Shown here: positions 1 through 64,000 of the stretch, in pieces
Layout: the number at the start of each line of letters is the position of its first letter
How positions within the stretch are numbered: the stretch's first letter is position 1
Source of the DNA: an uncultured bacterium
GTDB taxonomy: Bacteria > Patescibacteriota > Minisyncoccia > Moranbacterales > UBA2206
DNA length: 64,000 nucleotides
Reading direction: 5' to 3'
NCBI GenBank assembly: GCA_903841185.1
Contig: CAIMIV010000003.1
Location: 773-64,772 of the forward strand
Made by a program: the position numbers and the translations under genes
The notes under the pieces: model-generated
Database searches by the model: none
What the model saw: the letters and a program-made list of their open reading frames with translations, nothing else
Told to the model about the DNA's origin: nothing

Positions 1-308
1 ATTATTAGGCTACTACACCACAGCAACTTACTGTGTAATGGAAAACTACAAAATGCCATACATATACCAAATGTAAATATCATTGCTACAATAATATTCT
101 TTTTCATTACTTCTCTCCTTATTAGTTTTTTAACGAACTTAATTATTATTGTCTAAGATTTTGATTCCCCATTGGTTTCTCATCTTGACTATGTAGTATA
201 TCAGGTTTCGGCAGATTATGTGGAAGTAGGTGACAAAAAGATGGTTAAAATTGACAAATTATGGCTTATCTGATATACTAAAAGTGTTGAAATCTAATCC
301 ACAACAAT

Positions 309-1073
309 ATGATAAAAGACCTCTTAACGCAGCTCGATTTCTCTGAAAAGGAAACCCAAATCTATCTGGCGCTTTTAGAGATGGGTTCGACCAAGCCGAG
401 CGTGTTAGCCAAAAAAACCGGCCTTAATCGCACGACCGTCTATGATATCTGCGATCTTTTGATGCAAAAAGGACTAGTGAGTAAATATAAAAAAGGTGCT
501 GGTACGTTTTTCAATGCGCTGGACCCGAAGCAGTTGCTGAATTATTTGGATCGCGAGAAAGAAGAAAAAGCCAAGGCGATTGAAAAGCAAAAAGACAAAG
601 TGGCGGAACTTTTGCCCCAGCTTGTCTCGATGCAAGATATCTACGGTGCCAACAAGCCCAAGGTACAATTCTTTGAAGGGGAAAAGGGGATGCGCGAAGC
701 CTACGAAGACACGCTGACGAGCAAAGGTACTATTTTAGCCTACGCTAACGTGGAAACCGTGCACGAAGGTTTGCCCAACTTTTTCCCGGAATATTATAAA
801 CGCCGAGCAAAAAATAAGATTTTTATTCGGGCTATCTTTCCCGTAAATGCTCTTTCTATCGAGCGTTCCAAGCTCAATCAGGAAGAAATGCGGGACACGC
901 GCTTTTTGCCGGAAGGCAAGATGACTTTTTCTCCGGAAGTGAATATCTATAACAACAAAATGCTGGTTGCTTCCTGGAAAGAAAAAATCGCCATCATTAT
1001 CGAATCGAAAGAACTGGCGGATTTGCAAAAAATGACTTTCAACTTGTTATGGGACACCTTGCCGAAAAATTAA
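309..1073 (+). CDS. TrmB-family HTH transcriptional regulator, paralog P1
   Basis: N-terminal motif 'SEKETQIYLALLEMGSTKPSVLAKKTGLNRTTVYDICDLLMQKGLV' matches the TrmB winged-helix pattern. The C-terminal 'IAIIIESKELADLQKMTFNLLWDTL' box is shared with 4 other paralogs in this window. Confidence 0.7.
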   Translation: MIKDLLTQLDFSEKETQIYLALLEMGSTKPSVLAKKTGLNRTTVYDICDLLMQKGLVSKYKKGAGTFFNALDPKQLLNYLDREKEEKAKAIEKQKDKVAELLPQLVSMQDIYGANKPKVQFFEGEKGMREAYEDTLTSKGTILAYANVETVHEGLPNFFPEYYKRRAKNKIFIRAIFPVNALSIERSKLNQEEMRDTRFLPEGKMTFSPEVNIYNNKMLVASWKEKIAIIIESKELADLQKMTFNLLWDTLPKN

Positions 1074-1232
1074 TTTTTTTTATGCTAATTTCGGGAGAGG
1101 TCCTTACCGAAAGCGTTTATCTTCGCGTTGTTAGTTTTATGAAAAATGCTATAATATGATTGCACAGATAGCGATTGCTTTATTGAAAATTGCTAGAGTA
1201 TTAAGAGGCAATGACCGTGTAAGATAAAAATA

Positions 1233-2111
1233 ATGAGCATTTTTTTACAATTGTTGATCAACGGGGTAATCGCCGGAGCGATATATGCGTTGGTATCTTC
1301 CGGTTTTTCTTTAATTTATTCAACAAATAAGTTTGTTCATTTCGCCCACGGTGGTGTTATTGCGCTGTCGGCCTATTTCTTTTTTTGGACACTTTCCAAC
1401 TCAAGCTTAACTCCAGTCGTTGTCATCGCATTAACAATGTTGTTTTCAGCTCTCCTCGGTTATTTGTTGAATAAAGTTTTTTACAAACCCCTTCGTGCAA
1501 AAAAGTCCAGCTCTTTGATTTTGTTTGTTACCAGCATGGCCATTTTAATTTTATCAGAAGCGTTAGTATTACTTATTTTCGGAGCAAACGCAAAAACAAT
1601 CAATCTGATAAAAAATAATCATGGAATGGAAATAGCTGGTGCGATTATTACGCCTTTGCAGCTAGCTATAATAGGAACAGCTGTCTTGTTATTTTTAGGA
1701 TTGTATTTGTTTATGAAAAAAACCAAGATTGGAAAGGCGATGCGCGCGGTAGCTGATAACAAGGAGGTGGCGGAAATTGTTGGCATCTCCTCAGAAAAGA
1801 TTTATAGCTGGTCATTCGCTATCGGTTCGGCAATCGCAGGAATTGCTGCAATATTAATCTCCCTCGAGCAAAATATTGAACCGACGATGGGGACAAGTCT
1901 CATGGTCAAGGGATTTATCAGCGCGATAATCGGCGGAGTCGGCAGTGTGCCAGGCGCAATTTTGGGTTCTTTTTCTCTTGGTTTAACAGAAAATTTTGGC
2001 ACTTGGTTTTTACCCTCGGGCTACAAAGATGCCATCGCGTTCCTCCTGCTCTTCGTTTTTCTGCTTTTCAGACCCCAAGGAATTTTAGGAATTAAAAACA
2101 AACAAAGATGA
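1233..2111 (+). CDS. livH: Branched-chain amino acid ABC transporter permease (LivH-like)
   Basis: Polytopic membrane protein of LivH length and pattern. Overlaps the next permease gene by 4 nt; an ATPase gene follows. Confidence 0.75.
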   Translation: MSIFLQLLINGVIAGAIYALVSSGFSLIYSTNKFVHFAHGGVIALSAYFFFWTLSNSSLTPVVVIALTMLFSALLGYLLNKVFYKPLRAKKSSSLILFVTSMAILILSEALVLLIFGANAKTINLIKNNHGMEIAGAIITPLQLAIIGTAVLLFLGLYLFMKKTKIGKAMRAVADNKEVAEIVGISSEKIYSWSFAIGSAIAGIAAILISLEQNIEPTMGTSLMVKGFISAIIGGVGSVPGAILGSFSLGLTENFGTWFLPSGYKDAIAFLLLFVFLLFRPQGILGIKNKQR

Positions 2112-2980
2112 TAGATGCATATCTCACACACCTCGCAATTTTAATTGGAATTTATTCGATTCTGGCCATATCCCTCCAGCTTTCTTTGGGCTATGGTGGA
2201 TTATTGAATTTGGGGCACTTTTCCTTTTTTGGCATCGGGGCCTATGCTTCAGCTCTGCTTTCTGTGGAAGGCGTTCCCTTTGTAATTTGTCTGTTGTTTG
2301 CCGGAATGGTCGCTGCTTTTTTCGGATGGCTGTTGTCAATTGCGACAAATAAACTAAAGGGTGATTATTCCGCGTTGGTGACACTTGGTTTTTCATTTGT
2401 TGTCTATGCTGTTCTGCTAAACTGGGTTGCGTTGACCAATGGGTCATTGGGGATAGCGGGCATTCCTAGGCCAAATTTTTTAGGAATAGATTTTTCGAAT
2501 AATCTATATTTTTTGCTATTGGTAGTTTTTATCGCCCTCCTTTCCTATCTTTTTATACGGAAAATTTGTAGTTCATCATTCGGCAGGGCGCTAGAATCGA
2601 CAAGAGACGATGAGCTGGCGGCAAAATTGTTGGGGAAAAATACCACCAAGCTCAAGCGGGCGTCTCTTTTGATCGCCGCTTTTTTTGCCGGCATTTCCGG
2701 CAGTCTGTTCGCCGCATATATTACCTTCATTGATCCCTCATCTTTTACTTTTACGAATTTGATTCCTATCCTATCGATTGTAATAGTCGGGGGATTGGCG
2801 AGTTTACCGGGTACGATTGTAGCAACCGTCGTGGTAGTGCTGTTGCCGGAGCCCTTTCGTTTTATTGGCTTCCCGACATCCATTCTCGGTCCGATAAGAC
2901 AAATTATGTATGCAACGATTTTGCTTTTAATAATTTATCTTAAACCCCGGGGTTTTTATGGGAAAATTGATTTAGAATAA
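2108..2980 (+). CDS. livM: Branched-chain amino acid ABC transporter permease (LivM-like)
   Basis: Second permease of the operon. ATGA overlap with livH. Hydrophobic LivM-like profile. Confidence 0.75.
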   Translation: MIDAYLTHLAILIGIYSILAISLQLSLGYGGLLNLGHFSFFGIGAYASALLSVEGVPFVICLLFAGMVAAFFGWLLSIATNKLKGDYSALVTLGFSFVVYAVLLNWVALTNGSLGIAGIPRPNFLGIDFSNNLYFLLLVVFIALLSYLFIRKICSSSFGRALESTRDDELAAKLLGKNTTKLKRASLLIAAFFAGISGSLFAAYITFIDPSSFTFTNLIPILSIVIVGGLASLPGTIVATVVVVLLPEPFRFIGFPTSILGPIRQIMYATILLLIIYLKPRGFYGKIDLE

Positions 2981-2982
2981 CT

Positions 2983-3714
2983 ATGTTAAAAATACAGAAC
3001 TTATCGAAAAAATTTGGCGGAGTGATGGCGGTTGATAACTGCTCTTTTGAAATTGAAACGGGCAAGATCACAGCATTGATTGGCCCCAATGGCTCGGGCA
3101 AAACAACACTTTTCAATCTTATCTCTGGAATTGAAAAACCAGAAAAGGGAACCATCTTTTTCAATGGAGGTGATATAACAAGATGTTCAATCGAGCAAGT
3201 TTCAAATTTTGGAATTTCGCGAGTTTTTCAACAATCAAAATTATTTAAAAATCTTACCGTCAGGGAAAACCTGCTTTTAGCCATCGATAACGAGGACACA
3301 AAATTTTGGAAAAGCCTATTGGGGTCAAATAAGATCACTGAAGGAAAAGAGACAAAACTAAAAGAAGTATTGAATGAATTAGGAATTTCAAAAATTAAAG
3401 ACAAGCTGACGAGCGATTTGAGTTTTGGGCAAAAAAGATTAGTCGAATTGGCAAGGGCGCTGCTGAATTCGCATCATCTTTTGCTGCTTGATGAGCCAGT
3501 TGCCGGCGTGAATCCAAAAATCAAAAAAGATGTCGCTAAACTGCTGTTGGATTTAAAGAAGGGAGGACAAACCATATTGTTGATTGAGCATGACATGTCG
3601 TTTACAGCCAGTATCGCAGATCGCATAGTAGTTATGGATTCCGGCGGGGTAATCGCCCACGGTTCGCCTAGTGAGATAAAAAACAACAAGCAGGTCCTGG
3701 CGGCCTACTTGTGA
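2983..3714 (+). CDS. livG: Branched-chain amino acid ABC transporter ATP-binding protein (LivG-like)
   Basis: Walker A 'GPNGSGKTT', signature 'LSFGQKRLVELARAL', Walker B 'LLLLDEP'. Confidence 0.8.
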   Translation: MLKIQNLSKKFGGVMAVDNCSFEIETGKITALIGPNGSGKTTLFNLISGIEKPEKGTIFFNGGDITRCSIEQVSNFGISRVFQQSKLFKNLTVRENLLLAIDNEDTKFWKSLLGSNKITEGKETKLKEVLNELGISKIKDKLTSDLSFGQKRLVELARALLNSHHLLLLDEPVAGVNPKIKKDVAKLLLDLKKGGQTILLIEHDMSFTASIADRIVVMDSGGVIAHGSPSEIKNNKQVLAAYL

Positions 3715-3726
3715 TTGCAAAGACGG

Positions 3727-4440
3727 TTATACCGCAATATCTCCGCCGAAATAGATATCTTTAATTTTTGTATTTTCCAAAATTTCCTTGCCGCCCTCCA
3801 GGGCAACTTCTCCGCTTTCTAAAACATACGTCCTGTCCGCTATCTCGATAGCCTGTTTCGCATTTTGTTCGACCATAAGAATAGCGATGCCTTCATTTCT
3901 GATTTCTTCAATCTTTGCAAAGATCTCTTTCATGGTCTTCGGGTCTAATCCCAGAGAGGGTTCGTCCATGAGCAGCAGCTGTGGATTTTGAATCAAGGCT
4001 CTTGCGATAGCTAGTAACTGCTGTTGCCCCCCGGACAGATTTCCCGCGAGCTCCCCCTGTTTGCTCTTGAGTATGGGGAATTTTTTAAAAACGTCGTTTA
4101 TATTTATTTCCGCCACTTTTTGGTCTGTAATTACAAAAGTGCCCATCTGCAGATTTTCCAAAACGGTCATGCTCGCAAAAACTTGCCGTCCTTGCGGAAC
4201 AAAGCTGATTCCGAGCTCAATTAACTCATGCGTCTTCAATTTGGTTATATCCTTGTCTTTGAAAAATATCTTACCCTCAAAAATATCAGCCAAACTGAAA
4301 ATACTCTTAAGGACTGTCGACTTGCCAGCCCCATTGGGTCCGATCAAGGCGACTATCTCGCCAGCGCCAACATTCAAATTGAGCTTGTGCAAAACCTCAA
4401 TGCCATTATAGCCAGCTTTTAAATTTTGTATTCTAATCAT
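3727..4440 (-). CDS. livF: Branched-chain amino acid ABC transporter ATP-binding protein (LivF-like)
   Basis: Walker A 'GPNGAGKST', 'LSGGQQQLLAIARAL', 'LLLMDEP'. The track start at 4497 is a TTG; the ATG at 4440 ('MIRIQNLKAGY') is the more likely start. Confidence 0.8.
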   Translation of the reverse strand: MIRIQNLKAGYNGIEVLHKLNLNVGAGEIVALIGPNGAGKSTVLKSIFSLADIFEGKIFFKDKDITKLKTHELIELGISFVPQGRQVFASMTVLENLQMGTFVITDQKVAEININDVFKKFPILKSKQGELAGNLSGGQQQLLAIARALIQNPQLLLMDEPSLGLDPKTMKEIFAKIEEIRNEGIAILMVEQNAKQAIEIADRTYVLESGEVALEGGKEILENTKIKDIYFGGDIAV

Positions 4441-4543
4441 ATATGCATATTTTACCACTAAAAAATTGAAGCGCCCATAGTAATATGGACGCTTCAATAA
4501 CGGAAAGGCCTAGGTTTGCTGTAGGGCTAACGATTAGTTAACG

Positions 4544-5695
4544 CTATTTTCCAGCATAGACTGGTGCCATTTTTTCCAGTTTGAATAATCTAATCAATAT
4601 TCCGTCTATGTTTCCGTCCTCTTTCATAGAGAGGTTTCCGGTTACGCCCTTATAATCTTTAACTTTTTGCAATAGATCAATTTTTTGGGCAATCCGTTTT
4701 TCTTTGGTTGTTCCGTTGACTTCAGGCAAAACTTTATTGATCAGTATATTTGCTGAATCGTAGGCCTGATCGCTTGCAACAAAGACATAGGGAGTGCGAC
4801 CAAATTTAGTTTTGAAATCCTGATAAAATTTGGTTGCTACCGGGTTTGTTTCAAGTGGGGCATAGAAAGAGAAATGAATCCCATTAATTGCGCCCTTGGA
4901 TGCTTCCTGGATTGACGGAGTTGTCGCAACAGTAGGAATGGTCAAGTATGGCTGATTCATATTTAAATCTTTTGCCTGCTTGATAGCAACTCCAATCTCA
5001 TCATATCCCAGGAACACAATCGCATCCTTATCTTTGAGCTTTAGCAAGGTTGTCTTAAAGTCATTTGTTTGTGCCGGATAACTTTCAACTTGAACGCTTG
5101 CGTTATTTCCCATTCTGGCTACAAATTCATCTGAAACGCTTTGCATAAAATTATCAACGGTGGAATGTACGATTCCGATATTTTTGTATCCTTTTTCTGT
5201 GGCATAGTCAGCTATAACATCAGCCAAATCTTTTGTTTCTTTGGCTATACAAAAGATATTATTACCAGTGTCGGCAAGGTCCTTGTCGCAATCAAGAGGA
5301 TCGATGATTAAGACATTGTCTTTTTTCGCTTTCTCAGCTACCGCCATAACTCCGCCGTAGGTAGACATGATAATTGTCTCAACTCCATCTACGTTTACTA
5401 GTTTCTCGTATGCGGTGACTGCTTTCGCTGTATCGTATTGATCATCTTCGGTTATCAATTTAATTGTTCTTCCATTTACTCCTCCCTTGGCGTTTGCTTG
5501 TTCAATAGCAATTTCCATTGAGCTAACTGCTTCCGTTCCCAGCACTGCCACGCCACCAGAAAGGGGTCCGATATAGCCGATCTTGATGGGCTCACTGGCT
5601 ACGGACTGTTGTTTGTTTTCTTGCGAAAACCATGCGAGACTTGCGATTAGAAGTAGGACTACTATTCCAATACCAACTTTCGTTGTTTTGTTCAT
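4544..5695 (-). CDS. livK: Branched-chain amino acid ABC transporter substrate-binding protein (LivJ/LivK family, PBP type 1)
   Basis: Signal/TM N-terminus, then 'IKIGYIGPLSGGVAVLGTE...ANAKGGVNGRTIKLITEDDQYD', typical of Leu/Ile/Val-binding proteins. Convergent with livG/livF. Confidence 0.75.
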   Translation of the reverse strand: MNKTTKVGIGIVVLLLIASLAWFSQENKQQSVASEPIKIGYIGPLSGGVAVLGTEAVSSMEIAIEQANAKGGVNGRTIKLITEDDQYDTAKAVTAYEKLVNVDGVETIIMSTYGGVMAVAEKAKKDNVLIIDPLDCDKDLADTGNNIFCIAKETKDLADVIADYATEKGYKNIGIVHSTVDNFMQSVSDEFVARMGNNASVQVESYPAQTNDFKTTLLKLKDKDAIVFLGYDEIGVAIKQAKDLNMNQPYLTIPTVATTPSIQEASKGAINGIHFSFYAPLETNPVATKFYQDFKTKFGRTPYVFVASDQAYDSANILINKVLPEVNGTTKEKRIAQKIDLLQKVKDYKGVTGNLSMKEDGNIDGILIRLFKLEKMAPVYAGK

Positions 5696-6009
5696 ACGAT
5701 TATTGCTTAAAAATTATTAACTACCAACATTATGCCGCATTGATGTTGCGGCTATTAATCTCCCAAGAACGGCTAAATTTGTGAGATGTTTTTCAAAGAA
5801 CTGGTGTCAGATGTTTTATCTCCGCTCTCATCTAGACTACGAATTATAGCACTTTTTTGGCAACTAGTCCATAGTTGACGACTAGAGCGGAATTATCGGC
5901 CAGTGGGCTATGTGATGTTTTGGCTTGTTACTTGCAATATTTGCTATGATATGCTACAATTTAGTTGTTGTCATAATTGGTGACAGTAACTAATAATAAC
6001 CGTAATTTT

Positions 6010-6750
6010 ATGCATATAGAAGAATTGATCAATGCTGGACTCAGTGAACATGAGGCCAAAGTCTATTTGGCGGCGCTGGAGTTGGGCGAAACCAGTGTTT
6101 ATCGCTTGGCCAAGAAATCTGGTGTCAAAAGGACTACCACCTATTTGGCGGTGGAATCTTTGAAGGGGAAAGGCTTGATCAGCGCTTTTCAGCGCAACAA
6201 CGTCACGCTTTGCTATGCGGAAAGCCCAAAGAAGTTGGCGGTGGCGCTGGAGGAAAAGAAAAAATCCCTAGACCGGATTATGCCGGAACTGTTGGCGTTT
6301 AATAATCTGATGGATAAAAAGCCTAAGATCAAATATTTTGAAGGGCGAGAGTCCTATAAAGAGGTTTTCGACGATGTCTTGAAATATCCTGGCACGGAAA
6401 TGCTGGCAACTTTCAATGAAAAGTTTTGGAATCGAGACAATTATTTTGTCGGCTATTTTATGCCGAAACGCAAAGAAAAGAAGATTTGGGCACGAGAACT
6501 GTTTCAGGATAGTCCGGAATTGCGAAATCTGAAAAACGAGGAACGGCTGCATTTTTTCCAAAGCAAGCTGGTGCCGGGAGATAAATTCAAAATTGAGATT
6601 GAAATGGTCATCTACGGGAACAACAAGGTAGGATTTGTTTCCTATGATGAAGAGATTGCGATTATTATTGAAAGTCAAAAAATCCATGATACGCAAAAAA
6701 GTTTTTTTGAAACGATCTGGAGCTTGTTGCCAGAGCACAAGAGTAAATAA
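6010..6750 (+). CDS. TrmB-family HTH transcriptional regulator, paralog P2
   Basis: 'LSEHEAKVYLAALELGETSVYRLAKKSGVKRTTTYLAVESLKGKGLI' plus the C-terminal 'IAIIIESQKIHDTQKSFFETIWSLL' box. The track start 5977 is a TTG; the ATG at 6010 is preferred. Confidence 0.7.
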   Translation: MHIEELINAGLSEHEAKVYLAALELGETSVYRLAKKSGVKRTTTYLAVESLKGKGLISAFQRNNVTLCYAESPKKLAVALEEKKKSLDRIMPELLAFNNLMDKKPKIKYFEGRESYKEVFDDVLKYPGTEMLATFNEKFWNRDNYFVGYFMPKRKEKKIWARELFQDSPELRNLKNEERLHFFQSKLVPGDKFKIEIEMVIYGNNKVGFVSYDEEIAIIIESQKIHDTQKSFFETIWSLLPEHKSK

Positions 6751-6771
6751 TCAAGTAACTGTTACTTAGAA

Positions 6772-7116
6772 ATGGATTATTTAAAATGGTTAAAAGAATT
6801 AGACAAAGAATCCGAGGGTAAGTATGTGGAAGCAGCTTGCCCGTATTTTGCGAATGGCAAATGCACAATTTATGCAGAAAGATTTGCTTGTTGCCGGAAT
6901 GTTCCGCAAAAAGAAGGGTATTGCTCTAAAAATAAAACTTGTCAGCTTGTAAAAGATGCTATTGAAAATAACACGCCCGCATCCAGCGAGGCTTGCGGTC
7001 AGTGCCGGAAAACGTGTTGCGAAAAGATCCTCGTGCCAGCGCAAGTGGAAATCACAAAAGAATTCATAGAAAAGTGGATGGACATCTCATGTTCCGATTG
7101 TCGGAAGTTTTTCTAA
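6772..7116 (+). CDS. Cys-rich YkgJ/UPF0153-like putative Fe/Zn-binding protein
   Basis: 'CPYFANGKCTIYAERFACCRNVP' resembles the 'CP..x..C.IY..RP..CR.FP' box of the YkgJ family. A second 'CGQCRKTCCEKI' CxxCxxxCC cluster follows. 14 Cys in 114 aa. Confidence 0.45.
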   Translation: MDYLKWLKELDKESEGKYVEAACPYFANGKCTIYAERFACCRNVPQKEGYCSKNKTCQLVKDAIENNTPASSEACGQCRKTCCEKILVPAQVEITKEFIEKWMDISCSDCRKFF

Positions 7117-7141
7117 ATAAAGTTGGTGGAAAAATAAAAAA

Positions 7142-7173
7142 AGCCAGGAACCGCGAGGGGTTACTGGCTTTTT
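7142..7173 (+). terminator. Terminator after the P2/Cys-rich gene pair (duplicated sequence family)
   Basis: AAAAAGCCAGGAACCGCGAGGGGTTACTGGCTTTTT. About 90% identical to the terminator at 8942..8976. Confidence 0.6.
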
Positions 7174-7180
7174 GAACATA

Positions 7181-7555
7181 CTACTCACTATTCTTTCCCT
7201 CTACATGAAAATTCCATCTTCCATATTTGCCACTACACACAATGGAATCTCCGTGCCAATTTTCTGCTGCCCCCCTCTCTACAATAATTGTTTCTTCCTG
7301 CTTGAATCTATTGATGTAGGTTTTTGTTACAACACACACTCCGTCTTTTTTATCATCTCCCATGTAATAAACGATGAATGTGACTCCAGTGCATGGCAGC
7401 ATGTGGTTAAATTCGTTAAATCGTTGCTTGTGCCAGTATAACTCACTTGAGGCTGCAAACCCGATTTCTGACATCATACCCTCTAAATGCCGTGCCTCTA
7501 TAAAACCGTTTCCGTAATACGAAGCATTACTTAAAACATATTGTTTTGTTTCCAT
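7181..7555 (-). CDS. Hypothetical protein
   Basis: 124-aa ORF with no recognisable motif. Lies between two TrmB cassettes. Confidence 0.35.
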   Translation of the reverse strand: METKQYVLSNASYYGNGFIEARHLEGMMSEIGFAASSELYWHKQRFNEFNHMLPCTGVTFIVYYMGDDKKDGVCVVTKTYINRFKQEETIIVERGAAENWHGDSIVCSGKYGRWNFHVEGKNSE

Positions 7556-7614
7556 GGCACTTCTCCTATTTAGGGTTTACCCATTGGTGGGTGATTGGTT
7601 TTTTGAATTAATGA

Positions 7615-7947
7615 TTAGAACATTGCTGTTGCCGTACCGTTAAAAATCACACATGAGGTTGTTGCTGATTTTGGATCCATCATGGCAATCCCTGCTGAGA
7701 TCATTATGCCATCGACAGTCCAATAATCTCCATTCCAGATCATCTCACATTTTTCGAAAAATTTATGATGGACTCTTTTCAATGTGATACCTCTTCTCAA
7801 TTCATCCTCATCCATGAAAACGGGGCAATCGTCTTCCACCCTCATTCTTGTCAGGAGGAAGCCTGTGGAAGTGTATAAATCCATGGGCGAGTTACTATCA
7901 TCCCCAATAACCATTGGGTCTTTACAACATGAGCATGTTAATAACAT
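7615..7947 (-). CDS. Hypothetical Cys-containing protein
   Basis: 110-aa ORF with 'CSCC' near the N-terminus and no recognisable family. Confidence 0.35.
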   Translation of the reverse strand: MLLTCSCCKDPMVIGDDSNSPMDLYTSTGFLLTRMRVEDDCPVFMDEDELRRGITLKRVHHKFFEKCEMIWNGDYWTVDGIMISAGIAMMDPKSATTSCVIFNGTATAMF

Positions 7948-8175
7948 AGCAGGTCTCCTTGGTATAGTTTGATATTGAGTTTTTAAAGATCTGGTGTCAT
8001 GAATCTTCTACTGAACTTATCATGACTACGTAGTATACACCAAAAACAACAAAAAGTCAACGATTGTAGCAAAATAAACAAATAACTATGTTTTGTGCGA
8101 CCTAATATTGACTGATATAAGGGAAATATGCTATAATAAAAATGTTGTCAAGAAATATAACAAAATGTTAAATAT

Positions 8176-8919
8176 ATGTTAAAAAAGGACTTAGAAGTCA
8201 TCGGATTGGACGATAGCGAGGCTAGCGCCTATTTGGCTTTGCTGGAATTGGACGAAGCCTCCATCGCGCAAATTGCCGCCAAAGCCAAACTAAAGCGACC
8301 GACCACCTACCTGATTGTGGAATCTCTGAAAGAAAAAGGTTTAGTGGGTATGGTCAAAAGAAAGAAAAAGACTTTGTTTCTGGCGGAAGACCCCAGAAAA
8401 ATTCTGGATATGCTGGAAGAACGCAAACAAAAGATGAATCGCATCATGCCGGAGCTGCTGTCGTTTGCCAATGTGTTGGATAAAAAACCAGGTATTCGTT
8501 ATTTCGAAGGTTGGGAAGGCATCAAGGATGTCTATCGTGACACCTTGAATTATCCCGAGCAAGAATTTCAGGCTTTTTTCTCGGAAGTTTTTTTGACGCG
8601 CTTTGACGAGAAGTTTTTTACCGAATTTTATTATGATCAGCGTCTGCAAAAAAGAATTTTCGTGCGGGCGATTTTGCCCGACAATGCCGACACACGCGAA
8701 TTGGTTACGCATGACCAAGCGCAACTGCGCAAATCAAAATTGGCACCAGTCGGCATGTTTCATATGAATATTGAAATCAACACCTACGGCAAAGACAAGG
8801 TGGGGATTATTTCTTTCGAAGAAGATTTCGCCCTAATCATCGAAAGTAAAAAAATTCACGACAGCCTCAAAAGTCTGTTCGAACTAACTTGGAGCTTGTT
8901 GCCGGAGAATAAAGGATAG
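8176..8919 (+). CDS. TrmB-family HTH transcriptional regulator, paralog P3
   Basis: 'DSEASAYLALLELDEASIAQIAAKAKLKRPTTYLIVESLKEKGLV' plus C-terminal 'FALIIESKKIHDSLKSLFELTWSLL'. Confidence 0.7.
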   Translation: MLKKDLEVIGLDDSEASAYLALLELDEASIAQIAAKAKLKRPTTYLIVESLKEKGLVGMVKRKKKTLFLAEDPRKILDMLEERKQKMNRIMPELLSFANVLDKKPGIRYFEGWEGIKDVYRDTLNYPEQEFQAFFSEVFLTRFDEKFFTEFYYDQRLQKRIFVRAILPDNADTRELVTHDQAQLRKSKLAPVGMFHMNIEINTYGKDKVGIISFEEDFALIIESKKIHDSLKSLFELTWSLLPENKG

Positions 8920-8941
8920 TCATTAACAATTGGAAAAATAA

Positions 8942-8976
8942 AAAAGCCATGAACCGCGAAGGGTTGCTGGTTTTTT
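8942..8976. terminator. Terminator after P3 (also serves convergent rarA)
   Basis: AAAAAGCCATGAACCGCGAAGGGTTGCTGGTTTTTT. A paralog of 7142..7173. Confidence 0.6.
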
Positions 8977-8994
8977 ATTGAATAATAAATGGTT

Positions 8995-10173
8995 TTATAA
9001 GTATTTCTTATTATTGAGTTCGTCTGGCAGATAGGCTTGGTCTGCGCTATTTTCAATAGGCGTATATTTATAGCCCTTGCCATAGTCCAAAGCTTTCATC
9101 AGCTTGGTGGGGGCATTGCGCAAATGGAGAGGCACCGGCAAATTGCCGAATTTTTCCACATCTTGTTTAGCTTTGTTATAGACGCTGTAGGCCGTGATGT
9201 CCTTTTTGGATTTGGCCAGATAGATGACGCAGTGAGCCAGGTGGACATTGCATTCCGGGTAGCCGAGCTTGTGGCAGGCGTCAAAGGTGGCGTTGGCCAG
9301 GAGCAGGGCACTGTTATTGGCTAGACCGATGTCTTCGGAAGCGAAACGCACCAGGCGCCGCGCAATAAATAGCGGGTCCTCGCCGCCTTCCACCATCCGC
9401 GCCAGCCAATAGACAGCGGCATCCGGATTGCCGCCGCGCATGGACTTGTGGAGGGCGGAAATGATATTGTAATGTTCCTCACCGGACTTGTCATAGAGCA
9501 GATGCGATTTTTGCAACACCTCATGGATGAGTTCGGGCGTGATGGGGCGCGCTTGGTTGACGCAGGCTTCCAGGGTGTTGAGCGCCATACGCGCGTCACC
9601 ATTAGAGAGATTAGCCAGTAGCTTGATGGTGTCATCGGACAAAACTATTTTTTTGGAGGAGCTTATTTTGGAAACGGCGCGGCGGATAATTTTTTCCAAA
9701 TCAACGGCGGAAAGTTTTTGCAAAACAAAAACCCGGGTGCGGGAAACAAGCGCCGAATTGACTTCGAAACTGGGATTTTCCGTAGTGGCTCCGATGAGAA
9801 TAAGTGTCCCGTCTTCGACATAGGGCAGAAGGGCGTCTTGCTGGGCTTTGTTCCAGCGGTGGATTTCATCAATAAAAAGAATGGTTTTCAATTGCGTGAG
9901 TTGATTTTCTTTGGCTTGGGCAATAATTTCCAAAAGGATTTTTTTGCCGGAGGAGACGGCGCTGATTTTGAGGAAGGCCGAATGGGTGGTGCGAGCAATG
10001 ATATGAGCGAGAGTGGTTTTGCCGGAACCTGGCGGCCCCCACAAAATCATAGATGGCAACTGATCTTCTTGGATAGCGCGAAAAAGATAGGAATTTTTTC
10101 CAACTATTTTTTCTTGGCCAAAAAAATCGCTCAGATTTTCGGGGCGGATAAGTTCGGGGAGAGGTGTTGACAT
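8995..10173 (-). CDS. rarA: Replication-associated recombination protein A (AAA+ ATPase RarA/MgsA)
   Basis: 'ILWGPPGSGKTTLA' Walker A, 'ILFIDEIHRWNKAQQDALLPYVEDG', C-terminal MgsA helical domain. Confidence 0.85.
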   Translation of the reverse strand: MSTPLPELIRPENLSDFFGQEKIVGKNSYLFRAIQEDQLPSMILWGPPGSGKTTLAHIIARTTHSAFLKISAVSSGKKILLEIIAQAKENQLTQLKTILFIDEIHRWNKAQQDALLPYVEDGTLILIGATTENPSFEVNSALVSRTRVFVLQKLSAVDLEKIIRRAVSKISSSKKIVLSDDTIKLLANLSNGDARMALNTLEACVNQARPITPELIHEVLQKSHLLYDKSGEEHYNIISALHKSMRGGNPDAAVYWLARMVEGGEDPLFIARRLVRFASEDIGLANNSALLLANATFDACHKLGYPECNVHLAHCVIYLAKSKKDITAYSVYNKAKQDVEKFGNLPVPLHLRNAPTKLMKALDYGKGYKYTPIENSADQAYLPDELNNKKYL

Positions 10174-10288
10174 AAAGTTGGAAAATATTAGATATGCTGA
10201 TAGTATATCACTGAAATAAGATTTATGGCAAATGCCGATTTGTGTGATACAATAGGATTAAATAAATGCAAAAGTATAAGATACTAAA

Positions 10289-10951
10289 ATGGCTTCACAA
10301 ATTGCACATATTGTTTATGCCAAAAAATTTTTGGATAAGCTGGAAAAGGGCGAAATGCGAGAAGATTTTTTTGACAATGAAACAACTAAAAAAATTCTAA
10401 CTCATCGAGATGAGTTTCTATTAGGCTGTGTTTTTCCCGATGTGCGATTGGTGGCGGAGAATATAGCTAGAAAAGATACACATATGTTTTTCGCGCAAGT
10501 GGATTTGGATTTTCGAGACTTGACTGTCTTTCAGGCAGGTTGGAAATTTCATGTGTATTGCGATATGAAAAGAGAGGAAATCTTGAATCGCTATAATTTC
10601 TATGGAATAACGCAGGAGATTGAAAAATCCTGGACGGCCAACAAGCTGCTAGAAGACGAGCTAGTTTATGGAGTATATAACAATTGGGAAAAGCTGAAAC
10701 ATTATTTTAATAATATCCCCCAATTGGAATTGCCGGCCGGTCTTGCGCGAGAAACGGTAGAATTTTGGTATGCGATTGTGGCTAAATATATAGAAGGACA
10801 ACCAAATAACAGAACGATGCATATTTTTATTACTAAAAGCAAGCAACTGGATGTGCAAAAGACGGATCACATTATAGAAAAAGTGGATCGGTTGCGCAAA
10901 AATCCGGTGGTGCTAGAAATTTTGAAAAAAGTGTATTTGGAAATAGTTTAA
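10289..10951 (+). CDS. Hypothetical protein
   Basis: 220-aa ORF with no confident motif. Confidence 0.35.
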   Translation: MASQIAHIVYAKKFLDKLEKGEMREDFFDNETTKKILTHRDEFLLGCVFPDVRLVAENIARKDTHMFFAQVDLDFRDLTVFQAGWKFHVYCDMKREEILNRYNFYGITQEIEKSWTANKLLEDELVYGVYNNWEKLKHYFNNIPQLELPAGLARETVEFWYAIVAKYIEGQPNNRTMHIFITKSKQLDVQKTDHIIEKVDRLRKNPVVLEILKKVYLEIV

Positions 10952-10969
10952 TCTAAATAATTTAAATAT

Positions 10970-11272
10970 ATGAAAATAGTCATAAAAAATATCACCAGCA
11001 GCCCGGTGGTCATCTTGCGTAGAGCCGGCTATACTTTCCAGCGGAATGAAGGCGGGGAAATGAGCTTTGTGCGTCCTTTGGCCCGGGCGGGCTACCCGCG
11101 CTTTCATATGTATGTATTAGCGACGGGAACGGATATGGAGATTAATTTCCATTTGGATCAAAAAAAAGAAACCTATGGGACGGGGACGCGGCATCACGGG
11201 GAATATGAAAACGATGGGGCGTTGCGAGTTGAGGCGAAGCGCATCATGGAGATCTTGGCAAAAATGGGGTGA
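10970..11272 (+). CDS. Hypothetical small protein
   Basis: 100-aa ORF 19 nt downstream of the previous gene, probably co-transcribed. Confidence 0.35.
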   Translation: MKIVIKNITSSPVVILRRAGYTFQRNEGGEMSFVRPLARAGYPRFHMYVLATGTDMEINFHLDQKKETYGTGTRHHGEYENDGALRVEAKRIMEILAKMG

Positions 11273-11343
11273 TTTTCAGGGGCGCTGGCGAACCCTTGCC
11301 AAAAGAGGGAAATAGTACTACACTAGATTATGTATTTTAGAAT

Positions 11344-11389
11344 GCCGCGGTGGTCCTCCTTCGCTAAAGCTACGGATGGACAACGGGTG
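11344..11389 (+). ncRNA. Conserved tRNA-Leu-upstream element, copy 1 (unknown function)
   Basis: GCCGCGGTGGTCCTCCTTCGCTAAAGCTACGGATGGACAACGGGTG. The first 10 nt are identical to the 5' end of the tRNA-Leu 57 nt downstream. Homologous to copies at 21286 and 13175. Confidence 0.4.
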
Positions 11390-11446
11390 TTTTTGAAAAC
11401 TAATATTGTACAATAGAAAGGGCATTACGAAATTTTAATGCAGTAT

Positions 11447-11530
11447 GCCGCGGTGGTGAAATTGGTATACACGCCAGTCTTAGGAACTGGTAGGCTTACC
11501 CCTGTGGGAGTTCGAGTCTCCCCCGCGGCA
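11447..11530 (+). tRNA. tRNA-Leu (anticodon TAG)
   Basis: Cloverleaf with acceptor GCCGCGG/CCGCGGC, anticodon loop CTTAGGA, long variable arm, T-loop TTCGAGT. Confidence 0.85.
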
Positions 11531-11608
11531 CTTCGATTCATTCGCTGAAAGCGAATTCACTCAGTGTAAACACATTTAATGTTCAATGCTGAGGTATAGT
11601 ATAATAAT

Positions 11609-12556
11609 ATGCAAAAAATAGTAATCGATGAAGACGGCGCTGGTGAGCGTATTGATAAATTCCTGAAAGAGGGATTTTTTTTAAGTGAGGAGATCACCCG
11701 CGGGGATATCATCCGCAGTATTCGGGAAGGGGCGATTATGGTGAATGAAAAAGCTATTAAACCTAGCTATATCTTAAAAGAAGGAGATGTGGTTGTGATT
11801 GACATCATCAAAGAAAAAGAAGAATTGATTCCCAACACCAAAATCCAACTAACGCTTGTGTATCAAAATGAAGATTTTCTGATTATCAATAAGCAGGCTG
11901 GCTTGCAAGTGCATCCCAGTGACAGTGAAAAAGAGGCGACATTGGTAAATGCATTGATTGTGGCCTTCCCGGAGATCAAGAATATTAATGATGGCTCGCA
12001 AGACAGCTGGATGCGTCCTGGGATTGTGCATCGCTTGGACAAAGACACGAGTGGGATTATGGTAGTGGCTAGAAATAAAAAAACCTTCGATGAATTGAAG
12101 CGCCAATTTGCGGACAGGGAAATTACTAAAAATTATGTGGCTTTAGTATATGGTAATTTAGAAAACAAGACGGGGATAGTGGATCTGCCGATTGCCAGAG
12201 CGGCTAGTTTTAAGAAACAAAAAATTGCCCGCGGAAAAACCAAAGGCATCGCCAGGCAGGCCATCACGGAATATAGCGTATTGAAACGCTACGCGGAGTT
12301 TGATTTTGTGGAGGCGATCCCGAAAACTGGCCGGATGCATCAAATCCGAGTGCATTTGGCGTCGCTGGAGCATCCTATTGTGGGAGACTGGAAATATCGG
12401 CGGAAGAACATTGTTCAAGTTGACGCGGTGCGAAGGCACCTGTTGCACGCCCAAAAATTGAGTTTTACGTTGGCAGGGCAGCAATTTGATTTCATCGCCG
12501 AATTACCGGAGGATTTTAGAGGATTCCTGCAGGGGCTTGACGAAAAGCAGATATAA
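11609..12556 (+). CDS. rluD: RluA-family 23S rRNA pseudouridine synthase (RluD-like, with S4 domain)
   Basis: Catalytic 'HRLDKDTSGIMVVARN' motif; N-terminal S4-like region. Confidence 0.8.
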   Translation: MQKIVIDEDGAGERIDKFLKEGFFLSEEITRGDIIRSIREGAIMVNEKAIKPSYILKEGDVVVIDIIKEKEELIPNTKIQLTLVYQNEDFLIINKQAGLQVHPSDSEKEATLVNALIVAFPEIKNINDGSQDSWMRPGIVHRLDKDTSGIMVVARNKKTFDELKRQFADREITKNYVALVYGNLENKTGIVDLPIARAASFKKQKIARGKTKGIARQAITEYSVLKRYAEFDFVEAIPKTGRMHQIRVHLASLEHPIVGDWKYRRKNIVQVDAVRRHLLHAQKLSFTLAGQQFDFIAELPEDFRGFLQGLDEKQI

Positions 12557-12655
12557 CGGTAAGATAGAAAGGCTAAAAATCTAACCATAATTCCGTAATA
12601 TTACTCAGCGAGTGAGTATGTTTTATTTTAATAAAACTTCGGGTATAATAACTAT

Positions 12656-13165
12656 ATGCAAAAGAAAGTAATCGAATTCAACAATGCACTACGAGCGAAG
12701 GAAATGCCCGAATTTAACGCTGGGGATGTGGTGAAAGTTCACAGAAAAATCAAGGAAGGTGACAAAGAAAGAGTCCAGATTTTCGAGGGCTTGATTATCG
12801 CTGTCAAAGGCGGACAAAGTTCTTCTCCAACCATTACCGTGCGAAAAGTTTCCAGCGGGGTGGGTGTGGAGTTGATTGTACCTATCTTTTCTCCAAACAT
12901 CGAAAAGATTGAAATGGTGAAGAAAGCTAAGGTCAGAAGAGCTAAACTATATTATCTACGTGGACTGACAGCGAAGAAGAGTCGTATGAAGTATAAGAAT
13001 GTTCCTGTGATCGTGCCGGGAGAAAAAACAGTCGTGGAGGAAGCAGTAGTAGAAGAAGCTGTGGTGGTAGAAGAGAAAACAGCCAAAGTAGTGGAGAAAG
13101 CTGTGATTGAAAAAAAGGCAGTCGTAAAAAAAGTGACTGAGAAAAAAGTAGCGGAGAAAAAATAA
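12656..13165 (+). CDS. rplS: 50S ribosomal protein L19 with Lys/Glu/Val-rich C-terminal extension
   Basis: 'FNAGDVVKVHRKIKEGDKERVQIFEGLIIAVKG...TVRKVSSGVGVE...RRAKLYYLR' is a classic L19 core. A ~60-aa KE-rich tail follows. Confidence 0.85.
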   Translation: MQKKVIEFNNALRAKEMPEFNAGDVVKVHRKIKEGDKERVQIFEGLIIAVKGGQSSSPTITVRKVSSGVGVELIVPIFSPNIEKIEMVKKAKVRRAKLYYLRGLTAKKSRMKYKNVPVIVPGEKTVVEEAVVEEAVVVEEKTAKVVEKAVIEKKAVVKKVTEKKVAEKK

Positions 13166-13174
13166 TCCAACGAC

Positions 13175-13224
13175 GCCTTCGTGGCCCGTCTCGCCCGAGG
13201 CGTGCTCGCCGAGGCGGATGGAAT
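13175..13224 (+). ncRNA. Conserved tRNA-Leu-upstream element, copy 3 (diverged, with internal 14-nt tandem duplication)
   Basis: GCCTTCGTGGCCCGTCTCGCCCGAGGCGTGCTCGCCGAGGCGGATGGAATGG shares TGGCCC...CGCC..GAGGC..GGATGG with copies 1 and 2. Its first 7 nt complement the 3' acceptor CGAAGGC at 13442. Confidence 0.35.
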
Positions 13225-13285
13225 GGTATATTCACCCCGCACCATTTCACATTTCGCAGTAAACTGGTATGATATGTTTAGTTGG

Positions 13286-13367
13286 GGGAGTATGGTGGAA
13301 TGGTATACACACATGCTTGAGGTGCATGGGTCGTAAGACCGTGAGAGTTCGAGTCTCTCTATTCCCA
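13286..13367 (+). tRNA. tRNA-Leu (anticodon GAG)
   Basis: Acceptor GGGAGTA/TATTCCC (one G-U), anticodon loop TTGAGGT, long variable arm, T-loop TTCGAGT. Confidence 0.8.
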
Positions 13368-13384
13368 CGAGTGGAAAATGGTGC

Positions 13385-13449
13385 TGGGGCAAGCATGCAA
13401 GAGGCACATGGATTGTAAGGTCGTGCGAGTTCGAGTCTCGCCGAAGGCA
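13385..13449 (+). pseudogene. 5'-truncated/degenerate tRNA-Leu(GAG)-like copy
   Basis: Intact T-arm GCGAG-TTCGAGT-CTCGC and 3' acceptor CGAAGGC-A. The anticodon region 'CATGC AAGAGGC ACATG' is degenerate (no U33) and no 5' acceptor strand is present locally. Confidence 0.5.
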
Positions 13450-13536
13450 CCCAAAGCCTGCCCGATTTTCTTGCTTTGTTATTTATTTAAAGATAGTTAT
13501 CGGCATACTAGATAATAAAGGCAGAAGATGGGGCAG

Positions 13537-13608
13537 GCCAGACTAGCTCATCGGTAGAGCGAAGGACTGAAAATCCTTGCGTACCCAGTTCAACTCTGGG
13601 GTCTGGCA
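13537..13608 (+). tRNA. tRNA-Phe (anticodon GAA)
   Basis: Acceptor GCCAGAC/GTCTGGC, anticodon loop CTGAAAA, T-loop TTCAACT. Confidence 0.85.
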
Positions 13609-13659
13609 CAAAGTTGTGATAGAATAGAAACAGTAGAAATAGCCAATGGCATAGATTAT

Positions 13660-13732
13660 GGGCGATTAGCTCAATGGCTAGAGCACCTCGTTTACACCGA
13701 GGGGGTTATAGGTTCGAGTCCTATATCGCCCA
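13660..13732 (+). tRNA. tRNA-Val (anticodon TAC)
   Basis: Acceptor GGGCGAT/ATCGCCC, anticodon stem CCTCG/CGAGG with loop TTTACAC, T-loop TTCGAGT. Confidence 0.85.
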
Positions 13733-13744
13733 CACAATACATAA

Positions 13745-13770
13745 AAGCTAGTGGATAAAACTAGCTTTTA
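13745..13770 (+). terminator. Hairpin after the tRNA-Phe/Val pair
   Basis: AAGCTAGT-ggataaa-ACTAGCTT followed by TTTA. Confidence 0.5.
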
Positions 13771-13840
13771 TAATATTGAAGTTATCCACAAGATAATTAC
13801 GAACCAGTGTGCTATGATAAAAATGTAGTAACGCAGGTTT

Positions 13841-14503
13841 ATGAAAATAAAAGAGGAAAAAAATAAAGCATTTGATCTCCGGAGGGAGGGCAAGAGCTAC
13901 AGGCAAATAGCAGAGCTTTTGGATATAAGTAAAAGTACGTTATCTGGTTGGTTTAGGGATGTTGATTGGTCTCAAGATATCAAAAAACAGTTAATTGAAA
14001 AGTCAAAAGGGGCTAGTCGAAAAAGATTGCTTCAGCTAAATGATCTGAAAAAGAAAAGATGGAGCGAATGTTATGTAAGAGCAGAAAAAGAGGCAATTAC
14101 TGAATTTGAAAATTTAAAAAAAGACAAATTGTTTATAGCGGGCATGGCATTATATTGGGGAGAGGGAGATAAAATATGGAAGAATGGCATTATTAGAATA
14201 TCCAATACAGATGAAAAGATGTTGCGAGTGTTTAATGAATTTTTACAAAAAATTTGCAAGGTGGAGAGAGAAAAAATTAGAGCGGGAATTTTACTGTATC
14301 CAGACTTGGATTCGGAGGAGCGCTTGAAATTTTGGAGTGAAAGTATTAGAATATCTAAGGAGAGGTTTTTTAAATCGACTGTGATACAGGGAAGGCATAA
14401 AACTAAAAAAACAGGCAGCGGAGTGTGTATTGTTTCAGTAGGTGATAAATATTTGAAAAAGAAGTTATTGACTTGGCTAGATTTGTTCATTGGAGAATTT
14501 TAA
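13841..14503 (+). CDS. HTH-domain protein with LAGLIDADG-like core (possible free-standing homing-endonuclease-like gene)
   Basis: N-terminal 'GKSYRQIAELLDISKSTLSGW' HTH; central 'LFIAGMALYWGEGDK' resembles a LAGLIDADG motif. Sits between the tRNA-Phe/Val and tRNA-Gly genes. Confidence 0.4.
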   Translation: MKIKEEKNKAFDLRREGKSYRQIAELLDISKSTLSGWFRDVDWSQDIKKQLIEKSKGASRKRLLQLNDLKKKRWSECYVRAEKEAITEFENLKKDKLFIAGMALYWGEGDKIWKNGIIRISNTDEKMLRVFNEFLQKICKVEREKIRAGILLYPDLDSEERLKFWSESIRISKERFFKSTVIQGRHKTKKTGSGVCIVSVGDKYLKKKLLTWLDLFIGEF

Positions 14504-14506
14504 CAA

Positions 14507-14578
14507 GCGGGTATAGTATAATGGTTATTACATCAGGTTGCCAATCTGGATACGGGGGTTCGATTCCCCCTACCCGCT
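14507..14578 (+). tRNA. tRNA-Gly (anticodon GCC)
   Basis: Acceptor GCGGGTA/TACCCGC, anticodon loop TTGCCAA, T-arm GGGGG-TTCGATT-CCCCC. Confidence 0.85.
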
Positions 14579-14585
14579 CAAAGTT

Positions 14586-14616
14586 AAAAAGTTCTAGGTT
14601 TAGCCTAGAACTTTTT
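14586..14616 (+). terminator. Rho-independent terminator after tRNA-Gly(GCC)
   Basis: AAAAAGTTCTAGG-tttag-CCTAGAACTTTTT. Confidence 0.7.
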
Positions 14617-14625
14617 GATTTGCTA

Positions 14626-14667
14626 GCGGGATGGGGAATCGAACGGGTAGGAATGAGACAATCCCGC
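14626..14667 (-). pseudogene. Decayed antisense tRNA-like remnant
   Basis: Minus strand reads GCGGGAT...CCCG-TTCGATT-CCCC-ATCCCGC: paired 7-nt ends and a T-loop but a non-pairing T-stem. The same 20-nt core GGGATGGGGAATCGAACGGG recurs at 46641. Confidence 0.4.
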
Positions 14668-14750
14668 CCAAACGGGATTAGTCGAATGTCGATGAATGTG
14701 AATGAATGAATATTCAGCGCTACCCAGGGCAAGGATCCTCAGCGACGACG

Positions 14751-14770
14751 GAATTCCCCCTACCCGCTCA
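14751..14770 (+). repeat. Direct repeat of the tRNA-Gly 3' end (partial copy R2)
   Basis: GAATTCCCCCTACCCGCTCA equals the last 19 nt of tRNA-Gly(GCC) plus CA. Confidence 0.6.
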
Positions 14771-14876
14771 GAATCTAAAAAGCTCTCCCTCGTGGAAAGT
14801 TTTTTGTATGCTTAGAAGGCATGTTTGAGCTGGATGTGATATAATAAGACTATAAAAATAATAATAGACCCTTCTA

Positions 14877-15476
14877 TTGTTTATGAATATAATAAAAGAA
14901 GATTTTCTACGAAAAATTGGCGTCATACCAAGATATACTGAGATTAGATTATTTTTGATGTCGTTAACTTTTTTGCTGGTTTTCGCAACAAACTCAACAA
15001 TTCGAAATAAATATTTGACTGATATTGTTAATGAAGATGCGGGGCTTGTTCTCTTGGTTATTTTTCTTGGTATATGGTTATCGATTTATAACGCTTTCTC
15101 ACCTAAGAAGATTACAGAATTTTCAAAGATATTTTTATTGATTTATGCGATTGTTATTAATGTAATTATTAGTGCGGAGGCTTATAATTATATTTCAAAG
15201 AATGAGCACGGATTATATATCATTTTTCCAATTCTAAATGTTGTGAATGCCTTTGTATTATGTATGCTTTTTAAAAGGAATATAATGACTACTAATTCAA
15301 TTATTGAAAAACAAACAAAATATTCAGAGATAATAGTCGGTTCTATATTAGTTTCTGCGATTTTTTTTGTAAGTCAATATATTTTAGGTAATTATTGGGC
15401 GGTCACTTTTTCAATCTGCTTAGCCTACGCCTCTAATTTAAATGAGTTGATTAGTGATATTTTTAGCAAAAAATAA
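14877..15476 (+). CDS. Hypothetical polytopic membrane protein
   Basis: About 5 hydrophobic helices and no motif. Lies inside the segment bracketed by tRNA-Gly 3'-end repeats. Confidence 0.4.
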   Translation: MFMNIIKEDFLRKIGVIPRYTEIRLFLMSLTFLLVFATNSTIRNKYLTDIVNEDAGLVLLVIFLGIWLSIYNAFSPKKITEFSKIFLLIYAIVINVIISAEAYNYISKNEHGLYIIFPILNVVNAFVLCMLFKRNIMTTNSIIEKQTKYSEIIVGSILVSAIFFVSQYILGNYWAVTFSICLAYASNLNELISDIFSKK

Positions 15477-15544
15477 TTGGTCATGATAATGATTCAATAA
15501 AAAGTATGTTATAGTAAGTGTGTAAATAAATTAAAAATATATAA

Positions 15545-16162
15545 ATGGAAAATCAAATACAATTTACATCTCCGCAGCAAAGTGAGTCTAAATCAAATAA
15601 GAAATTATGGATTATTTTATTGATTTTAATTCCATTGATTTTTTTCATGGCTATCGGCACTAAGGTTTTTCTTGATTTGCGAGCCTCAAGAGAAAAAGCA
15701 AATCTTATTATGAATAAGCAAAAAAATATAACGCCCGAGAGTTTGCAAAGAGATCAGCAAGAATATATGAAGAATTATAACTCAACTGGTAAATCAGAGT
15801 TTTTTGATAAGTGTATAAAGGGATGTCAGTCGCCGGGAAGCAGTGGCTGTAATAATAATTGTCTCACAAGAGAGGCTGTAGAAAACAAGGATATGTCCGC
15901 ATGTTTTTTGATTGATAATTCTGGGGATGTTGATGGAAAAGATAGTGGTAAGGCGGGGTGTCAATCCAGCGTTGCCGCAGCTACGCTCGAATTAAATAAT
16001 TGTGAAAAAATAACCTATGGAAGCGACTCTATAAAAGAATATAATCGGTATGATTGCTATGAGAAAATTGCTAGGGCGAAAAAGGATGTATCAATTTGTG
16101 AAAAAATCTCGAAGAGCTATTTATTAGGAAATATGTACAAGAATTGCATAGCAATTAAATAG
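15545..16162 (+). CDS. Hypothetical secreted Cys-rich repeat protein
   Basis: N-terminal TM/signal, then recurring 'C(x)3-4I' units (SACFLI, NNCEKI, YDCYEKI, SICEKIS, KNCIAIK). 14 Cys. Confidence 0.4.
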   Translation: MENQIQFTSPQQSESKSNKKLWIILLILIPLIFFMAIGTKVFLDLRASREKANLIMNKQKNITPESLQRDQQEYMKNYNSTGKSEFFDKCIKGCQSPGSSGCNNNCLTREAVENKDMSACFLIDNSGDVDGKDSGKAGCQSSVAAATLELNNCEKITYGSDSIKEYNRYDCYEKIARAKKDVSICEKISKSYLLGNMYKNCIAIK

Positions 16163-16209
16163 GTTGAATTAACTACATTTTTCTTTAAGTCAAGCTTAAG
16201 CTACGGTTT

Positions 16210-16227
16210 CCCGCTCAAAGTTAAAAA
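16210..16227 (+). repeat. Direct repeat of tRNA-Gly 3' end plus downstream (copy R3)
   Basis: CCCGCTCAAAGTTAAAAA is identical to 14573..14590. A terminator hairpin follows. Confidence 0.6.
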
Positions 16228-16256
16228 AACAAAGCTCTTCCGAGCTTTGTTTTTTT
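16222..16256 (+). terminator. Rho-independent terminator
   Basis: ACAAAGCTC-ttcc-GAGCTTTGT followed by TTTTTTT. Confidence 0.7.
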
Positions 16257-16460
16257 GTTGTGTCTAAGTGTGCCTGTGGATAAGTTGATAATGGGCTTTA
16301 GATAAAGCATGTTGATAAGGCGGGGAAAATGAGGTATGATGGAGAAACCCTCAATTGGAGTAAAATACAAAAAATGAGGATTAATTAAAATAAATAATCT
16401 CAAAAATGCGCCTTAGTTAGGGATAAAATGACTATTGGCATTGGCGAATAAATAAAAAAT

Positions 16461-19076
16461 ATGCCCCTAAAAAAAATAAAATTGAGAAATGGCGACATCG
16501 TGGAATTTGAGCGAACTAAGATTGAAAAAGCGATTGAGGCGGCCTGCGACGCTGTGGGAGAGAACAATAAATCTTTCATAGGTAAGATGACGGATAATGT
16601 CCTGGTGGACCTGACGGTGCGTTGCAATGATAGATCGGGGGAATATATTTTGACCGTGGAGGATGTGCAAGACTGTGTGGAAAAGCAGTTGATGCGGGAG
16701 GAGCGCTATGAAATGGCCAAGGCCTTTATCCTCTATCGCAATAAACAAAGTGAGAAGAGAGAGGAGAAAAAAGAGCAGCTATTGGAACAATTTGAAAAAC
16801 ATTCCTTGCAGGTGATCAAATCTAGCGGGAAGAAAGAATTGTTTGATTTGAAAAAAATAAAAAAAGTTTTTGACATGGCGGTGGCTGGCTATGAACAATA
16901 TTGCACCTTCGAAGATTTGCTGAAAGCTTTTAAAAAAAATATTGTCGATGAAATCAAAACCTCGGATATCAATAAGTTACTGGTGAAAACTTGTATTGAT
17001 CTGGTGACGGTGGAAAATATCCATTGGCAGGAGGTAGCCGGTCGAGTGGCGCTTTTCAATATCTACAAAGAAGCACGGCGCAACCGAGAAATTCGGCATA
17101 CGGAGATTTATTCTCCCAAAGCCGTGTTGGCATTGTTTCACGAATATATCAAAAGTGGTTTATATGCTAAGGAGTTGCGCGAGACGTATAGCGATGCGGA
17201 GATTTTGCTGGCGGCCGAAAGCATTAACAAAGAGCTGGACCTGACCTATGGCTACACGACGGTATTGTCCTTACAAAAGCGGTATCTCCTGAATCCTAAT
17301 AAAATTATCAAGGAATTACCGCAGGAGATGTATTTTTTTGTCGGATTATTTATGGCTATCCCGGAGCCCCCAGAAACGCGGGTGGCTATGGCCATTGAAA
17401 TGTATTTAGCTTGTGCGGAACAGAAAATTTCCTTGGCTACGCCATCTCTCATGAATGCGCGCACCACCTTTCATCAGCTCTCTAGTTGTTTCAAGTTGAA
17501 CGTAGATGATGATTTGCGAGCCATCTATCATTCCATTGAAAACATCGCTCAAATTTCCAAATTCGGGGGCGGCGTGGGAGTGTATTTGGGGAATATTCGG
17601 GCGCGTGGGAGTGCCATTCGCGGCGTGATGGGGATGTCCGGCGGAGTGAATCCGTGGATCAAAGTCATTAATGACACCGCCATTGCAGTCAATCAACTAG
17701 GCTCGCGTCTAGGAGCCATTTCCGTGACATTGGATATTTGGCACCATGATATTTATGACTTTTTAGATTTGCAAACGGAAACCGGAGATATTCGTTCGAA
17801 AGCCTTTGATGTTTTTCCAGCCATTTCCATTCCGGATCTTTTTATGCGAAGATTGCAAAATAATGAAGAAATCACTCTGTTTGACCCGCACGAGATTCAG
17901 ACCTTCTATGGAAAATGCTTGCAAGATAGTTTCGGAGCAGATTTTGATGCATTCTATCAACTGGCGGAGCAAGACGAGCGCCTCACTATGAAGAAAAAAG
18001 TTTTCGCCAAGGAGTTATTTAAAAAATTTCTCAAGGTGGTGGTAGAGACCGGCATGCCCTATGTTTTTTTCCGCGATACCGTCAATCGCTTGAATCCCAA
18101 TCAACACGCGGGGAACATCTATTCCTCTCAGTTATGCACGGAAATTTGCCAAAACACCTCCGCTTCCAAGTTTGCGGAAGAGACGCTGGAAGATGGCAAA
18201 ATATTGATTAAGTATGAACCAGGCGACACCGTGGTATGCAACTTGGCTTCGATTAATGTGGCTAAGGTAAACGATGTGGAGACCATTGGAAAAATTATTC
18301 CCATCGCGATGCGCATCTTGGATAATGTCATTACGCTCAATTATTATCCGATTCAAGAAGCCAAACGGACAGCATTGCGTTATCGCAGCGTGGGCTTGGG
18401 CTATCTCGGCTTGGCGGAATATTTGGCGACGAAAAAAATTGCCTATGACAGTCCTGAAGCGAGGTTGGCAGCGGATGCGTTATTCTCTCGCTATGCCTAT
18501 GCGACTTATCGTGCCTCGGTAGATTTGGCTCGTGAGCGGGGAGCGTATCCACTCTATCCCGGCAGTGAATATTCCAAAGGGAAAATTTTAGGGAAAAACG
18601 CCGAGTGGTTTGCGGAAAACACCCCAGACGGCGACCTGTGGAAAAAGCTTTTTGCCGATATGAAAATTTCCGGCGTACGTTTTGGCTATACCACCGCTCC
18701 GGCACCCAATACTTCCACCGCGGGAGTAGTCGGCACCACTGCTGCATTGTTGCCGATTTATAAAAAATTCTTCGTGGAAACCAATCTTTCCGCGCCGACG
18801 GTGCGGGTAGCGCCGAAATTGAATAAGGAAAACTTCTGGTATTACAAGGAATATATCAATATGGATATGAACGAAGTGATTGATATGATGGCGGTGCTCT
18901 ATAAATGGATCGATCAATCGATTTCTTTCGAATGGATGATTGATCCGGCCAAGGTCAGTCCGGCTCAATTATATGAGTATTATATAAAGACCTGGGCGCA
19001 AGGCATCAAAACCGTCTATTATGTGCGCAGTCTTTCCGGAGAAGTGAAAGATGATTGCGTCAGCTGTAGTGGCTAA
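16461..19076 (+). CDS. nrdA: Ribonucleoside-diphosphate reductase alpha subunit (class I) with N-terminal ATP-cone
   Basis: ATP-cone 'KIKLRNGDIVEFERTKIEKAI'; RNR core 'SSCFKLN', 'NLCTEI'; C-terminal 'CVSCSG'. An R2 gene follows immediately. Confidence 0.85.
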   Translation: MPLKKIKLRNGDIVEFERTKIEKAIEAACDAVGENNKSFIGKMTDNVLVDLTVRCNDRSGEYILTVEDVQDCVEKQLMREERYEMAKAFILYRNKQSEKREEKKEQLLEQFEKHSLQVIKSSGKKELFDLKKIKKVFDMAVAGYEQYCTFEDLLKAFKKNIVDEIKTSDINKLLVKTCIDLVTVENIHWQEVAGRVALFNIYKEARRNREIRHTEIYSPKAVLALFHEYIKSGLYAKELRETYSDAEILLAAESINKELDLTYGYTTVLSLQKRYLLNPNKIIKELPQEMYFFVGLFMAIPEPPETRVAMAIEMYLACAEQKISLATPSLMNARTTFHQLSSCFKLNVDDDLRAIYHSIENIAQISKFGGGVGVYLGNIRARGSAIRGVMGMSGGVNPWIKVINDTAIAVNQLGSRLGAISVTLDIWHHDIYDFLDLQTETGDIRSKAFDVFPAISIPDLFMRRLQNNEEITLFDPHEIQTFYGKCLQDSFGADFDAFYQLAEQDERLTMKKKVFAKELFKKFLKVVVETGMPYVFFRDTVNRLNPNQHAGNIYSSQLCTEICQNTSASKFAEETLEDGKILIKYEPGDTVVCNLASINVAKVNDVETIGKIIPIAMRILDNVITLNYYPIQEAKRTALRYRSVGLGYLGLAEYLATKKIAYDSPEARLAADALFSRYAYATYRASVDLARERGAYPLYPGSEYSKGKILGKNAEWFAENTPDGDLWKKLFADMKISGVRFGYTTAPAPNTSTAGVVGTTAALLPIYKKFFVETNLSAPTVRVAPKLNKENFWYYKEYINMDMNEVIDMMAVLYKWIDQSISFEWMIDPAKVSPAQLYEYYIKTWAQGIKTVYYVRSLSGEVKDDCVSCSG

Positions 19077-19140
19077 TTCTAATTTACCAAGTAATAGACC
19101 TGTTGCGCAACTTATTACGCGACAGGTCTAATAAAAATAT

Positions 19141-20184
19141 ATGAGTGAAAAAATGAACATGAGTCCCATCTTCAATCCGGAGGGGGATGATAGCGTGGCA
19201 GCGCGACGTATCATCAAGGGCCATACTACCGGGTTATTTAATCTAAATATCACCAAATATTCTTGGGCCAAATCCCTCTATCAAGTGATGATTGGCAATT
19301 TTTGGGTGCCGGAAAAAGTTTCCGGCCTGAAGGATGACGCCCGGATGTTCCAGATGGAACTTTCGCCGGAGGAGCAACGAGCCTATAAAGGTATCTTGTC
19401 CTTTTTGATTTTTCTGGATTCCATTCAGACCGTTAATCTGCCGCATCTTTCGGATTACATCACTTCGCCGGAGGTGAATTTGATTTTGGCTATCCAAGCC
19501 TATCAAGAAGCTATTCACTCCCAGTCTTATGCCACGGTGTTGGAATCGGTGGTGGAAAGCAAGGAACGTGACGAAATTTATTATTTCTGGCGCACGGACA
19601 GCGTGCTTTTGGAACGCAATAAATATATCGGTCAAATCTATGAAAATTTTATCCAGGACAAGACGGATGAGAATTTTTTTCGCGCGATTGTAGCCAACTT
19701 TCTACTAGAGTCCATCTATTTTTATAATGGCTTCGCTTTTTTTGATACCCTGGTCGACAAAATGAAGATGTTGGCGACTGGTCGTGTGATTGCTTATATT
19801 CGGCGTGATGAGCTGACGCATGTCACCATTTTCGCCAACATTATCCGAGAGATTCATCTGGAATTCCCAGAGATTTATAACGAAGAAATTATCAAGGAGA
19901 TGATGGGCAAGGCTGTTGAACAGGAGATAGAATGGAGCACACACATTCTGGGAGAACGAATCCCGGGTATGAATGGCCAGACAACTCAGGACTATACGCA
20001 GTGGCTAGCTAATAATCGCTTAGCGATGCTGGGCATTAGTCCACTTTATCCAAGTGCTGTGACGAGTCCCTATAAACATTTAGAGCGATTACAAGATACC
20101 AATGGCGACAAGAGTAATTTTTTTGAGAGTACAGTGGTGAATTATACCCAGTCTAGTAGTATGAATGGCAGTTGGGATTTCTAA
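19141..20184 (+). CDS. nrdB: Ribonucleoside-diphosphate reductase beta subunit (class I R2)
   Basis: Di-iron ligand pattern 'FLDSIQ...EAIHSQSY...ESIYFYNGFAFF...RDELTHV'. Confidence 0.85.
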   Translation: MSEKMNMSPIFNPEGDDSVAARRIIKGHTTGLFNLNITKYSWAKSLYQVMIGNFWVPEKVSGLKDDARMFQMELSPEEQRAYKGILSFLIFLDSIQTVNLPHLSDYITSPEVNLILAIQAYQEAIHSQSYATVLESVVESKERDEIYYFWRTDSVLLERNKYIGQIYENFIQDKTDENFFRAIVANFLLESIYFYNGFAFFDTLVDKMKMLATGRVIAYIRRDELTHVTIFANIIREIHLEFPEIYNEEIIKEMMGKAVEQEIEWSTHILGERIPGMNGQTTQDYTQWLANNRLAMLGISPLYPSAVTSPYKHLERLQDTNGDKSNFFESTVVNYTQSSSMNGSWDF

Positions 20185-20223
20185 CGGCTTTCTATGACCA
20201 GAATAATAGCTGCTTTAGTAAGA

Positions 20224-20247
20224 ATAGCCCGAAAGGGCTATTTTTTA
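20224..20247 (+). terminator. Rho-independent terminator after nrdB
   Basis: ATAGCCC-gaaa-GGGCTAT followed by TTTTTT. Confidence 0.75.
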
Positions 20248-20291
20248 TTGGGGCAGATTGGCTTATTTGAGCCAATTTAGTGTATTTACGT

Positions 20292-20320
20292 TTGACAAGA
20301 TTGGCGTTTCTTGCTATACT
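20292..20320 (+). promoter_or_regulatory. Sigma70-like promoter of the 3D-domain gene
   Basis: TTGACA - 17 nt - TATACT. Confidence 0.5.
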
Positions 20321-20408
20321 CTTTGGTCATGCTGAAAACTTGTTTAGAACCAGTTTCGGCAGGGCTAACTAAGAATTAACAACCCCAGCACCATGGGCGA
20401 CTGCGCCC

Positions 20409-21044
20409 ATGACTACCAATTATCAAGAATTTGCGCCGTTGGCTCGATTCATGATGCGGGGTGAACAATTAATGCGTATCATTAGTCTATTTGTGGCCCT
20501 ACCGATACTGTGGGCAACCTTTATGCCTCAATATAAGGCATTGGCGTCAGAAGTAACAATTGCTGATGAAACAAAAATAAATTTTGAAATACAAGAGCAT
20601 ATGAGTATAGCTGATGGGATTATCCATCTAGCGCAACTCGACATCCCAATGATGGTTCCTGTTGATGAGCCAGTGAAAAGTGAAGAGGAGTTGAAAAGAG
20701 AAAAGGTGTTGGCTGTTTGGAAGACGAAGCAGTTGTCTAAATGGGAAAATCTTCCGAAAGGACAATTCACTATCAATGCCTCTGCCTATACGGCTGCTGC
20801 TGATGAATGCGGTTGGAATACCGGAATCACGGCTAGCGGTTTGCAGGTAAAAGAAAACAGAACCATCGCTTGTCCTCCCGAATATCCTTTTGGGGCCAAG
20901 ATAAAAATTGAGGGTTATGGATTGTTCGTTTGTGAAGATCGTGGAGGTGCTATCAAAAAAAATCATGTGGACATTTATATGAAAACCAAGCAAGAAGCCT
21001 TTGCTTTCGGTCGCAGAAATTTGTTGGCAGAAATTACTATCTAA
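20409..21044 (+). CDS. 3D-domain (MltA-like/RlpA-like) cell-wall-associated protein
   Basis: 'NASAYTAAADECGWNTGITASG...GGAIKKNHVDIY' matches the three-Asp 3D/DPBB domain. N-terminal TM. Confidence 0.65.
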   Translation: MTTNYQEFAPLARFMMRGEQLMRIISLFVALPILWATFMPQYKALASEVTIADETKINFEIQEHMSIADGIIHLAQLDIPMMVPVDEPVKSEEELKREKVLAVWKTKQLSKWENLPKGQFTINASAYTAAADECGWNTGITASGLQVKENRTIACPPEYPFGAKIKIEGYGLFVCEDRGGAIKKNHVDIYMKTKQEAFAFGRRNLLAEITI

Positions 21045-21051
21045 AGTTATA

Positions 21052-21093
21052 AAAAACGTCCCGTCCCGCTAAGTGGGAGTGGGACGTTTTTTT
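21052..21093 (+). terminator. Rho-independent terminator
   Basis: ACGTCCCGTCCCGC-taa-GTGGGAGTGGGACGT followed by TTTTTTT. Confidence 0.65.
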
Positions 21094-21186
21094 ATTGACC
21101 ACAGGGGATATTTTTGGTAAGCTGAAAGAGCTAGAATTTTAGTGAAAATCACAGTTTTTTGATTAAGTCCGTTAAGACGGACGAGA

Positions 21187-21257
21187 AAGTATGAATGGTC
21201 CGATGGCCGAGCGGTTAGGCAAGGGTCTGCAAAACCCTGTACAGCAGTTCAAATCTG
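21187..21257 (+). tRNA. tRNA-Cys (anticodon GCA)
   Basis: Acceptor GGTCCGA/TCGGACC, anticodon stem AGGGT/ACCCT with loop CTGCAAA, T-loop TTCAAAT. Confidence 0.85.
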
Positions 21258-21285
21258 CTTCGGACCTCATAGATGCATAAAATAG

Positions 21286-21330
21286 ACATAATCCTGCCCG
21301 GGTGGCCCTCCTGCGCCAAGGCTACGGATG
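21286..21330 (+). ncRNA. Conserved tRNA-Leu-upstream element, copy 2
   Basis: GCCCGGGTGGCCCTCCTGCGCCAAGGCTACGGATGGGCGAGGTTG. The first 10 nt are identical to the 5' end of tRNA-Leu(TAA) 58 nt downstream. Confidence 0.4.
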
Positions 21331-21387
21331 GGCGAGGTTGTAAATGCATTTCGAGCTAAATAGATATTAGGAGTAGTACGAAGTTTT

Positions 21388-21470
21388 AACGAAATATGCC
21401 CGGGTGGTGAAATGGTAGACACAAGGGACTTAAAATCCCTCGATCGAAAGGTCATGCGAGTTCGAGTCTC
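21388..21470 (+). tRNA. tRNA-Leu (anticodon TAA)
   Basis: Acceptor GCCCGGG/CCCGGGC, anticodon stem AGGGA/TCCCT with loop CTTAAAA, long variable arm, T-loop TTCGAGT. Confidence 0.85.
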
Positions 21471-21533
21471 GCCCCGGGCACCCCCGTAAAGTCGCTTTGC
21501 TCCCACGGGGCAAGCCGCATAAAGTAAATAAAA

Positions 21534-21560
21534 AAAGAATCATTATGATTCTTTTTTTAT
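21534..21560. terminator. Bidirectional hairpin plus A/T runs at the udg 3' end
   Basis: AAAAAAAGAATCA-tta-TGATTCTTTTTTT overlaps the stop codon of the minus-strand UDG gene. Confidence 0.55.
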
Positions 21561-22148
21561 TTTTTCTAAAAGTTGGGGAATTTTTTGGAAATCTGCTTCG
21601 AATAAGGCGCGTGTTTTCCTGTTTATGCGTGCGGCTGCCGGATGATGAAGCGGAAATAGATTTATTTTCCCGATTTTTTTAATATCTATGTTGATAAGCT
21701 GGCCGTGCACCTGCGAAATTTTTGCATCAGGTAAAAAAGAGTTAAGGGCATATTTTCCAAGCGTAACAATTATTTTTGGATCAATAATTTTAATTTGTTT
21801 TTCTAGCCATGGCCAGCACTGCGCAATTTCTTCCGGAAGAGGATCACGGTTTTCCGGTGGGCGACATTTGCAAACATTAGTAAGATAGACATCTTCGCGC
21901 GGGACGTTGATGCTGGCAAGCATTGCGTCTAATATTCTTCCACTACTGCCGACAAAGGGGATACCCAACTCATCTTCTTTTTTTCCGGGCGCTTCACCAA
22001 TAAACATAATCTTCGCTGTGGGATTGCCGGAACCAAAAACCACCCGCGAACAGCCGGAGCGCAGGGTGCACGCGGCGCAGGAAGACATTAACCTATTCAA
22101 AGCATTTAATTGTTGTAATTTACTTTTCATATAATTTCCAAGATACAA
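21543..22148 (-). CDS. Uracil-DNA glycosylase, family 4 (4Fe-4S type)
   Basis: 'GEAPGKKEDELGIPFVGSSG' motif A, Cys ligands (CAACT..C, CKCRPP), C-terminal 'HPAA' box. Confidence 0.8.
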   Translation of the reverse strand: MYLGNYMKSKLQQLNALNRLMSSCAACTLRSGCSRVVFGSGNPTAKIMFIGEAPGKKEDELGIPFVGSSGRILDAMLASINVPREDVYLTNVCKCRPPENRDPLPEEIAQCWPWLEKQIKIIDPKIIVTLGKYALNSFLPDAKISQVHGQLINIDIKKIGKINLFPLHHPAAARINRKTRALFEADFQKIPQLLEKIKKES

Positions 22149-22154
22149 GATACA

Positions 22155-22256
22155 ATAACCAAATAAATTTCAAATTCCAATCACTAAAAGTTTGAATATT
22201 GTAATTTGATAATTGGGCATTGTTTGATGTTTGTTTCTTGGTGATTGGTTATTTCA
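22155..22256 (+). repeat. Approximately 100-nt intergenic repeat, copy 1
   Basis: Starts ATAACCAAATAA and contains TTGAATATTGTAATTTG and TTGTTTGATGTTTGTTTCTTGGTGATTGGTTATTT. Near-identical to 41665..41775. Confidence 0.6.
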
Positions 22257-22794
22257 GACTGTGTATTCGAACTAGTTCAAATTTATCGCTCTCCGTGTGC
22301 CAGATGGCAAAGGTCGGGGGATAGAAATCCCCGGTGACGTTGCCCGGGTTAAGGAGCGTGCACTGGCCGACAACTTCGGTCCAAGGTTTGTGGGTATGGC
22401 CATAGAAAACAAAGTCATATTTCTCGGATTCGGCTAGTTGTTTCGCTTCTTGGGGAAAATGCACAAAAGCGACTTCCTTCTTGTCGATATTCGCTTCGCC
22501 ATGATTTTTGAAAAGGTGGGCATTTTTATACGTGGGCACAAACTCAAAATCTCTTAAGTGGTCGTTATCCATATTGCCAAAAGTATAGAAAATCTCTCCG
22601 GCAAAATGGTCGCACATAAAATCAAGCGTTTCAGCATCCGCCAAGTCACCGCAACAAATCAATGCCGCAATTTTTTCTCGCGCGCAAAAATCCAAAACTT
22701 TTTTCAAGTTCACTTCGTTATTGTGCACGTCGGAGATAATTGCTACTTTTCCGCCAGGGGCGGATACGCCTATGGCGGACATATTTTTTTTCAT
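22249..22794 (-). CDS. YfcE/MJ0936-family metallophosphoesterase
   Basis: 'IISDVHNN', 'CCGDL', 'GNMD', 'YGHTH' calcineurin-like phosphoesterase motifs. Confidence 0.75.
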   Translation of the reverse strand: MKKNMSAIGVSAPGGKVAIISDVHNNEVNLKKVLDFCAREKIAALICCGDLADAETLDFMCDHFAGEIFYTFGNMDNDHLRDFEFVPTYKNAHLFKNHGEANIDKKEVAFVHFPQEAKQLAESEKYDFVFYGHTHKPWTEVVGQCTLLNPGNVTGDFYPPTFAIWHTESDKFELVRIHSLK

Positions 22795-22895
22795 GATCTA
22801 ATTATAGCATGGAATGTTTTTGTCGTGCTATGCATAAAAAATGGCAACCATCGAGGGATGATTGCCAATAAAGGATAAGTTGAATGGGGTTATTT

Positions 22896-23228
22896 TTAAT
22901 TTAGGGAATGTAGGTATCCGGTGCTCACTTCGCCAGTGAGATTGTTGGTCTCGACATACATAATCAGTGGAACGTTTTCCCGGGTAACATTTCCTCCCTC
23001 TTGCTTGGATCTGGATTCAATAATGAAAATTTTGTAAAAACAAGTGGTTCTGTTGATTTCCGGATGAGCCCCCTTGAATTCCGGAATCCGGAAGTTCTGG
23101 CAGTCAATTGATTTTTCGACACGCTGAAAGTTTTCGCCTTCCACCTTGGGTGGCAGTTCAGCTTGAGCAAAATTGCTCAATGAGACCAGGGAAAAACAAA
23201 CTGACAATAGGGAAATAATTTTTTTCAT
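22896..23228 (-). CDS. Hypothetical secreted protein
   Basis: Signal peptide 'MKKIISLLSVCFSLVSLSNFAQA'. No motif. Confidence 0.4.
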   Translation of the reverse strand: MKKIISLLSVCFSLVSLSNFAQAELPPKVEGENFQRVEKSIDCQNFRIPEFKGAHPEINRTTCFYKIFIIESRSKQEGGNVTRENVPLIMYVETNNLTGEVSTGYLHSLN

Positions 23229-23476
23229 GATGCGCTCCTTGGAGTGATGGGTTAGTAGTTATTATTTTGCTAAAATAGGTGTAATTATCCAGCAATGATT
23301 AAAAGTACAATTCAAGAAACATTAACACCCAATTATCTAAAAGTCAAATCGTAAGCAGATCATAGTTGGCTCGGAATGGGTTGTTAAGCAAGTCAGGATA
23401 TTCAACGGCCATTTGGGGGAAGTTGTTTATTCGGTCACCTTTTTTGATTTGAGAGGTCTGTATTATATTTTGAAAT

Positions 23477-24223
23477 TTATTCCTTTGATTCGGACAAATT
23501 TTTCCAAAGAAGTTCAAAAATCATTTTCATTGTATTGTGAACTTCAGAACTTTCAATGATAGTTCCCATGATTTCCTTGCCGGATATCAGGGATACTTTA
23601 GAGCCGCCATAAATATCAATCCCGATTGAAAAAGGATACTCTTCTTGATTAATGAATTTCATTGATCGGAGTTCGGATGTATTTTTTTGGAAAAGTATTT
23701 TTTCGAAATATTGGGTGGTTGGTGTGATAGCACGAACATGAATATTTTTTTTAACCCTGCTTTGTATAAACTGTTCCATCCATTCGTAACCTAATGCACT
23801 AACAGTGTCCTCTGAGGCAAAAGTCGTATATTCTTCTCCTTCGTAGTTCAATTTATCGTTGTAGATCTCTTGTATCCCGGTAAGACCTTCATAGTAGGAA
23901 ACGCTAACTTTTCCGATATCTTTTTTTTGAATAGCCATCAATTCCGGGAGCATTTCCTTAGCTTCATTTAGTTTTTCTTGGAAAAGTTTGAGGCATTCGG
24001 TCGGTGATTTCGCAACATAGAGAGTTTTCTTGTTTTGAGGAATCTTCAAAACAAAACCTTTTTGTACAAGGTTTTCAAGAATCACATAGGCTGTGGCTTT
24101 TTTGAGGCCACTTTTTTGATGTATTAAATAGGCAGTAGCTTTTTTGAAAGAAAGAAGGCTGATGTAGACCGTGGCCTCTTTTTCAGTAAAACCAATGCCA
24201 ATAAGAGTGCTAATCATTTCCAT
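23477..24223 (-). CDS. TrmB-family HTH transcriptional regulator, paralog P4
   Basis: 'FTEKEATVYISLLSFKKATAYLIHQKSGLKKATAYVILENLVQKGFV' plus C-terminal 'GTIIESSEVHNTMKMIFELLW'. Start moved to the 'MEMISTLIG' ATG at 24223, which has a TTGACC-17-TATAAT promoter in front. Confidence 0.65.
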   Translation of the reverse strand: MEMISTLIGIGFTEKEATVYISLLSFKKATAYLIHQKSGLKKATAYVILENLVQKGFVLKIPQNKKTLYVAKSPTECLKLFQEKLNEAKEMLPELMAIQKKDIGKVSVSYYEGLTGIQEIYNDKLNYEGEEYTTFASEDTVSALGYEWMEQFIQSRVKKNIHVRAITPTTQYFEKILFQKNTSELRSMKFINQEEYPFSIGIDIYGGSKVSLISGKEIMGTIIESSEVHNTMKMIFELLWKNLSESKE

Positions 24224-24229
24224 GAACAC

Positions 24230-24258
24230 ATTATAGCACTGTATTGGTGTATGGTCAA
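24230..24258 (-). promoter_or_regulatory. Promoter of TrmB paralog P4
   Basis: Minus strand reads TTGACC - 17 nt - TATAAT - 6 nt - ATG. The -35 lies within TTGTTCGTCAtaaatatTGACCA, a degenerate version of the TTGTCA-N7-TGACAA inverted repeat seen at the other paralogs. Confidence 0.5.
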
Positions 24259-24428
24259 TATTTATGACGAACAATAGTTATTTTATATAAAAGACTTATA
24301 ATTAGCCAAGATATTGATATCACGGGGTATATTATAATTGACCTTTTTGCTAATTTGTGATAGGATTGTATGTTCAGATAGAAATAGGTCTATTTGAAAA
24401 GTACTTTAACAAAACAAGAGGTGAGATT

Positions 24429-25547
24429 ATGACGCAAGTCCCTTATCAACATGGTTTGCAGAGAATAAATACCGGTGGATTACAATCTCTTTGGATGGAG
24501 ACGCCAGGCTATTGCAATTTAGCTTGTCCTTATTGCTTCGCATGTGGCGGGGAGCCACTTCGGACGGAAGAGCTGCTTACTTTCGAGGACATTGAAAAAA
24601 TTCTGGTTGAGGCCAAAAAAATGGGAATGGACGTTTTCGGTATTCCCGGGGCTGGCGAGCCATTGCTTCCAATTAATAGAGAACTCACGATGCGAATTAT
24701 TCGTAAGTGCGCAGAGTTGCAAGTCTTTGTGGCATTGTTCACCACCGGAGAATTTATCACCCCTGATTTGGCGGCGGAGCTGTATGCACTGCCGGTAGAA
24801 ATTTTACTTAAATGCAATTCCTTTAATCCTGAGCTGCAAGATGCGTTTGTTTCTGATGCAAGTCGGGGGCGGATTATTCATGGTTTTGGAGATAAAAGGA
24901 ACAGAACATTGGAGCTACTTATGCAAGTCGGCTTTAATGATGAGACCGCTTGCATGAAAGATTTCGGGCGTAAATCTCGGCTGGCGCTTGTTACATCAAT
25001 AATGACCGATGAAAAGTGTTTATCTAACTTGGATGAGATCGTGAGTATTTTTCGTTTTTGTCGAGAGCATAATATTATTTTTGATTGTGACAGTGTCTTA
25101 AAAAGAGGTCGGGGAGCTTCTTGTAATCTGCACACACAAGATGAGCTTTACCGAGATAAGTTGCTTGAGCTACAAAAGATAGACCGGGAGGAATATGGCA
25201 ATGACTGGAATATAACGCAGTCATATGCGGGTGGCCCAGCTTGTGATCGATACGCGCATCATTTGTACGTTACGCAATATGGGGAAATTTTTCCTTGCAT
25301 TGGCGCGACAGGGGTAAAATTGGGGAATATTTGTGACGTTTCTTTGCAACAGGCCTGGGAAAGTAGGGAGATGCAGATTATACACGCTCGTCAATATGGC
25401 GGGAAATGTGGCAAAGAATGTGCCAATTTCGCTGAAGGCAAATGTAATCCATGTCTTGGGCGACGGACGGTGAATCTCACCAATGAGTTTTTACTTACTA
25501 ATGGTTATGTGGAAACGATTGGTTGTTGGAATTTTCGAAAAAAATAA
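24429..25547 (+). CDS. Radical SAM enzyme with C-terminal SPASM/twitch Cys-rich domain
   Basis: 'CNLACPYC' CxxxCxxC with a following GGE, a C-terminal cluster 'CIGATG...C...C..C..C..C', and RBS GAGGTGA 7 nt upstream of the ATG at 24429. Confidence 0.7.
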   Translation: MTQVPYQHGLQRINTGGLQSLWMETPGYCNLACPYCFACGGEPLRTEELLTFEDIEKILVEAKKMGMDVFGIPGAGEPLLPINRELTMRIIRKCAELQVFVALFTTGEFITPDLAAELYALPVEILLKCNSFNPELQDAFVSDASRGRIIHGFGDKRNRTLELLMQVGFNDETACMKDFGRKSRLALVTSIMTDEKCLSNLDEIVSIFRFCREHNIIFDCDSVLKRGRGASCNLHTQDELYRDKLLELQKIDREEYGNDWNITQSYAGGPACDRYAHHLYVTQYGEIFPCIGATGVKLGNICDVSLQQAWESREMQIIHARQYGGKCGKECANFAEGKCNPCLGRRTVNLTNEFLLTNGYVETIGCWNFRKK

Positions 25548-25601
25548 AAGAGAACCTAATGATGTAGATAAGAAGTAGCTAGGAACATTTAGCTGCTTTT
25601 T

Positions 25602-26426
25602 TTATTTCCCGCGAAAAGATCTGAGCAGTTCGATATCATCCATAACTTTTTCGTGTTCAGTTTCCAAAATCATATCGATATTATTTTTTTCTGCGAAAGC
25701 GACAATTTTTTGGAAAGCTTCGGCGCCGATGAGGCCTTCGCCGATGTGGGCATGACGGTCTTTTTTGGAACCACATTCAGTGAGAGAGTCGTTGGCGTGG
25801 ATGAGTTTGATTTTTTCCAAGCCAATTTCTTGGTCAATGCGTTTGAGCGTTTTGGCAAAATCCCGCCAATCATAACCGGAAGCAAAGGAATGCTGGGTAT
25901 CTAGGCAGATGCCGGCAATGTTTTCGTTGGCCACGCCTTTTAGAATATGCGCTAGCTCAGTCAGGTCGTCGCCGATGATGGCTCCCGCTCCGGCGCTGTT
26001 TTCCAGCAGCAGGCGGGCGGAGCCGGTATAGCCCTCCAGCATTTTCTTGAGCATCTCGATGGTTTTTTCCTGCCCTGCCTGTTCTCCCAGGTCTTTGGCA
26101 GAGCCCAGGTGGGTCATGACATACTTGGCGCCCAAGAGACTGGCGCGTTCTAGTTCATCACGCACCACGGAAACGGAGCCGTAGCGGATACGGTTATCGG
26201 CGGAGGCGAAATTGATATAATAGGGCGTATGAACATATACTGCAGAAATTTTGAATTTTGAATTTTGAATTTTGAAAGATTGTAAAATTTCTTTTGTGAG
26301 AGTGGGAGCCTTGCCGCCTTGCGGAGAACGGGTGAAGATTTGAAAACATTCCGCTCCCAAGTCGGCCGCTCTTTGTGGGGCATTAAAAACTCCTTGGGCA
26401 ATTGAGACATGGCAGCCGATGTTCAT
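25602..26426 (-). CDS. nfo: Endonuclease IV (AP endonuclease family 2)
   Basis: 'IGCHVS', 'YVMTHLGS', 'LENSAG', 'ICLDTQH', 'IHANDS...HAHIGEG' metal-ligand boxes. Carries an insert 'FKIQNSKFKIS' encoded by an (AATTTTG)4 repeat. Confidence 0.85.
   Translation of the reverse strand: MNIGCHVSIAQGVFNAPQRAADLGAECFQIFTRSPQGGKAPTLTKEILQSFKIQNSKFKISAVYVHTPYYINFASADNRIRYGSVSVVRDELERASLLGAKYVMTHLGSAKDLGEQAGQEKTIEMLKKMLEGYTGSARLLLENSAGAGAIIGDDLTELAHILKGVANENIAGICLDTQHSFASGYDWRDFAKTLKRIDQEIGLEKIKLIHANDSLTECGSKKDRHAHIGEGLIGAEAFQKIVAFAEKNNIDMILETEHEKVMDDIELLRSFRGK
26247..26274. repeat. Heptanucleotide microsatellite (AATTTTG)x4 inside the nfo ORF
   Basis: Four perfect tandem AATTTTG units on the plus strand. 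On the coding (minus) strand they encode KIQNSKFKIS. Confidence 0.9.
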
Positions 26427-26781
26427 AGTATTGTTATTATGTATGTAATACTATTATTCTAGCACAAAATTACAGCGCTAGTTTTTCTTTCTAGAAAAAC
26501 TCATTGTGCCATTTTCTTTGACAGCAAAGAAAGTGGCAAAAAGAAACTGCCGGCGCCGGCTTGTGCTGTCTAAATTCTCAGAGTATTTGCTAAAATTCCC
26601 GAAAGACGCTAAAAGGGATTGTTAGTAGGTAATTTCTTAACGCTCATAATCTGGAATTTAGAAACGCACTAACGCCAAGGCGCGGATTTTTTTAAAAACT
26701 TTAATTTTGCAGAATGGGAGCGTTTGAAAATTTATACATTGGGAATTCAATGGAAATTGGAAATTGTGAATTGAAAATTGC

Positions 26782-27762
26782 CTAGACTATTTCCCATCCA
26801 TCTTTAGTTTCAACTATTTTGCCTTTGATTTCAAAACCAGAAGCGAGTTTGTGGCCGCCTCCGCCGAACTGCGCGGCAATCTTAGAAACATCCACGCCCT
26901 TGTATTCTTCGCTCCGCAGACTACCTTTGATGATGCCGCCGTCTCTTTCGGACAGCACGAGGGCAAATTTGGTGCCAGGGACGGTGTTGAGGATGCCGGA
27001 GACCTGAGCAATGTCATCTGTGCCGGCTTGGCACTCGGCTAGGTCTTTTTGGGTCAAGACAGAGGTGATCATGCCATTGGCGGGATTGATTTTAGCTTTT
27101 TCGAAAGCCTTGCCCCAGAGTTTGAGAGTGGAGATGCTTTTGTTGGAAAAAGAGTGTTGCACAATCTTGGCTAGGGGGGCGCCTTTTTTCAAGAGTTGAG
27201 AAGCGATTTCCATCACTTTAGGAGTGGTGTTGGAATGTTGAAAAGAACCGGTATCAGACAAGATGCCCATGAGAATCGCAGTAGCGATGGTGCGGTTAAT
27301 AGGAATTTTATGGAAAAGAAAAAAGTCATACACGATTTCACAAACTGAAGAATAAGTGGCATCAATAATATTGATATCTCCTTGGAGCGTGATATCGGGG
27401 TGATGATCTAATAGGGCAATAACTTGATTTTCTTGAAAAGTGGAATGTATTTTATCAAAACCGCGCTCTACGCTGTCGGTGGCAATAACCAAATCATAGC
27501 TAGTCAATTGTAGGTCATCTGGATGGGTAAAATTGTCCTGAGTAAAAGATTCTAAATACGACGGGATGGGATCAAAACAAGCAATATCGACTGTTTTGCC
27601 TAAAGAACGAACATGTTCTTTGAGTGCCAGGACGGAGCCGGTCGTATCACCGTCTGGGCGGGAGTGGGCAAAAAGCAAAATCTTTTTGGATTCCTTGATG
27701 ACAAAATTGAGTGTATTAAATTCTTGCTTGAAGTTTTTCACTAGCGTAGGTGGTAGTAGCAT
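26782..27762 (-). CDS. nrnA: DHH/DHHA1 phosphoesterase (NrnA-like nanoRNase/pAp phosphatase)
   Basis: 'LLFAHSRPDGDTTGS', 'LLDHHPD', C-terminal 'GGGGHKLASG' DHHA1 box. Confidence 0.75.
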   Translation of the reverse strand: MLLPPTLVKNFKQEFNTLNFVIKESKKILLFAHSRPDGDTTGSVLALKEHVRSLGKTVDIACFDPIPSYLESFTQDNFTHPDDLQLTSYDLVIATDSVERGFDKIHSTFQENQVIALLDHHPDITLQGDINIIDATYSSVCEIVYDFFLFHKIPINRTIATAILMGILSDTGSFQHSNTTPKVMEIASQLLKKGAPLAKIVQHSFSNKSISTLKLWGKAFEKAKINPANGMITSVLTQKDLAECQAGTDDIAQVSGILNTVPGTKFALVLSERDGGIIKGSLRSEEYKGVDVSKIAAQFGGGGHKLASGFEIKGKIVETKDGWEIV

Positions 27763-27796
27763 TCAGTAAGAAAAAATCATGAGCTACTAAGCGTAG

Positions 27797-28135
27797 CTAC
27801 TGAGTGCTAATATCTTTAAGAAGTTTTTCAATAACATCTGCTTTGGACTCTGTCATATCTGTAATAAATTGCACTTTAGGCAAAGGGCGCATTTGTAGTT
27901 TTTTGTTCAAGGCGCCTTGGATGCGGTAGAGTTCTTTCGTAAGAGTTTTTTCAGCGTAGTTAATTTCCTTTTCAGGAAAAATACTTACGAATATACGAGT
28001 ATAGCGAAGATCGCGGGTGGTGTCAACCTTGGAGACGGTGACAAAGACACCATTCTTAAGCGAGAGTTCTTTGACAATAATCTCGTTGATGTGACTCTTG
28101 ATGAGTTCGTTTATTTTGGAAATTCGTAGGCTCAT
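27797..28135 (-). CDS. rbfA: Ribosome-binding factor A
   Basis: 112 aa, 'RISKINELIKSHINEII', KH-like RbfA pattern. Immediately downstream of infB. Confidence 0.8.
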   Translation of the reverse strand: MSLRISKINELIKSHINEIIVKELSLKNGVFVTVSKVDTTRDLRYTRIFVSIFPEKEINYAEKTLTKELYRIQGALNKKLQMRPLPKVQFITDMTESKADVIEKLLKDISTQ

Positions 28136-28254
28136 AGGAGTTTGAATAATAAGAGTTAATGTATGGAGGAAAAAGTGGATTTAAACAAAATAGTTTCTAG
28201 TTAGCGTATAAACAAGAAACCATTCCATTGGAGTAATAGTGATGAGAGAGAAGA

Positions 28255-30036
28255 TTAGAGAGTTTTCTTTTTGATTTCTTCATAAAAACCAATTAAGCGA
28301 TCACCTTCTTTTATTTTAGTTTCTCCGTCAAAGGTGACGCCGCATTCATGATTCTTGACCACCTCATCCACATCCACTTTGTTTTGTTGCAGATTTTGCA
28401 ACTTCCCTTTGCCGATAACGGTATCATTACGCATTACTTCGATAAGACAATTCTTGGCTATTTTTCCGGAGATAACTTTTCCTCCCACAATCATATCTTT
28501 CTTACCGGTCTTGAAGATAGCCAGCACCTCCATTTTTCCCAGATCAGTTCTTTCAATCGAGGGTGGCAGCATTTCCACGAGCCTGTTCTTGATATCATCA
28601 ATCAGTTCATAAATAATTTTGTAGCTTTTTATTTCCACTTGATTGGCTTCGGCCATTCTTTTGGCTACCGGGGTAGCATCAATATTAAAGCCAAAAATAA
28701 CGGAACTGGAATTTTTAGCCATGCGCACATCCGATTCGGTGATGTTTCCCACGCCAATAGAGATGTAGTTAACGGCGACTTCAGTGGACTTTATGTCAGA
28801 TAGAATCTGTTGAATAGCTTCTAGTGACCCTTGGACATCGGATTTTATAATGACATTGAGTTTTTGTATTTTTTCATCGGCAATCGTTTTATAAATTTTT
28901 TGTGCGGTGATTTCTCCGAATTTGGCACTCTGATTTTTTTCTCCAAAGCGAAGTGATTCCATTTTGGCCAGAGATTTGCCATCTACTACTTGCAAAATGT
29001 CATTAGTATTGGATGTGGTGTTGAGTCCGATAAGACTGATAGGGGTGGATGGTCCGGCTTCCAAGAGTCTTTTGCCGGAGAAATCTTCCATGCGGCGCAC
29101 TCGGCCATAGGCGGATCCGGCGATGATATCTTGACCTTCTTTGAGTGTTCCCGTTTTGATTAAGATGGTAGCGACTGGCCCTTTTTGCGGATCAAGATGG
29201 GATTCCAACACAACTCCCAATGCGTCTCGCTTGAATTCCGCCTTGAAATCTTCTACTTCAGAAAGAAGAATGATATTTTCTAATAATCCATCCACACCAA
29301 TATTTTGTTTGGCACTCACTTCCGAACAGAGAATTTGACCGCCCCAGTCTTCGACGAGGATGCCATTTTCCGCCAGCTCTTGCTTAACTCTTTGAATATT
29401 AGCTTCCGGCTTATCGACTTTATTAATGGCGACAATGGTGGGAATTTTTTTAGTGAGCAGATAGGTAATAACTTCTTTGGTTTGCGGTCGCACGCCATCG
29501 TCAGCGGCAACTACTAGAATTGCGATATCAGCAATAGAAACGCCGCGTTCTCGCATAGCACTAAAAGCGGCATGTCCTGGGGTGTCCACGAAAGTGATGA
29601 GTTGGCCTTTCTTTTTGGCTTGGTAGGCGCTGATGTGTTGCGTGATGCCGCCGGATTCTTTGGCAGCGACGCCGGATTTGCGGATAGTATCCAAAAGAGT
29701 GGTTTTTCCATGATCAACATGACCCAAAATAGTGACAATCGGCGGTCTTTTTTGCAGTTTTTCCCCAGTTTCAGCGTCTTTTTTGATTTGGTCAAGCATT
29801 TTTTCCAGTGTCATCGTCTCGCCGGATTCCACCACTTCTTCTTGGGATTCGAATCCCAAATCTTGAGCAATGATAGAAGCGGTTTCGAAATCAATTTTTT
29901 CGTTGATGGTGGCCAGAATGCCATTTTTCATCAGTTCGGTAATAACAGTTCCCAATGGGAGCTTGAGAATTTCACTGAATTTTCTTACGGTAATGGTGGC
30001 GGGAATAATAAGTGTCTTGTTTTTACTATCTATCAT
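28255..30036 (-). CDS. infB: Translation initiation factor IF-2
   Basis: G-domain 'GHVDHGKTTLLD', 'DTPGH', 'NKVDK', followed by the IF-2 beta-barrel domains. Confidence 0.9.
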   Translation of the reverse strand: MIDSKNKTLIIPATITVRKFSEILKLPLGTVITELMKNGILATINEKIDFETASIIAQDLGFESQEEVVESGETMTLEKMLDQIKKDAETGEKLQKRPPIVTILGHVDHGKTTLLDTIRKSGVAAKESGGITQHISAYQAKKKGQLITFVDTPGHAAFSAMRERGVSIADIAILVVAADDGVRPQTKEVITYLLTKKIPTIVAINKVDKPEANIQRVKQELAENGILVEDWGGQILCSEVSAKQNIGVDGLLENIILLSEVEDFKAEFKRDALGVVLESHLDPQKGPVATILIKTGTLKEGQDIIAGSAYGRVRRMEDFSGKRLLEAGPSTPISLIGLNTTSNTNDILQVVDGKSLAKMESLRFGEKNQSAKFGEITAQKIYKTIADEKIQKLNVIIKSDVQGSLEAIQQILSDIKSTEVAVNYISIGVGNITESDVRMAKNSSSVIFGFNIDATPVAKRMAEANQVEIKSYKIIYELIDDIKNRLVEMLPPSIERTDLGKMEVLAIFKTGKKDMIVGGKVISGKIAKNCLIEVMRNDTVIGKGKLQNLQQNKVDVDEVVKNHECGVTFDGETKIKEGDRLIGFYEEIKKKTL

Positions 30037-30588
30037 TTAGTTTATTTTTTTAGAGTCATTTAAATTAGCTAGTCGGATAACCTCTTTTTCCTCCTCGGTT
30101 AAGGGATATTTTTCCGATAGGCCGTTGATAAGGGTCTTGGCATAGATTCTGGTTCCTTCTCGCGTATACAAAGAAGAGAGAATTAAACCGGTATTTTTGC
30201 TGTTGAGTAAGGCTAGGGCAAAGCTTTGATCACCGCCCACCTCCTTAAAAGGATTGAATCGCAGCATAGCAAATTTATGTAGACCTTTATGAGAAAGGAT
30301 GTTTATTTGATTGGAGATATTATACAACTCCTGGATGTCTTTGTCTAGGGTTTTGAGCAATTTAGAATGATTAATAATGACATCCTCAATATTTTTTACT
30401 TCATTGCCACTGAAAAAATCAAGACTCCTTTGCTTCAGTTTACCCAGTTCTCTATGGAGAAAAATGGTCCAAATAAAAAGCAGCAAAATAAATACCAGTA
30501 GGATGGTATTAATTAAAACCAAGGATTGGGTAGTTAAGGTTGATATTATGGACATAAAAAAATAGTTAACTTTATTTAAGGCTAGCAT
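30037..30588 (-). CDS. Hypothetical membrane-anchored protein (possibly DUF4446-like)
   Basis: N-terminal TM followed by a soluble domain. Translationally coupled upstream of infB. Confidence 0.35.
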   Translation of the reverse strand: MLALNKVNYFFMSIISTLTTQSLVLINTILLVFILLLFIWTIFLHRELGKLKQRSLDFFSGNEVKNIEDVIINHSKLLKTLDKDIQELYNISNQINILSHKGLHKFAMLRFNPFKEVGGDQSFALALLNSKNTGLILSSLYTREGTRIYAKTLINGLSEKYPLTEEEKEVIRLANLNDSKKIN

Positions 30589-30617
30589 TAATAGGCTTTA
30601 GTGTAAAGAAGAATGGG

Positions 30618-30704
30618 CGGAGGGTACAGGATTTGAACTTGTGAGGGAATTTCTTCCCAACCGCATTTCGAGTGCGGCGCATTAGACCACTCTGCCAACC
30701 CTCC
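30618..30704 (-). tRNA. tRNA-Ser (anticodon CGA)
   Basis: Minus strand: acceptor GGAGGGT/ACCCTCC, anticodon stem CCGCA/TGCGG with loop CTCGAAA, long variable arm, T-loop TTCAAAT. Confidence 0.8.
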
Positions 30705-30842
30705 TAAAATATTAATACAAGAAACCTATTACGCGATAGGCCTCATATATAATTTACACTAGTGGGAAGATAATATCAACCAATTCAATTTGTGGAAAAG
30801 AAAAATTTGTTGTAAAATAAAGTTATAAAAAATAACCCCACT

Positions 30843-31433
30843 TTGGATATGTTAAAAATGGAAGATAATAGTGAAAAAGAGTTTCAAAAAAATCAAGCGT
30901 ACGCGGTTAAATTTATCAAACCGGAGATTATTATTGGAGAGATTGGAATAGCGGAAGGATCGGTGGTGGCGGACTTTGGTTGCGGGGGAGGATATTTTTC
31001 TTTGCCGGTTGCAAAAAAAATCGGAGAAAACGGATTGGTGCATGCGTTGGATATTTTGCCACAAAGCTTGGAGATGATTGCCGGCTATGCTAAAACAATG
31101 GGATTGACTAATATTGTTACCAAAAGAGTGAACTTGGAAAAAGAAGGCGGATCAACCTTGAAAGAGGGGAGTTGTGATTGGGTGATTATGAAAGGCATGC
31201 TTTTTCAAAACAAGGACAAGGGAATGATAGTCAGAGAGGCTCAGCGAGTGCTTAGAGTGGGAGGAAAGATTCTTGTTATCGAATGGGATAATAAGGACTT
31301 TTCCATTGGTCCGGATAGAAGTTTGCGCATACCCAAGGAAGCTTTGTTGGAGATAATTCAGGAAGCAGGCATGAGTGTTTTGAAAGAAATTGCCGTGAGC
31401 GATTTTCATTACGGCCTAGTACTGGTTAAATAG
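30843..31433 (+). CDS. Class I SAM-dependent methyltransferase
   Basis: 'VADFGCGGGYFS' motif I and 'ILVIEWD' motif-IV-like box. Confidence 0.65.
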   Translation: MDMLKMEDNSEKEFQKNQAYAVKFIKPEIIIGEIGIAEGSVVADFGCGGGYFSLPVAKKIGENGLVHALDILPQSLEMIAGYAKTMGLTNIVTKRVNLEKEGGSTLKEGSCDWVIMKGMLFQNKDKGMIVREAQRVLRVGGKILVIEWDNKDFSIGPDRSLRIPKEALLEIIQEAGMSVLKEIAVSDFHYGLVLVK

Positions 31434-31460
31434 AAAAAATTTATAAATGTATATCGAATT

Positions 31461-32873
31461 ATGAAAAATATAAAAAAAATATCAGTGTTGTTTTTTTTAG
31501 CAATGGCAGCAGTAAGCTTGTCTGGTTGCGGCTGCAAGCAAACAAACCCGAATCCTTATGCGATTAATCTAGAAATATGGGGTCTTTTTGAAAACGATGA
31601 TCCTTATGGAGCAATGTTTGAGGCGTATAAGAAAAAAAATCCGAATGTGCGCAATATCACCTACAAGAAAATGACCACGGATTCCTATCAGAAGGAATTG
31701 ATAGACGCGCTGGCTTCCGGGCAGGGTCCAGATATTTTTTTAGTGCATAATAATTGGATTCCGAGTTTCAAGGATAAGATTTATCCTGCCCCAGCGGACG
31801 TGGTAACGGAGCAAAAAGTGCGTAATGAATTTGTGGATGTGGTAGCAGATGATTTTGTTCTCGACGGAAATATTTATGCTCTGCCTTTGAGTGTGGATTC
31901 GTTAGGGTTGTATTATAATAAAGATCTTTTTAATGAAATTGGTATTACCACTCCGCCTAAGGATTGGGATGAGTTTGTTGCGGATGCCGGGAAATTGACG
32001 AAGTTGGATGTCCAAAGCCAAATCATTCAATCGGGGGCAGCCATGGGAACGTTTACTAATATAAACAGACCTACGGATGTGCTAAACCTGTTGATGCTAC
32101 AGCGTGGCACGGAGATGGTAGATGTGAAAAATCATAAAGCGACTTTTGCTGAATATGCGGGCAGTGGCGGAAAAAGCTCTTCTCCCGGGGAAAACGCTTT
32201 GACTTTCTATACGCAATTTGCGAATCGAAGTGCACAAACCGTGCCCTATACTTGGAACCCAAGATTGCATTATTCCATTGATGCTTTCAGTGAAGGAACA
32301 CTTGGGATGATGTTCAACTATTCTTGGCAAATTGATGTTTTGAACGGAAAAGCGCCGAAGTTGAATTATGCTGTAGCGCCCGTGCCTCAATTTCCTAACA
32401 CTAAACAAGTGAATTTTGCTAATTATTGGGGCTTTGCAGTGGCGAAAACCAGAACACCGGATACGGGAAACATGGATCCGGCTAAGCTGGTCACCAATGA
32501 TATCCGGGCGAAAGAGGCTTGGAAATTGCTGACTTATATGACTACTAAGCAGGACCCGGCACTGGATGCAGCCAATGCTGCCATAAGCAAGATGACAGCC
32601 GAACAGGCTAAATTGGATCCAGCGAAGGATTATATGGAAAAAACCAAGAAGCCGGCGGCCAGAAGAGATTTGTTGGAAACGCAGAAGACGGACGCCGTGT
32701 ATGGAGTTTTTGCATCCGGAAATTTGATCGCCAAAAATTGGTACCAGATTGCACCAGATGCTATTGAGGCTTTGTTTGCCCAGCTGATTACGCAAATAAA
32801 TAATGGCGAGGTGAGTGTGGCGGATGGTCTGCGTTCGGCAGCGGCGGCGGTGACGCAGATGATGGGCAGATAA
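31461..32873 (+). CDS. ABC transporter extracellular solute-binding lipoprotein (SBP family 1-like)
   Basis: Lipobox 'LSGCGC'. 470-aa periplasmic-binding-protein-like sequence. Confidence 0.6.
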   Translation: MKNIKKISVLFFLAMAAVSLSGCGCKQTNPNPYAINLEIWGLFENDDPYGAMFEAYKKKNPNVRNITYKKMTTDSYQKELIDALASGQGPDIFLVHNNWIPSFKDKIYPAPADVVTEQKVRNEFVDVVADDFVLDGNIYALPLSVDSLGLYYNKDLFNEIGITTPPKDWDEFVADAGKLTKLDVQSQIIQSGAAMGTFTNINRPTDVLNLLMLQRGTEMVDVKNHKATFAEYAGSGGKSSSPGENALTFYTQFANRSAQTVPYTWNPRLHYSIDAFSEGTLGMMFNYSWQIDVLNGKAPKLNYAVAPVPQFPNTKQVNFANYWGFAVAKTRTPDTGNMDPAKLVTNDIRAKEAWKLLTYMTTKQDPALDAANAAISKMTAEQAKLDPAKDYMEKTKKPAARRDLLETQKTDAVYGVFASGNLIAKNWYQIAPDAIEALFAQLITQINNGEVSVADGLRSAAAAVTQMMGR

Positions 32874-32877
32874 TTTT

Positions 32878-33462
32878 TTGAAAAATCAAAAGAATAATAT
32901 GAAAAAATGGATGGCAAAAGGATTATTATTAGTGGGGCTGGCTGTTATGGCCGTAGGAATGTTTCATTTCGCATCCAACAGCGCACTAGCTGCGGCAGGT
33001 GAGGCATGTACTATGCCTGATGGGAGCGCTGGCATGCGAAAGGCGGATGGAACGTGTATGGTTGGTGATGGAACAATAACTGGTCCCGTAACAATTGCAT
33101 CTGATTATTCAGGTGGTTTGGTGAAATGTGGAAAGAGCGGAGGTAGTGCCTGCACACTGTGTGATTTAGTGGTGGGCTTTCAGACATTAACCGGCTATCT
33201 GACATCGATTCTAATCGTCATCACTTTAGCAGGCTTGTTTCTCTCCGGGGTGATGTATATTATTTCGGCGGGAGATGAAAGCATGATGACATCGGCGAAG
33301 AACTTTGCCAAAGCCAGTGTGATTGGTTTTACAGTGGTGTTGGGAGCCTGGCTGATTGTGAATGTGACGATGATGTGGGTGATGTCAGCCAAGACTGATT
33401 TAGGGTTAGGATCAGATAAAAATGCGGGCTGGAGCGTGTTTAAATTCAAGTGCACCAAATAA
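32878..33462 (+). CDS. Pilin-like two-TM protein 1 (TrbC/VirB2-like, T4SS-pilin-like) with Cys-rich N-domain
   Basis: Module 'LTGYLTSILIVITLAGLFLSGVMYIISAGDESMMTSAKNFAKASVIGFTVVLGAWLIV': TM - GDE/KAK loop - TM. N-terminal CTMPDG...CMVGDG...CGKSGGSACTLC. Confidence 0.5.
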   Translation: MKNQKNNMKKWMAKGLLLVGLAVMAVGMFHFASNSALAAAGEACTMPDGSAGMRKADGTCMVGDGTITGPVTIASDYSGGLVKCGKSGGSACTLCDLVVGFQTLTGYLTSILIVITLAGLFLSGVMYIISAGDESMMTSAKNFAKASVIGFTVVLGAWLIVNVTMMWVMSAKTDLGLGSDKNAGWSVFKFKCTK

Positions 33463-33522
33463 CTAACATCTTAGACAATTTTTGATTAGGCGAGTAATAA
33501 TTTTTTTAAAAAATAAATTAAA

Positions 33523-34278
33523 ATGAAAAAGTATTTTATCAGTGCGAGTGTGGTATTTTTGGTATTAACTTTCAATCTTGTGATTAGTCAGCCGGCGCAG
33601 GCAACCATATGCTGTCAAAGTAGTGCTGGATGCGGCTCTGTTGAGGGCACAACGTGTTCCCCTGGATTTACAAAAGTGGACTGTGCGAGTGCAGGTTGCC
33701 CAGGAACAACTAGTGGTAGTGGCACTTCTGGAGAAGGAACAACTACTAGTAGTGGAGCTACCTTCGTCAACCCAATCAAATTCACCACTGTTTCTGCGGT
33801 AGTGAATGCTCTTATGACAAACTTGCGTGGAATTTTGGTGAGCGTGGCAGTGTTGTTTATTGTCATTGGAGCAATAATGTATATTTTGTCTGCCGGAGAC
33901 GAAAAGAAAATGACCACTGCCAAAGGGACGATTACCGCCGCCATGATTGGCTTGGCGATTGCTTTGGCAGCGCCGTCATTTTTGAGCGAAATTATCACCA
34001 TTCTGGGTGGGAAGAAGGATGGCTTGGATACGACTACTATTTCTGGTGCGATCACATTGAGAGCTATTATTTTGAATACTTTGAATTTTTTGTTGAGCGT
34101 GGTGGGAATATTAAGTCTGATTGGAATGGTTGTGGGCGGTTCGTTCTATCTTACGGCCTATGGAGATGATAAAAAAGCAGAGAATGGTAAGAAGATAATC
34201 ACTGCTTCGGTGATTGGCATTGTGGTGGCTCTAGGAGCCTTGACGATTGTTACTCAAATCGCCAAATTTTTTAAGTAG
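33523..34278 (+). CDS. Pilin-like protein 2 (two tandem TM-GDE/GDD-TM modules, Cys/Gly/Thr-rich N-domain)
   Basis: 'ILSAGDEKKMTTAKGTITAAMIGLAIALAA' and 'YGDDKKAENGKKIITASVIGIVVALGA' modules, each flanked by hydrophobic helices. Confidence 0.5.
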   Translation: MKKYFISASVVFLVLTFNLVISQPAQATICCQSSAGCGSVEGTTCSPGFTKVDCASAGCPGTTSGSGTSGEGTTTSSGATFVNPIKFTTVSAVVNALMTNLRGILVSVAVLFIVIGAIMYILSAGDEKKMTTAKGTITAAMIGLAIALAAPSFLSEIITILGGKKDGLDTTTISGAITLRAIILNTLNFLLSVVGILSLIGMVVGGSFYLTAYGDDKKAENGKKIITASVIGIVVALGALTIVTQIAKFFK

Positions 34279-34425
34279 AACTCTTGCGTAATAAGTTGCG
34301 TAACCAAAATATGGAAATTGCAGTAGGGAATTATTATGCAAGAGATCTAATAGTGCCAAAAAGAGAAAAGTAGTATATACTGTAAATAGAAGAAAATAAA
34401 AATAAATCTAGATGGGAGGTGCAAT

Positions 34426-34788
34426 ATGAAAAATAAAATTAAAGCTTCTCTGTCTGTAGCGATAGCTGCCTTGATGGCCATTCCAGCGACGGTTTCTTTG
34501 GCTGCCGGTTTTACGCCGCCTACCGGCACGTTGTTACCGGAAGGAACTATTACACAGATTGTTACCGGCATCATGAATTGGCTATTAGTGTTGGTGGGAA
34601 TTTTTGGCGTAATTGGTTTTGCGATTGCTGGTATCCTGTATTTGATTTCCGCCGGTGACGAAACCAAGGCGGAAAAGGCGAAAAATGCTATGCTCTATTC
34701 TATTATTGGTGTGATTGTGGCTATTCTGGGTATGGTAGTGATCAAGGCGGCTCAAACAATGTTGGGCGGACAAGTCACAACCTACTAG
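34426..34788 (+). CDS. Pilin-like protein 3
   Basis: Signal peptide, then 'IMNWLLVLVGIFGVIGFAIAGILYLISAGDETKAEKAKNAMLYSIIGVIVAILG'. RBS GGGAGGTG upstream. Confidence 0.5.
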   Translation: MKNKIKASLSVAIAALMAIPATVSLAAGFTPPTGTLLPEGTITQIVTGIMNWLLVLVGIFGVIGFAIAGILYLISAGDETKAEKAKNAMLYSIIGVIVAILGMVVIKAAQTMLGGQVTTY

Positions 34789-34851
34789 TTTTAGATACAA
34801 AAAAAGAAACAGTCAGTTATCCACAGGCTGTTTTTTTTTGCTTAAAAAAAT

Positions 34852-34865
34852 AATTGTGGTATAAT
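34852..34865 (+). promoter_or_regulatory. Extended -10 promoter (TGTGGTATAAT) upstream of pilin-like gene 4
   Basis: TGnTATAAT extended -10. A hairpin plus T-run at 34806..34845 terminates the previous gene. Confidence 0.45.
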
Positions 34866-34896
34866 AAAAACAAGTTTAAATAAATATAAAAAAAAT

Positions 34897-35256
34897 ATGC
34901 AAAGAAAAACCCTGCAGAAAAATATACTAATTTTCCTTACCATTATGGCTATAGGTTATCCCGTGACTTCTTTTGGCGCATGGGCGCTTCCGGGTAATTA
35001 TGGTCTTCCTGTAGGGCATATCACAGATATTATTGAAGGTATATTAAATTGGCTTTTAGTTATCATTGGCCTAGTTTCTATTATTGGATTCGTGATTGCC
35101 GGCGCTAAATATATTTTGGCCATGGGCGATGACAAGGCCGTGGAGTCTGCCAAGAATGCTATGAAAAATTCTATCATCGGAGTAGTAGTAGCTTTATCTG
35201 GCTATGTAATTATTCAAGCAGTGGTATATATGTTAAATGGTTACTCCACGTTCTAA
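34897..35256 (+). CDS. Pilin-like protein 4
   Basis: 'ILNWLLVIIGLVSIIGFVIAGAKYILAMGDDKAVESAKNAMKNSIIGVVVAL'. Confidence 0.5.
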   Translation: MQRKTLQKNILIFLTIMAIGYPVTSFGAWALPGNYGLPVGHITDIIEGILNWLLVIIGLVSIIGFVIAGAKYILAMGDDKAVESAKNAMKNSIIGVVVALSGYVIIQAVVYMLNGYSTF

Positions 35257-35272
35257 TTTTTTAATAAAAGTA

Positions 35273-35632
35273 ATGTTACAGAAAAATAAATTTTGGCTAG
35301 CTTCTTTTGCTATCTTCATAATGACTCTTCCTGTGATGGTGTGGGGAGCTGACGCAGTCACTGGTATTGATATTCCTACTACAGCTGAAACTGGCTTAAC
35401 TAGTCAATTGATCTACCCTATTGTAGATAAATTCTTTAGCTGGTTATTGAGTGTGATTGGGATTGTGGCATTGATTAGTTTTGTGATTTCCGGAGCCATC
35501 TATATTATGTCTTCAGGTGATGATAAAACTGTGGAAAAAGCTAAGAATGCTATGAAAAATTCCATCATTGGTATAATAATAGTGTTAGGATCGTTCGTAA
35601 TTCTCCAATTCATCGACACGATGTTGCGGTAG
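35273..35632 (+). CDS. Pilin-like protein 5
   Basis: 'FFSWLLSVIGIVALISFVISGAIYIMSSGDDKTVEKAKNAMKNSIIGIIIVL'. Start set at the ATG after the gene-4 stop. Confidence 0.5.
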   Translation: MLQKNKFWLASFAIFIMTLPVMVWGADAVTGIDIPTTAETGLTSQLIYPIVDKFFSWLLSVIGIVALISFVISGAIYIMSSGDDKTVEKAKNAMKNSIIGIIIVLGSFVILQFIDTMLR

Positions 35633-35661
35633 TTGGTTATTCTGATATTTTTGGAAAAATA

Positions 35662-35703
35662 TAAAAGGCGTTTCTCGAGAATCTCGAGGAACGCCTTTTT
35701 TTT
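35662..35703. terminator. Bidirectional terminator between the pilin array and the convergent membrane-protein gene
   Basis: GGCGTT-tctcgagaatctcgagg-AACGCC followed by TTTTTTTTT. Contains a nested CTCGAG-aat-CTCGAG. Confidence 0.65.
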
Positions 35704-35708
35704 TGCGG

Positions 35709-36761
35709 CTATAGCGGGTATAACTCCAGGAGATTGTCTCCCTCTTTTTGGCCAATGGTGCCTCCTGGCGCACTATTGGCATCAATGAACTTCAGGGTAA
35801 AGTGGCCAGAGTTATTATTGCCCTGAGTCCACCTGCCTGCATATTGCTGGTCTCCGAATCCTGTGCCAGTCAATTGGAGACCATCCTCGCATTCAATAGA
35901 GAGTGTCTCTTTAGTTCTGTGAATGCTTTTCACCAGGAAATAAACATTCTCTCCAGATCTTCTGGTTTGTTTGAACTGAAGTCTGGCGGTTGGAACAAAC
36001 ACAGTTTCGGCTGGAGACGGGTCGAGTTTTTTCGGCTCAACCTTTTTCGCAGCCTCTTTCTTATTGGGCTCCCACTTAATCTTGCGAATGGGCACCAGGG
36101 CCGACCGACTTTTCACGAAATCGCCGTGTTCATTGGCGATGAGGACGTAGGCCATTCCTTCGGTTCCGCTCCCAGCTGGGTCTTCCGACTGAGCTTTGCT
36201 CTGAAGACCAAGAGACATAATGCATTGTCCCTTGAGGAGCTGGAGATTGTCGATGGTGGTACCGGTCTCGTCGTAAGCGAGAGAGGATTCGGTTAATGTT
36301 CCGAACGTTCCCTTGCTTACTTCTGAGCTGAGCAACTCCTTTTTGATAGAGATACTCCTTTCCTCCAACTTATTGTTGACGAGCTTCTTCTCATTATTCC
36401 GCCACTCTGTGTAGGCGGGGAAGTTTGTTGTGATGTAATTTTCCATAGGGGGGAAAACTTTTCCGCCTAGGTAGATAACCACACCAAGAATTAATATTGT
36501 ACTGAAGACCCATCTCAATGGTGTGATCCAGATGGAGAGTGTCCCAATAACAAACAGGGTAGAAATCATCCCACCGTAGACTGTCCAAAATGGAATTCCC
36601 AATAGGAATAGCGTAAGCGCTAGAATTCCTACAAGGGCGATTACAACTCCCACGCCAGGAGCATGATCCAGAAAAAAAATGTACACCTCGCCGATCAAAT
36701 TTTGAACGGGGCGCAGACACAGGAGTACGATTATCCCGATTACAATAGCTGCTATTTGCAT
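35709..36761 (-). CDS. Hypothetical membrane protein (4 N-terminal TM helices plus soluble C-domain)
   Basis: Hydrophobic N-terminal ~130 aa. No motif. Confidence 0.4.
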   Translation of the reverse strand: MQIAAIVIGIIVLLCLRPVQNLIGEVYIFFLDHAPGVGVVIALVGILALTLFLLGIPFWTVYGGMISTLFVIGTLSIWITPLRWVFSTILILGVVIYLGGKVFPPMENYITTNFPAYTEWRNNEKKLVNNKLEERSISIKKELLSSEVSKGTFGTLTESSLAYDETGTTIDNLQLLKGQCIMSLGLQSKAQSEDPAGSGTEGMAYVLIANEHGDFVKSRSALVPIRKIKWEPNKKEAAKKVEPKKLDPSPAETVFVPTARLQFKQTRRSGENVYFLVKSIHRTKETLSIECEDGLQLTGTGFGDQQYAGRWTQGNNNSGHFTLKFIDANSAPGGTIGQKEGDNLLELYPL

Positions 36762-36764
36762 AAC

Positions 36765-37478
36765 TTATCTCCTTGCTTTTCTTCGTAGTTTGGCTTCTCG
36801 GATTCGACGAGCGACATCATTAGACGTCTCTTCGCTGAATAAATTTTTCACAAAACCAACAACTGGCTTTGCAGCTTCCCCAAGAGTGATGTTTTCTTGG
36901 TTGTTTTTTCCGAAATGGATAATTCTTTCTTCGAGCAAGTCCATTTTGGAATTTTCATCAGGGCACTTTGTTATTCCAAGGAAGATTCCATACCAGAGTT
37001 GGTTAGCGAAAATAAAACGTTCATTTGGGTTTTTTTCATTCGCAGTTTTATCTTCCGCCATGAGAAATACGAGACCTTTGGCTCTATCATAGAGTAGCTT
37101 TAGTCTTTGCGTTTCCTCAGGGCTTTTTCCTGCAAAATCTGGATTGTTCATTTCATAGTGCTTTTTAAGAAAAAGTAATTTATCATCAAGGGATATGCCC
37201 GTTAGGCTAACCAGAGAAGTAAAAAAAACTGATTCATCACCTCTTCCTCTCCCGCCTTTAAGGATCTCAACCAGCTTTTCCTTGACAGCTTCGTGAATAT
37301 CCGGATGGGACATAAGGTTTTTAATAAGACTCATAACTCCCCCTGCGAACACGCCTGTTGCGGCAGCTTCTGCCACCTCTCCTATGATTTTCTTCACAAC
37401 ACCGCTTTTCTTGTCAGTTGCAGGGTTAGCACTCTTATCCTCGTTTTTTCCCGTGGCATTATTCCTTGTATCAGCCAT
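36765..37478 (-). CDS. Hypothetical protein
   Basis: 237 aa, Lys/Arg-rich C-terminus. Its stop lies 4 nt before the next gene's start, so the two are probably co-transcribed. Confidence 0.4.
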   Translation of the reverse strand: MADTRNNATGKNEDKSANPATDKKSGVVKKIIGEVAEAAATGVFAGGVMSLIKNLMSHPDIHEAVKEKLVEILKGGRGRGDESVFFTSLVSLTGISLDDKLLFLKKHYEMNNPDFAGKSPEETQRLKLLYDRAKGLVFLMAEDKTANEKNPNERFIFANQLWYGIFLGITKCPDENSKMDLLEERIIHFGKNNQENITLGEAAKPVVGFVKNLFSEETSNDVARRIREAKLRRKARR

Positions 37479-37759
37479 AATTTTCTCCTTGTGGGTATTT
37501 AATTTTTAAGGTACGAGTCGGTTATCGGCTCGGTACCGGTAGATTCCTGATAACTTATAATACTAGCACATTTTTGGAAGAAAGTCAATGGCAGTGCAGT
37601 TTTTGGCTAATTTGAGGGATGAAATGGGAGTGGGATTTTTGGAATCTTCAAAACAACCAATGGTCAGTGCTGGAGTGGTTATTAAAGCTCGGCTTTTCGA
37701 GTGTGAAAAAAAGTGTTCCTAAAGCCAAGCTTTTTGAGGCCTGGCAAATTGTGCGATTG

Positions 37760-37790
37760 ACAAAAACCGAGATTCTGCTATACTGAAGAT
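37760..37790 (+). promoter_or_regulatory. Sigma70-like promoter upstream of the nusA leader
   Basis: TTGACA - 17 nt - TATACT. A GC hairpin plus T-run (CCGC-gcga-GCGG GCTTTATTTTTT, ~37810..37838) follows within 30 nt. Confidence 0.45.
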
Positions 37791-37844
37791 ACAGTTTTGA
37801 TGAGGTGATGGTCCGCGCGAGCGGGCTTTATTTTTTGAAAACTC

Positions 37845-38027
37845 AGAGCTTGTTCATAATCTCAACGCTAAATTAAAACTAAAAAAAGCTTGCCTGCTAA
37901 AATATCCTAATTTAGGCTGCAAACCGCTTAAAGCTCGTCGGGTTATCTCGATAGCCCTTCTCACTTTTCACGGTTTTCGCTCTAAATTAGAATATTTTAT
38001 CAAGGCATGAGATTACGAGCAAGCTCT
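37845..38027. mobile_element. MITE-like element copy A (19-bp terminal inverted repeats)
   Basis: Left end AGAGCTTGTTCATAATCTC, right end GAGATTACGAGCAAGCTCT. The interior is homologous to copy B (GGCTGCAAA..CTCGTCG..TTTTCACRRTTTTCGCTC.AAATT). Confidence 0.65.
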
Positions 38028-38058
38028 AAATAAGAAATTAAATAAATAACACAACAGT

Positions 38059-39396
38059 ATGGTAAGAAAAAAAACAACCGTTGCCGAAGATACTCAAGCC
38101 AATCGCATGGGGGATTTTGGCAGTGCAATCGCAGCTTTGTGTGAGGAAAAAGGTATCTCTCAAGAGAAAGTCATTGAAACCATCGAAGCGGCTTTAGCGG
38201 CTGCTTATAAAAAAGATTATGGGAAAAAAGGCCAAAACATCAAGGCAGTGTTTGATGAAAAAACCGGTAACAGTAAATTTTTCTTAGTAAAGGAAGTGGT
38301 GGATGAAACCATGCGCGAATTTGTGGAAGAAAAGGAAGAAGGAGAGGAGAATGAAAAAGAAATCAATAAGTCAAAAAAAGTGGAAGAAGTTGTTGTTGTC
38401 TCTGATGAAGAGAAGCTACCCCGCTATAATTTCGAACGAGATTTACTGCTCGCTGAAGCGAAAGCCATCAAGAAAGATGCGCAGTTGGGCGAAATCATTG
38501 AAATTGAATTGGAGCAGCACCAAGACTACGGTCGCGTGGCGGCGCAAACGGCCAAGCAAGTAATCATTCAAAGAATTCGAGAAGCGGAAAGAGATTCGAT
38601 GTTTGAGGAGTATAAAAACAGAGAAGGCGAAATCATTGCCGGCATCGTGCAACGCATTGAGGGTCGCAATGTCTTCATTGACTTGGGAAAATCAGTAGGC
38701 ATTCTTTTTCCCTCTGAACAAGTGCAACGAGAAAATTATCGCATCGGACAACGCTTGAAAGTCTATTTAGCCAAAGTGGAAGAGGGTTCCAAAGGCCCAG
38801 GCATCACCTTGAGTCGCATTCACGCTGAGATGGTGCGCAAGCTGTTTGAATTGGAAGTGCCAGAGATTTTTGCCGGCACGGTGGAAATCAAATCGATTGC
38901 TCGAGAAGCGGGGGACCGCACCAAGATGGCGGTATTTTCAGCGGAGCCCGGTATTGATCCAATCGGTTCTTGCGTCGGACAAAAAGGCACCCGCGTGCAA
39001 GCTATTATTGATGAATTGGGAGGGGAAAAAATTGATATTATTTTATGGAATGAAGATGTGGCAAAATTCATCGGTGCAGCGCTGGCTCCGGCCAAAGTGC
39101 TGAAAGTGGAGATTCGCGAAGAGAGCAAGGAGGCTACTGTTTCCGTGCCGGAAGACCAGTTGTCTTTGGCGATTGGCAAGAGAGGGCAGAATGTGCGCTT
39201 GGCAGCCAAGCTAACCGGTTGGAAGATTGATATTGTGGGAGTCAAACCTGTTGCAGAAGCTCCGCTTGAAAATGAAAAAGAAAATGAGAAAGAAGAATTG
39301 GTAATTGTGGAGGTGGAAACGGAAGTTAAAAAGAAAAAAGCCGCTCCTGTTAAGAAAACAAAAAAGGTTGCCGAAGAAGTTCCGAGTGAAGAATAG
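38059..39396 (+). CDS. nusA: Transcription termination/antitermination factor NusA
   Basis: S1 domain 'GEIIAGIVQRIEGRNVFIDLG', two KH domains '...GIDPIGSCVGQKGTRVQAI...', 'LAIGKRGQNVRLAAKLTGWKIDI'. KE-rich C-terminal tail. Confidence 0.85.
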   Translation: MVRKKTTVAEDTQANRMGDFGSAIAALCEEKGISQEKVIETIEAALAAAYKKDYGKKGQNIKAVFDEKTGNSKFFLVKEVVDETMREFVEEKEEGEENEKEINKSKKVEEVVVVSDEEKLPRYNFERDLLLAEAKAIKKDAQLGEIIEIELEQHQDYGRVAAQTAKQVIIQRIREAERDSMFEEYKNREGEIIAGIVQRIEGRNVFIDLGKSVGILFPSEQVQRENYRIGQRLKVYLAKVEEGSKGPGITLSRIHAEMVRKLFELEVPEIFAGTVEIKSIAREAGDRTKMAVFSAEPGIDPIGSCVGQKGTRVQAIIDELGGEKIDIILWNEDVAKFIGAALAPAKVLKVEIREESKEATVSVPEDQLSLAIGKRGQNVRLAAKLTGWKIDIVGVKPVAEAPLENEKENEKEELVIVEVETEVKKKKAAPVKKTKKVAEEVPSEE

Positions 39397-39431
39397 GTCT
39401 AATAAATAATTATTAACAGCATTATCAAAAA

Positions 39432-40358
39432 ATGAAAAAAGTAATTATTGTAGGGCACAAAAATCCAGATACAGACTCTGTTATTTCCGCTATCGCAGCG
39501 CAAGAATTGTTCTCGAAGCTTGGTTTTGAAACAGTGGCCAAGCGAGCCGGCGAAGCGAATAATGAGACAAAATTTATTCTCAAAAAACTGGGCATTGCCA
39601 TGCCAGAATTGGTGACGGCACTTCAGGAGGATGAAACAGTTATGTTGGTGGATCATAATGAAGAATCACAGAGCTTTGATCAATTGGATTATGCTAAGGT
39701 GAGTCACATCATCGATCATCACAAGCTGTCTCTCAAGACGGAAGCCCCAATTTTTTGTCGAGTAGAACCGGTTGGGAGCACCGCTTCTTTGCTGGCCAAG
39801 ATGTTTTTTGAGAACGGGGTAGTGCTTTCACAGAAAATAGCTCAGCTGTTGATGGCGGGTATCTTATCAGATACATTGAATCTGACTTCACCGACAACGA
39901 CCATTGAAGACAAAGATTTATTGGAAAAACTCAACGGAATAGCCAAGATGGATGTGAATGGTTTTGTGGTAGAAATGTTTGCGGCAAAATCAAGTTTGGA
40001 TGGAATTTCCGTGGAGGATATTATTCGCATTGATTATAAGACCTTTGAAATGGGGAAATATAATGTTGGCGTCGGGACATGGGAGACGACATTACCAGAA
40101 AGTGTTTCTGCAAAGAAAACTGAAATTATGCAAGCGCTCCGTCATGAGAAGGAGGCAGTCAAGCTAGATTACATTTTCTTTATGGTTGTGGATATTCTCA
40201 AGCAGAATTGCCAGTTATATTTGGTGGGAGAAAAAGAGCAGACATTGGCAGTGAAAATTTTCGCTGGGAAAATAACGAATAATGAAATGTTTTTGCCTGG
40301 CGTGGTTTCTCGAAAAAAACAAATCGTGCCGCAACTGACGGAAGCATTGAATAATTAA
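39432..40358 (+). CDS. ppaC: Manganese-dependent inorganic pyrophosphatase (family II, DHH/DHHA2)
   Basis: 'IVGHKNPDTDSVISAIA', 'VDHNE', 'IIDHHK', DHHA2 'LGVGTWET'. About 308 aa, typical family II PPase length. Confidence 0.7.
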   Translation: MKKVIIVGHKNPDTDSVISAIAAQELFSKLGFETVAKRAGEANNETKFILKKLGIAMPELVTALQEDETVMLVDHNEESQSFDQLDYAKVSHIIDHHKLSLKTEAPIFCRVEPVGSTASLLAKMFFENGVVLSQKIAQLLMAGILSDTLNLTSPTTTIEDKDLLEKLNGIAKMDVNGFVVEMFAAKSSLDGISVEDIIRIDYKTFEMGKYNVGVGTWETTLPESVSAKKTEIMQALRHEKEAVKLDYIFFMVVDILKQNCQLYLVGEKEQTLAVKIFAGKITNNEMFLPGVVSRKKQIVPQLTEALNN

Positions 40359-40379
40359 TTTAAATTTCTAGATAAAATA

Positions 40380-41663
40380 ATGATAAAGAAATTACCAAAA
40401 TCAACAGTGGAATTTGAGGTGATCATCGAATGGAAGGAATGGGAAAAATATTTGGATTTGGCGGCTAGCGAAATTTCGCAAGAAATCAAGATTCCGGGTT
40501 TTCGTCCCGGAAAAGCTCCTCGCCATATGGTGGCGCAAAAAGTGGGAGAAGAGATGATTTTGAGCAACGCAGCGGAAAAAGCCGTGCAAAAAAGTTATGT
40601 GAACTTCATTGTTAAGGAAAAAATCGATGTGATTGGTAGTCCTAAAGTGGAAATTGAAAAAATAGAAACCGGAAAAGACTTGGTTTATAAAGTGGTGGTA
40701 GCGGTGATGCCGAGCGCCACAGTGAAAGATGCCTATAAGAAGGCGGTCAAGAAAGTGAATGAGGAAATGGCTGCCAAATCACTAGAAGTGACAGAGGAAG
40801 AAATTACTCAGGAGTTACAAAATTTGGCCAATGGCCGAGTGAAGTTGGTCACCGTTAGTCGGGCTATCGGCAAGGATGATAGCGTGGAAATTGATTTTGT
40901 CGTGCTGGTGGATAATGTGCCGATTGAAAATGGCACCAGTAAAAATCATCCCTTGGTGATTGGCAAGGGAGTTTTCATTCCGGGCTTTGAAGAAAATCTT
41001 ATCGGCATGCGAGAAGGAGAAGAGAAAGAATTTGAATTGACCTTTCCGGAAAAATATCACAAAAAAGATTTAGCCGGCAAATTAGCCAAGTTCAGAGTGA
41101 CAGTAAAATTGGTGCAAGAAAGACAGACGCCAGAAATCGGAGATGACTTTGCTAAATCACTGGGAGACTTCGCGGACTTGGCAGCGCTCAAGACAAATAT
41201 TGAAAAAGGGATTAAGGAAGAAAAAGAAGAAAAGCATAAGGAAGAAAGAAGAACTAAAATATTGGATAAAATTGTTGAGTATGTGGAGGTGGATTTACCG
41301 GAGGTGATAGTTAAGGAAGAAGTGAATAAAATGATGCTCGAGTTTGAACAGCAAATTCAATCCATGGGTATGAACCTGGAACAATATTTAGGCCAACTGA
41401 AAAAAGAGAAAAAGGATCTGGAAAAAGATTGGGAACCGCAAGCGGAAAAAAGAGTACAATCCGCCCTAGCTTTGCGCGAGATTGTGAAGATGGAAGAAAT
41501 TTCCATTGACGCGGCCGAAGTGGAAGTGGAGATGAATAAAACTTTGCAATATTATAAAAATGTGAAGGATTTCGAAAAGAATGTTGATATGGAAAGGCTA
41601 TACGCGCATACCAAAAGCATTTTGGAAAATGAGGAAGTATTCCAAATGCTCGAAAAGATTTAA
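40380..41663 (+). CDS. tig: Trigger factor
   Basis: N-terminal ribosome-binding 'GFRPGKAPRHMV'; central FKBP-like 'GDSVEIDFVVLVD...ENLIGMREGEEKEF'; C-terminal arm domain. Confidence 0.85.
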   Translation: MIKKLPKSTVEFEVIIEWKEWEKYLDLAASEISQEIKIPGFRPGKAPRHMVAQKVGEEMILSNAAEKAVQKSYVNFIVKEKIDVIGSPKVEIEKIETGKDLVYKVVVAVMPSATVKDAYKKAVKKVNEEMAAKSLEVTEEEITQELQNLANGRVKLVTVSRAIGKDDSVEIDFVVLVDNVPIENGTSKNHPLVIGKGVFIPGFEENLIGMREGEEKEFELTFPEKYHKKDLAGKLAKFRVTVKLVQERQTPEIGDDFAKSLGDFADLAALKTNIEKGIKEEKEEKHKEERRTKILDKIVEYVEVDLPEVIVKEEVNKMMLEFEQQIQSMGMNLEQYLGQLKKEKKDLEKDWEPQAEKRVQSALALREIVKMEEISIDAAEVEVEMNKTLQYYKNVKDFEKNVDMERLYAHTKSILENEEVFQMLEKI

Positions 41664-41664
41664 A

Positions 41665-41775
41665 ATAACCAAATAATATACAATGACTAAAATTCAAATT
41701 ACAAACAATTGATTATTGAAAGATTGAATATTGGAATTTGTTTGATGTTTGTTTCTTGGTTATTGGTGATTTAAT
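41665..41775 (+). repeat. Approximately 100-nt intergenic repeat, copy 2 (directly upstream of clpP)
   Basis: ATAACCAAATAA...TTGAATATTGGAATTTGTTTGATGTTTGTTTCTTGGTTATTGGTGATTT. Matches 22155..22256 over ~90 nt. Confidence 0.6.
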
Positions 41776-41779
41776 TATT

Positions 41780-42376
41780 ATGGAAAATACAACTAACAAT
41801 CAGTACTTAATTCCGACAGTAATTGAGAAAACCAGCTATGGTGAACGAGCGTATGATATCTACTCCCGACTACTCAAAGACAGGATTATCTTTTTGAGCG
41901 GTCCGATTGATGACGGAGTGGCTAATAGCATTATTGCGCAACTGCTTTTTCTGGATTCACAATCGAATAAAGAAGATATCAAAATCTATATTAATTCACC
42001 AGGTGGTCAGGTGACGGCTGCTTTGGCCATTTACGATACGATGCAATATGTGAAAGCTGATGTTTCCACAATTTGCATCGGGCTAGCGGCTTCTGCAGCT
42101 GCCTTGCTGCTAACTGGCGGAGTCAATGGCAAACGGATGATTTTGCCTAATGGGGAAGTGTTGATTCATCAAGTTATGGGCGGTGCTCAGGGCCAGGCTA
42201 CTGACATGATGATTCATACGGAACATATTCTGCGCACGAAAAAAAGACTGAATGAGATTATGGCCAAGCACACCGGGCAACTCGTAACCAAAATTGCTCA
42301 AGACACCGACCGGGATTATTTTATGACAGGGGAGGAAGCGAAAAAGTATGGCATTGTGGATAAAATTATCAAATAG
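41780..42376 (+). CDS. clpP: ATP-dependent Clp protease proteolytic subunit
   Basis: '[11 protein letters not shown]', catalytic '[11 protein letters not shown]' Ser box, 'HQVMGG' His box. Start set at MENTTNN (in frame with the 41738 track ORF). Confidence 0.9.
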
Positions 42377-42432
42377 TGTAGAAAACATAATAAAAAAACC
42401 TATCTGCTCAAAAGATAGGTTTTTTTGTGGTT

Positions 42433-43989
42433 TTATTGCAGTAAGGGAAGGAGACTTTCTCCGGTCATATCTTCTGGTTGAGGAAGGCCCATTAGCTCCA
42501 AAATAGTGGGGGCGATGTCTCCCAATAATCCTTGCGGAGCCATATCGGCGATGTCCTTTTCCGGATGATGATTTTCTCCCGTAACCAACCACACCGGCAC
42601 CGGATTAACGGAGTGCTCCGTATTGATTTCACCAGTCAGGCTGTTGGAAATTTCTTCCGCATTACCATGGTCGGCGGTAATTAGCAGGCAACCATTTTTG
42701 ACCAGCACAGCGGGAATGAGTCTTTCCAAGCATCGATCAATAGCTTCCACGGCTTTGATAGTAGCTTCCATTTTTCCGGTGTGGCCGACGATATCCGCAT
42801 TGGCGTAATTGATTAGAATAAAATCATACTTTTCTTTTTCTACATTCTCAATAACAGTATCTGTTACCTCCAGGGCGCTCATCTCCGGAGCGAGATCAAA
42901 GCTCACCACATTTTTAGAGGGAATAATAACACGATCTTCTTTGGGAAAAGCTTCTTCTTGTCCACCATTGAAAAAGTAGGTCACATGGGCAAATTTTTCA
43001 GTCTCGGCAATGCGTAGCTGAGTTTTTTTGTTGCGGCTAATGATATTTCCCAGGCAATCAGTGAGTTTTAGGGGAGGGAAGGCCACGTTAACCGGGAGAC
43101 CTTCTTCGTATTGGGTCATGGTTACAAAATTGATGTTTTTGAGTTCAGTTCTTTTAAATTTCATGAAGCCGGGCAGGGTAAAGGCTTTGGTGATTTCGCG
43201 CGCGCGATCCTCCCGGAAATTAAAAAAGATCACGGAATCCCCGTCTTGAATGGTGGCGACCGGGTGACCTTCCTGCATCACTACTGCCGGTTCGATGTAT
43301 TCATCATAGACGCCTTTGGTGTAAGAATCTTCCAGGTAAGCGACGACGTCGGTAATGGCCACATCCTCTCCTTGTGTCATGGTGCGGTAAGCCTTTTCAA
43401 CTTTATCCCAACTGTTATTTCTATCCATGCCAAAATAGCGGCCTCCAATGGTAGCGATTTTTCCGATGCCGATAGCCGCCATTCTCTTTTGTAGATCACG
43501 AATAGCTTGAGCGCCGGAGTCTTGAGCGCAATCCCGTCCGTCAGAGAAAATATGTAGAAAAACATTGGCTACTCCCTGGCTCTTGGCCATTTCCAGCAGG
43601 GCATGGAGGTGATCAGTGTGCGAATGCACTGCTCCTGTGCCCACTAGCCCCATCAAATGCAAGGAAGTTTTATGTTTATTGGCATCCGCCATGGCCTGGA
43701 GAAAGGCCGGGTTTTTATAAAAAGTACCATTTTGAATGCTCATCGATATTCGGGGCAGACTTTGATAGATTATTTTCCCTGTGCCAATTGTGATGTGTCC
43801 TACCTCGGAATTGCCGCATTCTCCCCAGGGCAATCCAACCGAAATGCCTGAAGCTTGAATGCTTATATTGGGGTAGCGATGATTAAGTTTATCGATGGTA
43901 GGAAGATTAGCTTCAGCGATGGCATTGCCTCGGGGACTAGTTCCGATTCCCCAGCCATCCAAAATGATTAAAACGACGGGCTTAAACAT
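42433..43989 (-). CDS. gpmI: 2,3-bisphosphoglycerate-independent phosphoglycerate mutase
   Basis: 'VLIILDGWG', 'GNSEVGH', 'HLMGLVGTGAVHSH', 'ITADHGNAE' are iPGM signature boxes. Confidence 0.9.
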   Translation of the reverse strand: MFKPVVLIILDGWGIGTSPRGNAIAEANLPTIDKLNHRYPNISIQASGISVGLPWGECGNSEVGHITIGTGKIIYQSLPRISMSIQNGTFYKNPAFLQAMADANKHKTSLHLMGLVGTGAVHSHTDHLHALLEMAKSQGVANVFLHIFSDGRDCAQDSGAQAIRDLQKRMAAIGIGKIATIGGRYFGMDRNNSWDKVEKAYRTMTQGEDVAITDVVAYLEDSYTKGVYDEYIEPAVVMQEGHPVATIQDGDSVIFFNFREDRAREITKAFTLPGFMKFKRTELKNINFVTMTQYEEGLPVNVAFPPLKLTDCLGNIISRNKKTQLRIAETEKFAHVTYFFNGGQEEAFPKEDRVIIPSKNVVSFDLAPEMSALEVTDTVIENVEKEKYDFILINYANADIVGHTGKMEATIKAVEAIDRCLERLIPAVLVKNGCLLITADHGNAEEISNSLTGEINTEHSVNPVPVWLVTGENHHPEKDIADMAPQGLLGDIAPTILELMGLPQPEDMTGESLLPLLQ

Positions 43990-44293
43990 AAAATAATTTT
44001 TTAGAGGATTTATGTATGAATAATACCATTTTACGTTATCTTTGACAAAAAGCCTTCTATGTAATAAGATTTCAATAGGCTATTATATTTATTTATGAAA
44101 GGCACGAGCCTTCTAATGGAAGGAAAATACGTGTTTTGAATGATATAAAGCACAGAACATAATAATTTGTTTAAACTGATTTATTTATTGATAAATTTTT
44201 GGTGCAGTAACTATGGTAAAATTATTGCAAATTAGTAAAAAAGAAGCATGAGCATAGCTAATATTATTTATCAACTGAATAGAAGAAATCACC

Positions 44294-45811
44294 ATGGAAA
44301 TCATAATTGGCGCTTTAAGCTTGCTTTTAGGCGCATCTTTTGGCTATTATGCCAGACAATCAATTGCCAAAAAGCAGTTGAATACAGCAGAAAGTAACGC
44401 GGCAAAAGCTTTAGAAGAGGCAGAAAAAAAGGTCAAAGAAATCGTTATTGAGGCTAAGGGCAAGGCTGTGGATATCTTGGAAGAAGCCAAGAAGAAGGAG
44501 CAAGAGCGAGAACAAAAAATAGCCCGTTCCGAGGAACGGCTGGAAAAAAGAGAAGTGACCTTAGAAGGAAAAATAGAGGAAATTGAGCGGGGGCGGGAGC
44601 TGCTGGAAAAAAAGGCTGGGGAAATCCGTCAAATTAGAAAAGAAGTGGATGAAACGAGAGCACAAGAACTGAAAAGATTGGAGAAGATAGCCGGACTGTC
44701 CAAGGAAGATGCCAAGAACGTTTTATTGCAACTAACAGAGGAGGAAAATCGTGATCTTATTGCGAAAAGAATCAAGAGTCTGGAAGCTACCGGGCAAGAG
44801 GAATTGAATAAAAAAGCGAAAGACATCATGACTTCCGCTATTCAAAAATATGCCGGTTCCCATTCGGCTGATGTGACCACAAGTACTGTTAATATTCCTT
44901 CGGATGAAGTGAAAGGTAGAATTATTGGGAGAGAGGGAAGGAACATCAAAACGTTAGAGCGATTAACCGGGATTGAAATTATCGTAGATGACACGCCGGA
45001 GGCGATTGTGATTTCCGGTTTTGATCCTATTCGAAGAGAAATCGCCAAAATTGCTATTGAAAAATTATTGGGAGACGGCAGAATTCATCCGACAAAAATT
45101 GAGGAAGCAGTGGAATTTGCCAAGCAAGAAATTAATAACAAAATTCGGGAGGCAGGAGAGGCGGCGGTGTATGATGTGGGCGTGGCCGGACTGGATCCCA
45201 AACTGGTGCAGATCATTGGCAGACTGCGTTATCGCACCAGTTATGGACAAAACGCGTTGTTACACTCACTAGAAGTAGCGCATCTTTCAGGCGCGCTGGC
45301 TTCGGAGTTGGGAGCGGATGTGGCGATTGCAAAAAAAGCGGGATTGCTGCATGACATCGGAAAAGCAATCGATCATGAAGTGGAAGGAACGCACGTGGAG
45401 ATTGGCATCAAGATTTTACAAAAGTTCAATATTGGAAAAGAAATTATTGATGCGATGAAATCACATCATGAGGATTATCCATTTGATAGTCCGGAATCGA
45501 TGATTATTGCGGCTGCTGATGCCATTTCGGCCAGTCGTCCAGGAGCTAGAAAAGATACCTTGGAAAATTATTTAAAGCGCTTAGGAGAATTGGAAGACGT
45601 TGTGAATTCTTTTGAAGAAGTGGAGAAGAGTTATGCCATCCAAGCCGGAAGAGAAATTCGGGTATTTGTGAAGCCGGATAAAACCGATGATTTAGGCGCC
45701 ATCAAGCTAGCGCGTTCCATCGCGGATAAGATCGAGGCGGAACTGAAATATCCGGGAGAGATCAAGGTGAATGTTATTCGGGAGACCAGAGCGACAGAAG
45801 TGGCTCGATAA
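44294..45811 (+). CDS. rny: Ribonuclease Y
   Basis: N-terminal TM, long coiled coil, KH 'GRIIGREGRNIKTLE', HD domain 'LLHDIGKAIDHE'. Confidence 0.85.
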   Translation: MEIIIGALSLLLGASFGYYARQSIAKKQLNTAESNAAKALEEAEKKVKEIVIEAKGKAVDILEEAKKKEQEREQKIARSEERLEKREVTLEGKIEEIERGRELLEKKAGEIRQIRKEVDETRAQELKRLEKIAGLSKEDAKNVLLQLTEEENRDLIAKRIKSLEATGQEELNKKAKDIMTSAIQKYAGSHSADVTTSTVNIPSDEVKGRIIGREGRNIKTLERLTGIEIIVDDTPEAIVISGFDPIRREIAKIAIEKLLGDGRIHPTKIEEAVEFAKQEINNKIREAGEAAVYDVGVAGLDPKLVQIIGRLRYRTSYGQNALLHSLEVAHLSGALASELGADVAIAKKAGLLHDIGKAIDHEVEGTHVEIGIKILQKFNIGKEIIDAMKSHHEDYPFDSPESMIIAAADAISASRPGARKDTLENYLKRLGELEDVVNSFEEVEKSYAIQAGREIRVFVKPDKTDDLGAIKLARSIADKIEAELKYPGEIKVNVIRETRATEVAR

Positions 45812-45923
45812 GCGTGGTGGGCTGTGGATAACTAATTTGACTTATTTCAGGCAAAAGAAGCATAATAGAGGAGCAGTAATAATTCTGTGGATTTAAAATA
45901 AAACTAGAAAGGCGGGTGAAATT

Positions 45924-46205
45924 ATGATAAATGTAAATAAAGATGCTTTGGTTAGCGCCATCGCCACAAAAACTGAACAATCAAAGAAAGACGTGGAATT
46001 AGTGATTGATACTTTGATTGAAGAAATTACCAAGGGTATGCAAGCTGGTAATAAAGTAGCTTTAACCGGTTTCGGAACATTTAAGGTTTCTGCAAGAGCA
46101 GCTCGAATGGGGATCAATCCTCAGACCAAGGCCAAGATAGAAATTCCCGCTATGCGAGTGCCCAAGTTTACCGCTGGAAAAACATTAAAAGAAGCTGTTA
46201 AATAG
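45924..46205 (+). CDS. hup: HU-family DNA-binding protein
   Basis: 'GFGTFKVSARAARMGINPQTKAKIEIPA' arm region. 93 aa. Confidence 0.85.
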   Translation: MINVNKDALVSAIATKTEQSKKDVELVIDTLIEEITKGMQAGNKVALTGFGTFKVSARAARMGINPQTKAKIEIPAMRVPKFTAGKTLKEAVK

Positions 46206-46341
46206 ACAGAATCTTTTTAGCAAGAATCCTCTCGCGCATTGAGAGGATTTTTGCTTCCAGACTTGGGTTGCCAATAGGAAGTTACTTGTTGACGAAAGCG
46301 GGAAATGAATGTAATATCTATAAGTAGCTAATATAGAAAGA

Positions 46342-46412
46342 CGGGGCGTTGTGTAATGGTAGCGCGCTTGGTTTGGGACCAAGTAGTCCGAGTTCGAGTC
46401 TCGGCGCCCCGA
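46342..46412 (+). tRNA. tRNA-Pro (anticodon TGG)
   Basis: Acceptor CGGGGCG/CGCCCCG, anticodon stem CTTGG/CCAAG with loop TTTGGGA, T-arm CCGAG-TTCGAGT-CTCGG. Confidence 0.8.
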
Positions 46413-46518
46413 CAAATGGACAATTTTGAATTTATAATTTTGAAGGAATTTCGAAATTAAAAATTATAGCATTAGGATTTGATTTAAAATTCGAAATTGG
46501 AAATTTAAAATTGAAACA

Positions 46519-46590
46519 AGCGGGTGTCGTATAGTGGCTATTATATCAGCCTTCCAAGCTGAGGAGGGGGGTTCGATTCCCCCTACCCGC
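46519..46590 (+). tRNA. tRNA-Gly (anticodon TCC)
   Basis: Acceptor GCGGGTG/TACCCGC (G-U), anticodon loop CTTCCAA, T-arm GGGGG-TTCGATT-CCCCC. Confidence 0.85.
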
Positions 46591-46596
46591 TCAAAA

Positions 46597-46628
46597 TTTA
46601 AAAATCCCTAGGTTTATCCTAGGGATTT
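46597..46628 (+). terminator. Rho-independent terminator after tRNA-Gly(TCC)
   Basis: AAAAATCCCTAGG-tttat-CCTAGGGATTTTT. Same architecture as the terminator at 14586. Confidence 0.7.
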
Positions 46629-46640
46629 TTATTTTATTAG

Positions 46641-46660
46641 AGGGATGGGGAATCGAACGG
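46641..46660 (-). pseudogene. Decayed antisense tRNA-like remnant (paralog of 14626..14667)
   Basis: GGGATGGGGAATCGAACGGG is identical to the core at 14631. No intact acceptor partner. Confidence 0.35.
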
Positions 46661-46751
46661 GCCACGTCGCTCGCGAGTAATGCCAAGTCCTCGCTTGAGT
46701 TTATGGATAAATTACGTTAGAATAGTAAAATAAATAAGGAATATTTTTCAC

Positions 46752-47096
46752 ATGACATACCTACTTAGACTTGCGTTAATAATTATTTCAGCAACAACTA
46801 TCATTATTGCTGATTCATTGATAAAAAAAATTAGCGCGGGTCAATCTTTTTTCAATATTATCAAGGACCCATGGATGATCTTGGTCTACGGCCTGTATTT
46901 AATCGGAATATTCATTGCGATATTTATTTTCATATCCAAAGGCGAATTGGCTATCTATGCCAATCTATTTATTATTTTCTACGGAATATTTGGCGCGATC
47001 ATCGGGATGATATTTTTCAAAGAAACTATCTCTACGATACAAATGGCGGGAATCGGTTTTGGCCTGCTTGGCGCAATTCTAATGAATTTAAAATAA
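46752..47096 (+). CDS. Small 4-TM membrane protein (SMR/EamA-like)
   Basis: 114 aa, four hydrophobic segments. Confidence 0.4.
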   Translation: MTYLLRLALIIISATTIIIADSLIKKISAGQSFFNIIKDPWMILVYGLYLIGIFIAIFIFISKGELAIYANLFIIFYGIFGAIIGMIFFKETISTIQMAGIGFGLLGAILMNLK

Positions 47097-47262
47097 AAAA
47101 CTTCTTATTCGGGCTCATTTTGTATTGGAATGGGTATCCCGTTCAGGCTTATCTTGTATTGGACTAGACTCGCACTAGCTATTAAAACAGAATAGGTGTA
47201 TAATTTAAATAGAGTTCAAAGAGCAATTTTTTTTTGAATTATAATTTATAAAAAATAAATAT

Positions 47263-48417
47263 ATGCAAAAGCTCAATCGGTTTTTAATAGTCACCGTAGC
47301 TATGGTACTTATGTTTGGCTTAACTGAATCAGTTAAGGCTGCAACTCAGGTACCTCTTTTGACTGCAGGTAACTTTGCTGTTCTGGGTGGTTCCACAGTT
47401 ACCAACACTGGCTCGAGTGTGTTAACCGGCGATTTGGGTGTATCAGCCGGCTCTGCAATTACGGGTTTTCCACCAGGCACAACTAGTGGGACAACACATT
47501 CAAATGACGCAGTAGCAATTCAGGCTCAAGTTGATTTAACAGCGGCTTATATCAATGCTAGTGGCCAAGCATGTGATCACAATTTGACTGGACAAGATTT
47601 GGGAGGAAAAATTCTTACGCCGGGTGTCTATTGTTTTGATTCTTCCGCACAATTAACCGGAACATTAACACTTGATGGCGGGGGAGATCTTAATGCTGTT
47701 TTTATTTTTAAAATGGGCTCTACTCTCACCACAGCTTCGGGCAGTAAAGTTAGTTTGATTAATAGCGCTCAGTCTTGTCATGTCTTTTGGCAAGTTGGCA
47801 GCTCAGCAACACTGGGAACGACTACAAAATTCAAGGGAAATATTCTAGCTTTGACATCTATTACATTGAATACAGGTGCAACTATAAATAACGGTAGAGC
47901 GTTAGCGCGAAACGGTGCTGTTACATTGGATTCAAATACAATTACCAAGTCAACCTGTGCAACCTCTTCAGACGAGTTGACGAATGGATCTGTGAACGAA
48001 ACTGAAGTTACGAGCTCTGATATTAAAGTTAAAAAAACAGCCAGTGATTATAAATTAAATTCTGGGCCAAAGAAAGTCACTTTCACCTATAAGGTTACTA
48101 ATGAAGGGGATGTTGCGTTGAGTGACATCTCAGTCAAAGACGATAAATGTGATGACGTAAAATATGATTCTGGTGATAGTAATAATGATAATCTTCTAGA
48201 TGTAACTGAAGAATGGAAATATGAGTGTACTAAAAAAGTTAAGAAAACTGAGACTAATACTGTCACTGCCAAAGGAACGGCTAATGGAGAGAGAATAAAA
48301 GATACTGATACAGCTAAGGTTACCGTTTCAACTCCTGGTCTCCCTAACGCGGGATCTAATCCTGATGAAGCGGATAGCAGCTTGTGGATGCAGATAATGA
48401 GCTGGTTCTCATTCTAA
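47263..48417 (+). CDS. DUF3494 (ice-binding-like) family secreted protein with LPNAG sorting-like motif
   Basis: 'LTAGNFAVLGGSTVTNTGSSVLTGDLGVSAGSAITGFPPGTT' is the characteristic DUF3494 N-terminal box. C-terminal 'LPNAGSNPDEADSSLWMQIMSWFSF'. Confidence 0.55.
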   Translation: MQKLNRFLIVTVAMVLMFGLTESVKAATQVPLLTAGNFAVLGGSTVTNTGSSVLTGDLGVSAGSAITGFPPGTTSGTTHSNDAVAIQAQVDLTAAYINASGQACDHNLTGQDLGGKILTPGVYCFDSSAQLTGTLTLDGGGDLNAVFIFKMGSTLTTASGSKVSLINSAQSCHVFWQVGSSATLGTTTKFKGNILALTSITLNTGATINNGRALARNGAVTLDSNTITKSTCATSSDELTNGSVNETEVTSSDIKVKKTASDYKLNSGPKKVTFTYKVTNEGDVALSDISVKDDKCDDVKYDSGDSNNDNLLDVTEEWKYECTKKVKKTETNTVTAKGTANGERIKDTDTAKVTVSTPGLPNAGSNPDEADSSLWMQIMSWFSF

Positions 48418-48423
48418 AGGGTT

Positions 48424-48583
48424 AGAGCCTGTTCATAATCTCCGTATTCTGCTGCGAAATTGAAATTCCGGCTGCAAATTGTTCAAAACTCGTCGAAATA
48501 TCCAGATATTCCTCCTCATTTTTCACAATTTTCGCTCGAAATTACAATCTCTCGCGACGAAAGAGAGATTATGAACAGGCTCT
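48424..48583. mobile_element. MITE-like element copy B
   Basis: Left end AGAGCCTGTTCATAATCTC, right end GAGATTATGAACAGGCTCT. Internal hairpin ATCTCTC-gcgacgaa-GAGAGAT. Confidence 0.65.
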
Positions 48584-48656
48584 TAGTGAAAATATCCCCT
48601 GTCGATTAAAAGTCAGGAAAGTCAAACCAGCATTGGTTTGACTTTTCCATTTATAT

Positions 48657-49271
48657 ATGAAGATTTTAAAAAGAATATCGCTCCGAATACTACTAATAGC
48701 CATCCTTGGTGGAGCAATATTTGTGCTGGCACTGATGGTTTATTTTAATTTTAAACAGCCAGTGCAAAATATTGCGGAGCCGCCGGCAGATACCGCTAGT
48801 TTGGTTGATAAGGAAGTGGAAAATATCAATTTGCCGGTGCGGCTCAAGATTCCCGGGATTGGGGTGGATGCTGCCATTGAGTCGCTAGGACTTACGGCTG
48901 CCGGATCGATGGACACGCCGAAAGGCCCGGACAATGTGGCTTGGTATGCGCTCGGAACTCGCCCTGGAGAGCAAGGTAGTGCGGTTATCGCAGGGCATTA
49001 TGGAAAATGGAAAAACGGGCAGGGGTCAGTATTTGATGACCTGCATAAATTAAATAAAGGCGATAAATTGTATATTGAGGATGATAAAGGAATGATAATT
49101 ACCTTTGTGGTGCGCGAAAGCCGCAATTATGACCCAAACGCGGACGCCATAGAGGTATTTAGCTCAGACGACGAGCGGGCTCATCTCAATTTGATTACCT
49201 GTGAAGGAATTTGGAATAAAGCCGAAAAGAGTTTTTCTCAGCGGTTAGTGATATTTGCGGATAAAGAATGA
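48657..49271 (+). CDS. Sortase-family transpeptidase
   Basis: N-terminal TM, catalytic 'VIAGHYG' His and 'LNLITCEG' TLxTC Cys box, Arg downstream. Confidence 0.65.
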   Translation: MKILKRISLRILLIAILGGAIFVLALMVYFNFKQPVQNIAEPPADTASLVDKEVENINLPVRLKIPGIGVDAAIESLGLTAAGSMDTPKGPDNVAWYALGTRPGEQGSAVIAGHYGKWKNGQGSVFDDLHKLNKGDKLYIEDDKGMIITFVVRESRNYDPNADAIEVFSSDDERAHLNLITCEGIWNKAEKSFSQRLVIFADKE

Positions 49272-49382
49272 TTTTTGCCCGGATAGTTCCTTGCTGCGAG
49301 GAAATAGGAAAAAATAAATTGCTTAGTTGGTATTTAGAAATTTCCCTGACAAGGGATTTTTTTATGGGGACAAGAATAAAGC

Positions 49383-50645
49383 GTGTCAAAAGTTGTATTT
49401 ACCTGTATACTAGATACGCTTATGTATATATTTAGAAATAATCAAAAAGAAATTTCCATTTGGAAAAAGCCAGTGCCTTTTGCGGGAGTAGTTTTGTTGT
49501 TGCTTGTTTTGAGTGGTGGCTTTGCTTGGTATGCTCTCAGTTTTTCGAGCAAAATTGTTTTTGATAGTGTCCAACCGAAATTAATTTCTCCAAAAAGGAA
49601 TCTTCCGGAAGCAACCGATTTTTTTCCGGGAGAAAAGGATGGCCAAGTGTGGCATTTTGCTCCCGGGCCAATTTCCATGCGAAAAATCCGAAGTAATGGT
49701 TGTGTGGCGGATGGCTTGTTATCGGGTTATGGAGAAAAAACTAAAGAAATAACCGCTATGTTTAATCGTTCAAATTGCATTTATCTGCATCGTGCTTTGG
49801 AAACGTGGTTGCGCGTGCCTGACTTCAAGGAAGCAGAAAGTATTATGGAAAATGTTAAATTGCAACCGGTAGTGTATGGGATGTTTATTGCGGAAGCAAT
49901 TTCCACGCGAAAAAAATATGAGGATGCAGTAGATGGAAAAAAATATCATTATGAAAAAATGTGTCGGGAAGGAACGGAAGGCCGATGGGGAGCGGACACC
50001 TGCATTCCGAGTGTAGGGAATGTAGAGTATCGGCGCTATCTCAAAGTGATTACTCAGCGAGCGATGGATATTGGGATCCAAAGTTTTCTGTTCGGCCAGA
50101 TCCAACTGCAAGATGAAAAGCATAACTTCCAAGAAACGGAGATGAAAAATATCCTGGCGGATATGCGGCAATATGCCCAGGAGAAAAACATGCAAATTAT
50201 CGTGGGGGCACAGACAGATGATATTGTGGATGAGCCCTATCTGCGGATGTTTGATTATATCGAGGGAGGGGTGGGCATAGATGTGGCCGGTCAGGTGGAG
50301 GATCAGCCCTGCTCCAGTAATTTTGCCAGTTGTTGGGCTTTGCTGTGGGACAAGCGCTATAGCGCCAAGGCGAATAATGTTTTCCTGCATCTGGATTGGA
50401 GCGGTCTGGTCTGGGATGATATGGGAAAATTTGCCAGAATGACTCAAGAAATACGAATGCAGACTCTGCAAAATTTATATGCTAAATTTAATACGGGCAA
50501 TACCGGGTTCATGCTGCCCTATTTAGCTGTGCTTAATCATCAAAATGAGGGTTGTTACGGTCCTAATAAAGATTTTTATACCCCGAGTAATAAGTATAAA
50601 TGCAAGGATGAGGACGCCATGAATCAAATATTGCCTAAATTATAA
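49383..50645 (+). CDS. Hypothetical membrane-anchored protein
   Basis: 420 aa, one N-terminal TM, no motif. Confidence 0.35.
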   Translation: MSKVVFTCILDTLMYIFRNNQKEISIWKKPVPFAGVVLLLLVLSGGFAWYALSFSSKIVFDSVQPKLISPKRNLPEATDFFPGEKDGQVWHFAPGPISMRKIRSNGCVADGLLSGYGEKTKEITAMFNRSNCIYLHRALETWLRVPDFKEAESIMENVKLQPVVYGMFIAEAISTRKKYEDAVDGKKYHYEKMCREGTEGRWGADTCIPSVGNVEYRRYLKVITQRAMDIGIQSFLFGQIQLQDEKHNFQETEMKNILADMRQYAQEKNMQIIVGAQTDDIVDEPYLRMFDYIEGGVGIDVAGQVEDQPCSSNFASCWALLWDKRYSAKANNVFLHLDWSGLVWDDMGKFARMTQEIRMQTLQNLYAKFNTGNTGFMLPYLAVLNHQNEGCYGPNKDFYTPSNKYKCKDEDAMNQILPKL

Positions 50646-50699
50646 AAAGATAGGCGGATTGGAAAGGTGTGGTATAATAGGAAGATAAAAAAATAAGCT

Positions 50700-51155
50700 A
50701 TGCGCATGAATAAAAAAATAGTGGGACTGCTGGTGGCAATTATTCTTTTGGGAGGAATAATATTCTTTTTCAATCATCCGATAGATAAAGTTAATCAAGA
50801 TAAGCAATTAATTAAAAATAATAAACCTATGGAATTGGAAATTAAAACTACCGCTGCCGGGTCCGGGGAGCGGAAGACTAAAAATGGCGACAAGATTGCA
50901 GTGCATTACACTGGGAAATTGACTGACGGGACAAAATTTGACTCTAGTCTTGACCGCGGAACGCCGTTTGAATTTCAAATTGGCCAAGGGATGGTGATTG
51001 CCGGTTGGGATAAGGGATTATTGGATATGCAGGTGGGAGAAAAAAGAACTCTGACGATTCCGGCCGATATGGGCTATGGTGCGCAAGGAGCCGGGGGTAT
51101 TATCCCGCCGAACGCGACTTTGATTTTTGACGTAGAACTGATGGCCATAAAATAA
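50700..51155 (+). CDS. FKBP-type peptidyl-prolyl cis-trans isomerase
   Basis: '[65 protein letters not shown]...ATLIFDVEL'. Confidence 0.8.
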
Positions 51156-51172
51156 GCGAGAAACTGAAGTGA

Positions 51173-51214
51173 AAAAACATCCCGTCCCGCTAAGCGGAAT
51201 AGGATGTTTTTTTG
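51173..51214 (+). terminator. Rho-independent terminator
   Basis: ACATCCCGTCCCGC-taag-CGG..GGATGT followed by TTTTTTT. Shares the 14-nt CCCGTCCCGCTAAG with the terminator at 21052. Confidence 0.6.
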
Positions 51215-51241
51215 TTGCGGGAAATATGCTAGAATGTCTGT

Positions 51242-52012
51242 ATGCAGAAAATAAAGGTCAGCAGCAAAATAGTGATAATAGGCGGTCTTGTTATTGGCGG
51301 GTGCATTTTATTGGCAGTCTTTTTTCACGGAACATTTTTCAAGGAGAGTCGGGTGGTGATTGAAAATAAGGAGATAGAGGAAGGAAAAGAAAGTGCGCCA
51401 TTGTCGCAAGAGGGTAATAGCATGCACGAACAGGCGGACTCGGCAGAGAATGGCCAGCTGGAAATGGTTCCAAATACGCCGAAAGAAACTAAGGTAGTCG
51501 ATAAGAGTCAAAGTGCTTCTATCGCGCAGGATAAAAATAAAAAAGAAGGAGATTTGATAATCGTGAATAGGCTAGTCAATTTTGGGCAAGAAAAAAGAAA
51601 CTCCCGGTTGATTGACACAATTGTGATTCATTCTTCCTATAACGCTCTAGGCGCTGATCCTTTTAGTGTGAGTGGCATCATCAAGGAATATCAGGAATAT
51701 GGCGTGGCAGCGCATTATTTGATTGACAGGGAGGGTATGATATATCAATTAGTGGAAGACAAAAACGTCGCTTATCATGCGGGACTGAGCAGCGTGCCGG
51801 ATGGTCGGAAGGGAGTGAATGAATTTTCCTTAGGCATTGAATTGGTGAATACTAAAACAGAGCAATTCACTGACAAACAATATAGCGCCTTGAATAGCTT
51901 GTTGCAGTCGCTGAAAAGCAAATATCCGATAAAGTATGTTCTGGGGCACAACCAAATCGCTCCAGGAAGAAAGGATGATCCTTGGAATTTTCAATGGGAT
52001 AGATTAAAATAG
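51242..52012 (+). CDS. N-acetylmuramoyl-L-alanine amidase (Amidase_2/PGRP domain)
   Basis: N-terminal TM; 'IVIHSS', 'AAHYLIDREG', 'VAYHAG', 'NEFSLGIEL', 'GHNQIAPGRKDDP' boxes. Confidence 0.7.
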   Translation: MQKIKVSSKIVIIGGLVIGGCILLAVFFHGTFFKESRVVIENKEIEEGKESAPLSQEGNSMHEQADSAENGQLEMVPNTPKETKVVDKSQSASIAQDKNKKEGDLIIVNRLVNFGQEKRNSRLIDTIVIHSSYNALGADPFSVSGIIKEYQEYGVAAHYLIDREGMIYQLVEDKNVAYHAGLSSVPDGRKGVNEFSLGIELVNTKTEQFTDKQYSALNSLLQSLKSKYPIKYVLGHNQIAPGRKDDPWNFQWDRLK

Positions 52013-52036
52013 CTAAGAGGAATAAGATGCAAAAGT

Positions 52037-52309
52037 ATGCAAATTGAAATTAGCATTAAAAATAAGGTAGTAGAAATTTTTCTCCTGAATAAAGGAGCTG
52101 TTTTAACTAAGACTGCGATAACAGAGGAGTATCAGTTGTCAGAAAAATTATTACCAGCGATTGATGCATTGCTTGCAGAAAAGGGGTTGTCCTCTAAAGA
52201 TATTGCGAAAATGACGTTGCAATCGGATATGGGTGACAACTTTACTACGCACCGCATCGCCTTGACAGTAGTGAACGCCTTTAACTGGAGTAAGGCTGTG
52301 GATAACTAG
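52037..52309 (+). CDS. TsaB/YeaZ-like N-terminal domain fragment
   Basis: 90 aa. 'SSKDIAKMTLQSDMGDNFTTHRIALTVVNAFNW' resembles the TsaB 'D.IAV..GPGSFTG.RIG..A..LA' region, but the protein is less than half the normal length. Confidence 0.35.
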   Translation: MQIEISIKNKVVEIFLLNKGAVLTKTAITEEYQLSEKLLPAIDALLAEKGLSSKDIAKMTLQSDMGDNFTTHRIALTVVNAFNWSKAVDN

Positions 52310-52403
52310 TGGAGGGTAATATAGGATAAGAAAAGATAACAACCTATAATAGCTAGAATAAGCCATTATATCCTTGGATAGATTATTAATAAGAGGAAAA
52401 GAG

Positions 52404-52440
52404 TTTTTCTTCTTGACAAGATTAAAAAAACGTTTATAAT
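52404..52440 (+). promoter_or_regulatory. Candidate rpoB promoter followed by a ~200-nt leader
   Basis: TTGACA-agattaaaaaaacgtt-TATAAT. The leader contains the hairpin GGCTCGC-attaa-GCGAGC. Confidence 0.4.
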
Positions 52441-52651
52441 TAGTATTATATTTGTCAAGTTCTGCTAAGTCTTGACTGGCTCGCATTAAGCGAGCAAACC
52501 TTCTTCACGAAATAGGTCCGGGGGTGATGTTTTCTCAAATAGTAGGGAAAATAAACTAAGAAAAAAGCTTGCAAAAAAACAACCAAATAATTTAATATTT
52601 AACTGTAAGATCTCATTCATTTTACTCGCTTTTAGAAAATAAAAGGGAGTA

Positions 52652-55600
52652 ATGGATAATGAGAGTATTTTTATGCTTAAAGTCGAAAAAACATTGCAGG
52701 TAAAAAAGACCTTCGGTTCCGGATCTTCCTTATCGAAGAGAAAGTTTTTTAAACAAATGTCGGTTGTGTCATTGCCCAACTTGATTGAAGCGCAATTAAA
52801 CTCCTATGATTGGCTGTTGGAAAAGGGACTGAAGGAGCTGTTATTGGAAATTAATCCGATTACTGATTTTACCAGCAAGGATCTGGAACTATCTTTCGAG
52901 GATTATTATTTGGACGAACCAAAATATGACGAAGTGACTGCCAAGAATAAGAATATTTCTTATGAAGCGCCTTTGCGTTGCAAAGTCCGCTTGATTATCA
53001 AAAGCACGGGAGAAATCAAGGAGCAAGAAATCTATTTGGGAGATTTTCCGATCATGACGGAGCGAGGAACGTTCATTATCAATGGTGTGGAAAGAGTGGT
53101 AGTGAGTCAGTTGATTCGCAGCCCGGGCGTTTTCTTTACCATGGATTACCAAAAGGGCAGACGACTTTTTGGCGCTAAAATTATTCCTAATCGAGGAGCG
53201 TGGCTGGAAATCGAAACTGATTACGCCGGCGTGTTGTATGTAAAAATTGACAGAAAAAGAAAAGTTTCCCTAACTTCATTGTTGAGGGCTTTTGGCTATG
53301 CTACGGAAAAAGAATTACTCGGTCTGTTTTCGGATATTGATAAGGGTGAAATCAGCTATATTGCAGAGTCTATTCGAAAGGATGCTGCCAAAGATCAGGC
53401 GGAGGGTTATAAAGAAGTGTATAAAAGAATCAGACCAGGTGATTTAGCGACAGCGGAAAACGCTAAGCAAATGATTGACTCGATGTTTTTTGATTTTGAA
53501 AAATATGACTTCGGCAGCGTGGGAAGATATCGATTGAATCAAAGATTGGAAACGGAATTGGCTAACACTGAAGAAAATAGAGTGCTGTTGCGGGACGATT
53601 TTATTGCCATTGTAAAAGAAATTATTCGCTTAAATAATGATCCGACTGCACAAGCTGATGATATTGATCATCTTGGAAACCGACGCGTGCGAGCCGTGGG
53701 TGAATTGGTGCAAAACAAATTGCGAGTCGGTTTTGCCAGAATGAGCAGAAACATCAAGGACCGAATGAGTACTTGTGATATTGAAACAGTGGTTCCCGGA
53801 CAATTGATCAATTCCCGACCGATTGCGGCTGCCATTAAGGAATTTTTTGCTAGTTCGCAATTGTCTCAATTTATGGACCAGGTGAATCCTTTGGCTGAGT
53901 TGGAACACAAGCGCAGACTTTCTGCGATGGGACCAGGAGGCCTCACTCGGGAACGCGCTGGATTTGAAGTGCGAGATGTGCATCATTCTCATTATGGCAG
54001 AATTTGCCCGGTAGAAACTCCGGAAGGTCCGAATATTGGACTAGTGGGTCATTTGGCGACTTATGCCAAGATTAATGAATATGGTTTTCTTGAAACACCT
54101 TATTTGAAAATTTATACCGAAATTGAAAATAACAGCGAAAAAACCGTAGGAAGAATTTTACGGGAAGATGTGACTGGTTTTAAAGCGGGGACTTTGGTGG
54201 ATGAAAAAATGGCTAAGGAGATAGAAAAGGATAAAAAGCATGCGGTTATTCAAATTCTACCTTGGATCAGTAAAGAGATTGAATATCTCAATGCTACTAA
54301 GGAAGATCGCAAGACGATTGCGCATGCCAATATTGGTGCTGATGAGTATGGCAATATCACTGATGAGATTGTTGGGGCTCGAGTGAAAGGACACGCCACG
54401 GAAATTGAGGCGATGAAAATTGATTTTATTGATGTCTCCGCCAAGCAGATGATCTCCGTAGCGACATCTCTCATTCCTTTCTTGGAACATGATGATGCCA
54501 ACCGAGCTTTGATGGGTTCCAATATGCAACGACAAGCGGTGTCTTGCGTGAAACCGCAGGCTCCATTAGTAGGAACCGGCATCGAGGACAAGGCGGCGGC
54601 TGATTCTGGACAAGTAGTGATTGCCAAACAACCAGGAGAGGTGATTGAAGTGGATGCGGATCACGTGATTGTGAAAGAAGAAGCTCCGGCTGCTTCTAAA
54701 AAACCGTTTATTAAAAGAGAATATAAATTGCAGAGCTTTGTAAAATCCAATGCTTTTACTTCGATGAATCAGGTGCCTCGCGTAGAGAAAGGGCAGATGG
54801 TGCGAAAGGGAGAAATGTTGGCGGATGGTGCTTCCACTGATCATGGTGAATTGGCATTGGGACAAAATATCGTCGTAGCTTTCATCCCATGGGAAGGATC
54901 CAATTATGAAGATGCGATTATTATTTCCCAGAAACTAGTGGAAGATGATCGGTATAGTTCGATTCATATTGAGGATTTCTCCATTGATGTGCGAGATACA
55001 AAGCTGGGACCCGAAGTGATTACCCGAGACATCCCTAATATTGGAGAGGAAAGATTGAAGAATTTGGATGAAACCGGTATCATCAGAATCGGGGCGGAAG
55101 TTTCTTCCGGGGATATTCTGATTGGAAAAATTTCTCCTAAGGGAGAAGGAGATTTGACCTCAGAAGAACGTTTGTTGCGAGCTATTTTTGGAGAGAAATC
55201 TCGAGACGTCAAGGACAGCTCCTTATATTTGCCTCATGGAGAATATGGCAAGGTAGTGGACATTAAAATCTTTTCTAGAGAACAAGGCGATAAATTGCCA
55301 ACCGGCGTGATTCAGCAAATTCAAGTTTCTGTCGCACAACTGAAAAAGATTTCCGTAGGAGATAAATTAGCGGGGCGCCATGGTAACAAGGGTGTTATTT
55401 CTCGAGTGGCTCCAGTAGAAGATATGCCTTATTTGCCGGATGGAACTCCGGTAGATATGATTTTGAATCCACTGGGTGTAGCCAGTCGTATGAATATCGG
55501 TCAGATTTTGGAAACTCATCTTGGTTGGGCTGCTCTAAAACTTGGTTATAAAGTAGCTACCCCAGCACTGGAGGGAGTGACGGAAGTGCAAATCAAGGGT

Positions 55601-56092
55601 GAACTAGAAAAAGCTGGATTACCGGTAACGGGGAAAATCAAATTAGTAAATGGTAGAACCGGTGAGAAATTTGATAATGAATCTACGGTAGGAGTGATGT
55701 ATGTGATGAAGCTGCATCATTTAGTGGATGATAAAATCCATATGCGTTCTATCGGACCATACTCCTTGATTACGCAGCAACCTTTGGGTGGAAAGGCGCA
55801 ATTTGGAGGACAGAGATTTGGAGAAATGGAAGTGTGGGCTTTGGAAGGATATGGTGCTGCTTATACTTTGCAAGAAATGCTTACGATTAAATCAGACGAT
55901 GTAATGGGAAGAAGCAAGGCTTACGAATCAATTATTAAAGGTGAAATGATAAAGAGTCCCAATCTGCCGACTTCTTTCAATGTCTTGATAAATGAGTTGA
56001 AGGGATTAGCGTTAAATGTGGAGCTGATCGGAGTGAAGAAAGAAGCGGATGATGAAGATGACGCTCGCGATTATGGCTCATCACAAAATTAA
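52652..56092 (+). CDS. rpoB: DNA-directed RNA polymerase subunit beta
   Basis: 1146 aa with canonical RpoB blocks ('GVERVVVSQLIRSPGVFF', 'NRRVRAVGEL', 'MGSNMQRQAV', 'GRHGNKGVIS'). Confidence 0.95.
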   Translation: MDNESIFMLKVEKTLQVKKTFGSGSSLSKRKFFKQMSVVSLPNLIEAQLNSYDWLLEKGLKELLLEINPITDFTSKDLELSFEDYYLDEPKYDEVTAKNKNISYEAPLRCKVRLIIKSTGEIKEQEIYLGDFPIMTERGTFIINGVERVVVSQLIRSPGVFFTMDYQKGRRLFGAKIIPNRGAWLEIETDYAGVLYVKIDRKRKVSLTSLLRAFGYATEKELLGLFSDIDKGEISYIAESIRKDAAKDQAEGYKEVYKRIRPGDLATAENAKQMIDSMFFDFEKYDFGSVGRYRLNQRLETELANTEENRVLLRDDFIAIVKEIIRLNNDPTAQADDIDHLGNRRVRAVGELVQNKLRVGFARMSRNIKDRMSTCDIETVVPGQLINSRPIAAAIKEFFASSQLSQFMDQVNPLAELEHKRRLSAMGPGGLTRERAGFEVRDVHHSHYGRICPVETPEGPNIGLVGHLATYAKINEYGFLETPYLKIYTEIENNSEKTVGRILREDVTGFKAGTLVDEKMAKEIEKDKKHAVIQILPWISKEIEYLNATKEDRKTIAHANIGADEYGNITDEIVGARVKGHATEIEAMKIDFIDVSAKQMISVATSLIPFLEHDDANRALMGSNMQRQAVSCVKPQAPLVGTGIEDKAAADSGQVVIAKQPGEVIEVDADHVIVKEEAPAASKKPFIKREYKLQSFVKSNAFTSMNQVPRVEKGQMVRKGEMLADGASTDHGELALGQNIVVAFIPWEGSNYEDAIIISQKLVEDDRYSSIHIEDFSIDVRDTKLGPEVITRDIPNIGEERLKNLDETGIIRIGAEVSSGDILIGKISPKGEGDLTSEERLLRAIFGEKSRDVKDSSLYLPHGEYGKVVDIKIFSREQGDKLPTGVIQQIQVSVAQLKKISVGDKLAGRHGNKGVISRVAPVEDMPYLPDGTPVDMILNPLGVASRMNIGQILETHLGWAALKLGYKVATPALEGVTEVQIKGELEKAGLPVTGKIKLVNGRTGEKFDNESTVGVMYVMKLHHLVDDKIHMRSIGPYSLITQQPLGGKAQFGGQRFGEMEVWALEGYGAAYTLQEMLTIKSDDVMGRSKAYESIIKGEMIKSPNLPTSFNVLINELKGLALNVELIGVKKEADDEDDARDYGSSQN

Positions 56093-56189
56093 ACTTTTGG
56101 TTTAAAAATTAATTTCTAATTTCTAATTTCAAATCTCTAAATAATTTATTATTGAAAAATTTTAAATTTAGACTTGAAAATTCACATTT

Positions 56190-59100
56190 ATGGATTCCAT
56201 TACAAAAGTAAGTGATTTCAATAGCGTACGACTAAAGCTCGCCGGTCCAGCTCAAATATTGGAGTGGTCAAACGGTGAAATTACCAAACCAGAAACAATT
56301 AATTATCGTACCCAACGTTATGAGAAGGATGGTCTTTTCTGTGAAAAGATTTTCGGACCATCGCGTGACTGGGAGTGTTATTGCGGAAAGTATAAAAGAA
56401 TCAGGTATAAAGGGATTGTTTGCGATAAGTGTGGAGTGGAAGTCACTCGTTCCAGTGTGCGAAGAGAACGCATGGGACACATCCAGTTAGCAGTGCCAGT
56501 TTCTCATATTTGGTTTTTGCGAGGGGTGCCTAGTAAGATCGGTCTAGCTTTAGGGATGAGTCCTCAAGAATTGGAAAAAGTTATTTATTTCTCCAATTAT
56601 ATTATATTAGAAGTTAATAATGAGGCGCGCGATAAGTCATTGGCGCAATTAGAGCAGGAATTCAAATCCAAGCAAAAGGAGATTGCCAAGCTAGATGCGG
56701 ATGCTAAGGAGGCTAAGACGGATGAGTTAAAAGGCATTTACCGGACATCCAAGGAGGAATTGAAGGGCTTACAAAGATTTCAAATCATTACTGAAGTGGA
56801 ATATTTCAACCTGTCCACCAAATATGGGCAAGTCTTTTCCGCGGGTATTGGCGCTGAAGCTATCCGGACCATTTTAGAGAATTTGGATATGAAAGCGGAG
56901 ATTGAACTGCTGAAAAAAGATTTAGTAAAAGATGATACAATTGATACTAAAAAAATTCTCAAGAGAATCAAGCTCTTTCAAGGGTTGATCAACGCAGAGT
57001 TGCAACCGGAATGGATGTTGCCGACAGTGATCCCGGTAATCCCGCCAGATTTGCGCCCGATGGTAGCCTTGGATGGTGGTCGGTTTGCCACCTCTGACTT
57101 GAATGATCTATACCGCCGAATTATCAACAGAAATAATCGCTTGAAGAAACTGATTGAAATTGGCGCTCCGGAAGTGATTACCCGCAATGAAAAGAGAATG
57201 CTGCAAGAAGCAGTGGATGCTTTATTTGACAACAGCGCTAGACGGGGTCAGGTGAGTGTGACGGCTTCGACTGGACAAAGAAGAGCTTTGCGATCGTTAG
57301 CAGACACCCTTAAGGGAAAACAAGGTCGTTTCAGACAAAATTTGTTAGGAAAGCGCGTGGATTATTCTGGACGTTCGGTTATTGTGGTCGGACCAAAATT
57401 GAAGCTACATCAGTGTGGATTGCCTAAGAAAATGGCTTTGGAATTGTTTAAGCCTTTTATTATCAACAAGCTTATCGAAAGAGAGTTAGCGTATAACGTG
57501 CGAAGTGCCGGTAAGATGGTGGAGGGTGAAAGTGAGGAAGCATATGAAATTTTGGACGAGATTATTTCTCACCACTATGTAATGCTTAATCGTGCTCCAA
57601 CCTTGCATAGACTTTCCATTCAATCTTTTCAACCCGTGCTGATTGAAGGCAAGGCGATTCAATTGCATCCGATGGTGTGTTCCGCTTTCAATGCTGATTT
57701 CGATGGAGACCAGATGGCGGTGCATGTTCCGCTAACAGACAAAGCTCGCTGGGAAAGTGAGAACTTGATGTTGTCTAAACGCAATTTGCTAAAGCCAGCT
57801 AGTGGAGAGCCGATTATCAGTCCAACTTTGGATATGGTATTGGGATGTTATTATCTCACCCACATTTTGAAAGGCGCTAAAGGCGAGGGAAGGATTTTCT
57901 CCTCCTTTGATGAGGTGATTATGGCCTATGAATTGCGTCAGATTGATGTCCGCGCCGAAATAAAAGTTTTATTTGAGGGGAAAATTCTAGAAACTTCTGC
58001 CGGTAGAATCAAATTGAATGAAATTATTCCGGAGGGAGTCGAATATCTGAACTACGAGATGACCAAAAAGGAATTGAAATTGTTAGTGGCCAAGGTGTTG
58101 GAGACTTGCGGACCGGAAGAAACTGCGATATTTGCCGATAAGATTAAGGATTTAGGGTTTAACTCAGTAACTAAATCGGGAATTTCTTGGGGCATGGCGG
58201 ATTTAACTGTCCCCTTGGTGAAAAAAGAAATCATTAACAATGCCGAAGAGAAAGTAGAAGTGATTAAGCAGCAGTTTAATATGGGTCTTTTGACAGAAGG
58301 TGAGCGAAAAAGCCAGGTAATTGAGATTTGGAACAGCGCTAAAAATAAAATTACCGATGCAGTGCGAGAAGGCATTGATAAAGAAGGGCCAGTCTATTCC
58401 ATGGTCTATTCTAAAGCTCGAGGTTCGGAATCGGTTGTAGTACAGATGGCGGGAATGAAAGGTTTGATGGCTGGTCCAACCGGAGAGACTATCGAACTGC
58501 CGATTAAGAGTTGTTTCAAAGAAGGTTTGAATGTATTGGAATATTTCATTTCTACTCATGGAGCTAGAAAAGGTATGGCCGACACCGCCCTGCGAACCGC
58601 GACCGCTGGTTACCTGACTAGAAGATTAGTAGATGTTTCCCAAGATATCATTATTCGGGAAGAAGATTGCAAAGACCAAGAAGGTGCTTATTTATACAAA
58701 GAAGATTCTGATAGAATTGGTCAAAGCTTCGCTAGTCGCATCATTGGGCGCGTGACTCTGGAGGATATTGTTCATCCGAAGACCGGCGAGGTTATTGTGG
58801 AAGAGGGTATTCTGATTAGCAAGGAGCAAGGAGAAGCGATAGAAACTGCTAATGTTGTCAAGATTAAAATCCGTTCACTCGTTACCTGTAAAACTCCTCG
58901 AGGAGTGTGTCAGAAATGCTATGGCTTGGATCTCGGTAGAGGACATTTGGTGCAACTAGGTCAAGCGGTTGGAGTAGTGGCGGCGCAAGCTATTGGCGAG
59001 CCAGGAACCCAGCTAACCATGCGTACCTTCCATATCGGAGGTGTGGCGGGAACTGACATTACCCAAGGTTTGCCTCGAGTAGAAGAAATTTTTGAAGCTC

Positions 59101-59765
59101 GTCCTCCGAAGGGAGAGGCGGTAATTTCAGAAGTGGACGGTAAGGTAGTGGAAATTTCCACCGGAGACAAAACCACGGATATTAAAGTGGAGATCGCTGG
59201 CAAAACTAAGGTGGTGAAGGAATATCAAGTCTTGATGGGCAGTACAGTGTGTGTGGCCGAGGGTGATTTGGTTGGCAAAGGTTCGAAACTATCTGAAGGA
59301 AATGTGGATTTGAAGAAACTATATAAAGTCATGGGCTCAGAAGCCGTGCATAGATACATTGTGAAAGAAATTCAAGAAATCTACGCTTCGCAAGGTGAAG
59401 GAATCAACGACAAGCATATTGAAGTGATCATCAAGCAGATGTTTGGTCGGGTGCAGATTATCGACTCTGGCACTACCAGTTTGATGGGCGGAGATATTGT
59501 GGAAAAAGAACAGTTCAAGGAAATGAATAGACGAGTGGATGAAAACGGCGGTGAGAAAGCCACAGCAGAAGAACTGCTGATGGGTATCACCAAAGTAGCA
59601 CTTTCCACGGAAAGTTTCTTGTCTGCTGCTTCTTTCCAGGAAACAGCCAAGGTCCTGATCAACGCCGCTGTAGAAGGCAAAGAAGATCAGTTGCGTGGAC
59701 TGAAAGAAAACGTGATTATCGGAAAATTGATTCCAGCCGGAACTGGCTACCGAGAGGGTAAGTAA
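56190..59765 (+). CDS. rpoC: DNA-directed RNA polymerase subunit beta'
   Basis: 1191 aa with a Zn-finger '[23 protein letters not shown]', '[12 protein letters not shown]' catalytic Mg box, and the trigger-loop region. Confidence 0.95.
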
Positions 59766-59780
59766 AGACTACCCAAGAAA

Positions 59781-59808
59781 AAAACCGCTCCGAAAAGGGC
59801 GGTTTTTT
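59781..59808 (+). terminator. Rho-independent terminator after rpoC
   Basis: AACCGCTC-cgaaaag-GGCGGTT followed by TTTTTT. Confidence 0.7.
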
Positions 59809-59910
59809 GGTGGTTGAAAAAATAAAAAAGATGCAATTGGTATTTTGGGATAAAAAAAGAGGCAAGAGAAATAGGATTATTTCTCTTGCCTCAATATGTA
59901 TCTACAACCT

Positions 59911-60258
59911 TTATTTACAGGGATTAGATAGCTTTCTTCTAATTATCCCATGTGATTTTTCAGTACTTGTCTCAAAATTCCTTTTGCTTATATAGCAAGC
60001 TGGATTCGAGATGGTTTTATTAGAAATTTCAGTAGTAAATCCGACTACGTTCGAATAATTGCACCACCCCTCATCCCATTCACGCATACCTACGTCATCT
60101 ATATCGATAATAAGCATATGTGGATTAAAGGATTCTAAGTGTATCTGTAATGGAGCTTGGCAAGAATAATTTTTAATTATTCTGATTTCATCATGCGTTG
60201 GATTAAAGACGCTTGATATATAAGCGGAGCGGGGGCTTTTTAAGATTGAAATTCTCAT
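59911..60258 (-). CDS. Hypothetical protein
   Basis: 115-aa ORF divergent from TrmB paralog P5. No motif. Confidence 0.3.
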   Translation of the reverse strand: MRISILKSPRSAYISSVFNPTHDEIRIIKNYSCQAPLQIHLESFNPHMLIIDIDDVGMREWDEGWCNYSNVVGFTTEISNKTISNPACYISKRNFETSTEKSHGIIRRKLSNPCK

Positions 60259-60423
60259 GACAATTCTCCTTGAATAGTGTTTTTTAAAGGACTGTTGTTA
60301 AGTGAATAAATCAGCTTAACAACGTAGTATATCAGAAAATAGAGGTCTTGTCACGCTAGGACAACTAATATGTTGGGATGCGCGTAAAGTTGCTAAATAT
60401 TTGCTTTATCCTAGCCACCGTGC

Positions 60424-60455
60424 TATAATAAAAGTGTTGTCATTTACAATGACAA
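60424..60455 (+). promoter_or_regulatory. -10 box plus operator-like inverted repeat upstream of TrmB paralog P5
   Basis: TATAAT (60424) followed by AAAAGTGTTGTCA-tttacaa-TGACAA (inverted repeat 60437..60455). Near-identical GCTATAATAAAARTGTTGTCA occurs at 8130..8150 (P3). GTTGTCA-taattgg-TGACAG at 5967..5986 (P2). Confidence 0.5.
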
Positions 60456-60467
60456 GAATGAAAGTGT

Positions 60468-61199
60468 ATGTTACATAGGCAATTACAAGACGCTGGATTG
60501 AACGAAACTGAGGCGAAAATCTATCTCGCTTCTTTGGAGTTGGGGCAGACTTCCGTCAGTCGCATTGCCAAAAAAGCTGGCATTAAGCGCACAACGGTTT
60601 ATTTGTCACTGGAAAACTTAATGCAAAAAGGTTTGGTGAGTGCTATTAAAAAAGAGGGCAAAAGTCACTATTATGCTGAAGATCCACGGAATTTGGAGCG
60701 AATAATGGTGGAAAAGAAAGAACGAATTAGTAAAGTGATTCCGGAATTGTTGGCCTTTACTAATTTAATTGATAGAAAGCCTGAAATTCGTTATTTTGAA
60801 GGTGACGAAGGCATTAAGGAAGTTTTAATGAATGCGCTGATTAATGCTGATGGGGAAATTTTGACAATGTATTCTGAATCTTATATAAATGATTTTGATG
60901 AGAAATTTTTTTCTGAATATTATGTTCCTGAGAGAATCAGGCGAAGAATCTCTGCTCGAGCACTTCTACCAGACAATAATCAGATGAGAGAACTCGCAAT
61001 GACTAATGAGATATCTTTGCGTAAAACACGATTTGTATTCGCAGACTTGTTCAAAATCAAGATCGAAGTAATGATATACGATAGAGACAAACTGAGCATT
61101 ATTTCATATAAGGAAAAATTCGCCCTAATTATAGAAAGCCCGGCCATTCATGACAGTTTCAAGAGTATTTTTGAAACGATGTGGGCTGGGGCGAAGTAA
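60468..61199 (+). CDS. TrmB-family HTH transcriptional regulator, paralog P5
   Basis: 'LNETEAKIYLASLELGQTSVSRIAKKAGIKRTTVYLSLENLMQKGLV' plus C-terminal 'FALIIESPAIHDSFKSIFETMWAGA'. Confidence 0.7.
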   Translation: MLHRQLQDAGLNETEAKIYLASLELGQTSVSRIAKKAGIKRTTVYLSLENLMQKGLVSAIKKEGKSHYYAEDPRNLERIMVEKKERISKVIPELLAFTNLIDRKPEIRYFEGDEGIKEVLMNALINADGEILTMYSESYINDFDEKFFSEYYVPERIRRRISARALLPDNNQMRELAMTNEISLRKTRFVFADLFKIKIEVMIYDRDKLSIISYKEKFALIIESPAIHDSFKSIFETMWAGAK

Positions 61200-61237
61200 T
61201 GTTTTTTTTTGGAAAAAGGAGGCGGACAAGTCGGGGC

Positions 61238-61804
61238 TTATTTTTGGCATGTGCATTCCCAAGCGGTTTCAAATAAAATTTTTAGAAAGTTGGCAAAGCT
61301 TTCGGATTTTATTTCAAAAGAAATATTGTCACTGGTTTTAGATAAGATGCCTATTACCTTATCATCAAAGATTATAATTTCACCAGTAGTAAAATATTTG
61401 TCATCGGCCTTAAGCCAGCGATACTCAGTATTTTTCTGTCGTTTTTTATTGTTACCATAAACCTTGTCATACCATGCACGAGCATAGTTACTATCTATGG
61501 ATAGACATTTTTCTTGCACGCCGTTCCTATACCGAGCTAATGATCTTTGTTCGCCCATTTCATCAAACACCTCGGCGTAATTTTTCAAATTTGCAAATGA
61601 ATATACCGTGCTCTTAGAATCAAGCTCTTGATGAGCCATTTGTTTCATCGCTTCCACTCCTTCCACAATTTTTATAACTGGCTTTAGTTTGGTATCTTTA
61701 TAAAGTAGTTGTAATTTTGGAATAGTTTTTTCCAATTTTTGCAATCTTTTTTCATATAAGTTTTTTTTACCTTCAAGATATTGCTTTAGTCTGCTGGGAG
61801 GCAT
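61238..61804 (-). CDS. HTH-less paralog of the TrmB-family C-terminal domain
   Basis: Contains the coiled-coil linker and the conserved C-terminal box ('GEIIIFDDKVIGILS...ISFEIKSESFANFLKILFETAWEC') but no N-terminal winged helix. Starts MPPSRLKQ directly. Confidence 0.5.
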   Translation of the reverse strand: MPPSRLKQYLEGKKNLYEKRLQKLEKTIPKLQLLYKDTKLKPVIKIVEGVEAMKQMAHQELDSKSTVYSFANLKNYAEVFDEMGEQRSLARYRNGVQEKCLSIDSNYARAWYDKVYGNNKKRQKNTEYRWLKADDKYFTTGEIIIFDDKVIGILSKTSDNISFEIKSESFANFLKILFETAWECTCQK

Positions 61805-61862
61805 GGCTGAAAAAAATTTCTTATTGCCTTTTTTATGTCTAAGTTGACAGTATAATTTTATA

Positions 61863-62426
61863 GTGTCATTATATCATCATGAAATGATAATAAAATTATT
61901 GATATACAAAATGAAACAAAAAGAGAAAAATTATGCATTCATAGATGGGCAAAATCTACATATGGGCACAACAAATATTGAAAACACATGGAAGATTGAC
62001 TTTAGAAAGTTTAGAATTTTTTTAAAAGATAAATATCGTGTTGAAATAGCTTACTATTTTCTGGGTTATGTTATTGAAGAGAAAAGAGATTTGTACACAA
62101 AAATTCAAGAATCTGGGTTTGTTCTTGTTTTTAGAGAGCATAACGCTGCGATGGTTGGTAAGAAAAAAGGAAATGTGGATGCAGACATAGTTTTCTCAGT
62201 TATGAAAAAGTTATACAACGAGGAAGAGTTTGATAGGATTGTATTAGTTTCTGGGGATGGAGATTATAAGAGAATGGTTGATTTTTTAATTGAAGAAAAG
62301 AGATTTAAAAAAGTATTATTTCCAAATAAGAAGTTCGCATCTTCATTGTATAAAAAGCTAGGATCAGAATATTTTGATTATTTAGACAGTAAGCATATTA
62401 AAACGAAAATTATCAAAAATGAGTAA
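61863..62426 (+). CDS. NYN-domain (LabA-like) predicted ribonuclease
   Basis: 'YAFIDGQNLH', 'DADIVFSVM', 'IVLVSGDGDY' are the NYN/PIN-like acidic boxes. Likely true start at MKQKEKNYAF (61911). Confidence 0.55.
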   Translation: MSLYHHEMIIKLLIYKMKQKEKNYAFIDGQNLHMGTTNIENTWKIDFRKFRIFLKDKYRVEIAYYFLGYVIEEKRDLYTKIQESGFVLVFREHNAAMVGKKKGNVDADIVFSVMKKLYNEEEFDRIVLVSGDGDYKRMVDFLIEEKRFKKVLFPNKKFASSLYKKLGSEYFDYLDSKHIKTKIIKNE

Positions 62427-62653
62427 TAAAAAAGGCTCCTTAGGCACTAACACCGCTCGGATCCTTTTTCGTCTTGATACAATTATATTAGCATATGATT
62501 TGTATGAAGTCAAGGGGTGATTAGGTTGGTGTGATTAGATTAGGTATTTATGTTGCGTAAGTTCCATATAATAGGCTTTTTCAGCTTATTGGAGGATCAT
62601 TTTTCGTTTATTGGGATTTGTGCTAAAATAAAAGAGTTAATGAAGTTTTAACT

Positions 62654-64000
62654 ATGGGCAGAAAAAAGAAAATAGATAAAGAGAAAGAAGAGGCGGAACT
62701 AGAAGAGAATAATAGGTTCGAGTTTGATATCGCCGGGGATGCCAAGCGCAGTATTGTAGCGGTTTTTTTGTTTGCCTTGGCGCTGGTGATTTTTCTGGGA
62801 TTTTTAGGTAAATCCGGACCAGCCGGGGTGTATTTGGGAAGCTTGGTGGGGATGGCTATCGGGTGGGCAAAATGGGTCTTTCCTATCTTTTTGATTATCG
62901 GGGGAATAATTTTATTGTTGCGCAAAGAAACGTCTTTTTATATTGCAAAACTCACCGGTCTCAGTGTGACGTTTATCAGTCTAACCGGTATTTTTCATTG
63001 GATAATTTATTTATCTGTAGGTCTGGAAAAAATGAGCTCAGTAGCAGATGAAGGTTCGGGCGGCGGATATTTGGGTTATGCCGTAGCGTATTTGGCTATC
63101 AAATTTCTGGGGTCAGCGGGTGGAATAGTGGTGATTAGTACTTTGTTTTTGATAGGGATTATTGTGGCCTTTAATTTTTCCATTGTGCATTTTCTCGAAA
63201 AAATATTAAAAAGAAAAGAAGCGGGGGGTGAAATTGCGCAAGATGAAGCGGAAGTAGAAATAGAAGAGAATATAGTTGTGGAAGAGGAACAACCGGAAAT
63301 GGATGACGAGATGCTTGAGGAAAGACAATCGGAGACGAAAAATAAGAAGGCTGCTAAAATTAATAAAGAGGATAGCAATATCGGCAAAATAGAATTTGTA
63401 GAAGGACCGGATCAATACGTGGATGAAGATTTTTTTACTAAAATTGCTAAGGATGATTCAAAAGCGAAAAAAGTTTCAGCACGCGATAAACAAGTGCAAG
63501 ATAGTTGGAAACTGCCTCCGCTGGATTTGTTAGAAAAAAATTCCAGCGTAGCCAAGGGCGGAGATGTAGAAAAAAACGCTGAAATTATTGAAAGGACTTT
63601 GCGTCAGTTCGGTATCGAGGTAGAGCTGGGCGGTATTCAAACTGGTCCGGCAGTTACGCAATACAGTTTCCGTCCAGCAGTGGGAGTGAAGATTTCCAAA
63701 ATCATGGCTCTGCAGGATGACTTAGCTTTAGCTTTGGCTAAACACCCGATCAGAATTGAAGCGCCGATTCCCGGTCAATCCTTGATTGGTATTGAGGTGC
63801 CGAATAAGGATGCTGCTATTGTGCGAATGCGTAGTGTGCTGGAGAGTGATAAATTTAAGCATAGAAAATCTAATCTTACCCTAGCCTTAGGTGAGGATGT
63901 GCGAGGGGAGTATATCTTCGGTGATTTAGATAAGATGCCTCACTTGATGGTAGCAGGCGCCACTGGTACTGGAAAATCAGTCGGCATCAATGCTATTATT
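62654..64000 (+). CDS. ftsK: DNA translocase FtsK/SpoIIIE (5' partial, runs off the window end)
   Basis: N-terminal 4-TM region, acidic linker, then 'LMVAGATGTGKSVGINAII' Walker A at the window edge. Open frame from the ATG at 62654 to position 64000. It overlaps the track's spurious minus-strand ORFs at 62623-62925 and 63076-63387. Confidence 0.8.
   Translation, partial: MGRKKKIDKEKEEAELEENNRFEFDIAGDAKRSIVAVFLFALALVIFLGFLGKSGPAGVYLGSLVGMAIGWAKWVFPIFLIIGGIILLLRKETSFYIAKLTGLSVTFISLTGIFHWIIYLSVGLEKMSSVADEGSGGGYLGYAVAYLAIKFLGSAGGIVVISTLFLIGIIVAFNFSIVHFLEKILKRKEAGGEIAQDEAEVEIEENIVVEEEQPEMDDEMLEERQSETKNKKAAKINKEDSNIGKIEFVEGPDQYVDEDFFTKIAKDDSKAKKVSARDKQVQDSWKLPPLDLLEKNSSVAKGGDVEKNAEIIERTLRQFGIEVELGGIQTGPAVTQYSFRPAVGVKISKIMALQDDLALALAKHPIRIEAPIPGQSLIGIEVPNKDAAIVRMRSVLESDKFKHRKSNLTLALGEDVRGEYIFGDLDKMPHLMVAGATGTGKSVGINAII

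Follow-up and report, generated by a model that had tools for sequence, protein, structure and literature searches.

The window (the whole 64-kb stretch of DNA that was analysed) encodes five full-length TrmB-family paralogs (P1 to P5), as the initial annotation had stated, and a Pfam scan places the TrmB wHTH domain (PF01978) above the gathering score in all five ORFs (49-59 bits versus a cutoff of 25.6; E 5e-13 to 3e-16). A sixth relative at 61238-61804 on the minus strand, which had no match in the Pfam search, aligns by hhalign with the family alignment (probability 93%, E 3e-7) over columns 101-263, equivalent to residues 79-241 of P3. Each of the five paralogs stands back-to-back with a neighbour, referred to here as its cargo, from a common intergenic region. 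The earlier view that targets were unknown and that only P1 had a cargo is thus revised, and the livK-livF pair belongs to P2. The genes are as follows.

309-1073, plus strand: P1, TrmB-family CDS (PF01978)
105-107, minus strand: ATG start of the P1 cargo, a small secreted-type protein that runs off the window
6010-6750, plus strand: P2, TrmB-family regulator of 246 aa (PF01978 E 5e-13; orthologs 72-87%)
4544-5695, minus strand: divergent cargo of P2, LivK-type substrate-binding protein (Peripla_BP_6 E 1e-48)
3727-4497, minus strand: ABC ATPase after livK (livK-livF pair)
6772-7116, plus strand: CxxCxxCC-domain gene co-directional with P2 (PF03692 E 3e-4, below cutoff)
8176-8919, plus strand: P3, TrmB-family regulator of 247 aa (PF01978 E 8e-14; AlphaFold2 model; TrmBL2 match)
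7615-7947 and 7181-7555, minus strand: divergent cargo operon of P3, 110 aa and 124 aa
8995-10173, minus strand: MgsA/RarA-type ATPase gene, convergent with P3
23477-24223, minus strand: P4, TrmB-family CDS (PF01978)
from 24429 (probable start), plus strand: P4 cargo, radical SAM/SPASM
60468-61199, plus strand: P5, TrmB-family CDS (PF01978)
59911-60258, minus strand: P5 cargo
61238-61804, minus strand: sixth TrmB relative, HTH-less, with the coiled-coil helix and C-terminal domain only (hhalign)

The ATG start of P2 is kept among its orthologs. For P4, the TTG at 24274 chosen by the ORF finder is probably not the true start; an alternative ATG at 24221-24223 lies 6 nt past TGCTATAAT. The window paralogs share 31-47% pairwise protein identity and 56-62% coding DNA identity, whereas orthologs in other genomes reach 86% for P1, 87% for P2, 94% for P3 and 68% for P5 (overall range 66-94%), P4 being the exception without such a high-identity ortholog. 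Judged by these identities, P1-P5 appear to be ancient paralogs, and recent copying is contradicted by the much higher identity to orthologs. They belong to a large, Patescibacteria-wide family of ~245-aa regulators that comprises 1,865 clusters at 50% identity (E<=1e-30), and 355 relatives were counted among GTDB species genomes.

The proposal of shared upstream motifs was also borne out, and these form part of a stereotyped control region with two promoters in opposite directions. The regulators' own predicted promoter is of the sigma-70 type with a TG-extended -10, followed by TGWCA-N7-TGWCA (site A), which spans the predicted transcription start of the regulator gene. The cargo promoter, likewise a predicted sigma-70 promoter (TTGACA-17-TATACT), lies ~110-130 bp away and points in the opposite direction, and a second site similar to site A (site B, a candidate operator) overlaps its -35. 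An independent promoter scan ranked the own promoters of P1 and P3 highest (11/12 positions) and recovered the divergent promoters TTGACT-17-TATACT at 8060-8032 and TGGACT-17-TATAAT at 5871-5843, both on the minus strand, as well as one at 224-195. The elements of the five units are listed below.

105-1073, cargo on the minus and P1 on the plus strand: P1 unit (covariance model, promoter scan, Pfam)
127-200, minus strand: P1 leader module
251-279: P1 own promoter TTGACA-17-TATACT
5790-5848, minus strand: P2 unit, leader module of the livK transcript (covariance model 50.1 bits; promoter scan)
5843-5848, minus strand: P2 cargo -10 TATAAT (promoter scan)
~5804-5837, minus strand: 5' stem-loop of the P2 leader (covariance model)
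5790-5803, minus strand: tail of the P2 leader, CAGTTCTTTGAAAA (the homology block with L059 begins at 5791)
5864-5885: P2 site B, palindrome CTAGTC-N10-GACTAG over the cargo -35, candidate operator
5932-5985, plus strand: P2 own promoter TTGCAA-17-TACAAT with TG extension, and site A (promoter scan)
5969-5985, plus strand: P2 site A, TGTCATAATTGGTGACA, candidate auto-operator
7980-8060, minus strand: P3 cargo promoter and leader module (promoter scan; covariance model 57.3 bits)
8055-8060 and 8032-8037, minus strand: P3 cargo promoter TTGACT-17-TATACT
within 7980-8060, minus strand: P3 leader, stem-loop GTCATGA/TCATGAC and tail CAGATCTTTAAAAA
8108-8162, plus strand: P3 own promoter TTGACT-18-TATAAT, TG-extended, and site A (promoter scan)
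8146-8162, plus strand: P3 site A, TGTCAAGAAATATAACA, 9/10 positions
23477-24431, P4 on the minus and cargo on the plus strand: P4 unit
24230-24269: P4 own promoter and site
24338-24366, plus strand: P4 cargo promoter TTGACC-17-TAGGAT
24375-24415: diverged leader hairpin and tail of P4
59911-61199, cargo on the minus and P5 on the plus strand: P5 unit
60281-60331, minus strand: P5 leader module (covariance model)
60348-60364: P5 palindrome TTGTC-N7-GACAA
60421-60429: P5 own -10
60438-60454: P5 site A

Exact TGWCA-N7-TGWCA occurs twice in the window, at the own promoters of P2 and P5, versus 0.21 expected. Across upstream regions, 58/85 carry a site A scoring >=8/10, ~50 of them within ~40 nt of the start codon, and the half-sites are subtype-specific. 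In most loci a GTCAA-like second half-site is found 12 bp beyond the cargo -35. The form of site B depends on the subfamily, being GTC-N10-GAC for the P2 type but GTCAA-N7-GTCAA elsewhere. Sites A and B are both invariant among seven P2 orthologs, site B as TAGTCnAT...GACT in 7/7 orthologous intergenic regions. The palindrome ACTACGTAGT, to which the initial annotation had pointed, is not conserved family-wide. The divergent arrangement extends to other genomes: in 60/79 loci, an ORF of >=75 aa on the minus strand begins at a distance of 150-400 nt on the upstream side.

The two upstream boxes had been assigned to the promoter and operator of the TrmB genes. On the complementary strand, the GACTACGTAGTATA box is instead predicted to supply the -10 element (TATACT) of the back-to-back cargo promoter, and TTTTNAAAGANCTGGTGTCA to comprise a conserved tail and the 3' arm of the stem-loop with which the cargo mRNA begins. 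Matches to TTTTNAAAGANCTGGTGTCA are found at 5790, 7980 and 60281 (the last with 3 mismatches), each one nucleotide off the position first given, and their number is enriched (3 versus 0.07 expected; 0/100 shuffles reach 3). The GACTACGTAGTATA box occurs at 187, 5835 and 8024, as described, and at 60318 rather than 60322; its four matches versus 1.73 expected are unremarkable by count alone, but all four share one strand, and each precedes a paralog (four of the five) by 122-175 nt. In the leader, the predicted stem-loop begins ~5 nt past the cargo -10 and is followed by the tail CAGUUCUUUnAAAA and the ribosome-binding site, all transcription starts being predictions from promoter geometry only. 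At P4, a diverged version of the module is present towards the cargo (24361-24415).

Iterated nhmmer found the module upstream of 37/80 loci in addition to four window copies. A covariance model detected only four copies in the 64-kb window, all belonging to its building set, and gave 46 hits in the loci, upstream of 41/80 anchor TrmB-like genes; among 14 non-training hits, 11 immediately precede a TrmB-like gene in divergent orientation and a twelfth precedes a radical SAM cargo homolog. As the loci were selected for their TrmB genes and are related to one another, these counts are not independent and are biased towards association. The module is also present in other Patescibacteria lineages. 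In the stem-loop alignment 68.8% of cells pair, compared with 26-49% when the partners are slid, and the covariation score is 0.249 versus <=0.118 (0/500 shuffles reach 0.249). Single hairpins are weak (-7 to -11 kcal/mol; z -0.2 for P2 and -1.5 for P1; the P3 leader folds at -10.7 kcal/mol, z -2.7), and with the MAFFT alignment as input RNAalifold gave no consensus structure. Complementarity between the tail and the Shine-Dalgarno sequence (SD, the ribosome-binding site) is likewise weak (-4.4 versus -3.1 kcal/mol) and appears in the MFE, the lowest-energy predicted fold, of only 8/34 leaders. Rfam 15 at gathering score found only tRNAs in the window.

Alternatively, the inverted repeat past the cargo -10 could work at the DNA level, as an operator to which the regulator binds over the start, rather than as an RNA structure. 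In units of the P2 and P3 types, half-sites resembling TGTCA/TGAC occur in the arms; repressors classically bind at +1, where an operator would mirror site A at the own promoter; the distance from the -10 is fixed; and conservation of the 5' arm, and of the GATGA after it, extends to the sequence itself beyond pairing, which would also fit a protein-binding DNA site. However, the arm-to-arm spacing varies from ~12 to >30 nt, which is hard to square with a fixed dimer, and cargo-sense RNA folds better than the opposite strand in 24/31 cases (-10.6 versus -8.0 kcal/mol). Furthermore, the mismatches in the model-fitted alignment are biased to G-U in the cargo sense (44 G-U pairs versus 24 A-C mismatches), and pairing is much rarer at the outer three positions, which would precede the predicted start, than at the inner eight. 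An operator at this position is therefore unlikely, while keeping an appreciable share of the probability, and an RNA stem-loop is preferred. Hairpins at, or a few nt from, the transcript 5' end, as predicted here, are found in the ompA, aprE and ermC leaders, which carry 5'-terminal stabilising stem-loops of bacterial mRNAs; the present element differs in being family-conserved and tied to one regulator family, and stabilisation would be by analogy.

Two similar terminators lie in the stretch around P2 and P3:

7131-7173, both strands: bidirectional intrinsic terminator of a repeated family (AGCCAGGAACCGCGAnGGGTTnCTGG)
8934-8976, both strands: second bidirectional copy, between P3 and the convergent 8995-10173

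Both fold at -12 to -20 kcal/mol on either strand and are followed by a U-run (for 7131-7173, -20.0 kcal/mol on the plus and -17.6 on the minus strand; z -4.5 and -5.1). The identity of ~90% first given for them amounts to 86% (37/43), and the first copy follows 6772-7116 rather than P2 directly. That the paralogs share a terminator is supported, but the two copies are members of a dispersed family with copies also at non-homologous positions in relatives, and appear to mark unit borders or the edges of the P2-P3 stretch. The region from P1 to gene 10289 looks like a rearrangement hotspot in which the number of units varies among related genomes, relatives holding one, two or three units at the P2-P3 site.

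These observations bear on the original reading of a recently duplicating cassette (module, promoter/operator, TrmB gene and terminator) in which the boxes belong to the TrmB genes. The recurrence of the motifs only upstream of paralogs within the window, the similarity of the terminators, the variable unit number and the tandem or close spacing of TrmB-like paralogs in 16/80 loci would agree with it. Its modular aspect stands, but recent duplication does not: the orthologs are far closer than the paralogs, which argues against the window paralogs grouping apart from the copies of other genomes, the same module occurs in other lineages, the boxes fall on the -10 and transcribed leader of the opposite strand, and every TrmB gene has a separate promoter of its own nearer to the gene. 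This reading is thus highly improbable. Since the paralogs are so diverged and their orthologs so much closer, the shared motifs are kept by function, not by recency.

What is exchanged appears to be the cargo. Seven P2 orthologs are paired with seven unrelated cargos, and homology blocks with relatives begin at 5791, 5778, 7973 and 7980, the latter two being on the P3 side with L001 and L003. In L047 and L053, a TrmB-like gene has a livK homolog (70% identical) as its divergent cargo. The three small genes noted between P2 and P3 are real ORFs: a homolog of 6772-7116 follows the P3 ortholog instead in L001 and L085, and 7615-7947 and 7181-7555, which have no Pfam or NCBIfam match, have orthologs (88% and 86%) syntenic with P3 in L085. 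From these breakpoints, the conserved unit would consist of the regulator and the control region through the leader, the cargo being replaced at the leader edge. It is conceivable, albeit a long shot, that the unit is a portable "regulated expression slot" into which new genes are plugged at the edge of the leader module, a recombinase-free analogue of cassette capture. In such a slot, the TrmBL2-like protein itself might bind the leader hairpin, either as RNA or in single-stranded DNA form. The integron attC order RYYYAAC...GTTRRRY is not found, the arms reading GTTAAG...CTTAAC in the opposite order, and no recombinase domain was detected in a Pfam scan that covered 16 ORFs of the window and 60 cargo ORFs from the loci.

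The predicted fold of the regulators is nearest to archaeal TrmBL2, with a winged helix, a coiled-coil helix and a PLD-like C-terminal domain. The AlphaFold2 model of P3 (pLDDT 83.5) gives a full-length Foldseek match to TrmBL2 (E 8e-13; 253-276 aligned columns, whole chain), with a TM of only 0.37-0.43 because the domain orientations differ, and also matches TrmB 3qph. By fold, its C-terminal domain corresponds to PLD-like F13 and to the first subdomain of the sugar-binding domain of TrmB (2f5t; 135 columns, rmsd 4.4), and a long helix (residues 73-100; pLDDT there only 48-65) is modelled at the expected position of the coiled coil. In TrmB proteins, the amphipathic coiled-coil helix after the wHTH mediates dimerisation (PMC4158304). 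The proteins resemble TrmBL2 of Thermococcales (PDB 5bpd, 5bpi, 5bqt, 5box) in length class (~250-264 aa) and in the order of their domains, a wHTH, a long coiled-coil helix and a single PLD-like C-terminal domain that lacks the second sugar-binding subdomain. However, sequence identity is ~14% (phmmer E against the PDB 0.026), and the curated TrmBL2 equivalog model NF041141 (NCBIfam) fails with 17.9 bits versus a cutoff of 530, over the HTH part only. With TrmB/TrmBL1 (Tgr) of Thermococcales and Haloarchaea they share PF01978, a predicted counterpart of the coiled-coil dimerisation helix and a C-terminal domain resembling the first effector subdomain (3qph, 2f5t), as well as palindromic operators over promoter elements (candidates here) and an adjacent ABC transporter (the TrmB-mal operon compared with P2-livK, where control would be by analogy). 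They differ in being ~90 residues shorter, in having sigma-70 rather than archaeal promoters and in the effector domain PF11495, for which Pfam gave no match at E<=0.01 in the paralogs.

TrmBL2 is described as abundant and of low specificity (PMC3031468, PMC4877046). It is a lone chromatin protein that acts as a global repressor (PMC3031468), and is reported to bind double- and single-stranded DNA (PMC4877046). Together with the several copies in a small genome, this low specificity of the nearest solved structure raises the alternative that P1-P5 are nucleoid proteins with little specificity and that the intergenic motifs serve other factors. This is highly improbable, given the subtype-specific palindromes at fixed own-promoter positions, kept among orthologs, the strict pairing with a divergent gene, typical of local regulators, and the failure of the TrmBL2 model; the window proteins are, unlike TrmBL2, bacterial, multi-copy and locus-specific with conserved palindromic candidate sites.

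We therefore consider it probable that each locus is a two-way unit, in which a TrmB-type regulator and a fixed control region are combined with a swappable divergent cargo. A regulator dimer would bind both sites A and B and thereby keep regulator and cargo genes repressed until its C-terminal domain receives a signal. The stem-loop at the 5' terminus would most likely shield the cargo mRNA from 5'-end-dependent decay, and the pyrimidine-rich tail may also affect cargo translation. Autoregulation has been proposed for Tgr (PMC4158304). The layout resembles divergent autoregulated regulators (LysR-type, TetR/TetA divergons), with back-to-back promoters sharing sites (candidates here), through which a single protein governs both itself and the adjacent gene, and many paralogs per genome, each with its own target. 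By contrast, the protein fold is another one, the cargo mRNA has a family-wide conserved 5' stem-loop and tail, and the targets of orthologous regulators are unrelated to one another, an uncommon situation for LysR or TetR pairs matched by ligand.

Patescibacteria have tiny genomes with few recognisable regulators, and their gene control is almost wholly obscure. The present family is large and multi-copy, with five or six copies in 64 kb, and its wiring diagram can be read as two promoters, two candidate operators and a conserved mRNA leader. The retention of the control region while the cargo swaps suggests that a few sensor-promoter units are reused for varied accessory genes, the cargos including transporter binding proteins, radical SAM enzymes, receiver-domain proteins and many orphans.

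The window has a G+C content of about 40% and contains tRNA, ribosomal-type and CPR-like genes. In five of its ORFs the Pfam TrmB winged-helix domain scores higher than its gathering threshold, which bears out the five TrmB-family regulator paralogs (P1 to P5) counted in the initial annotation, and all five stand back to back with a divergently transcribed neighbour gene, the cargo:

P1, 309-1073: TrmB winged-helix domain (Pfam); cargo, a small secreted-type protein whose gene extends past the left edge of the window; best ortholog in other genomes, 86%
P2, 6010-6750: TrmB winged-helix domain (Pfam); cargo, livK-livF (4544-5695 and 3727-4497, minus strand); best ortholog, 87%
P3, 8176-8919: TrmB winged-helix domain (Pfam); cargo, 7615c and 7181c; best ortholog, 94%
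P4, 23477-24223, minus strand: TrmB winged-helix domain (Pfam); cargo, a radical SAM/SPASM enzyme
P5, 60468-61199: TrmB winged-helix domain (Pfam); cargo, 59911c; best ortholog, 68%

Pairwise protein identity among P1 to P5 is 31-47%, far below the 68-94% by which P1, P2, P3 and P5 match their orthologs elsewhere, indicating that the duplications are old, and the proposal of a recently duplicating cassette is not supported. Modularity of the unit is supported, though in another sense: the regulator and its two-way control region are conserved, while the cargo is exchangeable. Indeed, seven P2 orthologs face seven unrelated cargo genes, the genes opposite P3 orthologs are of at least four kinds, and DNA homology with relatives starts at the edge of the module, at 5791 (locus L059), 5778 (L071), 7973 (L001) and 7980 (L003). 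In some units the cargo has diverged less than the regulator: Campbellbacteria and Wolfebacteria have TrmB-like genes with only 44-49% identity to P2, yet their cargo matches livK at 70-72%, and a regulator with 31% identity to P4 is paired with a cargo that matches the radical SAM cargo at 66%. The cargo families are diverse, including receiver domains, binding proteins, methyltransferases, radical SAM enzymes and PEP-utilising enzymes, and most cargo was without a Pfam match. This is a divergent, probably autoregulated local regulator of the TrmB family, of a known kind in a new variant, for which we infer a repressor mechanism as well as a signal.

In the Campbellbacteria locus L047 (CP011215, 1150-5700), livK, a divergent control region, a TrmB-like gene, livH, livM and livG follow one another; LivK is 70% identical to that of the window, but LivH, LivM and LivG only 41-46%, which suggests separate histories for the binding protein and permease genes. 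Between P1 and livH lies a promoter-like, TG-extended TTGTTA-16-TATAAT (1128-1155), so that the permease genes may have their own promoter besides read-through from P1.

The family is widespread. P3 has 401 homologs in a protein database reduced to single representatives at 90% identity; where the source gives a name, it is “TrmB family” or “helix-turn-helix”, and the lineages include Moranbacteria, Kaiserbacteria and Parcubacteria. A profile search found 355 relatives in GTDB contigs (one genome per species), with several copies per genome among the 80 loci kept, each around a TrmB-like anchor gene, and the same profile yielded 1,865 50%-identity clusters at E ≤ 1e-30; the five-paralog alignment was too divergent for use as a locus query. 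The AlphaFold2 model (pLDDT 83.5) is closest to TrmBL2 over its full length (E 8e-13), followed by TrmB, with a C-terminal domain similar to PLD-like folds and to the first subdomain of the TrmB sugar-binding domain. By sequence, the protein falls short of every curated archaeal equivalog, and the Pfam scan gave no match to PF11495. A literature search on TrmB with Patescibacteria or Candidate Phyla Radiation found no link, and one paper on horizontal gene transfer in Patescibacteria does not mention this family.

The two sequence motifs reported upstream of the regulators were recovered within a base or a few bases of their earlier positions: TTTTNAAAGANCTGGTGTCA has three matches versus 0.07 expected, and the GACTACGTAGTATA box has four, all on one strand, upstream of P1, P2, P3 and P5. 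Read on the cargo strand, the box is TATACT or TATAAT followed by ACGTAGTC, and an independent consensus scan placed promoters on both sides of the control region, with the own promoters of P1, P2 and P3 nearer to their regulator genes than the cargo promoters:

8060-8032, cargo strand: P3 cargo promoter, TTGACT-17-TATACT
5871-5843, cargo strand: P2 cargo promoter, TGGACT-17-TATAAT
224-195, cargo strand: P1 cargo promoter, TCCACA-18-TATACT
251-279: P1 own promoter, TTGACA-17-TATACT, TG-extended
8108-8137: P3 own promoter, TTGACT-18-TATAAT, TG-extended
5932-5960: P2 own promoter, TTGCAA-17-TACAAT, TG-extended

Candidate operators accompany both promoters. At the regulator's own promoter (site A), exact TGWCA-N7-TGWCA occurs twice in the window versus 0.21 expected, once at P2 and once at P5, each time 3' of the -10 and 5' of the start codon. 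A score of at least 8 of 10 for this site is reached by 58 of 85 upstream regions, in about 50 of them at most ~40 nt from the start codon, and the half-site variants follow orthologous groups. Over the cargo -35 (site B), TTGACA reads TGTCAA on the other strand, and in most loci a GTCAA- or GACTA-like second half-site follows 12 bp past the -35. Seven P2 orthologs with proteins at 72-87% identity show no variation in either site, in the -10 elements or in the hairpin's 5' arm, whereas their spacers differ. From this arrangement we infer that the regulator would bind both candidate sites and repress both promoters.

A TGGCTTA motif lies just 5' of, or within the spacer of, the regulators' own promoters family-wide (260-275, 5920-5935 and most loci, e.g. 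L018, L013 and L011) and is invariant among P2 orthologs. P4 apparently starts 6 nt past its -10 TGCTATAAT (24221-24238, minus strand), so that its mRNA may be leaderless. Convergent with P5, a 188-aa ORF (61238-61804, minus strand) is homologous to the coiled-coil helix and C-terminal domain of the family without the winged helix, and may be either a degenerate copy or a subunit of non-DNA-binding heterodimers. Between this ORF and an NYN-domain gene (61863-62426), half-sites TGTCT/TGACA/TGTCA (TGTCTAAGTTGACAGTATAATTTTATAGTGTCA) at 61836-61868 may form a further, putative target site of the regulators.

On the cargo strand the TTTTNAAAGANCTGGTGTCA motif reads TGACACCAGnTCTTTnAAAA, and its first bases pair with those directly 3' of the -10, forming a stem-loop with the following arms:

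P3: GTCATGA/TCATGAC
P5: GTTGTTAAG/CTTAACAAC
P2: GTC(T)AGATG/CATCTGAC
P4 cargo side, diverged module: TTGACC-17-TAGGAT, hairpin CAGATAGA/TCTATTTG, tail AAAAGTACTTTAAC

Across the leaders, 68.8% of cells pair, versus 26-49% when the partners are slid, and the covariation score of 0.249 (versus at most 0.118) was reached by none of 500 shuffles. Pairing is much more frequent in the inner eight pairs, which would begin at the predicted +1, than in the outer three; in 24 of 31 leaders the cargo sense gives the more stable fold of the two strands; G-U pairs outnumber A-C mismatches by 44 to 24 in the model-fitted alignment; and the distance between the arms varies. Taken together, these features favour an RNA hairpin at the extreme 5' end of the cargo mRNA, although individual hairpins are modest (-7 to -11 kcal/mol). 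RNAalifold predicted no structure on a MAFFT alignment of the leaders because the varying loop length misaligns the 3' arms, and the stem evidence was taken instead from the named-structure count and the covariance model; an Rfam search of the window at the gathering threshold returned tRNAs only. Any function of the hairpin and tail is putative. The palindrome ACTACGTAGT was rejected as the functional unit, being confined to the P2 and P3 types.

An intrinsic attenuator was rejected, since the leader stems are AU-rich with a short U-run 6-8 nt off, whereas true terminators here are rich in G+C and lead straight into the U-run. A leader peptide from the conserved ATGA was dismissed as well (~12 nt past the -10, without a ribosome-binding site, frame not conserved), as were attC, REP or IS200-type recombination hairpins, since the core sites are in the wrong order, GTAG is not conserved, and the proteins scanned yielded no recombinase domain. 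The tail as an anti-ribosome-binding-site element gave a weak signal and is kept as a minor possibility. G(A/C)TGA right after the 5' stem arm (8017-8021, 5828-5832, 60311-60315, 180-184; alignment A5 columns 17-21) is near-invariant whatever its pairing partner, and is left unexplained by the hairpin model.

A profile HMM seeded with four window copies and iterated found the leader module upstream of 37 of 80 loci. The covariance model, built from 31 distinct leaders including these four, returned 46 copies from loci and window, so placed that 41 of the 80 anchor genes have one upstream. Of the 14 matches outside the training set, 11 immediately precede a TrmB-like gene in divergent orientation (seven of these genes being extra paralogs inside the same loci), and one more lies in front of a gene homologous to the radical SAM cargo of the window. 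Within the 64 kb only the four training copies were recovered, the next match having E=1. A weak match to the leader model (20315-20382, plus strand, 17.8 bits, E=1) contains TATACT and GTCATGCTGAAAA; the ORF downstream of it, 20409-21044, does not adjoin a TrmB-like gene.

The similar terminators ascribed to P2 and P3 (7131-7173 and 8934-8976) are indeed 86% identical, but the first follows a CxxCxxCC-domain gene (6772-7116), not P2. Both fold strongly on either strand with a U-run after, which makes them intrinsic terminators that work in both directions, set between convergent genes. The stretch from P2 to P3 is a hotspot of variation, as the gene orders in relatives illustrate:

L059 and L071: P2 ortholog, then directly the ortholog of window gene 10289
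L001: P1, terminator, different cargo, P3, CxxCxxCC gene, terminator, MgsA-type ATPase
L085: terminator, 7181c, 7615c, P3, CxxCxxCC gene, terminator, another TrmB-like gene, 10289

The terminator sequence also occurs at non-homologous positions in L001, L027 and L045. Five metagenome contigs together contain seven copies; a TrmB-like gene or its control region is present on four of the five, an association that is not independent because the contigs come from organisms closely related to that of the window. Other repeats in the window are a duplicated block made up of a tRNA gene, the hairpin after it and the beginning of the following tRNA (14496-14647 and 46509-46661, 81-82% identity, 32 kb apart), and a 49-nt direct repeat whose two copies are 86% identical and lie in unrelated surroundings, one (22206-22254) at the 3' end of ORF 22249-22794 (minus strand) and the other (41724-41772) at the start of ORF 41738-42376 (plus strand).

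Follow-up and report, generated by a model that had tools for sequence, protein, structure and literature searches.

Two tRNA-Leu genes in a 64-kb stretch of DNA from Candidatus Moranbacteria (CPR) are each preceded, about 100 nt upstream, by an exact copy of their own first bases, which raises the question of whether these copies belong to an RNA element serving the genes or are traces of an event that displaced the original gene starts. The loci of tRNA-Leu(TAG), tRNA-Leu(TAA) and tRNA-Leu(GAG) were analyzed in this stretch, hereafter called the window; all of its features described below lie on the forward strand, and the sequences used for comparison are designated by L numbers. A previous sequence-only reading had noted a 10-nt copy of the acceptor end upstream of both the TAG and the TAA gene, and had regarded it as part of a conserved RNA element that co-varies with its cognate tRNA. 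The copies were confirmed and extend to bases -1 to +10, which read TGCCGCGGTGG in tRNA-Leu(TAG), with an exact repeat 103 nt upstream of the gene start, and TGCCCGGGTGG in tRNA-Leu(TAA), with an exact repeat 102 nt upstream. At the TAG locus, a native sigma-70-type promoter (TTGCCA, 17 nt, TACACT; 11296–11324) now precedes relic 1 (11343–11353), the left member of the 11-nt direct-repeat pair, which corresponds to the original T-1 and G1–G10 of the gene. This is followed by a GC-rich palindromic hairpin (copy 1; 11354–11385), the stem of which runs from 11353, the G10 of the tRNA, to 11381, and by a tail (X1; 11386–11445) holding a right-end box (TACGAAATTTTAATG, 11426–11440) and then CAGTA. 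The right copy of the repeat (11446–11456) is continuous with the intact tRNA-Leu(TAG) (11447–11531), which was called by ARAGORN, scored 57.9 bits as an Rfam tRNA, and uses the right copy in the acceptor stem of its predicted cloverleaf.

The TAA locus has the same layout, with relic 2 (original T-1 and G1–G10; 21295–21305) located 28 nt past tRNA-Cys (21197–21268), hairpin copy 2 (21306–21337, detected by the covariance model R1), tail X2 (21338–21396, box TACGAAGTTTTAACG at 21377–21391), and a right repeat (21397–21407) leading into the intact tRNA-Leu(TAA) called by ARAGORN and Rfam (21397–21483 including the repeat, G1 at 21398). The coordinates first given for copy 2 (21286–21330) need shifting up by about 10 nt, to 21296–21340. 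The conserved core CCTCCTKCGCYAARGCTACGGATGG occurs exactly twice in the 64 kb, where 100 shuffles gave an expectation of 0; the other conserved segment reported earlier, the box TACGAARTTTTAAYG, is indeed present at both loci (11426–11440 and 21377–21391), but in its degenerate form is not significant by itself. A stem-loop is predicted for the box in the window and in L006, and cannot form at copy 2. The view that the element is no second tRNA, and no simple promoter either, was upheld: ARAGORN and Rfam call nothing at 11344–11446 or 21296–21396, and the tRNA sequence is limited to the first 10 nt. No promoter-like site was found within insertion 2, and a promoter-like TGGACA-18-TAATAT inside insertion 1 is conserved neither in L006 nor at copy 2; likewise, a search for an intrinsic terminator in the element gave no terminator-like site. 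When 74 ARAGORN tRNAs were compared, the only ones whose first 10 nt recur exactly upstream were tRNA-Leu and one tRNA-Val, all at Moranbacteria loci.

The origin of the upstream copies can be read from relatives in which the same sites are empty. In five relatives (L008, L131, L133 and L134 among them), the native promoter and leader of tRNA-Leu(TAG) directly abut the tRNA, the empty site of L008 reading ..TTGCCAAA..TAAACTAAGTTATGTATTTTGACA|TGCCGCGGTGGTGAAATTGG. At the filled sites of the window, L005 and L006, the promoter and leader of L008 recur and are followed by TGCCGCGGTGG, the insertion and the tRNA, and relic 1 occupies the position relative to promoter and leader that the tRNA start has in L008. 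At the TAA locus, where the comparison covers lineages other than those of L005 and L006, the window's closest relatives, the tRNA begins 11–13 nt past tRNA-Cys in the empty sites of L008, L131 and L012, and 16 nt past it in L136; the acceptor sequence GCCCGGG is identical in L131. The contigs of L139 and L140 end 33–34 nt past tRNA-Cys, and in L135 no tRNA-Leu(TAA) gene was found within 10 kb of RluD. As the empty-site relatives keep the promoter and leader or the tRNA-Cys spacer, the upstream copy is the original 5' end, which has kept its native surroundings (promoter and leader at TAG, tRNA-Cys spacer at TAA), and the downstream repeat restores an intact gene at both loci. Both genes are thereby shown to carry an insertion of ~91 nt between G10 and U11, flanked by the 11-nt direct repeat. 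The two loci have different bases at acceptor positions 4 and 5, and at each of them both repeat copies are of the recipient gene's type; the match between element and cognate tRNA therefore arose when each target was duplicated, and does not reflect covariation at the RNA level. The filled genomes (window, L005 and L006) form one clade on the RluD tree, to which the element is restricted. An RluD profile scan of genome contigs, in which only L010–L012 were of use, picked up unrelated phyla for the most part, its back-translated motifs being generic; a difference in RluD–rplS length between L001 and L002, considered as a possible insertion, proved to be a scaffold gap of Ns.

The tails of the insertions resemble one another (X1–X2, p=0.015; X2–X6, the latter being the L006 tail, p=0.003), a modest similarity within a hairpin-and-tail unit present at the TAG and TAA loci only, and they show no similarity to their own upstream flanks (p=0.64 and 0.21); the right-end box was found at filled sites only. 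Tests for an origin of the tail by duplication, either of the native upstream flank or of the tRNA D-arm, were not significant. With tails that are alike at the TAG and TAA loci yet unlike the adjoining flanks, hairpin and tail probably moved together as one unit. The same data bear on a different scenario, in which each tRNA-Leu and its upstream region were duplicated in tandem, a hairpin then entered the upstream copy independently at each locus, and the 3' part of that copy was later deleted. Longer relics elsewhere fit decaying duplicates, namely bases 1–44 of tRNA-Leu(GAG) in L008 and a near-complete pseudo-tRNA for TAG in L010, both with a palindrome, as do duplicated start regions of 36–48 nt in leucyl-tRNA synthetase (LeuRS) genes, one of which, in L105, shows a recent tandem re-duplication. 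We nevertheless find successive duplication and deletion quite improbable: the tails are alike and unlike the sequence upstream of their own relics, the relic ends at the same base (G10) at both loci, and three independent rare events would be required, twice.

The hairpin makes up the left 32 nt of the insertion and comprises 10 bp with one bulge and a 3x3 internal loop. Compensatory changes within it had been proposed from the two window copies, and were borne out over 30 distinct sequences, in which 97.7% of cells pair and three pairs change on both sides; the observed pairing score was reached by none of 500 shuffles. The covariance model R1 detected copy 1 at 11351–11386 (54.9 bits, E 2e-15) and copy 2 at 21303–21338 (54.1 bits, E 4e-15). 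A variant G at hairpin position 11 is confined, within the set of 39 distinct family sequences, to copy 2 and the TAG copy of L006. Fold z-scores for the element were not significant, and support for the hairpin thus comes from covariation, not from folding energy. The Rfam scan suggested in the sequence-only reading, run with Rfam 15 at gathering thresholds, matched only the window's 10 tRNAs, and a permissive search of 11250–11560 gave as its best non-tRNA match CopA, which at 17.5 bits (E=1.2) lies below the gathering score of 60. The paired changes could alternatively be synonymous third-position changes in a small peptide starting MPRWSSFAKATDGQR..., as the GCT/GCC, AAA/AAG and GGA/GGG differences fall at third codon positions in one frame, and the same frame is translated where the hairpin sits in real proteins. 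However, conservation does not extend to the start codon (AAGGCC in L005, CCTGCC at copy 2), the frame ends after 20–24 codons at unrelated places, and the paired changes track base-pairing (4–30, 13–20 and 15–18), with one partner position outside the search pattern; we give the coding explanation almost no credence. No literature on a peptide SFAKATDG was found.

A pattern scan placed the hairpin family on 41 metagenome contigs, from CPR and in many contexts, which shows the hairpin to belong to a dispersed family in CPR metagenome contigs; two of its copies lie in the 64-kb window. In-frame copies occur in ValRS, IleRS, MetRS-like, TspO, MnmA and RluD genes, and others in intergenic palindromes. 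One copy, at L103:2397, is nested inside another, and the RluD gene of L132 has an in-frame copy of 27–30 nt that is absent from seven other RluD genes. In several lineages, the hairpin is found at the 5' end of LeuRS genes, beside the duplicated gene start and 10–15 nt upstream of the true start codon. A TGG precedes every pattern match, but TGG was required by the pattern; model-based matches found without this requirement follow CTC, GCC or CGG. A scan of viral contigs with the hairpin core gave one match, in a GC-rich contig.

The element may still matter to the genes that carry it. Relic, hairpin, box and mid-tail are all more conserved than neutral sites, as a pure scar would not be: promoter and leader are identical at 41/48 positions between the window and L006 (4-fold sites, 20/73), mid-tail at 34/39 between the window and L005 (4-fold sites, 45/87), and relic 1 at 10/10 in both L005 and L006. 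As native promoter, relic and hairpin are conserved far above synonymous sites, the alignments suggest that transcription runs through the insert, which would form a long leader later removed by RNase P; in the predicted fold, the tRNA acceptor stem forms on the downstream copy and the relic lies within local structure. This conservation also leaves room for a secondary, acquired role (exaptation) in the pre-tRNA leader, which the insert may have. A stronger version would make the element a functional structured leader of pre-tRNA-Leu, e.g. a decoy 5' acceptor strand and hairpin modulating RNase P processing or precursor stability. Conservation well above synonymous sites among the window, L005 and L006, together with the compensatory changes, speaks for such a leader RNA, as do the hairpin-and-tail unit at two tRNA-Leu genes with its spacing kept (101–103 nt) and the LeuRS copies upstream of start codons in several lineages, which hint at a link to the leucine system. 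Yet most relatives have these tRNA-Leu genes without the element, which is therefore not needed for tRNA-Leu expression, the hairpin also stands in frame in six kinds of protein genes and in intergenic palindromes, the pairing partner predicted for the relic in the window is missing in L006, and neither the fold z-scores nor Rfam offer support; we consider a dedicated leader RNA unlikely. Given the first two of these points and the displaced original 5' ends, the idea of a tRNA-Leu-specific conserved RNA element is not supported, and the absence from close relatives that had been named in advance as counting against it was largely what was found (TAG in L008, L131, L133 and L134; TAA in L008, L131 and L012). 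Taken as a whole, the sequence-only reading is partly supported.

A scar of mobile DNA is the most likely nature of the element, in preference to a control RNA dedicated to tRNA-Leu. Specifically, we regard it as reasonably probable that the tRNA-Leu insertions are the scar of a small mobile unit of hairpin and tail, with transcription from the old promoters and removal of the leader by RNase P. Hairpin and tail would form a small non-autonomous unit that entered one tRNA-Leu gene first and the other later, each insertion duplicating 11 bp of target in the manner of staggered cleavage and fill-in. The survivors would be only those events that regenerated the 5' end of the tRNA gene, single-copy and essential. 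Transcription would start from the old promoters and pass through relic, hairpin and tail, and RNase P would cut off the ~120-nt leader at the downstream copy. The hairpin would be conserved because it serves the mobile family as its cis-element; a further reason may be that it has to fold on itself so as to spare tRNA folding.

Compared with known classes, the unit shares with MITEs and other DDE derivatives a target-site duplication (TGCCGCGGTGG and TGCCCGGGTGG, with empty sites in relatives) but lacks their terminal inverted repeats: the left end, TCCTCCTTCGC, does not match the reverse complement of the right end, ATACTGCATTAA, and the palindrome is internal and confined to the left end. 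No transposase or other mobilizing enzyme was noted among the ORFs near the loci, and the 11-nt duplication together with the lack of a nearby transposase sets the unit apart from REP and IS200/IS605-type elements, which make no target duplication and rely on a Y1/HUH transposase. REP and REPIN sequences are imperfect palindromes of 20–40 nt with a GTAG motif in front, recognized as hairpins and mobilized by RAYT (IS200/IS605-like HUH); they are dispersed in hundreds of extragenic copies, and we know of no case in which they create target duplications. Both are hairpins, the present one often following a TGG that the search pattern itself required; the window has two copies in 64 kb, and no RAYT gene was seen. 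Nor does the unit fit an integrative element targeting tRNA genes, as the repeat is the 5' end of the gene and the insert is ~91 nt long with no ORF. [quoted passage not shown] Rickettsia palindromic elements (RPE), reportedly described by Ogata and co-workers in 2000, are said to be 100–150 bp long, in frame in essential protein genes and translated. They share palindromic in-frame insertion with the elements here, which measure 27–34 nt, and to our knowledge duplication of tRNA genes has not been described for them.

The closest likeness is to GC-cluster-like mini-elements, in that the hairpin is a dispersed short GC-rich palindrome with filled and empty sites, in-frame copies and nesting. 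GC clusters of yeast mtDNA, and likewise the byp elements found in Magnusiomyces, are regarded as mobile; they are short, GC-rich and palindromic, and reside in a compact, AT-rich genome (PMC8811140). They lie between genes and in frame in var1, are often transcribed, act as hot spots of recombination and gene conversion, and have short terminal repeats (AG/TAG) taken as target duplications (PMC8811140). The window element has in common with them the short GC-rich palindrome, the positions between genes and in frame, and the target-duplication-like repeats; it differs in its bacterial (CPR) host and sequence family, so that the likeness is one of kind and not of homology, and in having an 11-nt duplication that regenerates a tRNA 5' end and a hairpin joined to a ~58-nt tail. 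In Neurospora mitochondria, highly conserved GC-rich PstI palindromes directly flank tRNA genes and have been discussed as processing signals (Yin, Heckman & RajBhandary 1981, cited in PMC8811140). They adjoin tRNA genes like the hairpin here, which in the window lies within a displaced tRNA gene fragment and is missing in relatives. No literature on palindromic in-frame elements in CPR or Parcubacteria was found, and we judge the element to be a palindromic mini-element of a new variety, without a matching Rfam family.

Free-standing homing endonucleases such as SegB of phage T4 are GIY-YIG or HNH genes located between tRNA genes, the region spreading by cleavage and repair. The insertions could accordingly be degenerate remnants or non-autonomous derivatives of a tRNA-invading homing-endonuclease cassette, the ~58-nt tail being what is left of the endonuclease gene; a 5' relic, palindrome, endonuclease and intact tRNA would together split the recognition site and render the carrier immune. 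Such a cassette is seen at tRNA-Val of L006, which consists of relic bases 1–24, the palindrome TCCCGAGTACTCGGGA, more relic and an 86-aa GIY-YIG ORF (Pfam E=1e-17) with its stop codon within the intact tRNA-Val. Endonuclease ORFs are also found at tRNA 5' ends in L137 (HNH, between tRNA-Cys and tRNA-Leu(TAA)) and L139 (GIY-YIG, 5 nt upstream of tRNA-Cys), and one frame of the box would read Y-E-I/V-L-M/T-Q/K-Y, ending in L006 with a stop right before the tRNA. Neither window insertion contains an endonuclease gene, a recognizable fragment of one or an ORF, and random decay would not yield tails of near-equal short length at different loci. Moreover, gene conversion from TAG to TAA would leave a right repeat of donor type, while both repeats are of recipient type, and we know of no partial 5' duplication of the target tRNA described for Seg homing. 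An endonuclease origin of the two insertions accordingly has a low probability in our view.

The mobile-unit interpretation can be tentatively widened to an as yet undescribed class of ultra-small hairpin-led mobile elements in CPR bacteria that repeatedly enter translation genes and are in some cases domesticated. The elements may measure 27–34 nt alone and ~90 nt with a tail, and may target G10/U11 of tRNA-Leu, the codon following one for Trp in genes for LeuRS, ValRS, IleRS and MetRS-like proteins, MnmA, and RluD. They may persist in essential genes either in frame or through duplication of the 5' end (tRNA; LeuRS start with a coupled upstream mini-ORF), may owe their mobility to the small stand-alone GIY-YIG nucleases that these genomes carry at tRNA 5' ends, and the window's two copies may be among those domesticated into precursor leaders. 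For motif searches upstream of tRNA genes, the apparent RNA covariation with the cognate tRNA, explained here as a by-product of insertion, calls for caution. Tiny dispersed palindromic insertions disrupt or lengthen essential genes in streamlined CPR genomes (tRNA-Leu, aminoacyl-tRNA synthetases and RNA-modifying enzymes), tolerated where they stay in frame or where the 5' end of the target has been duplicated. Should the family prove truly mobile, it would provide a new handle on the persistence of selfish DNA in genomes of ~1 Mb and an entry to the rapid turnover of tRNA-Leu genes and acceptor stems among close Moranbacteria relatives; it would also mislead annotation, through false small ORFs, extended proteins and missed pseudo-tRNAs, and be a likely cause of assembly breaks.

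A third, related structure, overlooked in the sequence-only reading, lies upstream of tRNA-Leu(GAG) at 13175–13230. It represents a 5' relic of an old tRNA-Leu(GAG), with G1–G10 (GCCTTCGTGG) at 13175–13184, a different, 34-nt palindrome at 13185–13218, and the old D-loop bases 11–22 at 13219–13230. A spacer with an extended -10 promoter (13246–13273) and a replacement tRNA-Leu(GAG) with the new acceptor stem GGGAGTA/TATTCCC (13286–13368) occupy 13231–13368, followed at 13369–13449 by a decayed 3' relic of the old gene, which ends in CGAAGGC-A, complementary to the 5' relic, and was not called by ARAGORN or Rfam. Relics of tRNA-Leu at window position 13175 and in L133, L132, L119, L008 and L010 vary in architecture from those at the TAG and TAA loci (longer relics, a changed acceptor stem in the new gene, other palindrome families), and a single mechanism may not account for every tRNA-Leu relic. 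An intact old-type tRNA-Leu(GAG) is found 5–10 nt past rplS in L005, L006, L131 and L134. The replacement cassette is also present in L133 and L132, and the replacement region is identical between the window and L133 at 253/278 positions with a patchy distribution on the RluD tree, a pattern that fits horizontal homing.

According to ARAGORN and Rfam, the window encodes ten tRNA genes, three of which are tRNA-Leu genes: tRNA-Leu(TAG) at 11447-11531, tRNA-Leu(GAG) at 13286-13368 and tRNA-Leu(TAA) at 21398-21483. The 11 bases comprising T-1 and G1-G10 of the TAG gene (TGCCGCGGTGG) have a second copy upstream at 11343-11353, and TGCCCGGGTGG of the TAA gene is likewise repeated upstream of the gene at 21295-21305, the distance from copy to tRNA start being 103 and 102 nt, respectively. 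Directly after each copy follows CCTCCTKCGCYAARGCTACGGATGG, which is found only at these two sites in the 64 kb (0 expected), and the box TACGAARTTTTAAYG is located 6 nt before both tRNAs. The similarity between the two loci begins exactly at the T preceding GCC, with none further upstream. The upstream copy of the tRNA 5' end and the conserved core and box described in the sequence-only reading were borne out at both loci, with the coordinates of the TAA copy off by 10 nt.

The best named homologues of the RluA-family gene beside tRNA-Leu(TAG) come from Candidatus Moranbacteria and Parcubacteria MAGs, and an identical protein is also encoded on ENA and Logan metagenome contigs. The RluD neighbourhoods of relatives were retrieved via exact-protein look-up (fetched contigs and loci are given L-numbers). 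L008, whose RluD is 73% identical, has nothing between the conserved promoter and leader and the tRNA, with TTGCCAAAG..TAAACTAAGTTATGTATTTTGACA followed immediately by TGCCGCGGTGGTGAAATTGG. The window, L005 (89% RluD identity) and L006/L007 (74%) have an L008-type promoter and leader, then TGCCGCGGTGG, and, after approximately 90 nt, (T/G)GCCGCGGTGG and the remaining tRNA. The TAG site is also empty in L131, L133 and L134, and the TAA gene is found without an insert in L008, L131 and L012, 11-13 nt after tRNA-Cys; in L136, tRNA-Leu(TAA) lies 16 nt after tRNA-Cys. As the window, L005 and L006 form one clade in a neighbour-joining tree of RluD, with every empty genome outside, the simplest history of the TAG site would be a single insertion in the ancestor of this clade. 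Judged from this comparison, the upstream "copy" is the original tRNA 5' end, displaced by the insertion after G10. What had been taken for co-variation of the acceptor copy with its cognate tRNA is, from the comparison of empty and filled sites, target duplication: the copy matches its own tRNA because the target was duplicated, and functional covariation is not required.

The inserted sequence starts with a 32-nt GC-rich hairpin in which, numbering from the T of TGG, bases 3-31, 4-30, 5-29, 6-28, 7-26, 8-25 and 9-24 (base 27 being bulged) as well as 13-20, 14-19 and 15-18 are paired. Among 30 distinct sequences, 97.7% of the cells were paired and both-side changes were found at three pairs (4-30 CG/UA, 13-20 GC/AU/UA and 15-18 CG/UA), and neither any of 500 shuffles nor any slid register came close to the observed pairing score. 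Positions 30 and 31 were outside the search pattern, which therefore cannot have biased how they covary with positions 4 and 3. The compensatory changes noticed earlier are real, and represent two of the three covarying pairs. Folding energies alone were unremarkable. As judged by this covariation, the hairpin is a real structure, which may matter in DNA or in RNA.

The hairpin is followed by a tail of ~58 nt that extends to the downstream repeat and is alike among the three available insertions (X1, TAG; X2, TAA; X6, TAG of L006), the likeness peaking in AATAGA…TACGAARTTTTAAYGNARTA (p=0.015 for X1-X2 and p=0.003 for X2-X6). No similarity was found between the tails and either the sequence upstream of their own relic (the upstream tRNA copy) or the tRNA. 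Because the tails are alike, the box is confined to filled sites among all fetched loci, and a G at hairpin position 11 is common to the TAA and L006 TAG copies only (39 distinct family sequences), hairpin and tail appear to behave as one unit of ~91 nt in two different tRNA-Leu genes. Both copies of the unit are flanked by 11 nt of the recipient gene's own sequence. After gene conversion from one tRNA-Leu to another, the right repeat would be of donor type and the acceptor stem would contain mismatches; target-site duplication accounts for the two repeats together. Terminal inverted repeats are lacking, which rules out a classical MITE, and the unit neither is an att-site repeat of an integrative element nor belongs with the group I introns that a recent catalogue lists from tRNA genes of Patescibacteria (PMC13011429). 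We consider it fairly probable that a small hairpin-led insertion regenerated the tRNA 5' end and has been carried along since as a long leader of the tRNA.

The native TAG promoter (TTGCCA-17-TACACT) and leader are identical at 41 of 48 positions between the window and L006, compared to 20 of 73 four-fold degenerate sites in the adjacent RluD gene, and the native promoter is thus indicated to be still under selection in insertion-carrying genomes. No promoter-like site was found inside insertion 2, that of the TAA gene, which is located downstream of tRNA-Cys with its promoter TGnTAAGCT conserved in relatives. As the simplest reading, we infer that transcription passes through relic, hairpin and tail and that RNase P cuts at the downstream copy; in the predicted fold of the 204-nt precursor, the acceptor stem stays on the downstream copy. 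The window and L006 share 10/10 positions of the relic, 22/32 of the hairpin, where compensatory changes occur, and 15/23 of the box, and the tail middle is identical at 34 of 39 positions between the window and L005, compared to 45 of 87 four-fold sites. A pure scar is hard to reconcile with such conservation. Constraint may act on the leader, in that it must fold harmlessly or has gained a role, or alternatively these tRNA regions may move horizontally and hence be younger than the genomes. That relic, hairpin, box and tail middle are conserved beyond the expectation for a scar also speaks for the insert being a functional leader, an explanation we regard as improbable.

Scanning JGI metagenomes with TGGYCCTCCTNCNCYAARGNTWCGGAYGG retrieved the hairpin family on 41 contigs, with few copies upstream of tRNA-Leu. 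This dispersal is at odds with a tRNA-Leu-specific regulatory RNA. The sequence-only reading is partly supported overall: the hairpin is borne out, whereas the element is not such an RNA and the acceptor "covariation" is a target duplication. A covariance model made from 30 distinct hairpin copies gave significant scores in the window only for the two tRNA-Leu copies. At LeuRS-like 5' ends (L126, L105, L101, L110, L118, L099 and L091; also L092/L093, L117 and L090), the first ~36 nt or ~12 codons of the ORF (…KIExKW) occur twice, separated by the hairpin. At seven loci, the TGA that ends the upstream mini-ORF of relic and hairpin overlaps the true ATG (ATGA), suggestive of translational coupling, and at three loci the two copies are joined in frame. 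The LeuRS 5' end of L105 carries two such units in tandem.

Inside protein genes, the hairpin is found as in-frame insertions of 9-11 codons, namely, with ~11 codons (W-S/P-S-F/Y-A-K-A-T/S-D-G-Q), in ValRS-like (L095, L097, L106, L108, L112), IleRS-like (L104), MnmA-like (L107) and TspO-like genes (L098, L100, L102, L120, L122) and, as detected by the covariance model, in a MetRS-like gene (L099:583) and in RluD of L132 (L132:10058; 27-30 nt, not in seven other RluD genes). These copies lie nearly always directly after a Trp codon, an association biased by the search pattern, which demanded TGG, and a striking share of their hosts are class I aminoacyl-tRNA synthetase and tRNA/rRNA-modification genes. 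Other copies are found beside other tRNA ends or, in intergenic regions, within longer palindromes. In L103:2397 (2380-2450, minus strand), one hairpin copy is nested in the loop of another; such nesting and presence/absence among orthologues are hallmarks of mobile DNA. In its behaviour, the family resembles REP sequences and the palindromic elements of Rickettsia. Further parallels are yeast mitochondrial GC clusters and, in the mitochondria of Neurospora, the GC-rich palindromes on either side of tRNA genes (review PMC8811140). Full-text literature searches, of incomplete coverage, returned no description of the hairpin family or the tRNA-Leu architecture in CPR. A GC-rich viral contig from IMG/VR (L138) contains the hairpin core in frame at 5776-5800 (PPSFAKATDGEG) and also encodes PSFAKAPEGK, which is similar.

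In 12 Moranbacteria loci, nearly all upstream relics detected were at tRNA-Leu. The third tRNA-Leu gene of the window, GAG, resembles the other two but is more complex. L005, L006, L131 and L134 retain an undisrupted old tRNA-Leu(GAG) (GCCTTCG…CGAAGGC), 5-10 nt past rplS. In the window, this old gene has been split by nested replacement, leaving a composite at 13175-13449. Its 5' relic (13175-13184) comes first, then a 34-nt palindrome unlike the hairpin, and bases of the D-loop. An extended −10 promoter lies in the spacer that follows, ahead of an intact new tRNA-Leu(GAG) whose acceptor and T stems differ from those of the old gene, and the old 3' part, now decayed, closes the composite. The composite of L133 is 91% identical to that of the window (253/278). 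L132 also has it, with a palindrome belonging to another family (GCCTGCCTGCCGGTAGGCAGG) close to where the window has its own, and the distribution on the RluD tree is patchy. Longer relics or pseudo-tRNAs with palindromes are found directly upstream of intact genes in L008 (GAG), L133 (CAG) and L010 (TAG). A second palindrome family, (T)CCTGCCTGCCGGCAGGCAGG, occurs in the D-loop of tRNA-Leu relics in L008 (5552-5572), L133 (~9400) and L132 (~11590), in the last case close to where the window and L133 have their 34-nt palindrome. The unrelated CPR contig L119 (474-725) has a nested arrangement for tRNA-Leu(CAG) like that of the window's GAG gene; here, what interrupts the old gene (GGGTGCG..CGCACCC) is a member of the hairpin family of the tRNA-Leu insertions, a spacer and a new tRNA whose acceptor is GCCGTGA. 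When L132, L133, L135 and L137 were compared to the window, L005, L008 and L131, acceptor stems of one tRNA-Leu isoacceptor were seen to switch between GCC.. and GGG.. among close relatives (TAG, GCCGCGG vs GGGGATG; TAA, GCCCGGG vs GGGCGAG), with nearly identical D and anticodon arms. A 155-nt RluD-rplS length difference between L001 (4006-4104) and the window was dismissed as an assembly artefact, being an N scaffolding gap with duplicated flanks.

In L006 (5787-6168, equal to L135 11787-12168), tRNA-Val(TAC) is preceded by its own 5' relic, with the palindrome TCCCGAGTACTCGGGA in place of the anticodon-stem strand, and by an 86-aa GIY-YIG ORF after the relic, the stop codon of which lies inside the intact tRNA-Val; this architecture was not found in the window or L005. 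In L137 (3410-3950, minus strand as fetched), tRNA-Cys and tRNA-Leu(TAA) are separated by an ORF for an HNH endonuclease, and L139 (3674-3933) has an 84-aa GIY-YIG ORF between the conserved promoter and tRNA-Cys, ending 5 nt before the latter. These nearby endonucleases suggest a possible mobilising enzyme. An endonuclease-driven origin of the insertion architecture would agree with such genes lying right at tRNA 5' ends in three relatives (L006, L137 and L139), and we deem this origin unlikely but a serious alternative; neither tRNA-Leu insertion of the window encodes an endonuclease.

Compared to L008 and L131, the window has ~80 extra bases (21110-21196) between the conserved tRNA-Cys promoter (TTGACC..TGGTAAGCT) and tRNA-Cys, which may be a remnant of a GIY-YIG gene such as the one at this position in L139. 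The L139 and L140 contigs both stop 33-34 nt past tRNA-Cys, directly behind another small palindrome (TCTGGCTTCGCCAGA), which would fit an assembly interrupted by a repeat. An ORF of 220 aa, in which an N-terminal HTH (HTH_23/HTH_38) is the only recognised domain, is located inside the tRNA array, ending 4 nt before tRNA-Gly, in the window (13841-14503), L006 (6278-6940) and L134 (11760-12419 and 12612-13274). L005, with 32 nt between tRNA-Val and tRNA-Gly, lacks this ORF, which represents a presence/absence gene at a tRNA 5' end.

Follow-up and report, generated by a model that had tools for sequence, protein, structure and literature searches.

A tRNA-Leu(GAG) gene lying inside an older one points to in situ displacement by a small ORF-less cassette in Moranbacterales

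MITE-like elements such as the Correia elements of Neisseria, REP/REPIN sequences and the Rickettsia palindromic elements are small and ORF-less, with inverted repeats that fold to a long hairpin; they are inserted in leaders, in-frame in coding sequences and in RNA genes, and are variably present among relatives. Phage and ICE integrases land in tRNA genes, restore the resident gene with a short segment identical to it, and leave one direct repeat. Group I introns interrupt bacterial tRNA-Leu(UAA) in the anticodon loop, and xenologous displacement in situ, like tRNA remolding or turnover, puts a divergent version of an essential gene in the place of the original. In the tiny genomes of CPR bacteria, most tRNA genes exist as one copy; therefore, any disruption of such a gene should be lethal. 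Disrupted tRNA genes in archaea include split tRNAs as well as non-canonical introns, which in Thermoproteales move from one tRNA to another by transposition (PMC10714607, PMC4090602). These archaeal genes resemble the locus described here in their non-anticodon interruption, in insert ends that pair at the junction and in mobile-like behaviour. However, the archaeal inserts are removed by the splicing endonuclease at a bulge-helix-bulge and the outer tRNA is functional, whereas here the outer tRNA decays and the product lies inside the insert. Full-text literature searches turned up no published account of nested or cassette-borne tRNA genes from CPR bacteria.

Here, we analyzed a 64,000-nt stretch of DNA from an uncultured bacterium of the Moranbacterales (the window), in which one tRNA-Leu(GAG) gene sits between the parts of another. 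We consider it probable that a tRNA gene was displaced in situ by a small, ORF-less, horizontally spreading cassette. A resident type-A tRNA-Leu(GAG) directly after rplS is split by the cassette at position 26/27; the inner type-B tRNA would have taken over, and the outer gene has picked up damaging substitutions and a 34-nt hairpin. Insertion into a single-copy tRNA gene would persist only if the cargo restored the function that the insertion destroyed. As in phage and ICE integration, a tRNA gene serves as landing site, incoming tRNA sequence would preserve function, and partial copies remain; unlike there, a whole divergent tRNA replaces the resident, both old halves stay, and the insert is 159 nt long with no recombinase. 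The outcome is that of xenologous displacement, but here both the vehicle and the relic are visible and the displacement would run through the gene itself.

The ancestral state is preserved in loci L001, L002, L004 and L018, in which an uninterrupted type-A tRNA-Leu(GAG), with acceptor GCCTTCG/CGAAGGC, lies 5–10 nt 3' of rplS. L001 represents the closest relative (RluA identity 89%), and its downstream flank matches that of the window too. On the + strand of the window, nt 1–10 of this gene (acceptor GCCTTCG followed by TGG) are found at 13175..13184 as GCCTTCGTGG, a single occurrence in the window that equals the first 10 nt of the intact gene in all four loci. The D loop and 3' D stem up to position 26 follow at 13219..13234 (+ strand; TGGAATGGTATATTCA, ancestral ..TATACACA; 14/16 identical to L001). 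Positions 27–73 lie at 13394..13449 (+ strand; 51/56 identical to L001) and comprise a damaged anticodon arm (CATGC AAGAGGC ACATG), the variable arm, a perfect T arm, CGAAGGC and the discriminator A; the 3' end, CGAAGGCA at 13442-13449, has further window copies only at 12431 and 60806. When both inserts were removed, the outer pieces aligned end to end with the intact L001 gene (75/82 identical, 7/82 changed), and ARAGORN called them tRNA-Leu(GAG); with the hairpin retained, there was no call. An earlier note, made from these letters, had paired the 5' acceptor at 13175 with a 3' half 270 nt away and proposed a comparison of orthologous loci. That comparison bears the pairing out: the decamer and the 13442 3' end belong to the same gene in L001, L002, L004 and L018. 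Because the orthologous loci hold the intact gene, the 7-nt complement 270 nt apart is not a matter of chance, and sequence homology identifies 13175-13184 and 13394-13449 as opposite ends of a single ancestral tRNA-Leu(GAG) gene. The break lies at tRNA position 26/27 (13234/13235), between the D arm and the anticodon stem, and not directly after the decamer; the GC stretch at that place is a secondary hairpin, present in L020 and not in L019. Likewise, the downstream copy does not start at 13385, since homology begins at 13394 (CATGC) and 13375-13389 is the right repeat of the insert. The nested locus is identical in L014 and L015, two independent assemblies of the window strain, which excludes an assembly artefact. 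In L014, what looks like a 155-nt insertion between RluA and L19 was rejected as a strain polymorphism, being a run of N at a scaffold gap.

The outer gene is damaged. Its anticodon loop AAGAGGC lacks U33 beside a perfect T arm, as already noticed; in addition, pair 31–39 is lost, leaving a C–A mismatch that closes the loop, and the D stem is weaker. Neither ARAGORN nor Rfam matched the outer copy as it stands in 13100-13520, and ARAGORN with the intron option and a lowered threshold still gave a single tRNA, in agreement with the earlier statement that the downstream copy has no local 5' acceptor. The outer copy thus has syntenic homology to an intact orthologue, has lost function-critical features and carries two insertions (34 nt and 159 nt), as a tRNA pseudogene would. 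The outer halves are presumably non-functional relics that decay at about the neutral rate. The contrary reading, that the outer gene still works, with an intron-like insert or as a split tRNA whose halves are joined by the repeat helix, giving two tRNAs per precursor, draws on the minimum-energy fold of 13175-13449 (z = -2.6), which forms both the inner cloverleaf and the repeat helix and pairs the acceptor strands and T arm of the outer gene. It also draws on L019 and the Val(CAC) cassette of L010, where the outer copy is an intact cloverleaf after cassette removal. We give it a very slight chance, because in the window U33 and the closing pair are lost and the D arm holds a 34-nt hairpin, in L009 palindromes interrupt both the D loop and the T loop, and the outer copies of L010 Phe and L001 Leu(CAG) have decayed beyond recognition. 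These damaged copies indicate that the outer copy is under no sustained selection and, unlike in the archaeal systems, is not kept as the product. The bulge-helix-bulge motif is absent at the window junctions, no group I intron family matched in Rfam at E up to 10 in 13100-13520, and we know of no protein-dependent tRNA splicing pathway in bacteria. As with the group I introns of tRNA-Leu(UAA), a bacterial tRNA-Leu is broken by a structured insert; unlike them, the break is at position 26/27 and the insert is 159 nt.

The insert occupies 13235-13393, has no ORF and is bounded by 13–15-nt inverted termini (CCCCGCACCATTT / AAAATGGTGCTGGGG). The left repeat, CCCCGCACCATTT (13235..13247, + strand), is complementary to 13375-13389 and paired in the minimum-energy fold; 12–13 of its 13 positions are kept in four nested alleles, compared with 58–82% conservation of the adjoining spacer. 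The right repeat, AAAATGGTGCTGGGG (13375-13389), is followed by a 4-nt end, CAAG (together 13375..13393, + strand), and 14–15 of its 15 positions are kept in the four alleles. The junction thus consists of a 13-bp helix with one bulged base; on its 3' side alone, this is followed by CAAG, 4 nt that stay unpaired. A promoter-like site at 13246..13273 (+ strand) comprises TTCACA, 16 nt and TATGAT, with TG ahead of the -10 hexamer (10/12 matches); it ends 12 nt 5' of the inner tRNA, and TGGTAT[GT]AT is kept in 4/4 nested alleles. ARAGORN and Rfam on 13100-13520 agreed on one tRNA, an intact tRNA-Leu(GAG) at 13286..13367 (13286-13367/8; + strand) with acceptor GGGAGTA/TATTCCC, just as the first reading of the sequence had it; it scored 53.1 bits against a gathering score of 29 and has a class II variable arm and A73. 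An Rfam gathering-score search of the whole window and an E-value search of 13100-13520 matched the nested locus to tRNAs only. Each of its 24 pairs is retained in all four alleles, and for 3 pairs both partners have changed. These are the features of a functional bacterial tRNA. The type-B gene presumably provides the cell's tRNA-Leu(GAG), and would be transcribed from the insert's own extended -10 promoter and released by normal end processing.

The inner tRNA and the resident gene differ at 17 positions, every one of them in a stem and offset by a compensating change, and the type-B acceptor, variable-arm and T stems depart from type A; in its acceptor and T stems, type B is similar to the tRNA-Leu(CAG) genes of the same clade. 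Positions 8–44, on the other hand, are identical to the resident gene, and in the window and L020 the inner and outer copies have the same D-loop length variant, which is consistent with conversion of one copy by the other or with an origin that is in part local. The identity over positions 8–44, together with the 80% identity of 13312-13357 and 13394-13439 in an 82-nt register and the existence of partial 5' tRNA-Leu duplications in the group (for example, at the L003 GAG locus), would suit a resident tRNA-Leu(GAG) that was duplicated locally in tandem and then lost one copy to decay, one of the two explanations offered initially. We regard this as very improbable. The old 5' part lies upstream and the old 3' part downstream of the new gene, an arrangement that is nested and not tandem, and the junctions are a 13–15-nt inverted repeat that also occurs on tRNA-less elements. 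Moreover, the 17 compensated stem differences, the same type B in four lineages and relatives with type A alone all speak against it, as do the Val, Pro and Phe cassettes of L010, which likewise diverge strongly from their outer copies in acceptor and T stems. The other initial explanation, a functional tRNA-Leu inserted into a pre-existing module, was right about the insertion but not about its host, which is an ordinary tRNA-Leu(GAG) after rplS and not an element-spacer-tRNA arrangement.

Because tRNA genes are classic integration sites, and partial tRNA-Gly 3' copies resembling att remnants lie nearby (14604-14644 and 14753-14770), the locus might be thought the scar of a larger element that an integrase placed in the tRNA gene and that was later almost wholly deleted. 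Such a scar would leave one rebuilt tRNA and a direct partial repeat, not a foreign tRNA between the old halves; there is no integrase, and the same 155-nt unit has identical boundaries in four lineages. No att-site duplication was found at the insert, whose 159 nt hold no ORF and whose flanks are complementary halves, not repeats. We find this origin scarcely credible. A phage origin was also considered and rejected, as no viral contig carried the tRNA core or the terminus pair; the right terminus alone gave 27 matches without a left partner in viral contigs, about chance level.

The GC-rich hairpin in the outer D arm (13185..13218, 34 nt, + strand) is absent from the intact orthologues and from nested L019, and is predicted to fold as a hairpin. 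It contains the internal tandem duplication reported earlier, which is indeed present in the sequence (CTCGCCCGAGGCGTG at 13190-13204 and CTCGCCGAGGCGG at 13205-13217); TRF did not report this 13–15-nt duplication, which is too short to reach its score threshold. L020 has the hairpin with 2 substitutions, tandem duplication included; in its place, L009 shows another palindrome, 20 nt long and shifted by two bases to the 3' side. This distribution marks the hairpin as an insertion separate from, and later than, the 159-nt insert. The region from 13175 had been described as a copy of an upstream element. A limited likeness stands: the upstream elements of tRNA-Leu(TAG) and tRNA-Leu(TAA) and the GAG locus each consist of a copy of tRNA nt 1–10, then a hairpin after G10 ending ..CGGA|TGG. 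The decamer, however, is nt 1–10 of the old gene itself. Neither the tRNA-Leu(TAG) nor the tRNA-Leu(TAA) locus contains an inverted-repeat cassette or a 3' relic. Their spacers of about 70 nt are homologous to one another (p ~ 0.007); similarity that would make them decayed tRNA or a duplicated promoter region did not exceed that of shuffles (p = 0.26–0.71), and that idea was dropped. Also rejected, since the orthologues show the decamer to be the old gene's own 5' end, were a regulatory module of decamer and hairpin whose 5' end covaries with the acceptor, and a leader peptide (MPRWSSFAKATDG-like reading, 11342 onward). For annotation, the outer halves and their hairpins should not be called regulatory "upstream elements".

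The same nested architecture occurs in L020, L009 and L019, three further Moranbacteria lineages. An RluA scan of the genome collection returned 9 loci, 3 of which duplicated loci already in the comparison. RluA identity puts the window in a group with L001, L018 and L002, which are all ancestral, and the nested L009, L019 and L020 in one with L003, L004 and L007, none of which is nested. The window allele has derived characters (hairpin, A7–T66, AGAG T stem) in common with L020, not with its own relatives. The L019 outer halves are a local type-A variant (GTCTTCG, CGGG/CCCG T stem) that is the same as in L007, suggesting a separate insertion event. A quadruple change in the outer anticodon loop is found in the window and L009, and the hairpin in the window and L020; with such conflicting characters among the four alleles, no single simple history fits.

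Homing could produce this patchy distribution of the nested allele without transposition of the cassette: a free-standing endonuclease of the tRNA cluster would cut type-A genes, and repair would copy in the immune nested allele. The window is like L001 in the flanks directly outside the old tRNA and like L020 in the allele itself, and the same tRNA cluster contains mobile-looking ORFs variably present among relatives, a 220-aa HTH protein (13841-14503) and, in L002, an 86-aa GIY-YIG. These ORFs do not track the allele, however: the 220-aa ORF accompanies ancestral alleles (L002, L018) and is missing in nested L020. Moreover, the inner tRNA equals the target over positions 8–44, so the same cleavage site would be kept unless recognition reaches the acceptor, and the same termini occur at unrelated non-tRNA sites, which suggests that the repeats themselves move. 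We therefore consider homing unlikely.

The displacement reading gains from recurrence with other tRNAs. Repeat-bounded cassettes inside cognate relics were found for Leu(CAG) in L001 and for Val(CAC), Pro(CGG) and Phe(GAA) in L010, and flanking inverted repeats of at least 12 nt were found at 8 of 85 tRNAs, against 0.75 expected from shuffled flanks. If a cassette survives only with a cargo that replaces the tRNA, each would be expected inside a relic of its own cognate tRNA. Five cases, together with this argument on which insertions survive, suggest a cognate-only pattern; tRNA-less members lie outside tRNA genes, so that the family need not prefer tRNA targets. The locus would then show an exchange route for single-copy tRNA genes, in which incoming DNA lands in the very gene that it replaces. 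If general, the pattern would provide a concrete vehicle for horizontal turnover of tRNA alleles, and would explain both the odd half-tRNAs that tRNA finders see beside intact genes and the pile-up of small palindromic elements in tRNA relics. More tentatively, the cassettes may be selfish tRNA genes, an active ORF-less mobile family with tRNA cargo that inserts into the cognate gene, destroys it and so makes the host dependent, although we think this rather less probable than not. If true, this would amount to gene drive or addiction for tRNA alleles, driving tRNA turnover and horizontal exchange across Parcubacteria. In a bolder variant of this idea, the outer tRNA may still be usable in fresh cassettes (L010 Val(CAC) and L019 Leu(GAG)), in two pieces or after processing.

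The cassette appears to belong to an inverted-repeat-bounded Parcubacteria family with termini (A)CCCCGCAC.. / ..GTGCNGGGG(T) that spreads horizontally. Four tRNA-less elements have these termini as well, in keeping with MITEs, and presence/absence with a clean empty site is seen at the tRNA locus, at 20382-20462 and in a metK leader. A metagenome scan with both termini returned three elements of about 150 nt without tRNA, one of which lies between a SAM-riboswitch terminator and metK, at a site that is empty in L027. In the consensus fold of these three elements, 18/49 pairs covary, and the covariance model built from them matches the window cassette (E = 5e-4); a match in L027 (14067-14215) was judged spurious, being inside coding sequence. 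The tRNA-less elements match no Rfam family. The window contains two family members only. The second, found by the terminal-repeat scan at 20382..20462 (no strand assigned; ACCCCAGCACCATG ... CATGATGCGGGGT; fold z = -3.4), has no tRNA cargo and lies 9 nt 5' of ATG 20472, which is probably the true start codon of a 3D-domain protein; the homologous site is empty in L003, L004 and L019, where ..AATTAAGAACAATTAATG runs on without a break. At the right end, the pattern GGGG[TC][GA]A[AG] is common to the insert and most of the L010 cassettes and tRNA-less elements, with departures in L001 (GGGACAA), the L010 bare hairpin (CGTG) and L023 (TGAC).

Unlike known MITE-like elements, the cassettes carry an entire tRNA gene, which in the Leu(GAG) version has a promoter of its own, and they sit in the cognate tRNA gene; no target-site duplication, conserved flanking tetranucleotide or partner transposase was found. 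A by-eye comparison of the junctions of 10 elements gave no consistent direct repeat, no transposase, integrase or autonomous element with the same termini was found, and no terminus pair encloses an ORF in about 290 kb of CPR loci. A tblastn search of L021, L023 and L024 against the other collected loci found nothing. Small palindromes in these genomes behave like the described palindromic elements; for example, a hairpin lies in-frame in the L009 RluA gene. As structured elements of about 150 nt in mRNA leaders just 5' of start codons, the tRNA-less members might affect expression. In L021, which the names of MetK homologues place near Sungbacteria, Rfam finds a SAM riboswitch adjoining the element and a DUF3800-IX RNA elsewhere.

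Immediately downstream of rplS, the window carries a complete, divergent tRNA gene on an inverted-repeat-bounded insertion within the resident cognate gene. By the source names of its nearest RluA homologues, the window derives from a CPR bacterium of the Moranbacteria (Parcubacteria). rplS (L19) terminates at 13165, and the decamer GCCTTCGTGG, reported in the earlier note as the start of an upstream element, begins 10 bases on, at 13175, and occurs as a single copy across the 64 kb of the window. ARAGORN and Rfam identified one tRNA in 13100–13520, the intact tRNA-Leu(GAG) at 13286–13367 that the note had placed there (53 bits; acceptor GGGAGTA/TATTCCC). No further tRNA was found in this interval, even with the ARAGORN intron option and a lowered threshold, and neither program recovered a normal 5' acceptor for the tRNA-like 3' portion that follows the intact gene. 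This portion ends with CGAAGGCA at 13449 and has the perfect T arm and the damaged anticodon loop (AAGAGGC) originally described. The internal tandem duplication was likewise present, with units at 13190–13204 and 13205–13217.

Syntenic regions of relatives were obtained via homologues of the neighbouring RluA gene. In L001 (RluA 89% identical), L018, L002 and L004, an intact tRNA-Leu(GAG) lies 5–10 nt past the end of rplS (10 nt for L001); it starts with GCCTTCGTGG and ends with CGAAGGCA, in line with the earlier note's pairing of the two, and the downstream flank of the L001 gene is that of the window (caaagcctgcc.gattttcttgc...). When 13185–13218 and 13235–13393 were removed from the window, the remaining 82 nt gave an ungapped alignment with the L001 gene that differed at 7 positions, and ARAGORN called this reconstruction a tRNA-Leu(GAG). 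Therefore, a single ancestral gene, referred to as type A henceforth, supplied both the decamer and the 3' piece as its two ends. Duplication of the gene in tandem has no appreciable probability as an alternative origin. As L014 and L015, assembled independently from the same strain, have an identical locus, it is not an assembly artefact. The insertion history read from these sequences is solid. L19 itself (12656–13165) has a Lys/Glu/Val-rich C-terminal extension of ~55 aa that differs in length and sequence between relatives.

The nested arrangement was also found in three other lineages (L020, L009 and L019), and alignment of the window with these fixed the boundaries of the insert. The old gene is unbroken up to position 26, most clearly in L019 (GTCTTCGTGGTGGAATTGGTATACACA), and its 5' part occupies 13175–13234. 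The 159-nt insert (13235–13393) starts with CCCCGCACCATT[TC], followed by a spacer of 35–38 nt with the conserved motif TGGTAT[GT]AT and by a complete tRNA-Leu(GAG) of a second type, type B (GGGAGT[AG] ... [CT]ATTCCCA); a further 4–7 nt separate this from the complementary repeat AAAATGGTGC[AT]GGGG, which is followed by four bases ([CT]AA[AG]). The sequence at CATGC, the anticodon stem, is again that of the old gene, whose 3' part runs from 13394 to 13449. A 34-nt GC hairpin after G10 (13185–13218) is an event separate from the insert: it is absent in L019 and common to the window and L020, tandem duplication included. In L009, two bases beyond the hairpin site, a 20-nt palindrome (CCTGCCTGCCGGTAGGCAGG) is found instead, and the old gene has another in its T loop.

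All 24 predicted pairs of the inner tRNA are kept in all four nested alleles, with none broken, and three of them are kept by two-sided change (A7-U66 to G7-C66, one T-stem pair and one variable-arm pair). The 17 positions at which the inner tRNA differs from type A are all compensated and all lie in the acceptor, variable-arm and T stems. A promoter-like site in the insert (TTCACA-16-TATGAT with an upstream TG; 10 of 12 positions matching) ends 12 nt ahead of the tRNA, and its extended -10 is kept in the four alleles. The inner gene is conserved, and the outer gene decays: in the window, it no longer has U33 or the 31-39 pair, its D stem is weakened and it contains the inserted hairpin, and its 7/82 substitutions approximate, as judged by eye, the divergence of the adjacent intergenic flank from L001. 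In the minimum-energy fold of 13175–13449, the outer acceptor helix and T arm form together with the hairpin, a 13-bp repeat helix and the inner cloverleaf. Production of a functional tRNA, split or intron-bearing, from the outer halves has no appreciable probability. We conclude that the inner gene is most probably the working tRNA-Leu(GAG), inferring its expression, and that the outer halves are relics.

The nested allele is patchily distributed. RluA identities define two groups: the window falls with L001, L018 and L002, all uninterrupted at tRNA-Leu(GAG), and the other group mixes nested L009, L019 and L020 with un-nested L003, L004 and L007. The window allele and L020 have in common the hairpin, an A7-T66 pair and an AGAG T stem, although the window's immediate flanks outside the old tRNA are L001-like. 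Because the outer halves of L019 carry the local type-A variant (GTCTTCG, CGGG/CCCG T stem, like L007), this locus suggests either that the insertion occurred there independently or that recombination involved extremely short tracts. A quadruple change in the outer anticodon loop occurs in the window and L009 only, in conflict with the other characters; therefore, the alleles also recombined or were converted. The inner tRNA is identical to the type-A gene over positions 8–44, a hint that the copies underwent gene conversion or that the inner one is in part of local origin.

The termini of the cassette, as we call the insert, define a wider family that is polymorphic for presence and absence. 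When metagenomes were scanned for the two termini, correctly spaced, the matches were the nested alleles and three tRNA-less elements of ~150 nt, sited outside tRNA genes on the minus strand (L021 4500–4648, L023 496–646 and L024 916–1069), with the same ends, ACCCCGCACCATTTTT ... AAAAATGGTGCTGGGGT. The L021 element lies between a SAM riboswitch terminator and the metK start codon in a Sungbacteria-like genome; in L027, a complete genome, this site is empty, since the start codon follows only 8 nt after the terminator. The three elements gave no Rfam match; they adopt a common multi-stem fold with covariation at 18 of its 49 pairs, and one folds at z = -6. A covariance model built from them matched the window cassette at E = 5e-4, and the other nested alleles too. 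A further scan for the termini detected a second member in the window, an 81-nt element with inverted repeats (20382–20462), 9 nt 5' of the conserved start (ATGCGTATCATTAGT, codon at 20472) of a 3D-domain protein; its site lacks the insertion in L003, L004 and L019. The GGGG(T) end ~10 nt ahead of the ATG, here and at L021 metK, might serve as a ribosome-binding site. The ORF call for the 3D-domain protein starts at 20409, inside the element. L027 (the complete Sungbacteria genome) has an insertion of ~120 nt at ~9717–9837, with inverted repeats CCCCCCACCTTCCC / GGGAAGGTGGGGGG, in the SAM-riboswitch region 5' of metK.

The recurrence of nesting with other tRNAs is striking. In L001, an intact tRNA-Leu(CAG) flanked by CCCAGCACTATC / GATAGTGCGGG lies between the decayed 5' and 3' halves left where an older tRNA-Leu(CAG) was broken in its anticodon loop. 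L010 has three nested cassettes within 3.5 kb, each with inverted repeats and cognate relics. Its tRNA-Val(CAC) (8440–8640; CCCGCCCACCTTTG / CAAAGGTGAGCGGG) sits in the D loop of an older tRNA-Val(CAC), and because that gene is otherwise intact, a recent event is suggested. Its tRNA-Pro(CGG) (9415–9605; CGCCCCGTCACCAAAA / TTTTGGTGACGGGGTG) interrupts the anticodon loop of an older tRNA, so the Pro identity of this relic rests on the resemblance of its acceptor (CGGAGCG/CGCTCCG) to that of the window tRNA-Pro (CGGGGCG); ARAGORN called its reconstructions Leu(aag) and undetermined. Its tRNA-Phe(GAA) (11672–11925; CCCCGCACTAAAATTTTGCC / GGCAAAATTTAGTACGGGG) lies in a decayed tRNA-Phe, and a bare hairpin of 40 nt sharing these termini is found in that relic too. 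The repeats of the L010 cassettes abut the tRNA, leaving no space for an internal promoter. Wherever both copies are readable, new and old differ chiefly in the acceptor and T stems. Across the loci examined, inverted repeats no shorter than 12 nt flank 8 of 85 tRNAs, compared with the 0.75 that shuffled flanks predict. Two types of tRNA-Leu(TAG) occur as well, with GCCGCGG and GGGGATG acceptors (L007 9830–9993, L009 1330–1495, L019 51–133, L020 9918–10000); the GGGGATG type is directly 3' of the other type's 5' relic in L007 and L009 and stands without a relic in L019 and L020. The acceptor and T stems of type-B Leu tRNAs resemble those of tRNA-Leu(CAG).

From these few cases, we infer that the cassette family is mobile or spread by recombination, and that an insertion into a single-copy tRNA gene would survive only when its cargo complements the lost function, which would account for the cognate-only pattern. 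No target-site duplication was seen at the junctions examined, and an integrase scar has no appreciable probability. Homing driven by an endonuclease is the sole rival of appreciable probability; no mobilising enzyme for the family was found among the loci examined, and no cassette on viral contigs. Inverted-repeat elements, tRNA genes as landing sites and in-situ displacement are familiar; their combination is not, and the full-text literature, as far as it was covered, describes neither a tRNA gene nested in its cognate nor cassettes of this kind for CPR bacteria.

The same survival filter would explain why small palindromes without cargo pile up in tRNA relics. The 20-nt palindrome CCTGCCTGCCGGCAGGCAGG, absent from the window, has 10 copies in the relatives' loci (L003 11552, L007 14257, L009 1349/3081/3316, L020 9403 and others), of which 7 lie in dead tRNA fragments, in the D or T loop. 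In the window, tRNA-Leu(TAG) and tRNA-Leu(TAA) are each preceded by an element of ~100 nt (11344–11446 and 21296–21396) that opens with an exact copy of the first 10–11 nt of its own tRNA, beginning exactly at +1 (GCCGCGGTGGT / GCCCGGGTGG), and continues with a hairpin ([TC]CCTCCT.CGC.AA.GCTACGGA) and a ~70-nt spacer before the intact tRNA. Both are insertions too, because they are missing in several relatives: the TAG element in L018, L003 and L004, where the promoter region directly adjoins the tRNA, and the TAA element in L003, L004, L007, L019 and L010. Homology links the two spacers, but neither is homologous to tRNA or to the promoter region. These loci have neither inverted-repeat cassette nor 3' relic, and share with 13175–13218 only the layout of first ten bases and hairpin after G10. 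Their hairpin is a mobile palindrome; a copy (CTCCTCCTTCGCTAAAGCTCCGGAGGA) lies in frame within the RluA coding sequence of L009 (~1560–1593), adding 10 codons. In L020, another palindrome (TTCGCCAGCTGGCGGA, 11425–11440) is in frame in the C-terminal extension of L19. Both resemble Rickettsia palindromic elements.

Other features were seen around the tRNA cluster. The 77 nt separating tRNA-Leu(TAG) from the RluA start codon (11532–11608) are missing in L001 and L018, whose tRNA directly adjoins the ATG; they contain CTCAGTGTAAACACAT, also found 3' of tRNA-Leu(CAG) in L009. Between tRNA-Val and tRNA-Gly, a 220-aa ORF (13841–14503), recognised only by its N-terminal HTH (HTH_23, HTH_38), is present in L002, L018 and L019 and absent in L001, L003, L004 and L020. 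L002 has an 86-aa GIY-YIG ORF between tRNA-Phe and tRNA-Val, and both ORFs look like mobile or homing-type genes. Each of the two tRNA-Gly genes has, past its terminator, an inverted fragment similar to the 3' end of a tRNA (GTTCGATTCCCCATCCC[GT]CTA, minus strand), and tRNA-Gly(GCC) is also followed by a direct partial copy of its own 3' end; these tRNA-like fragments (14604–14644, 14753–14770 and 46639–46662) may represent att-site remnants or old copies of tRNAs.
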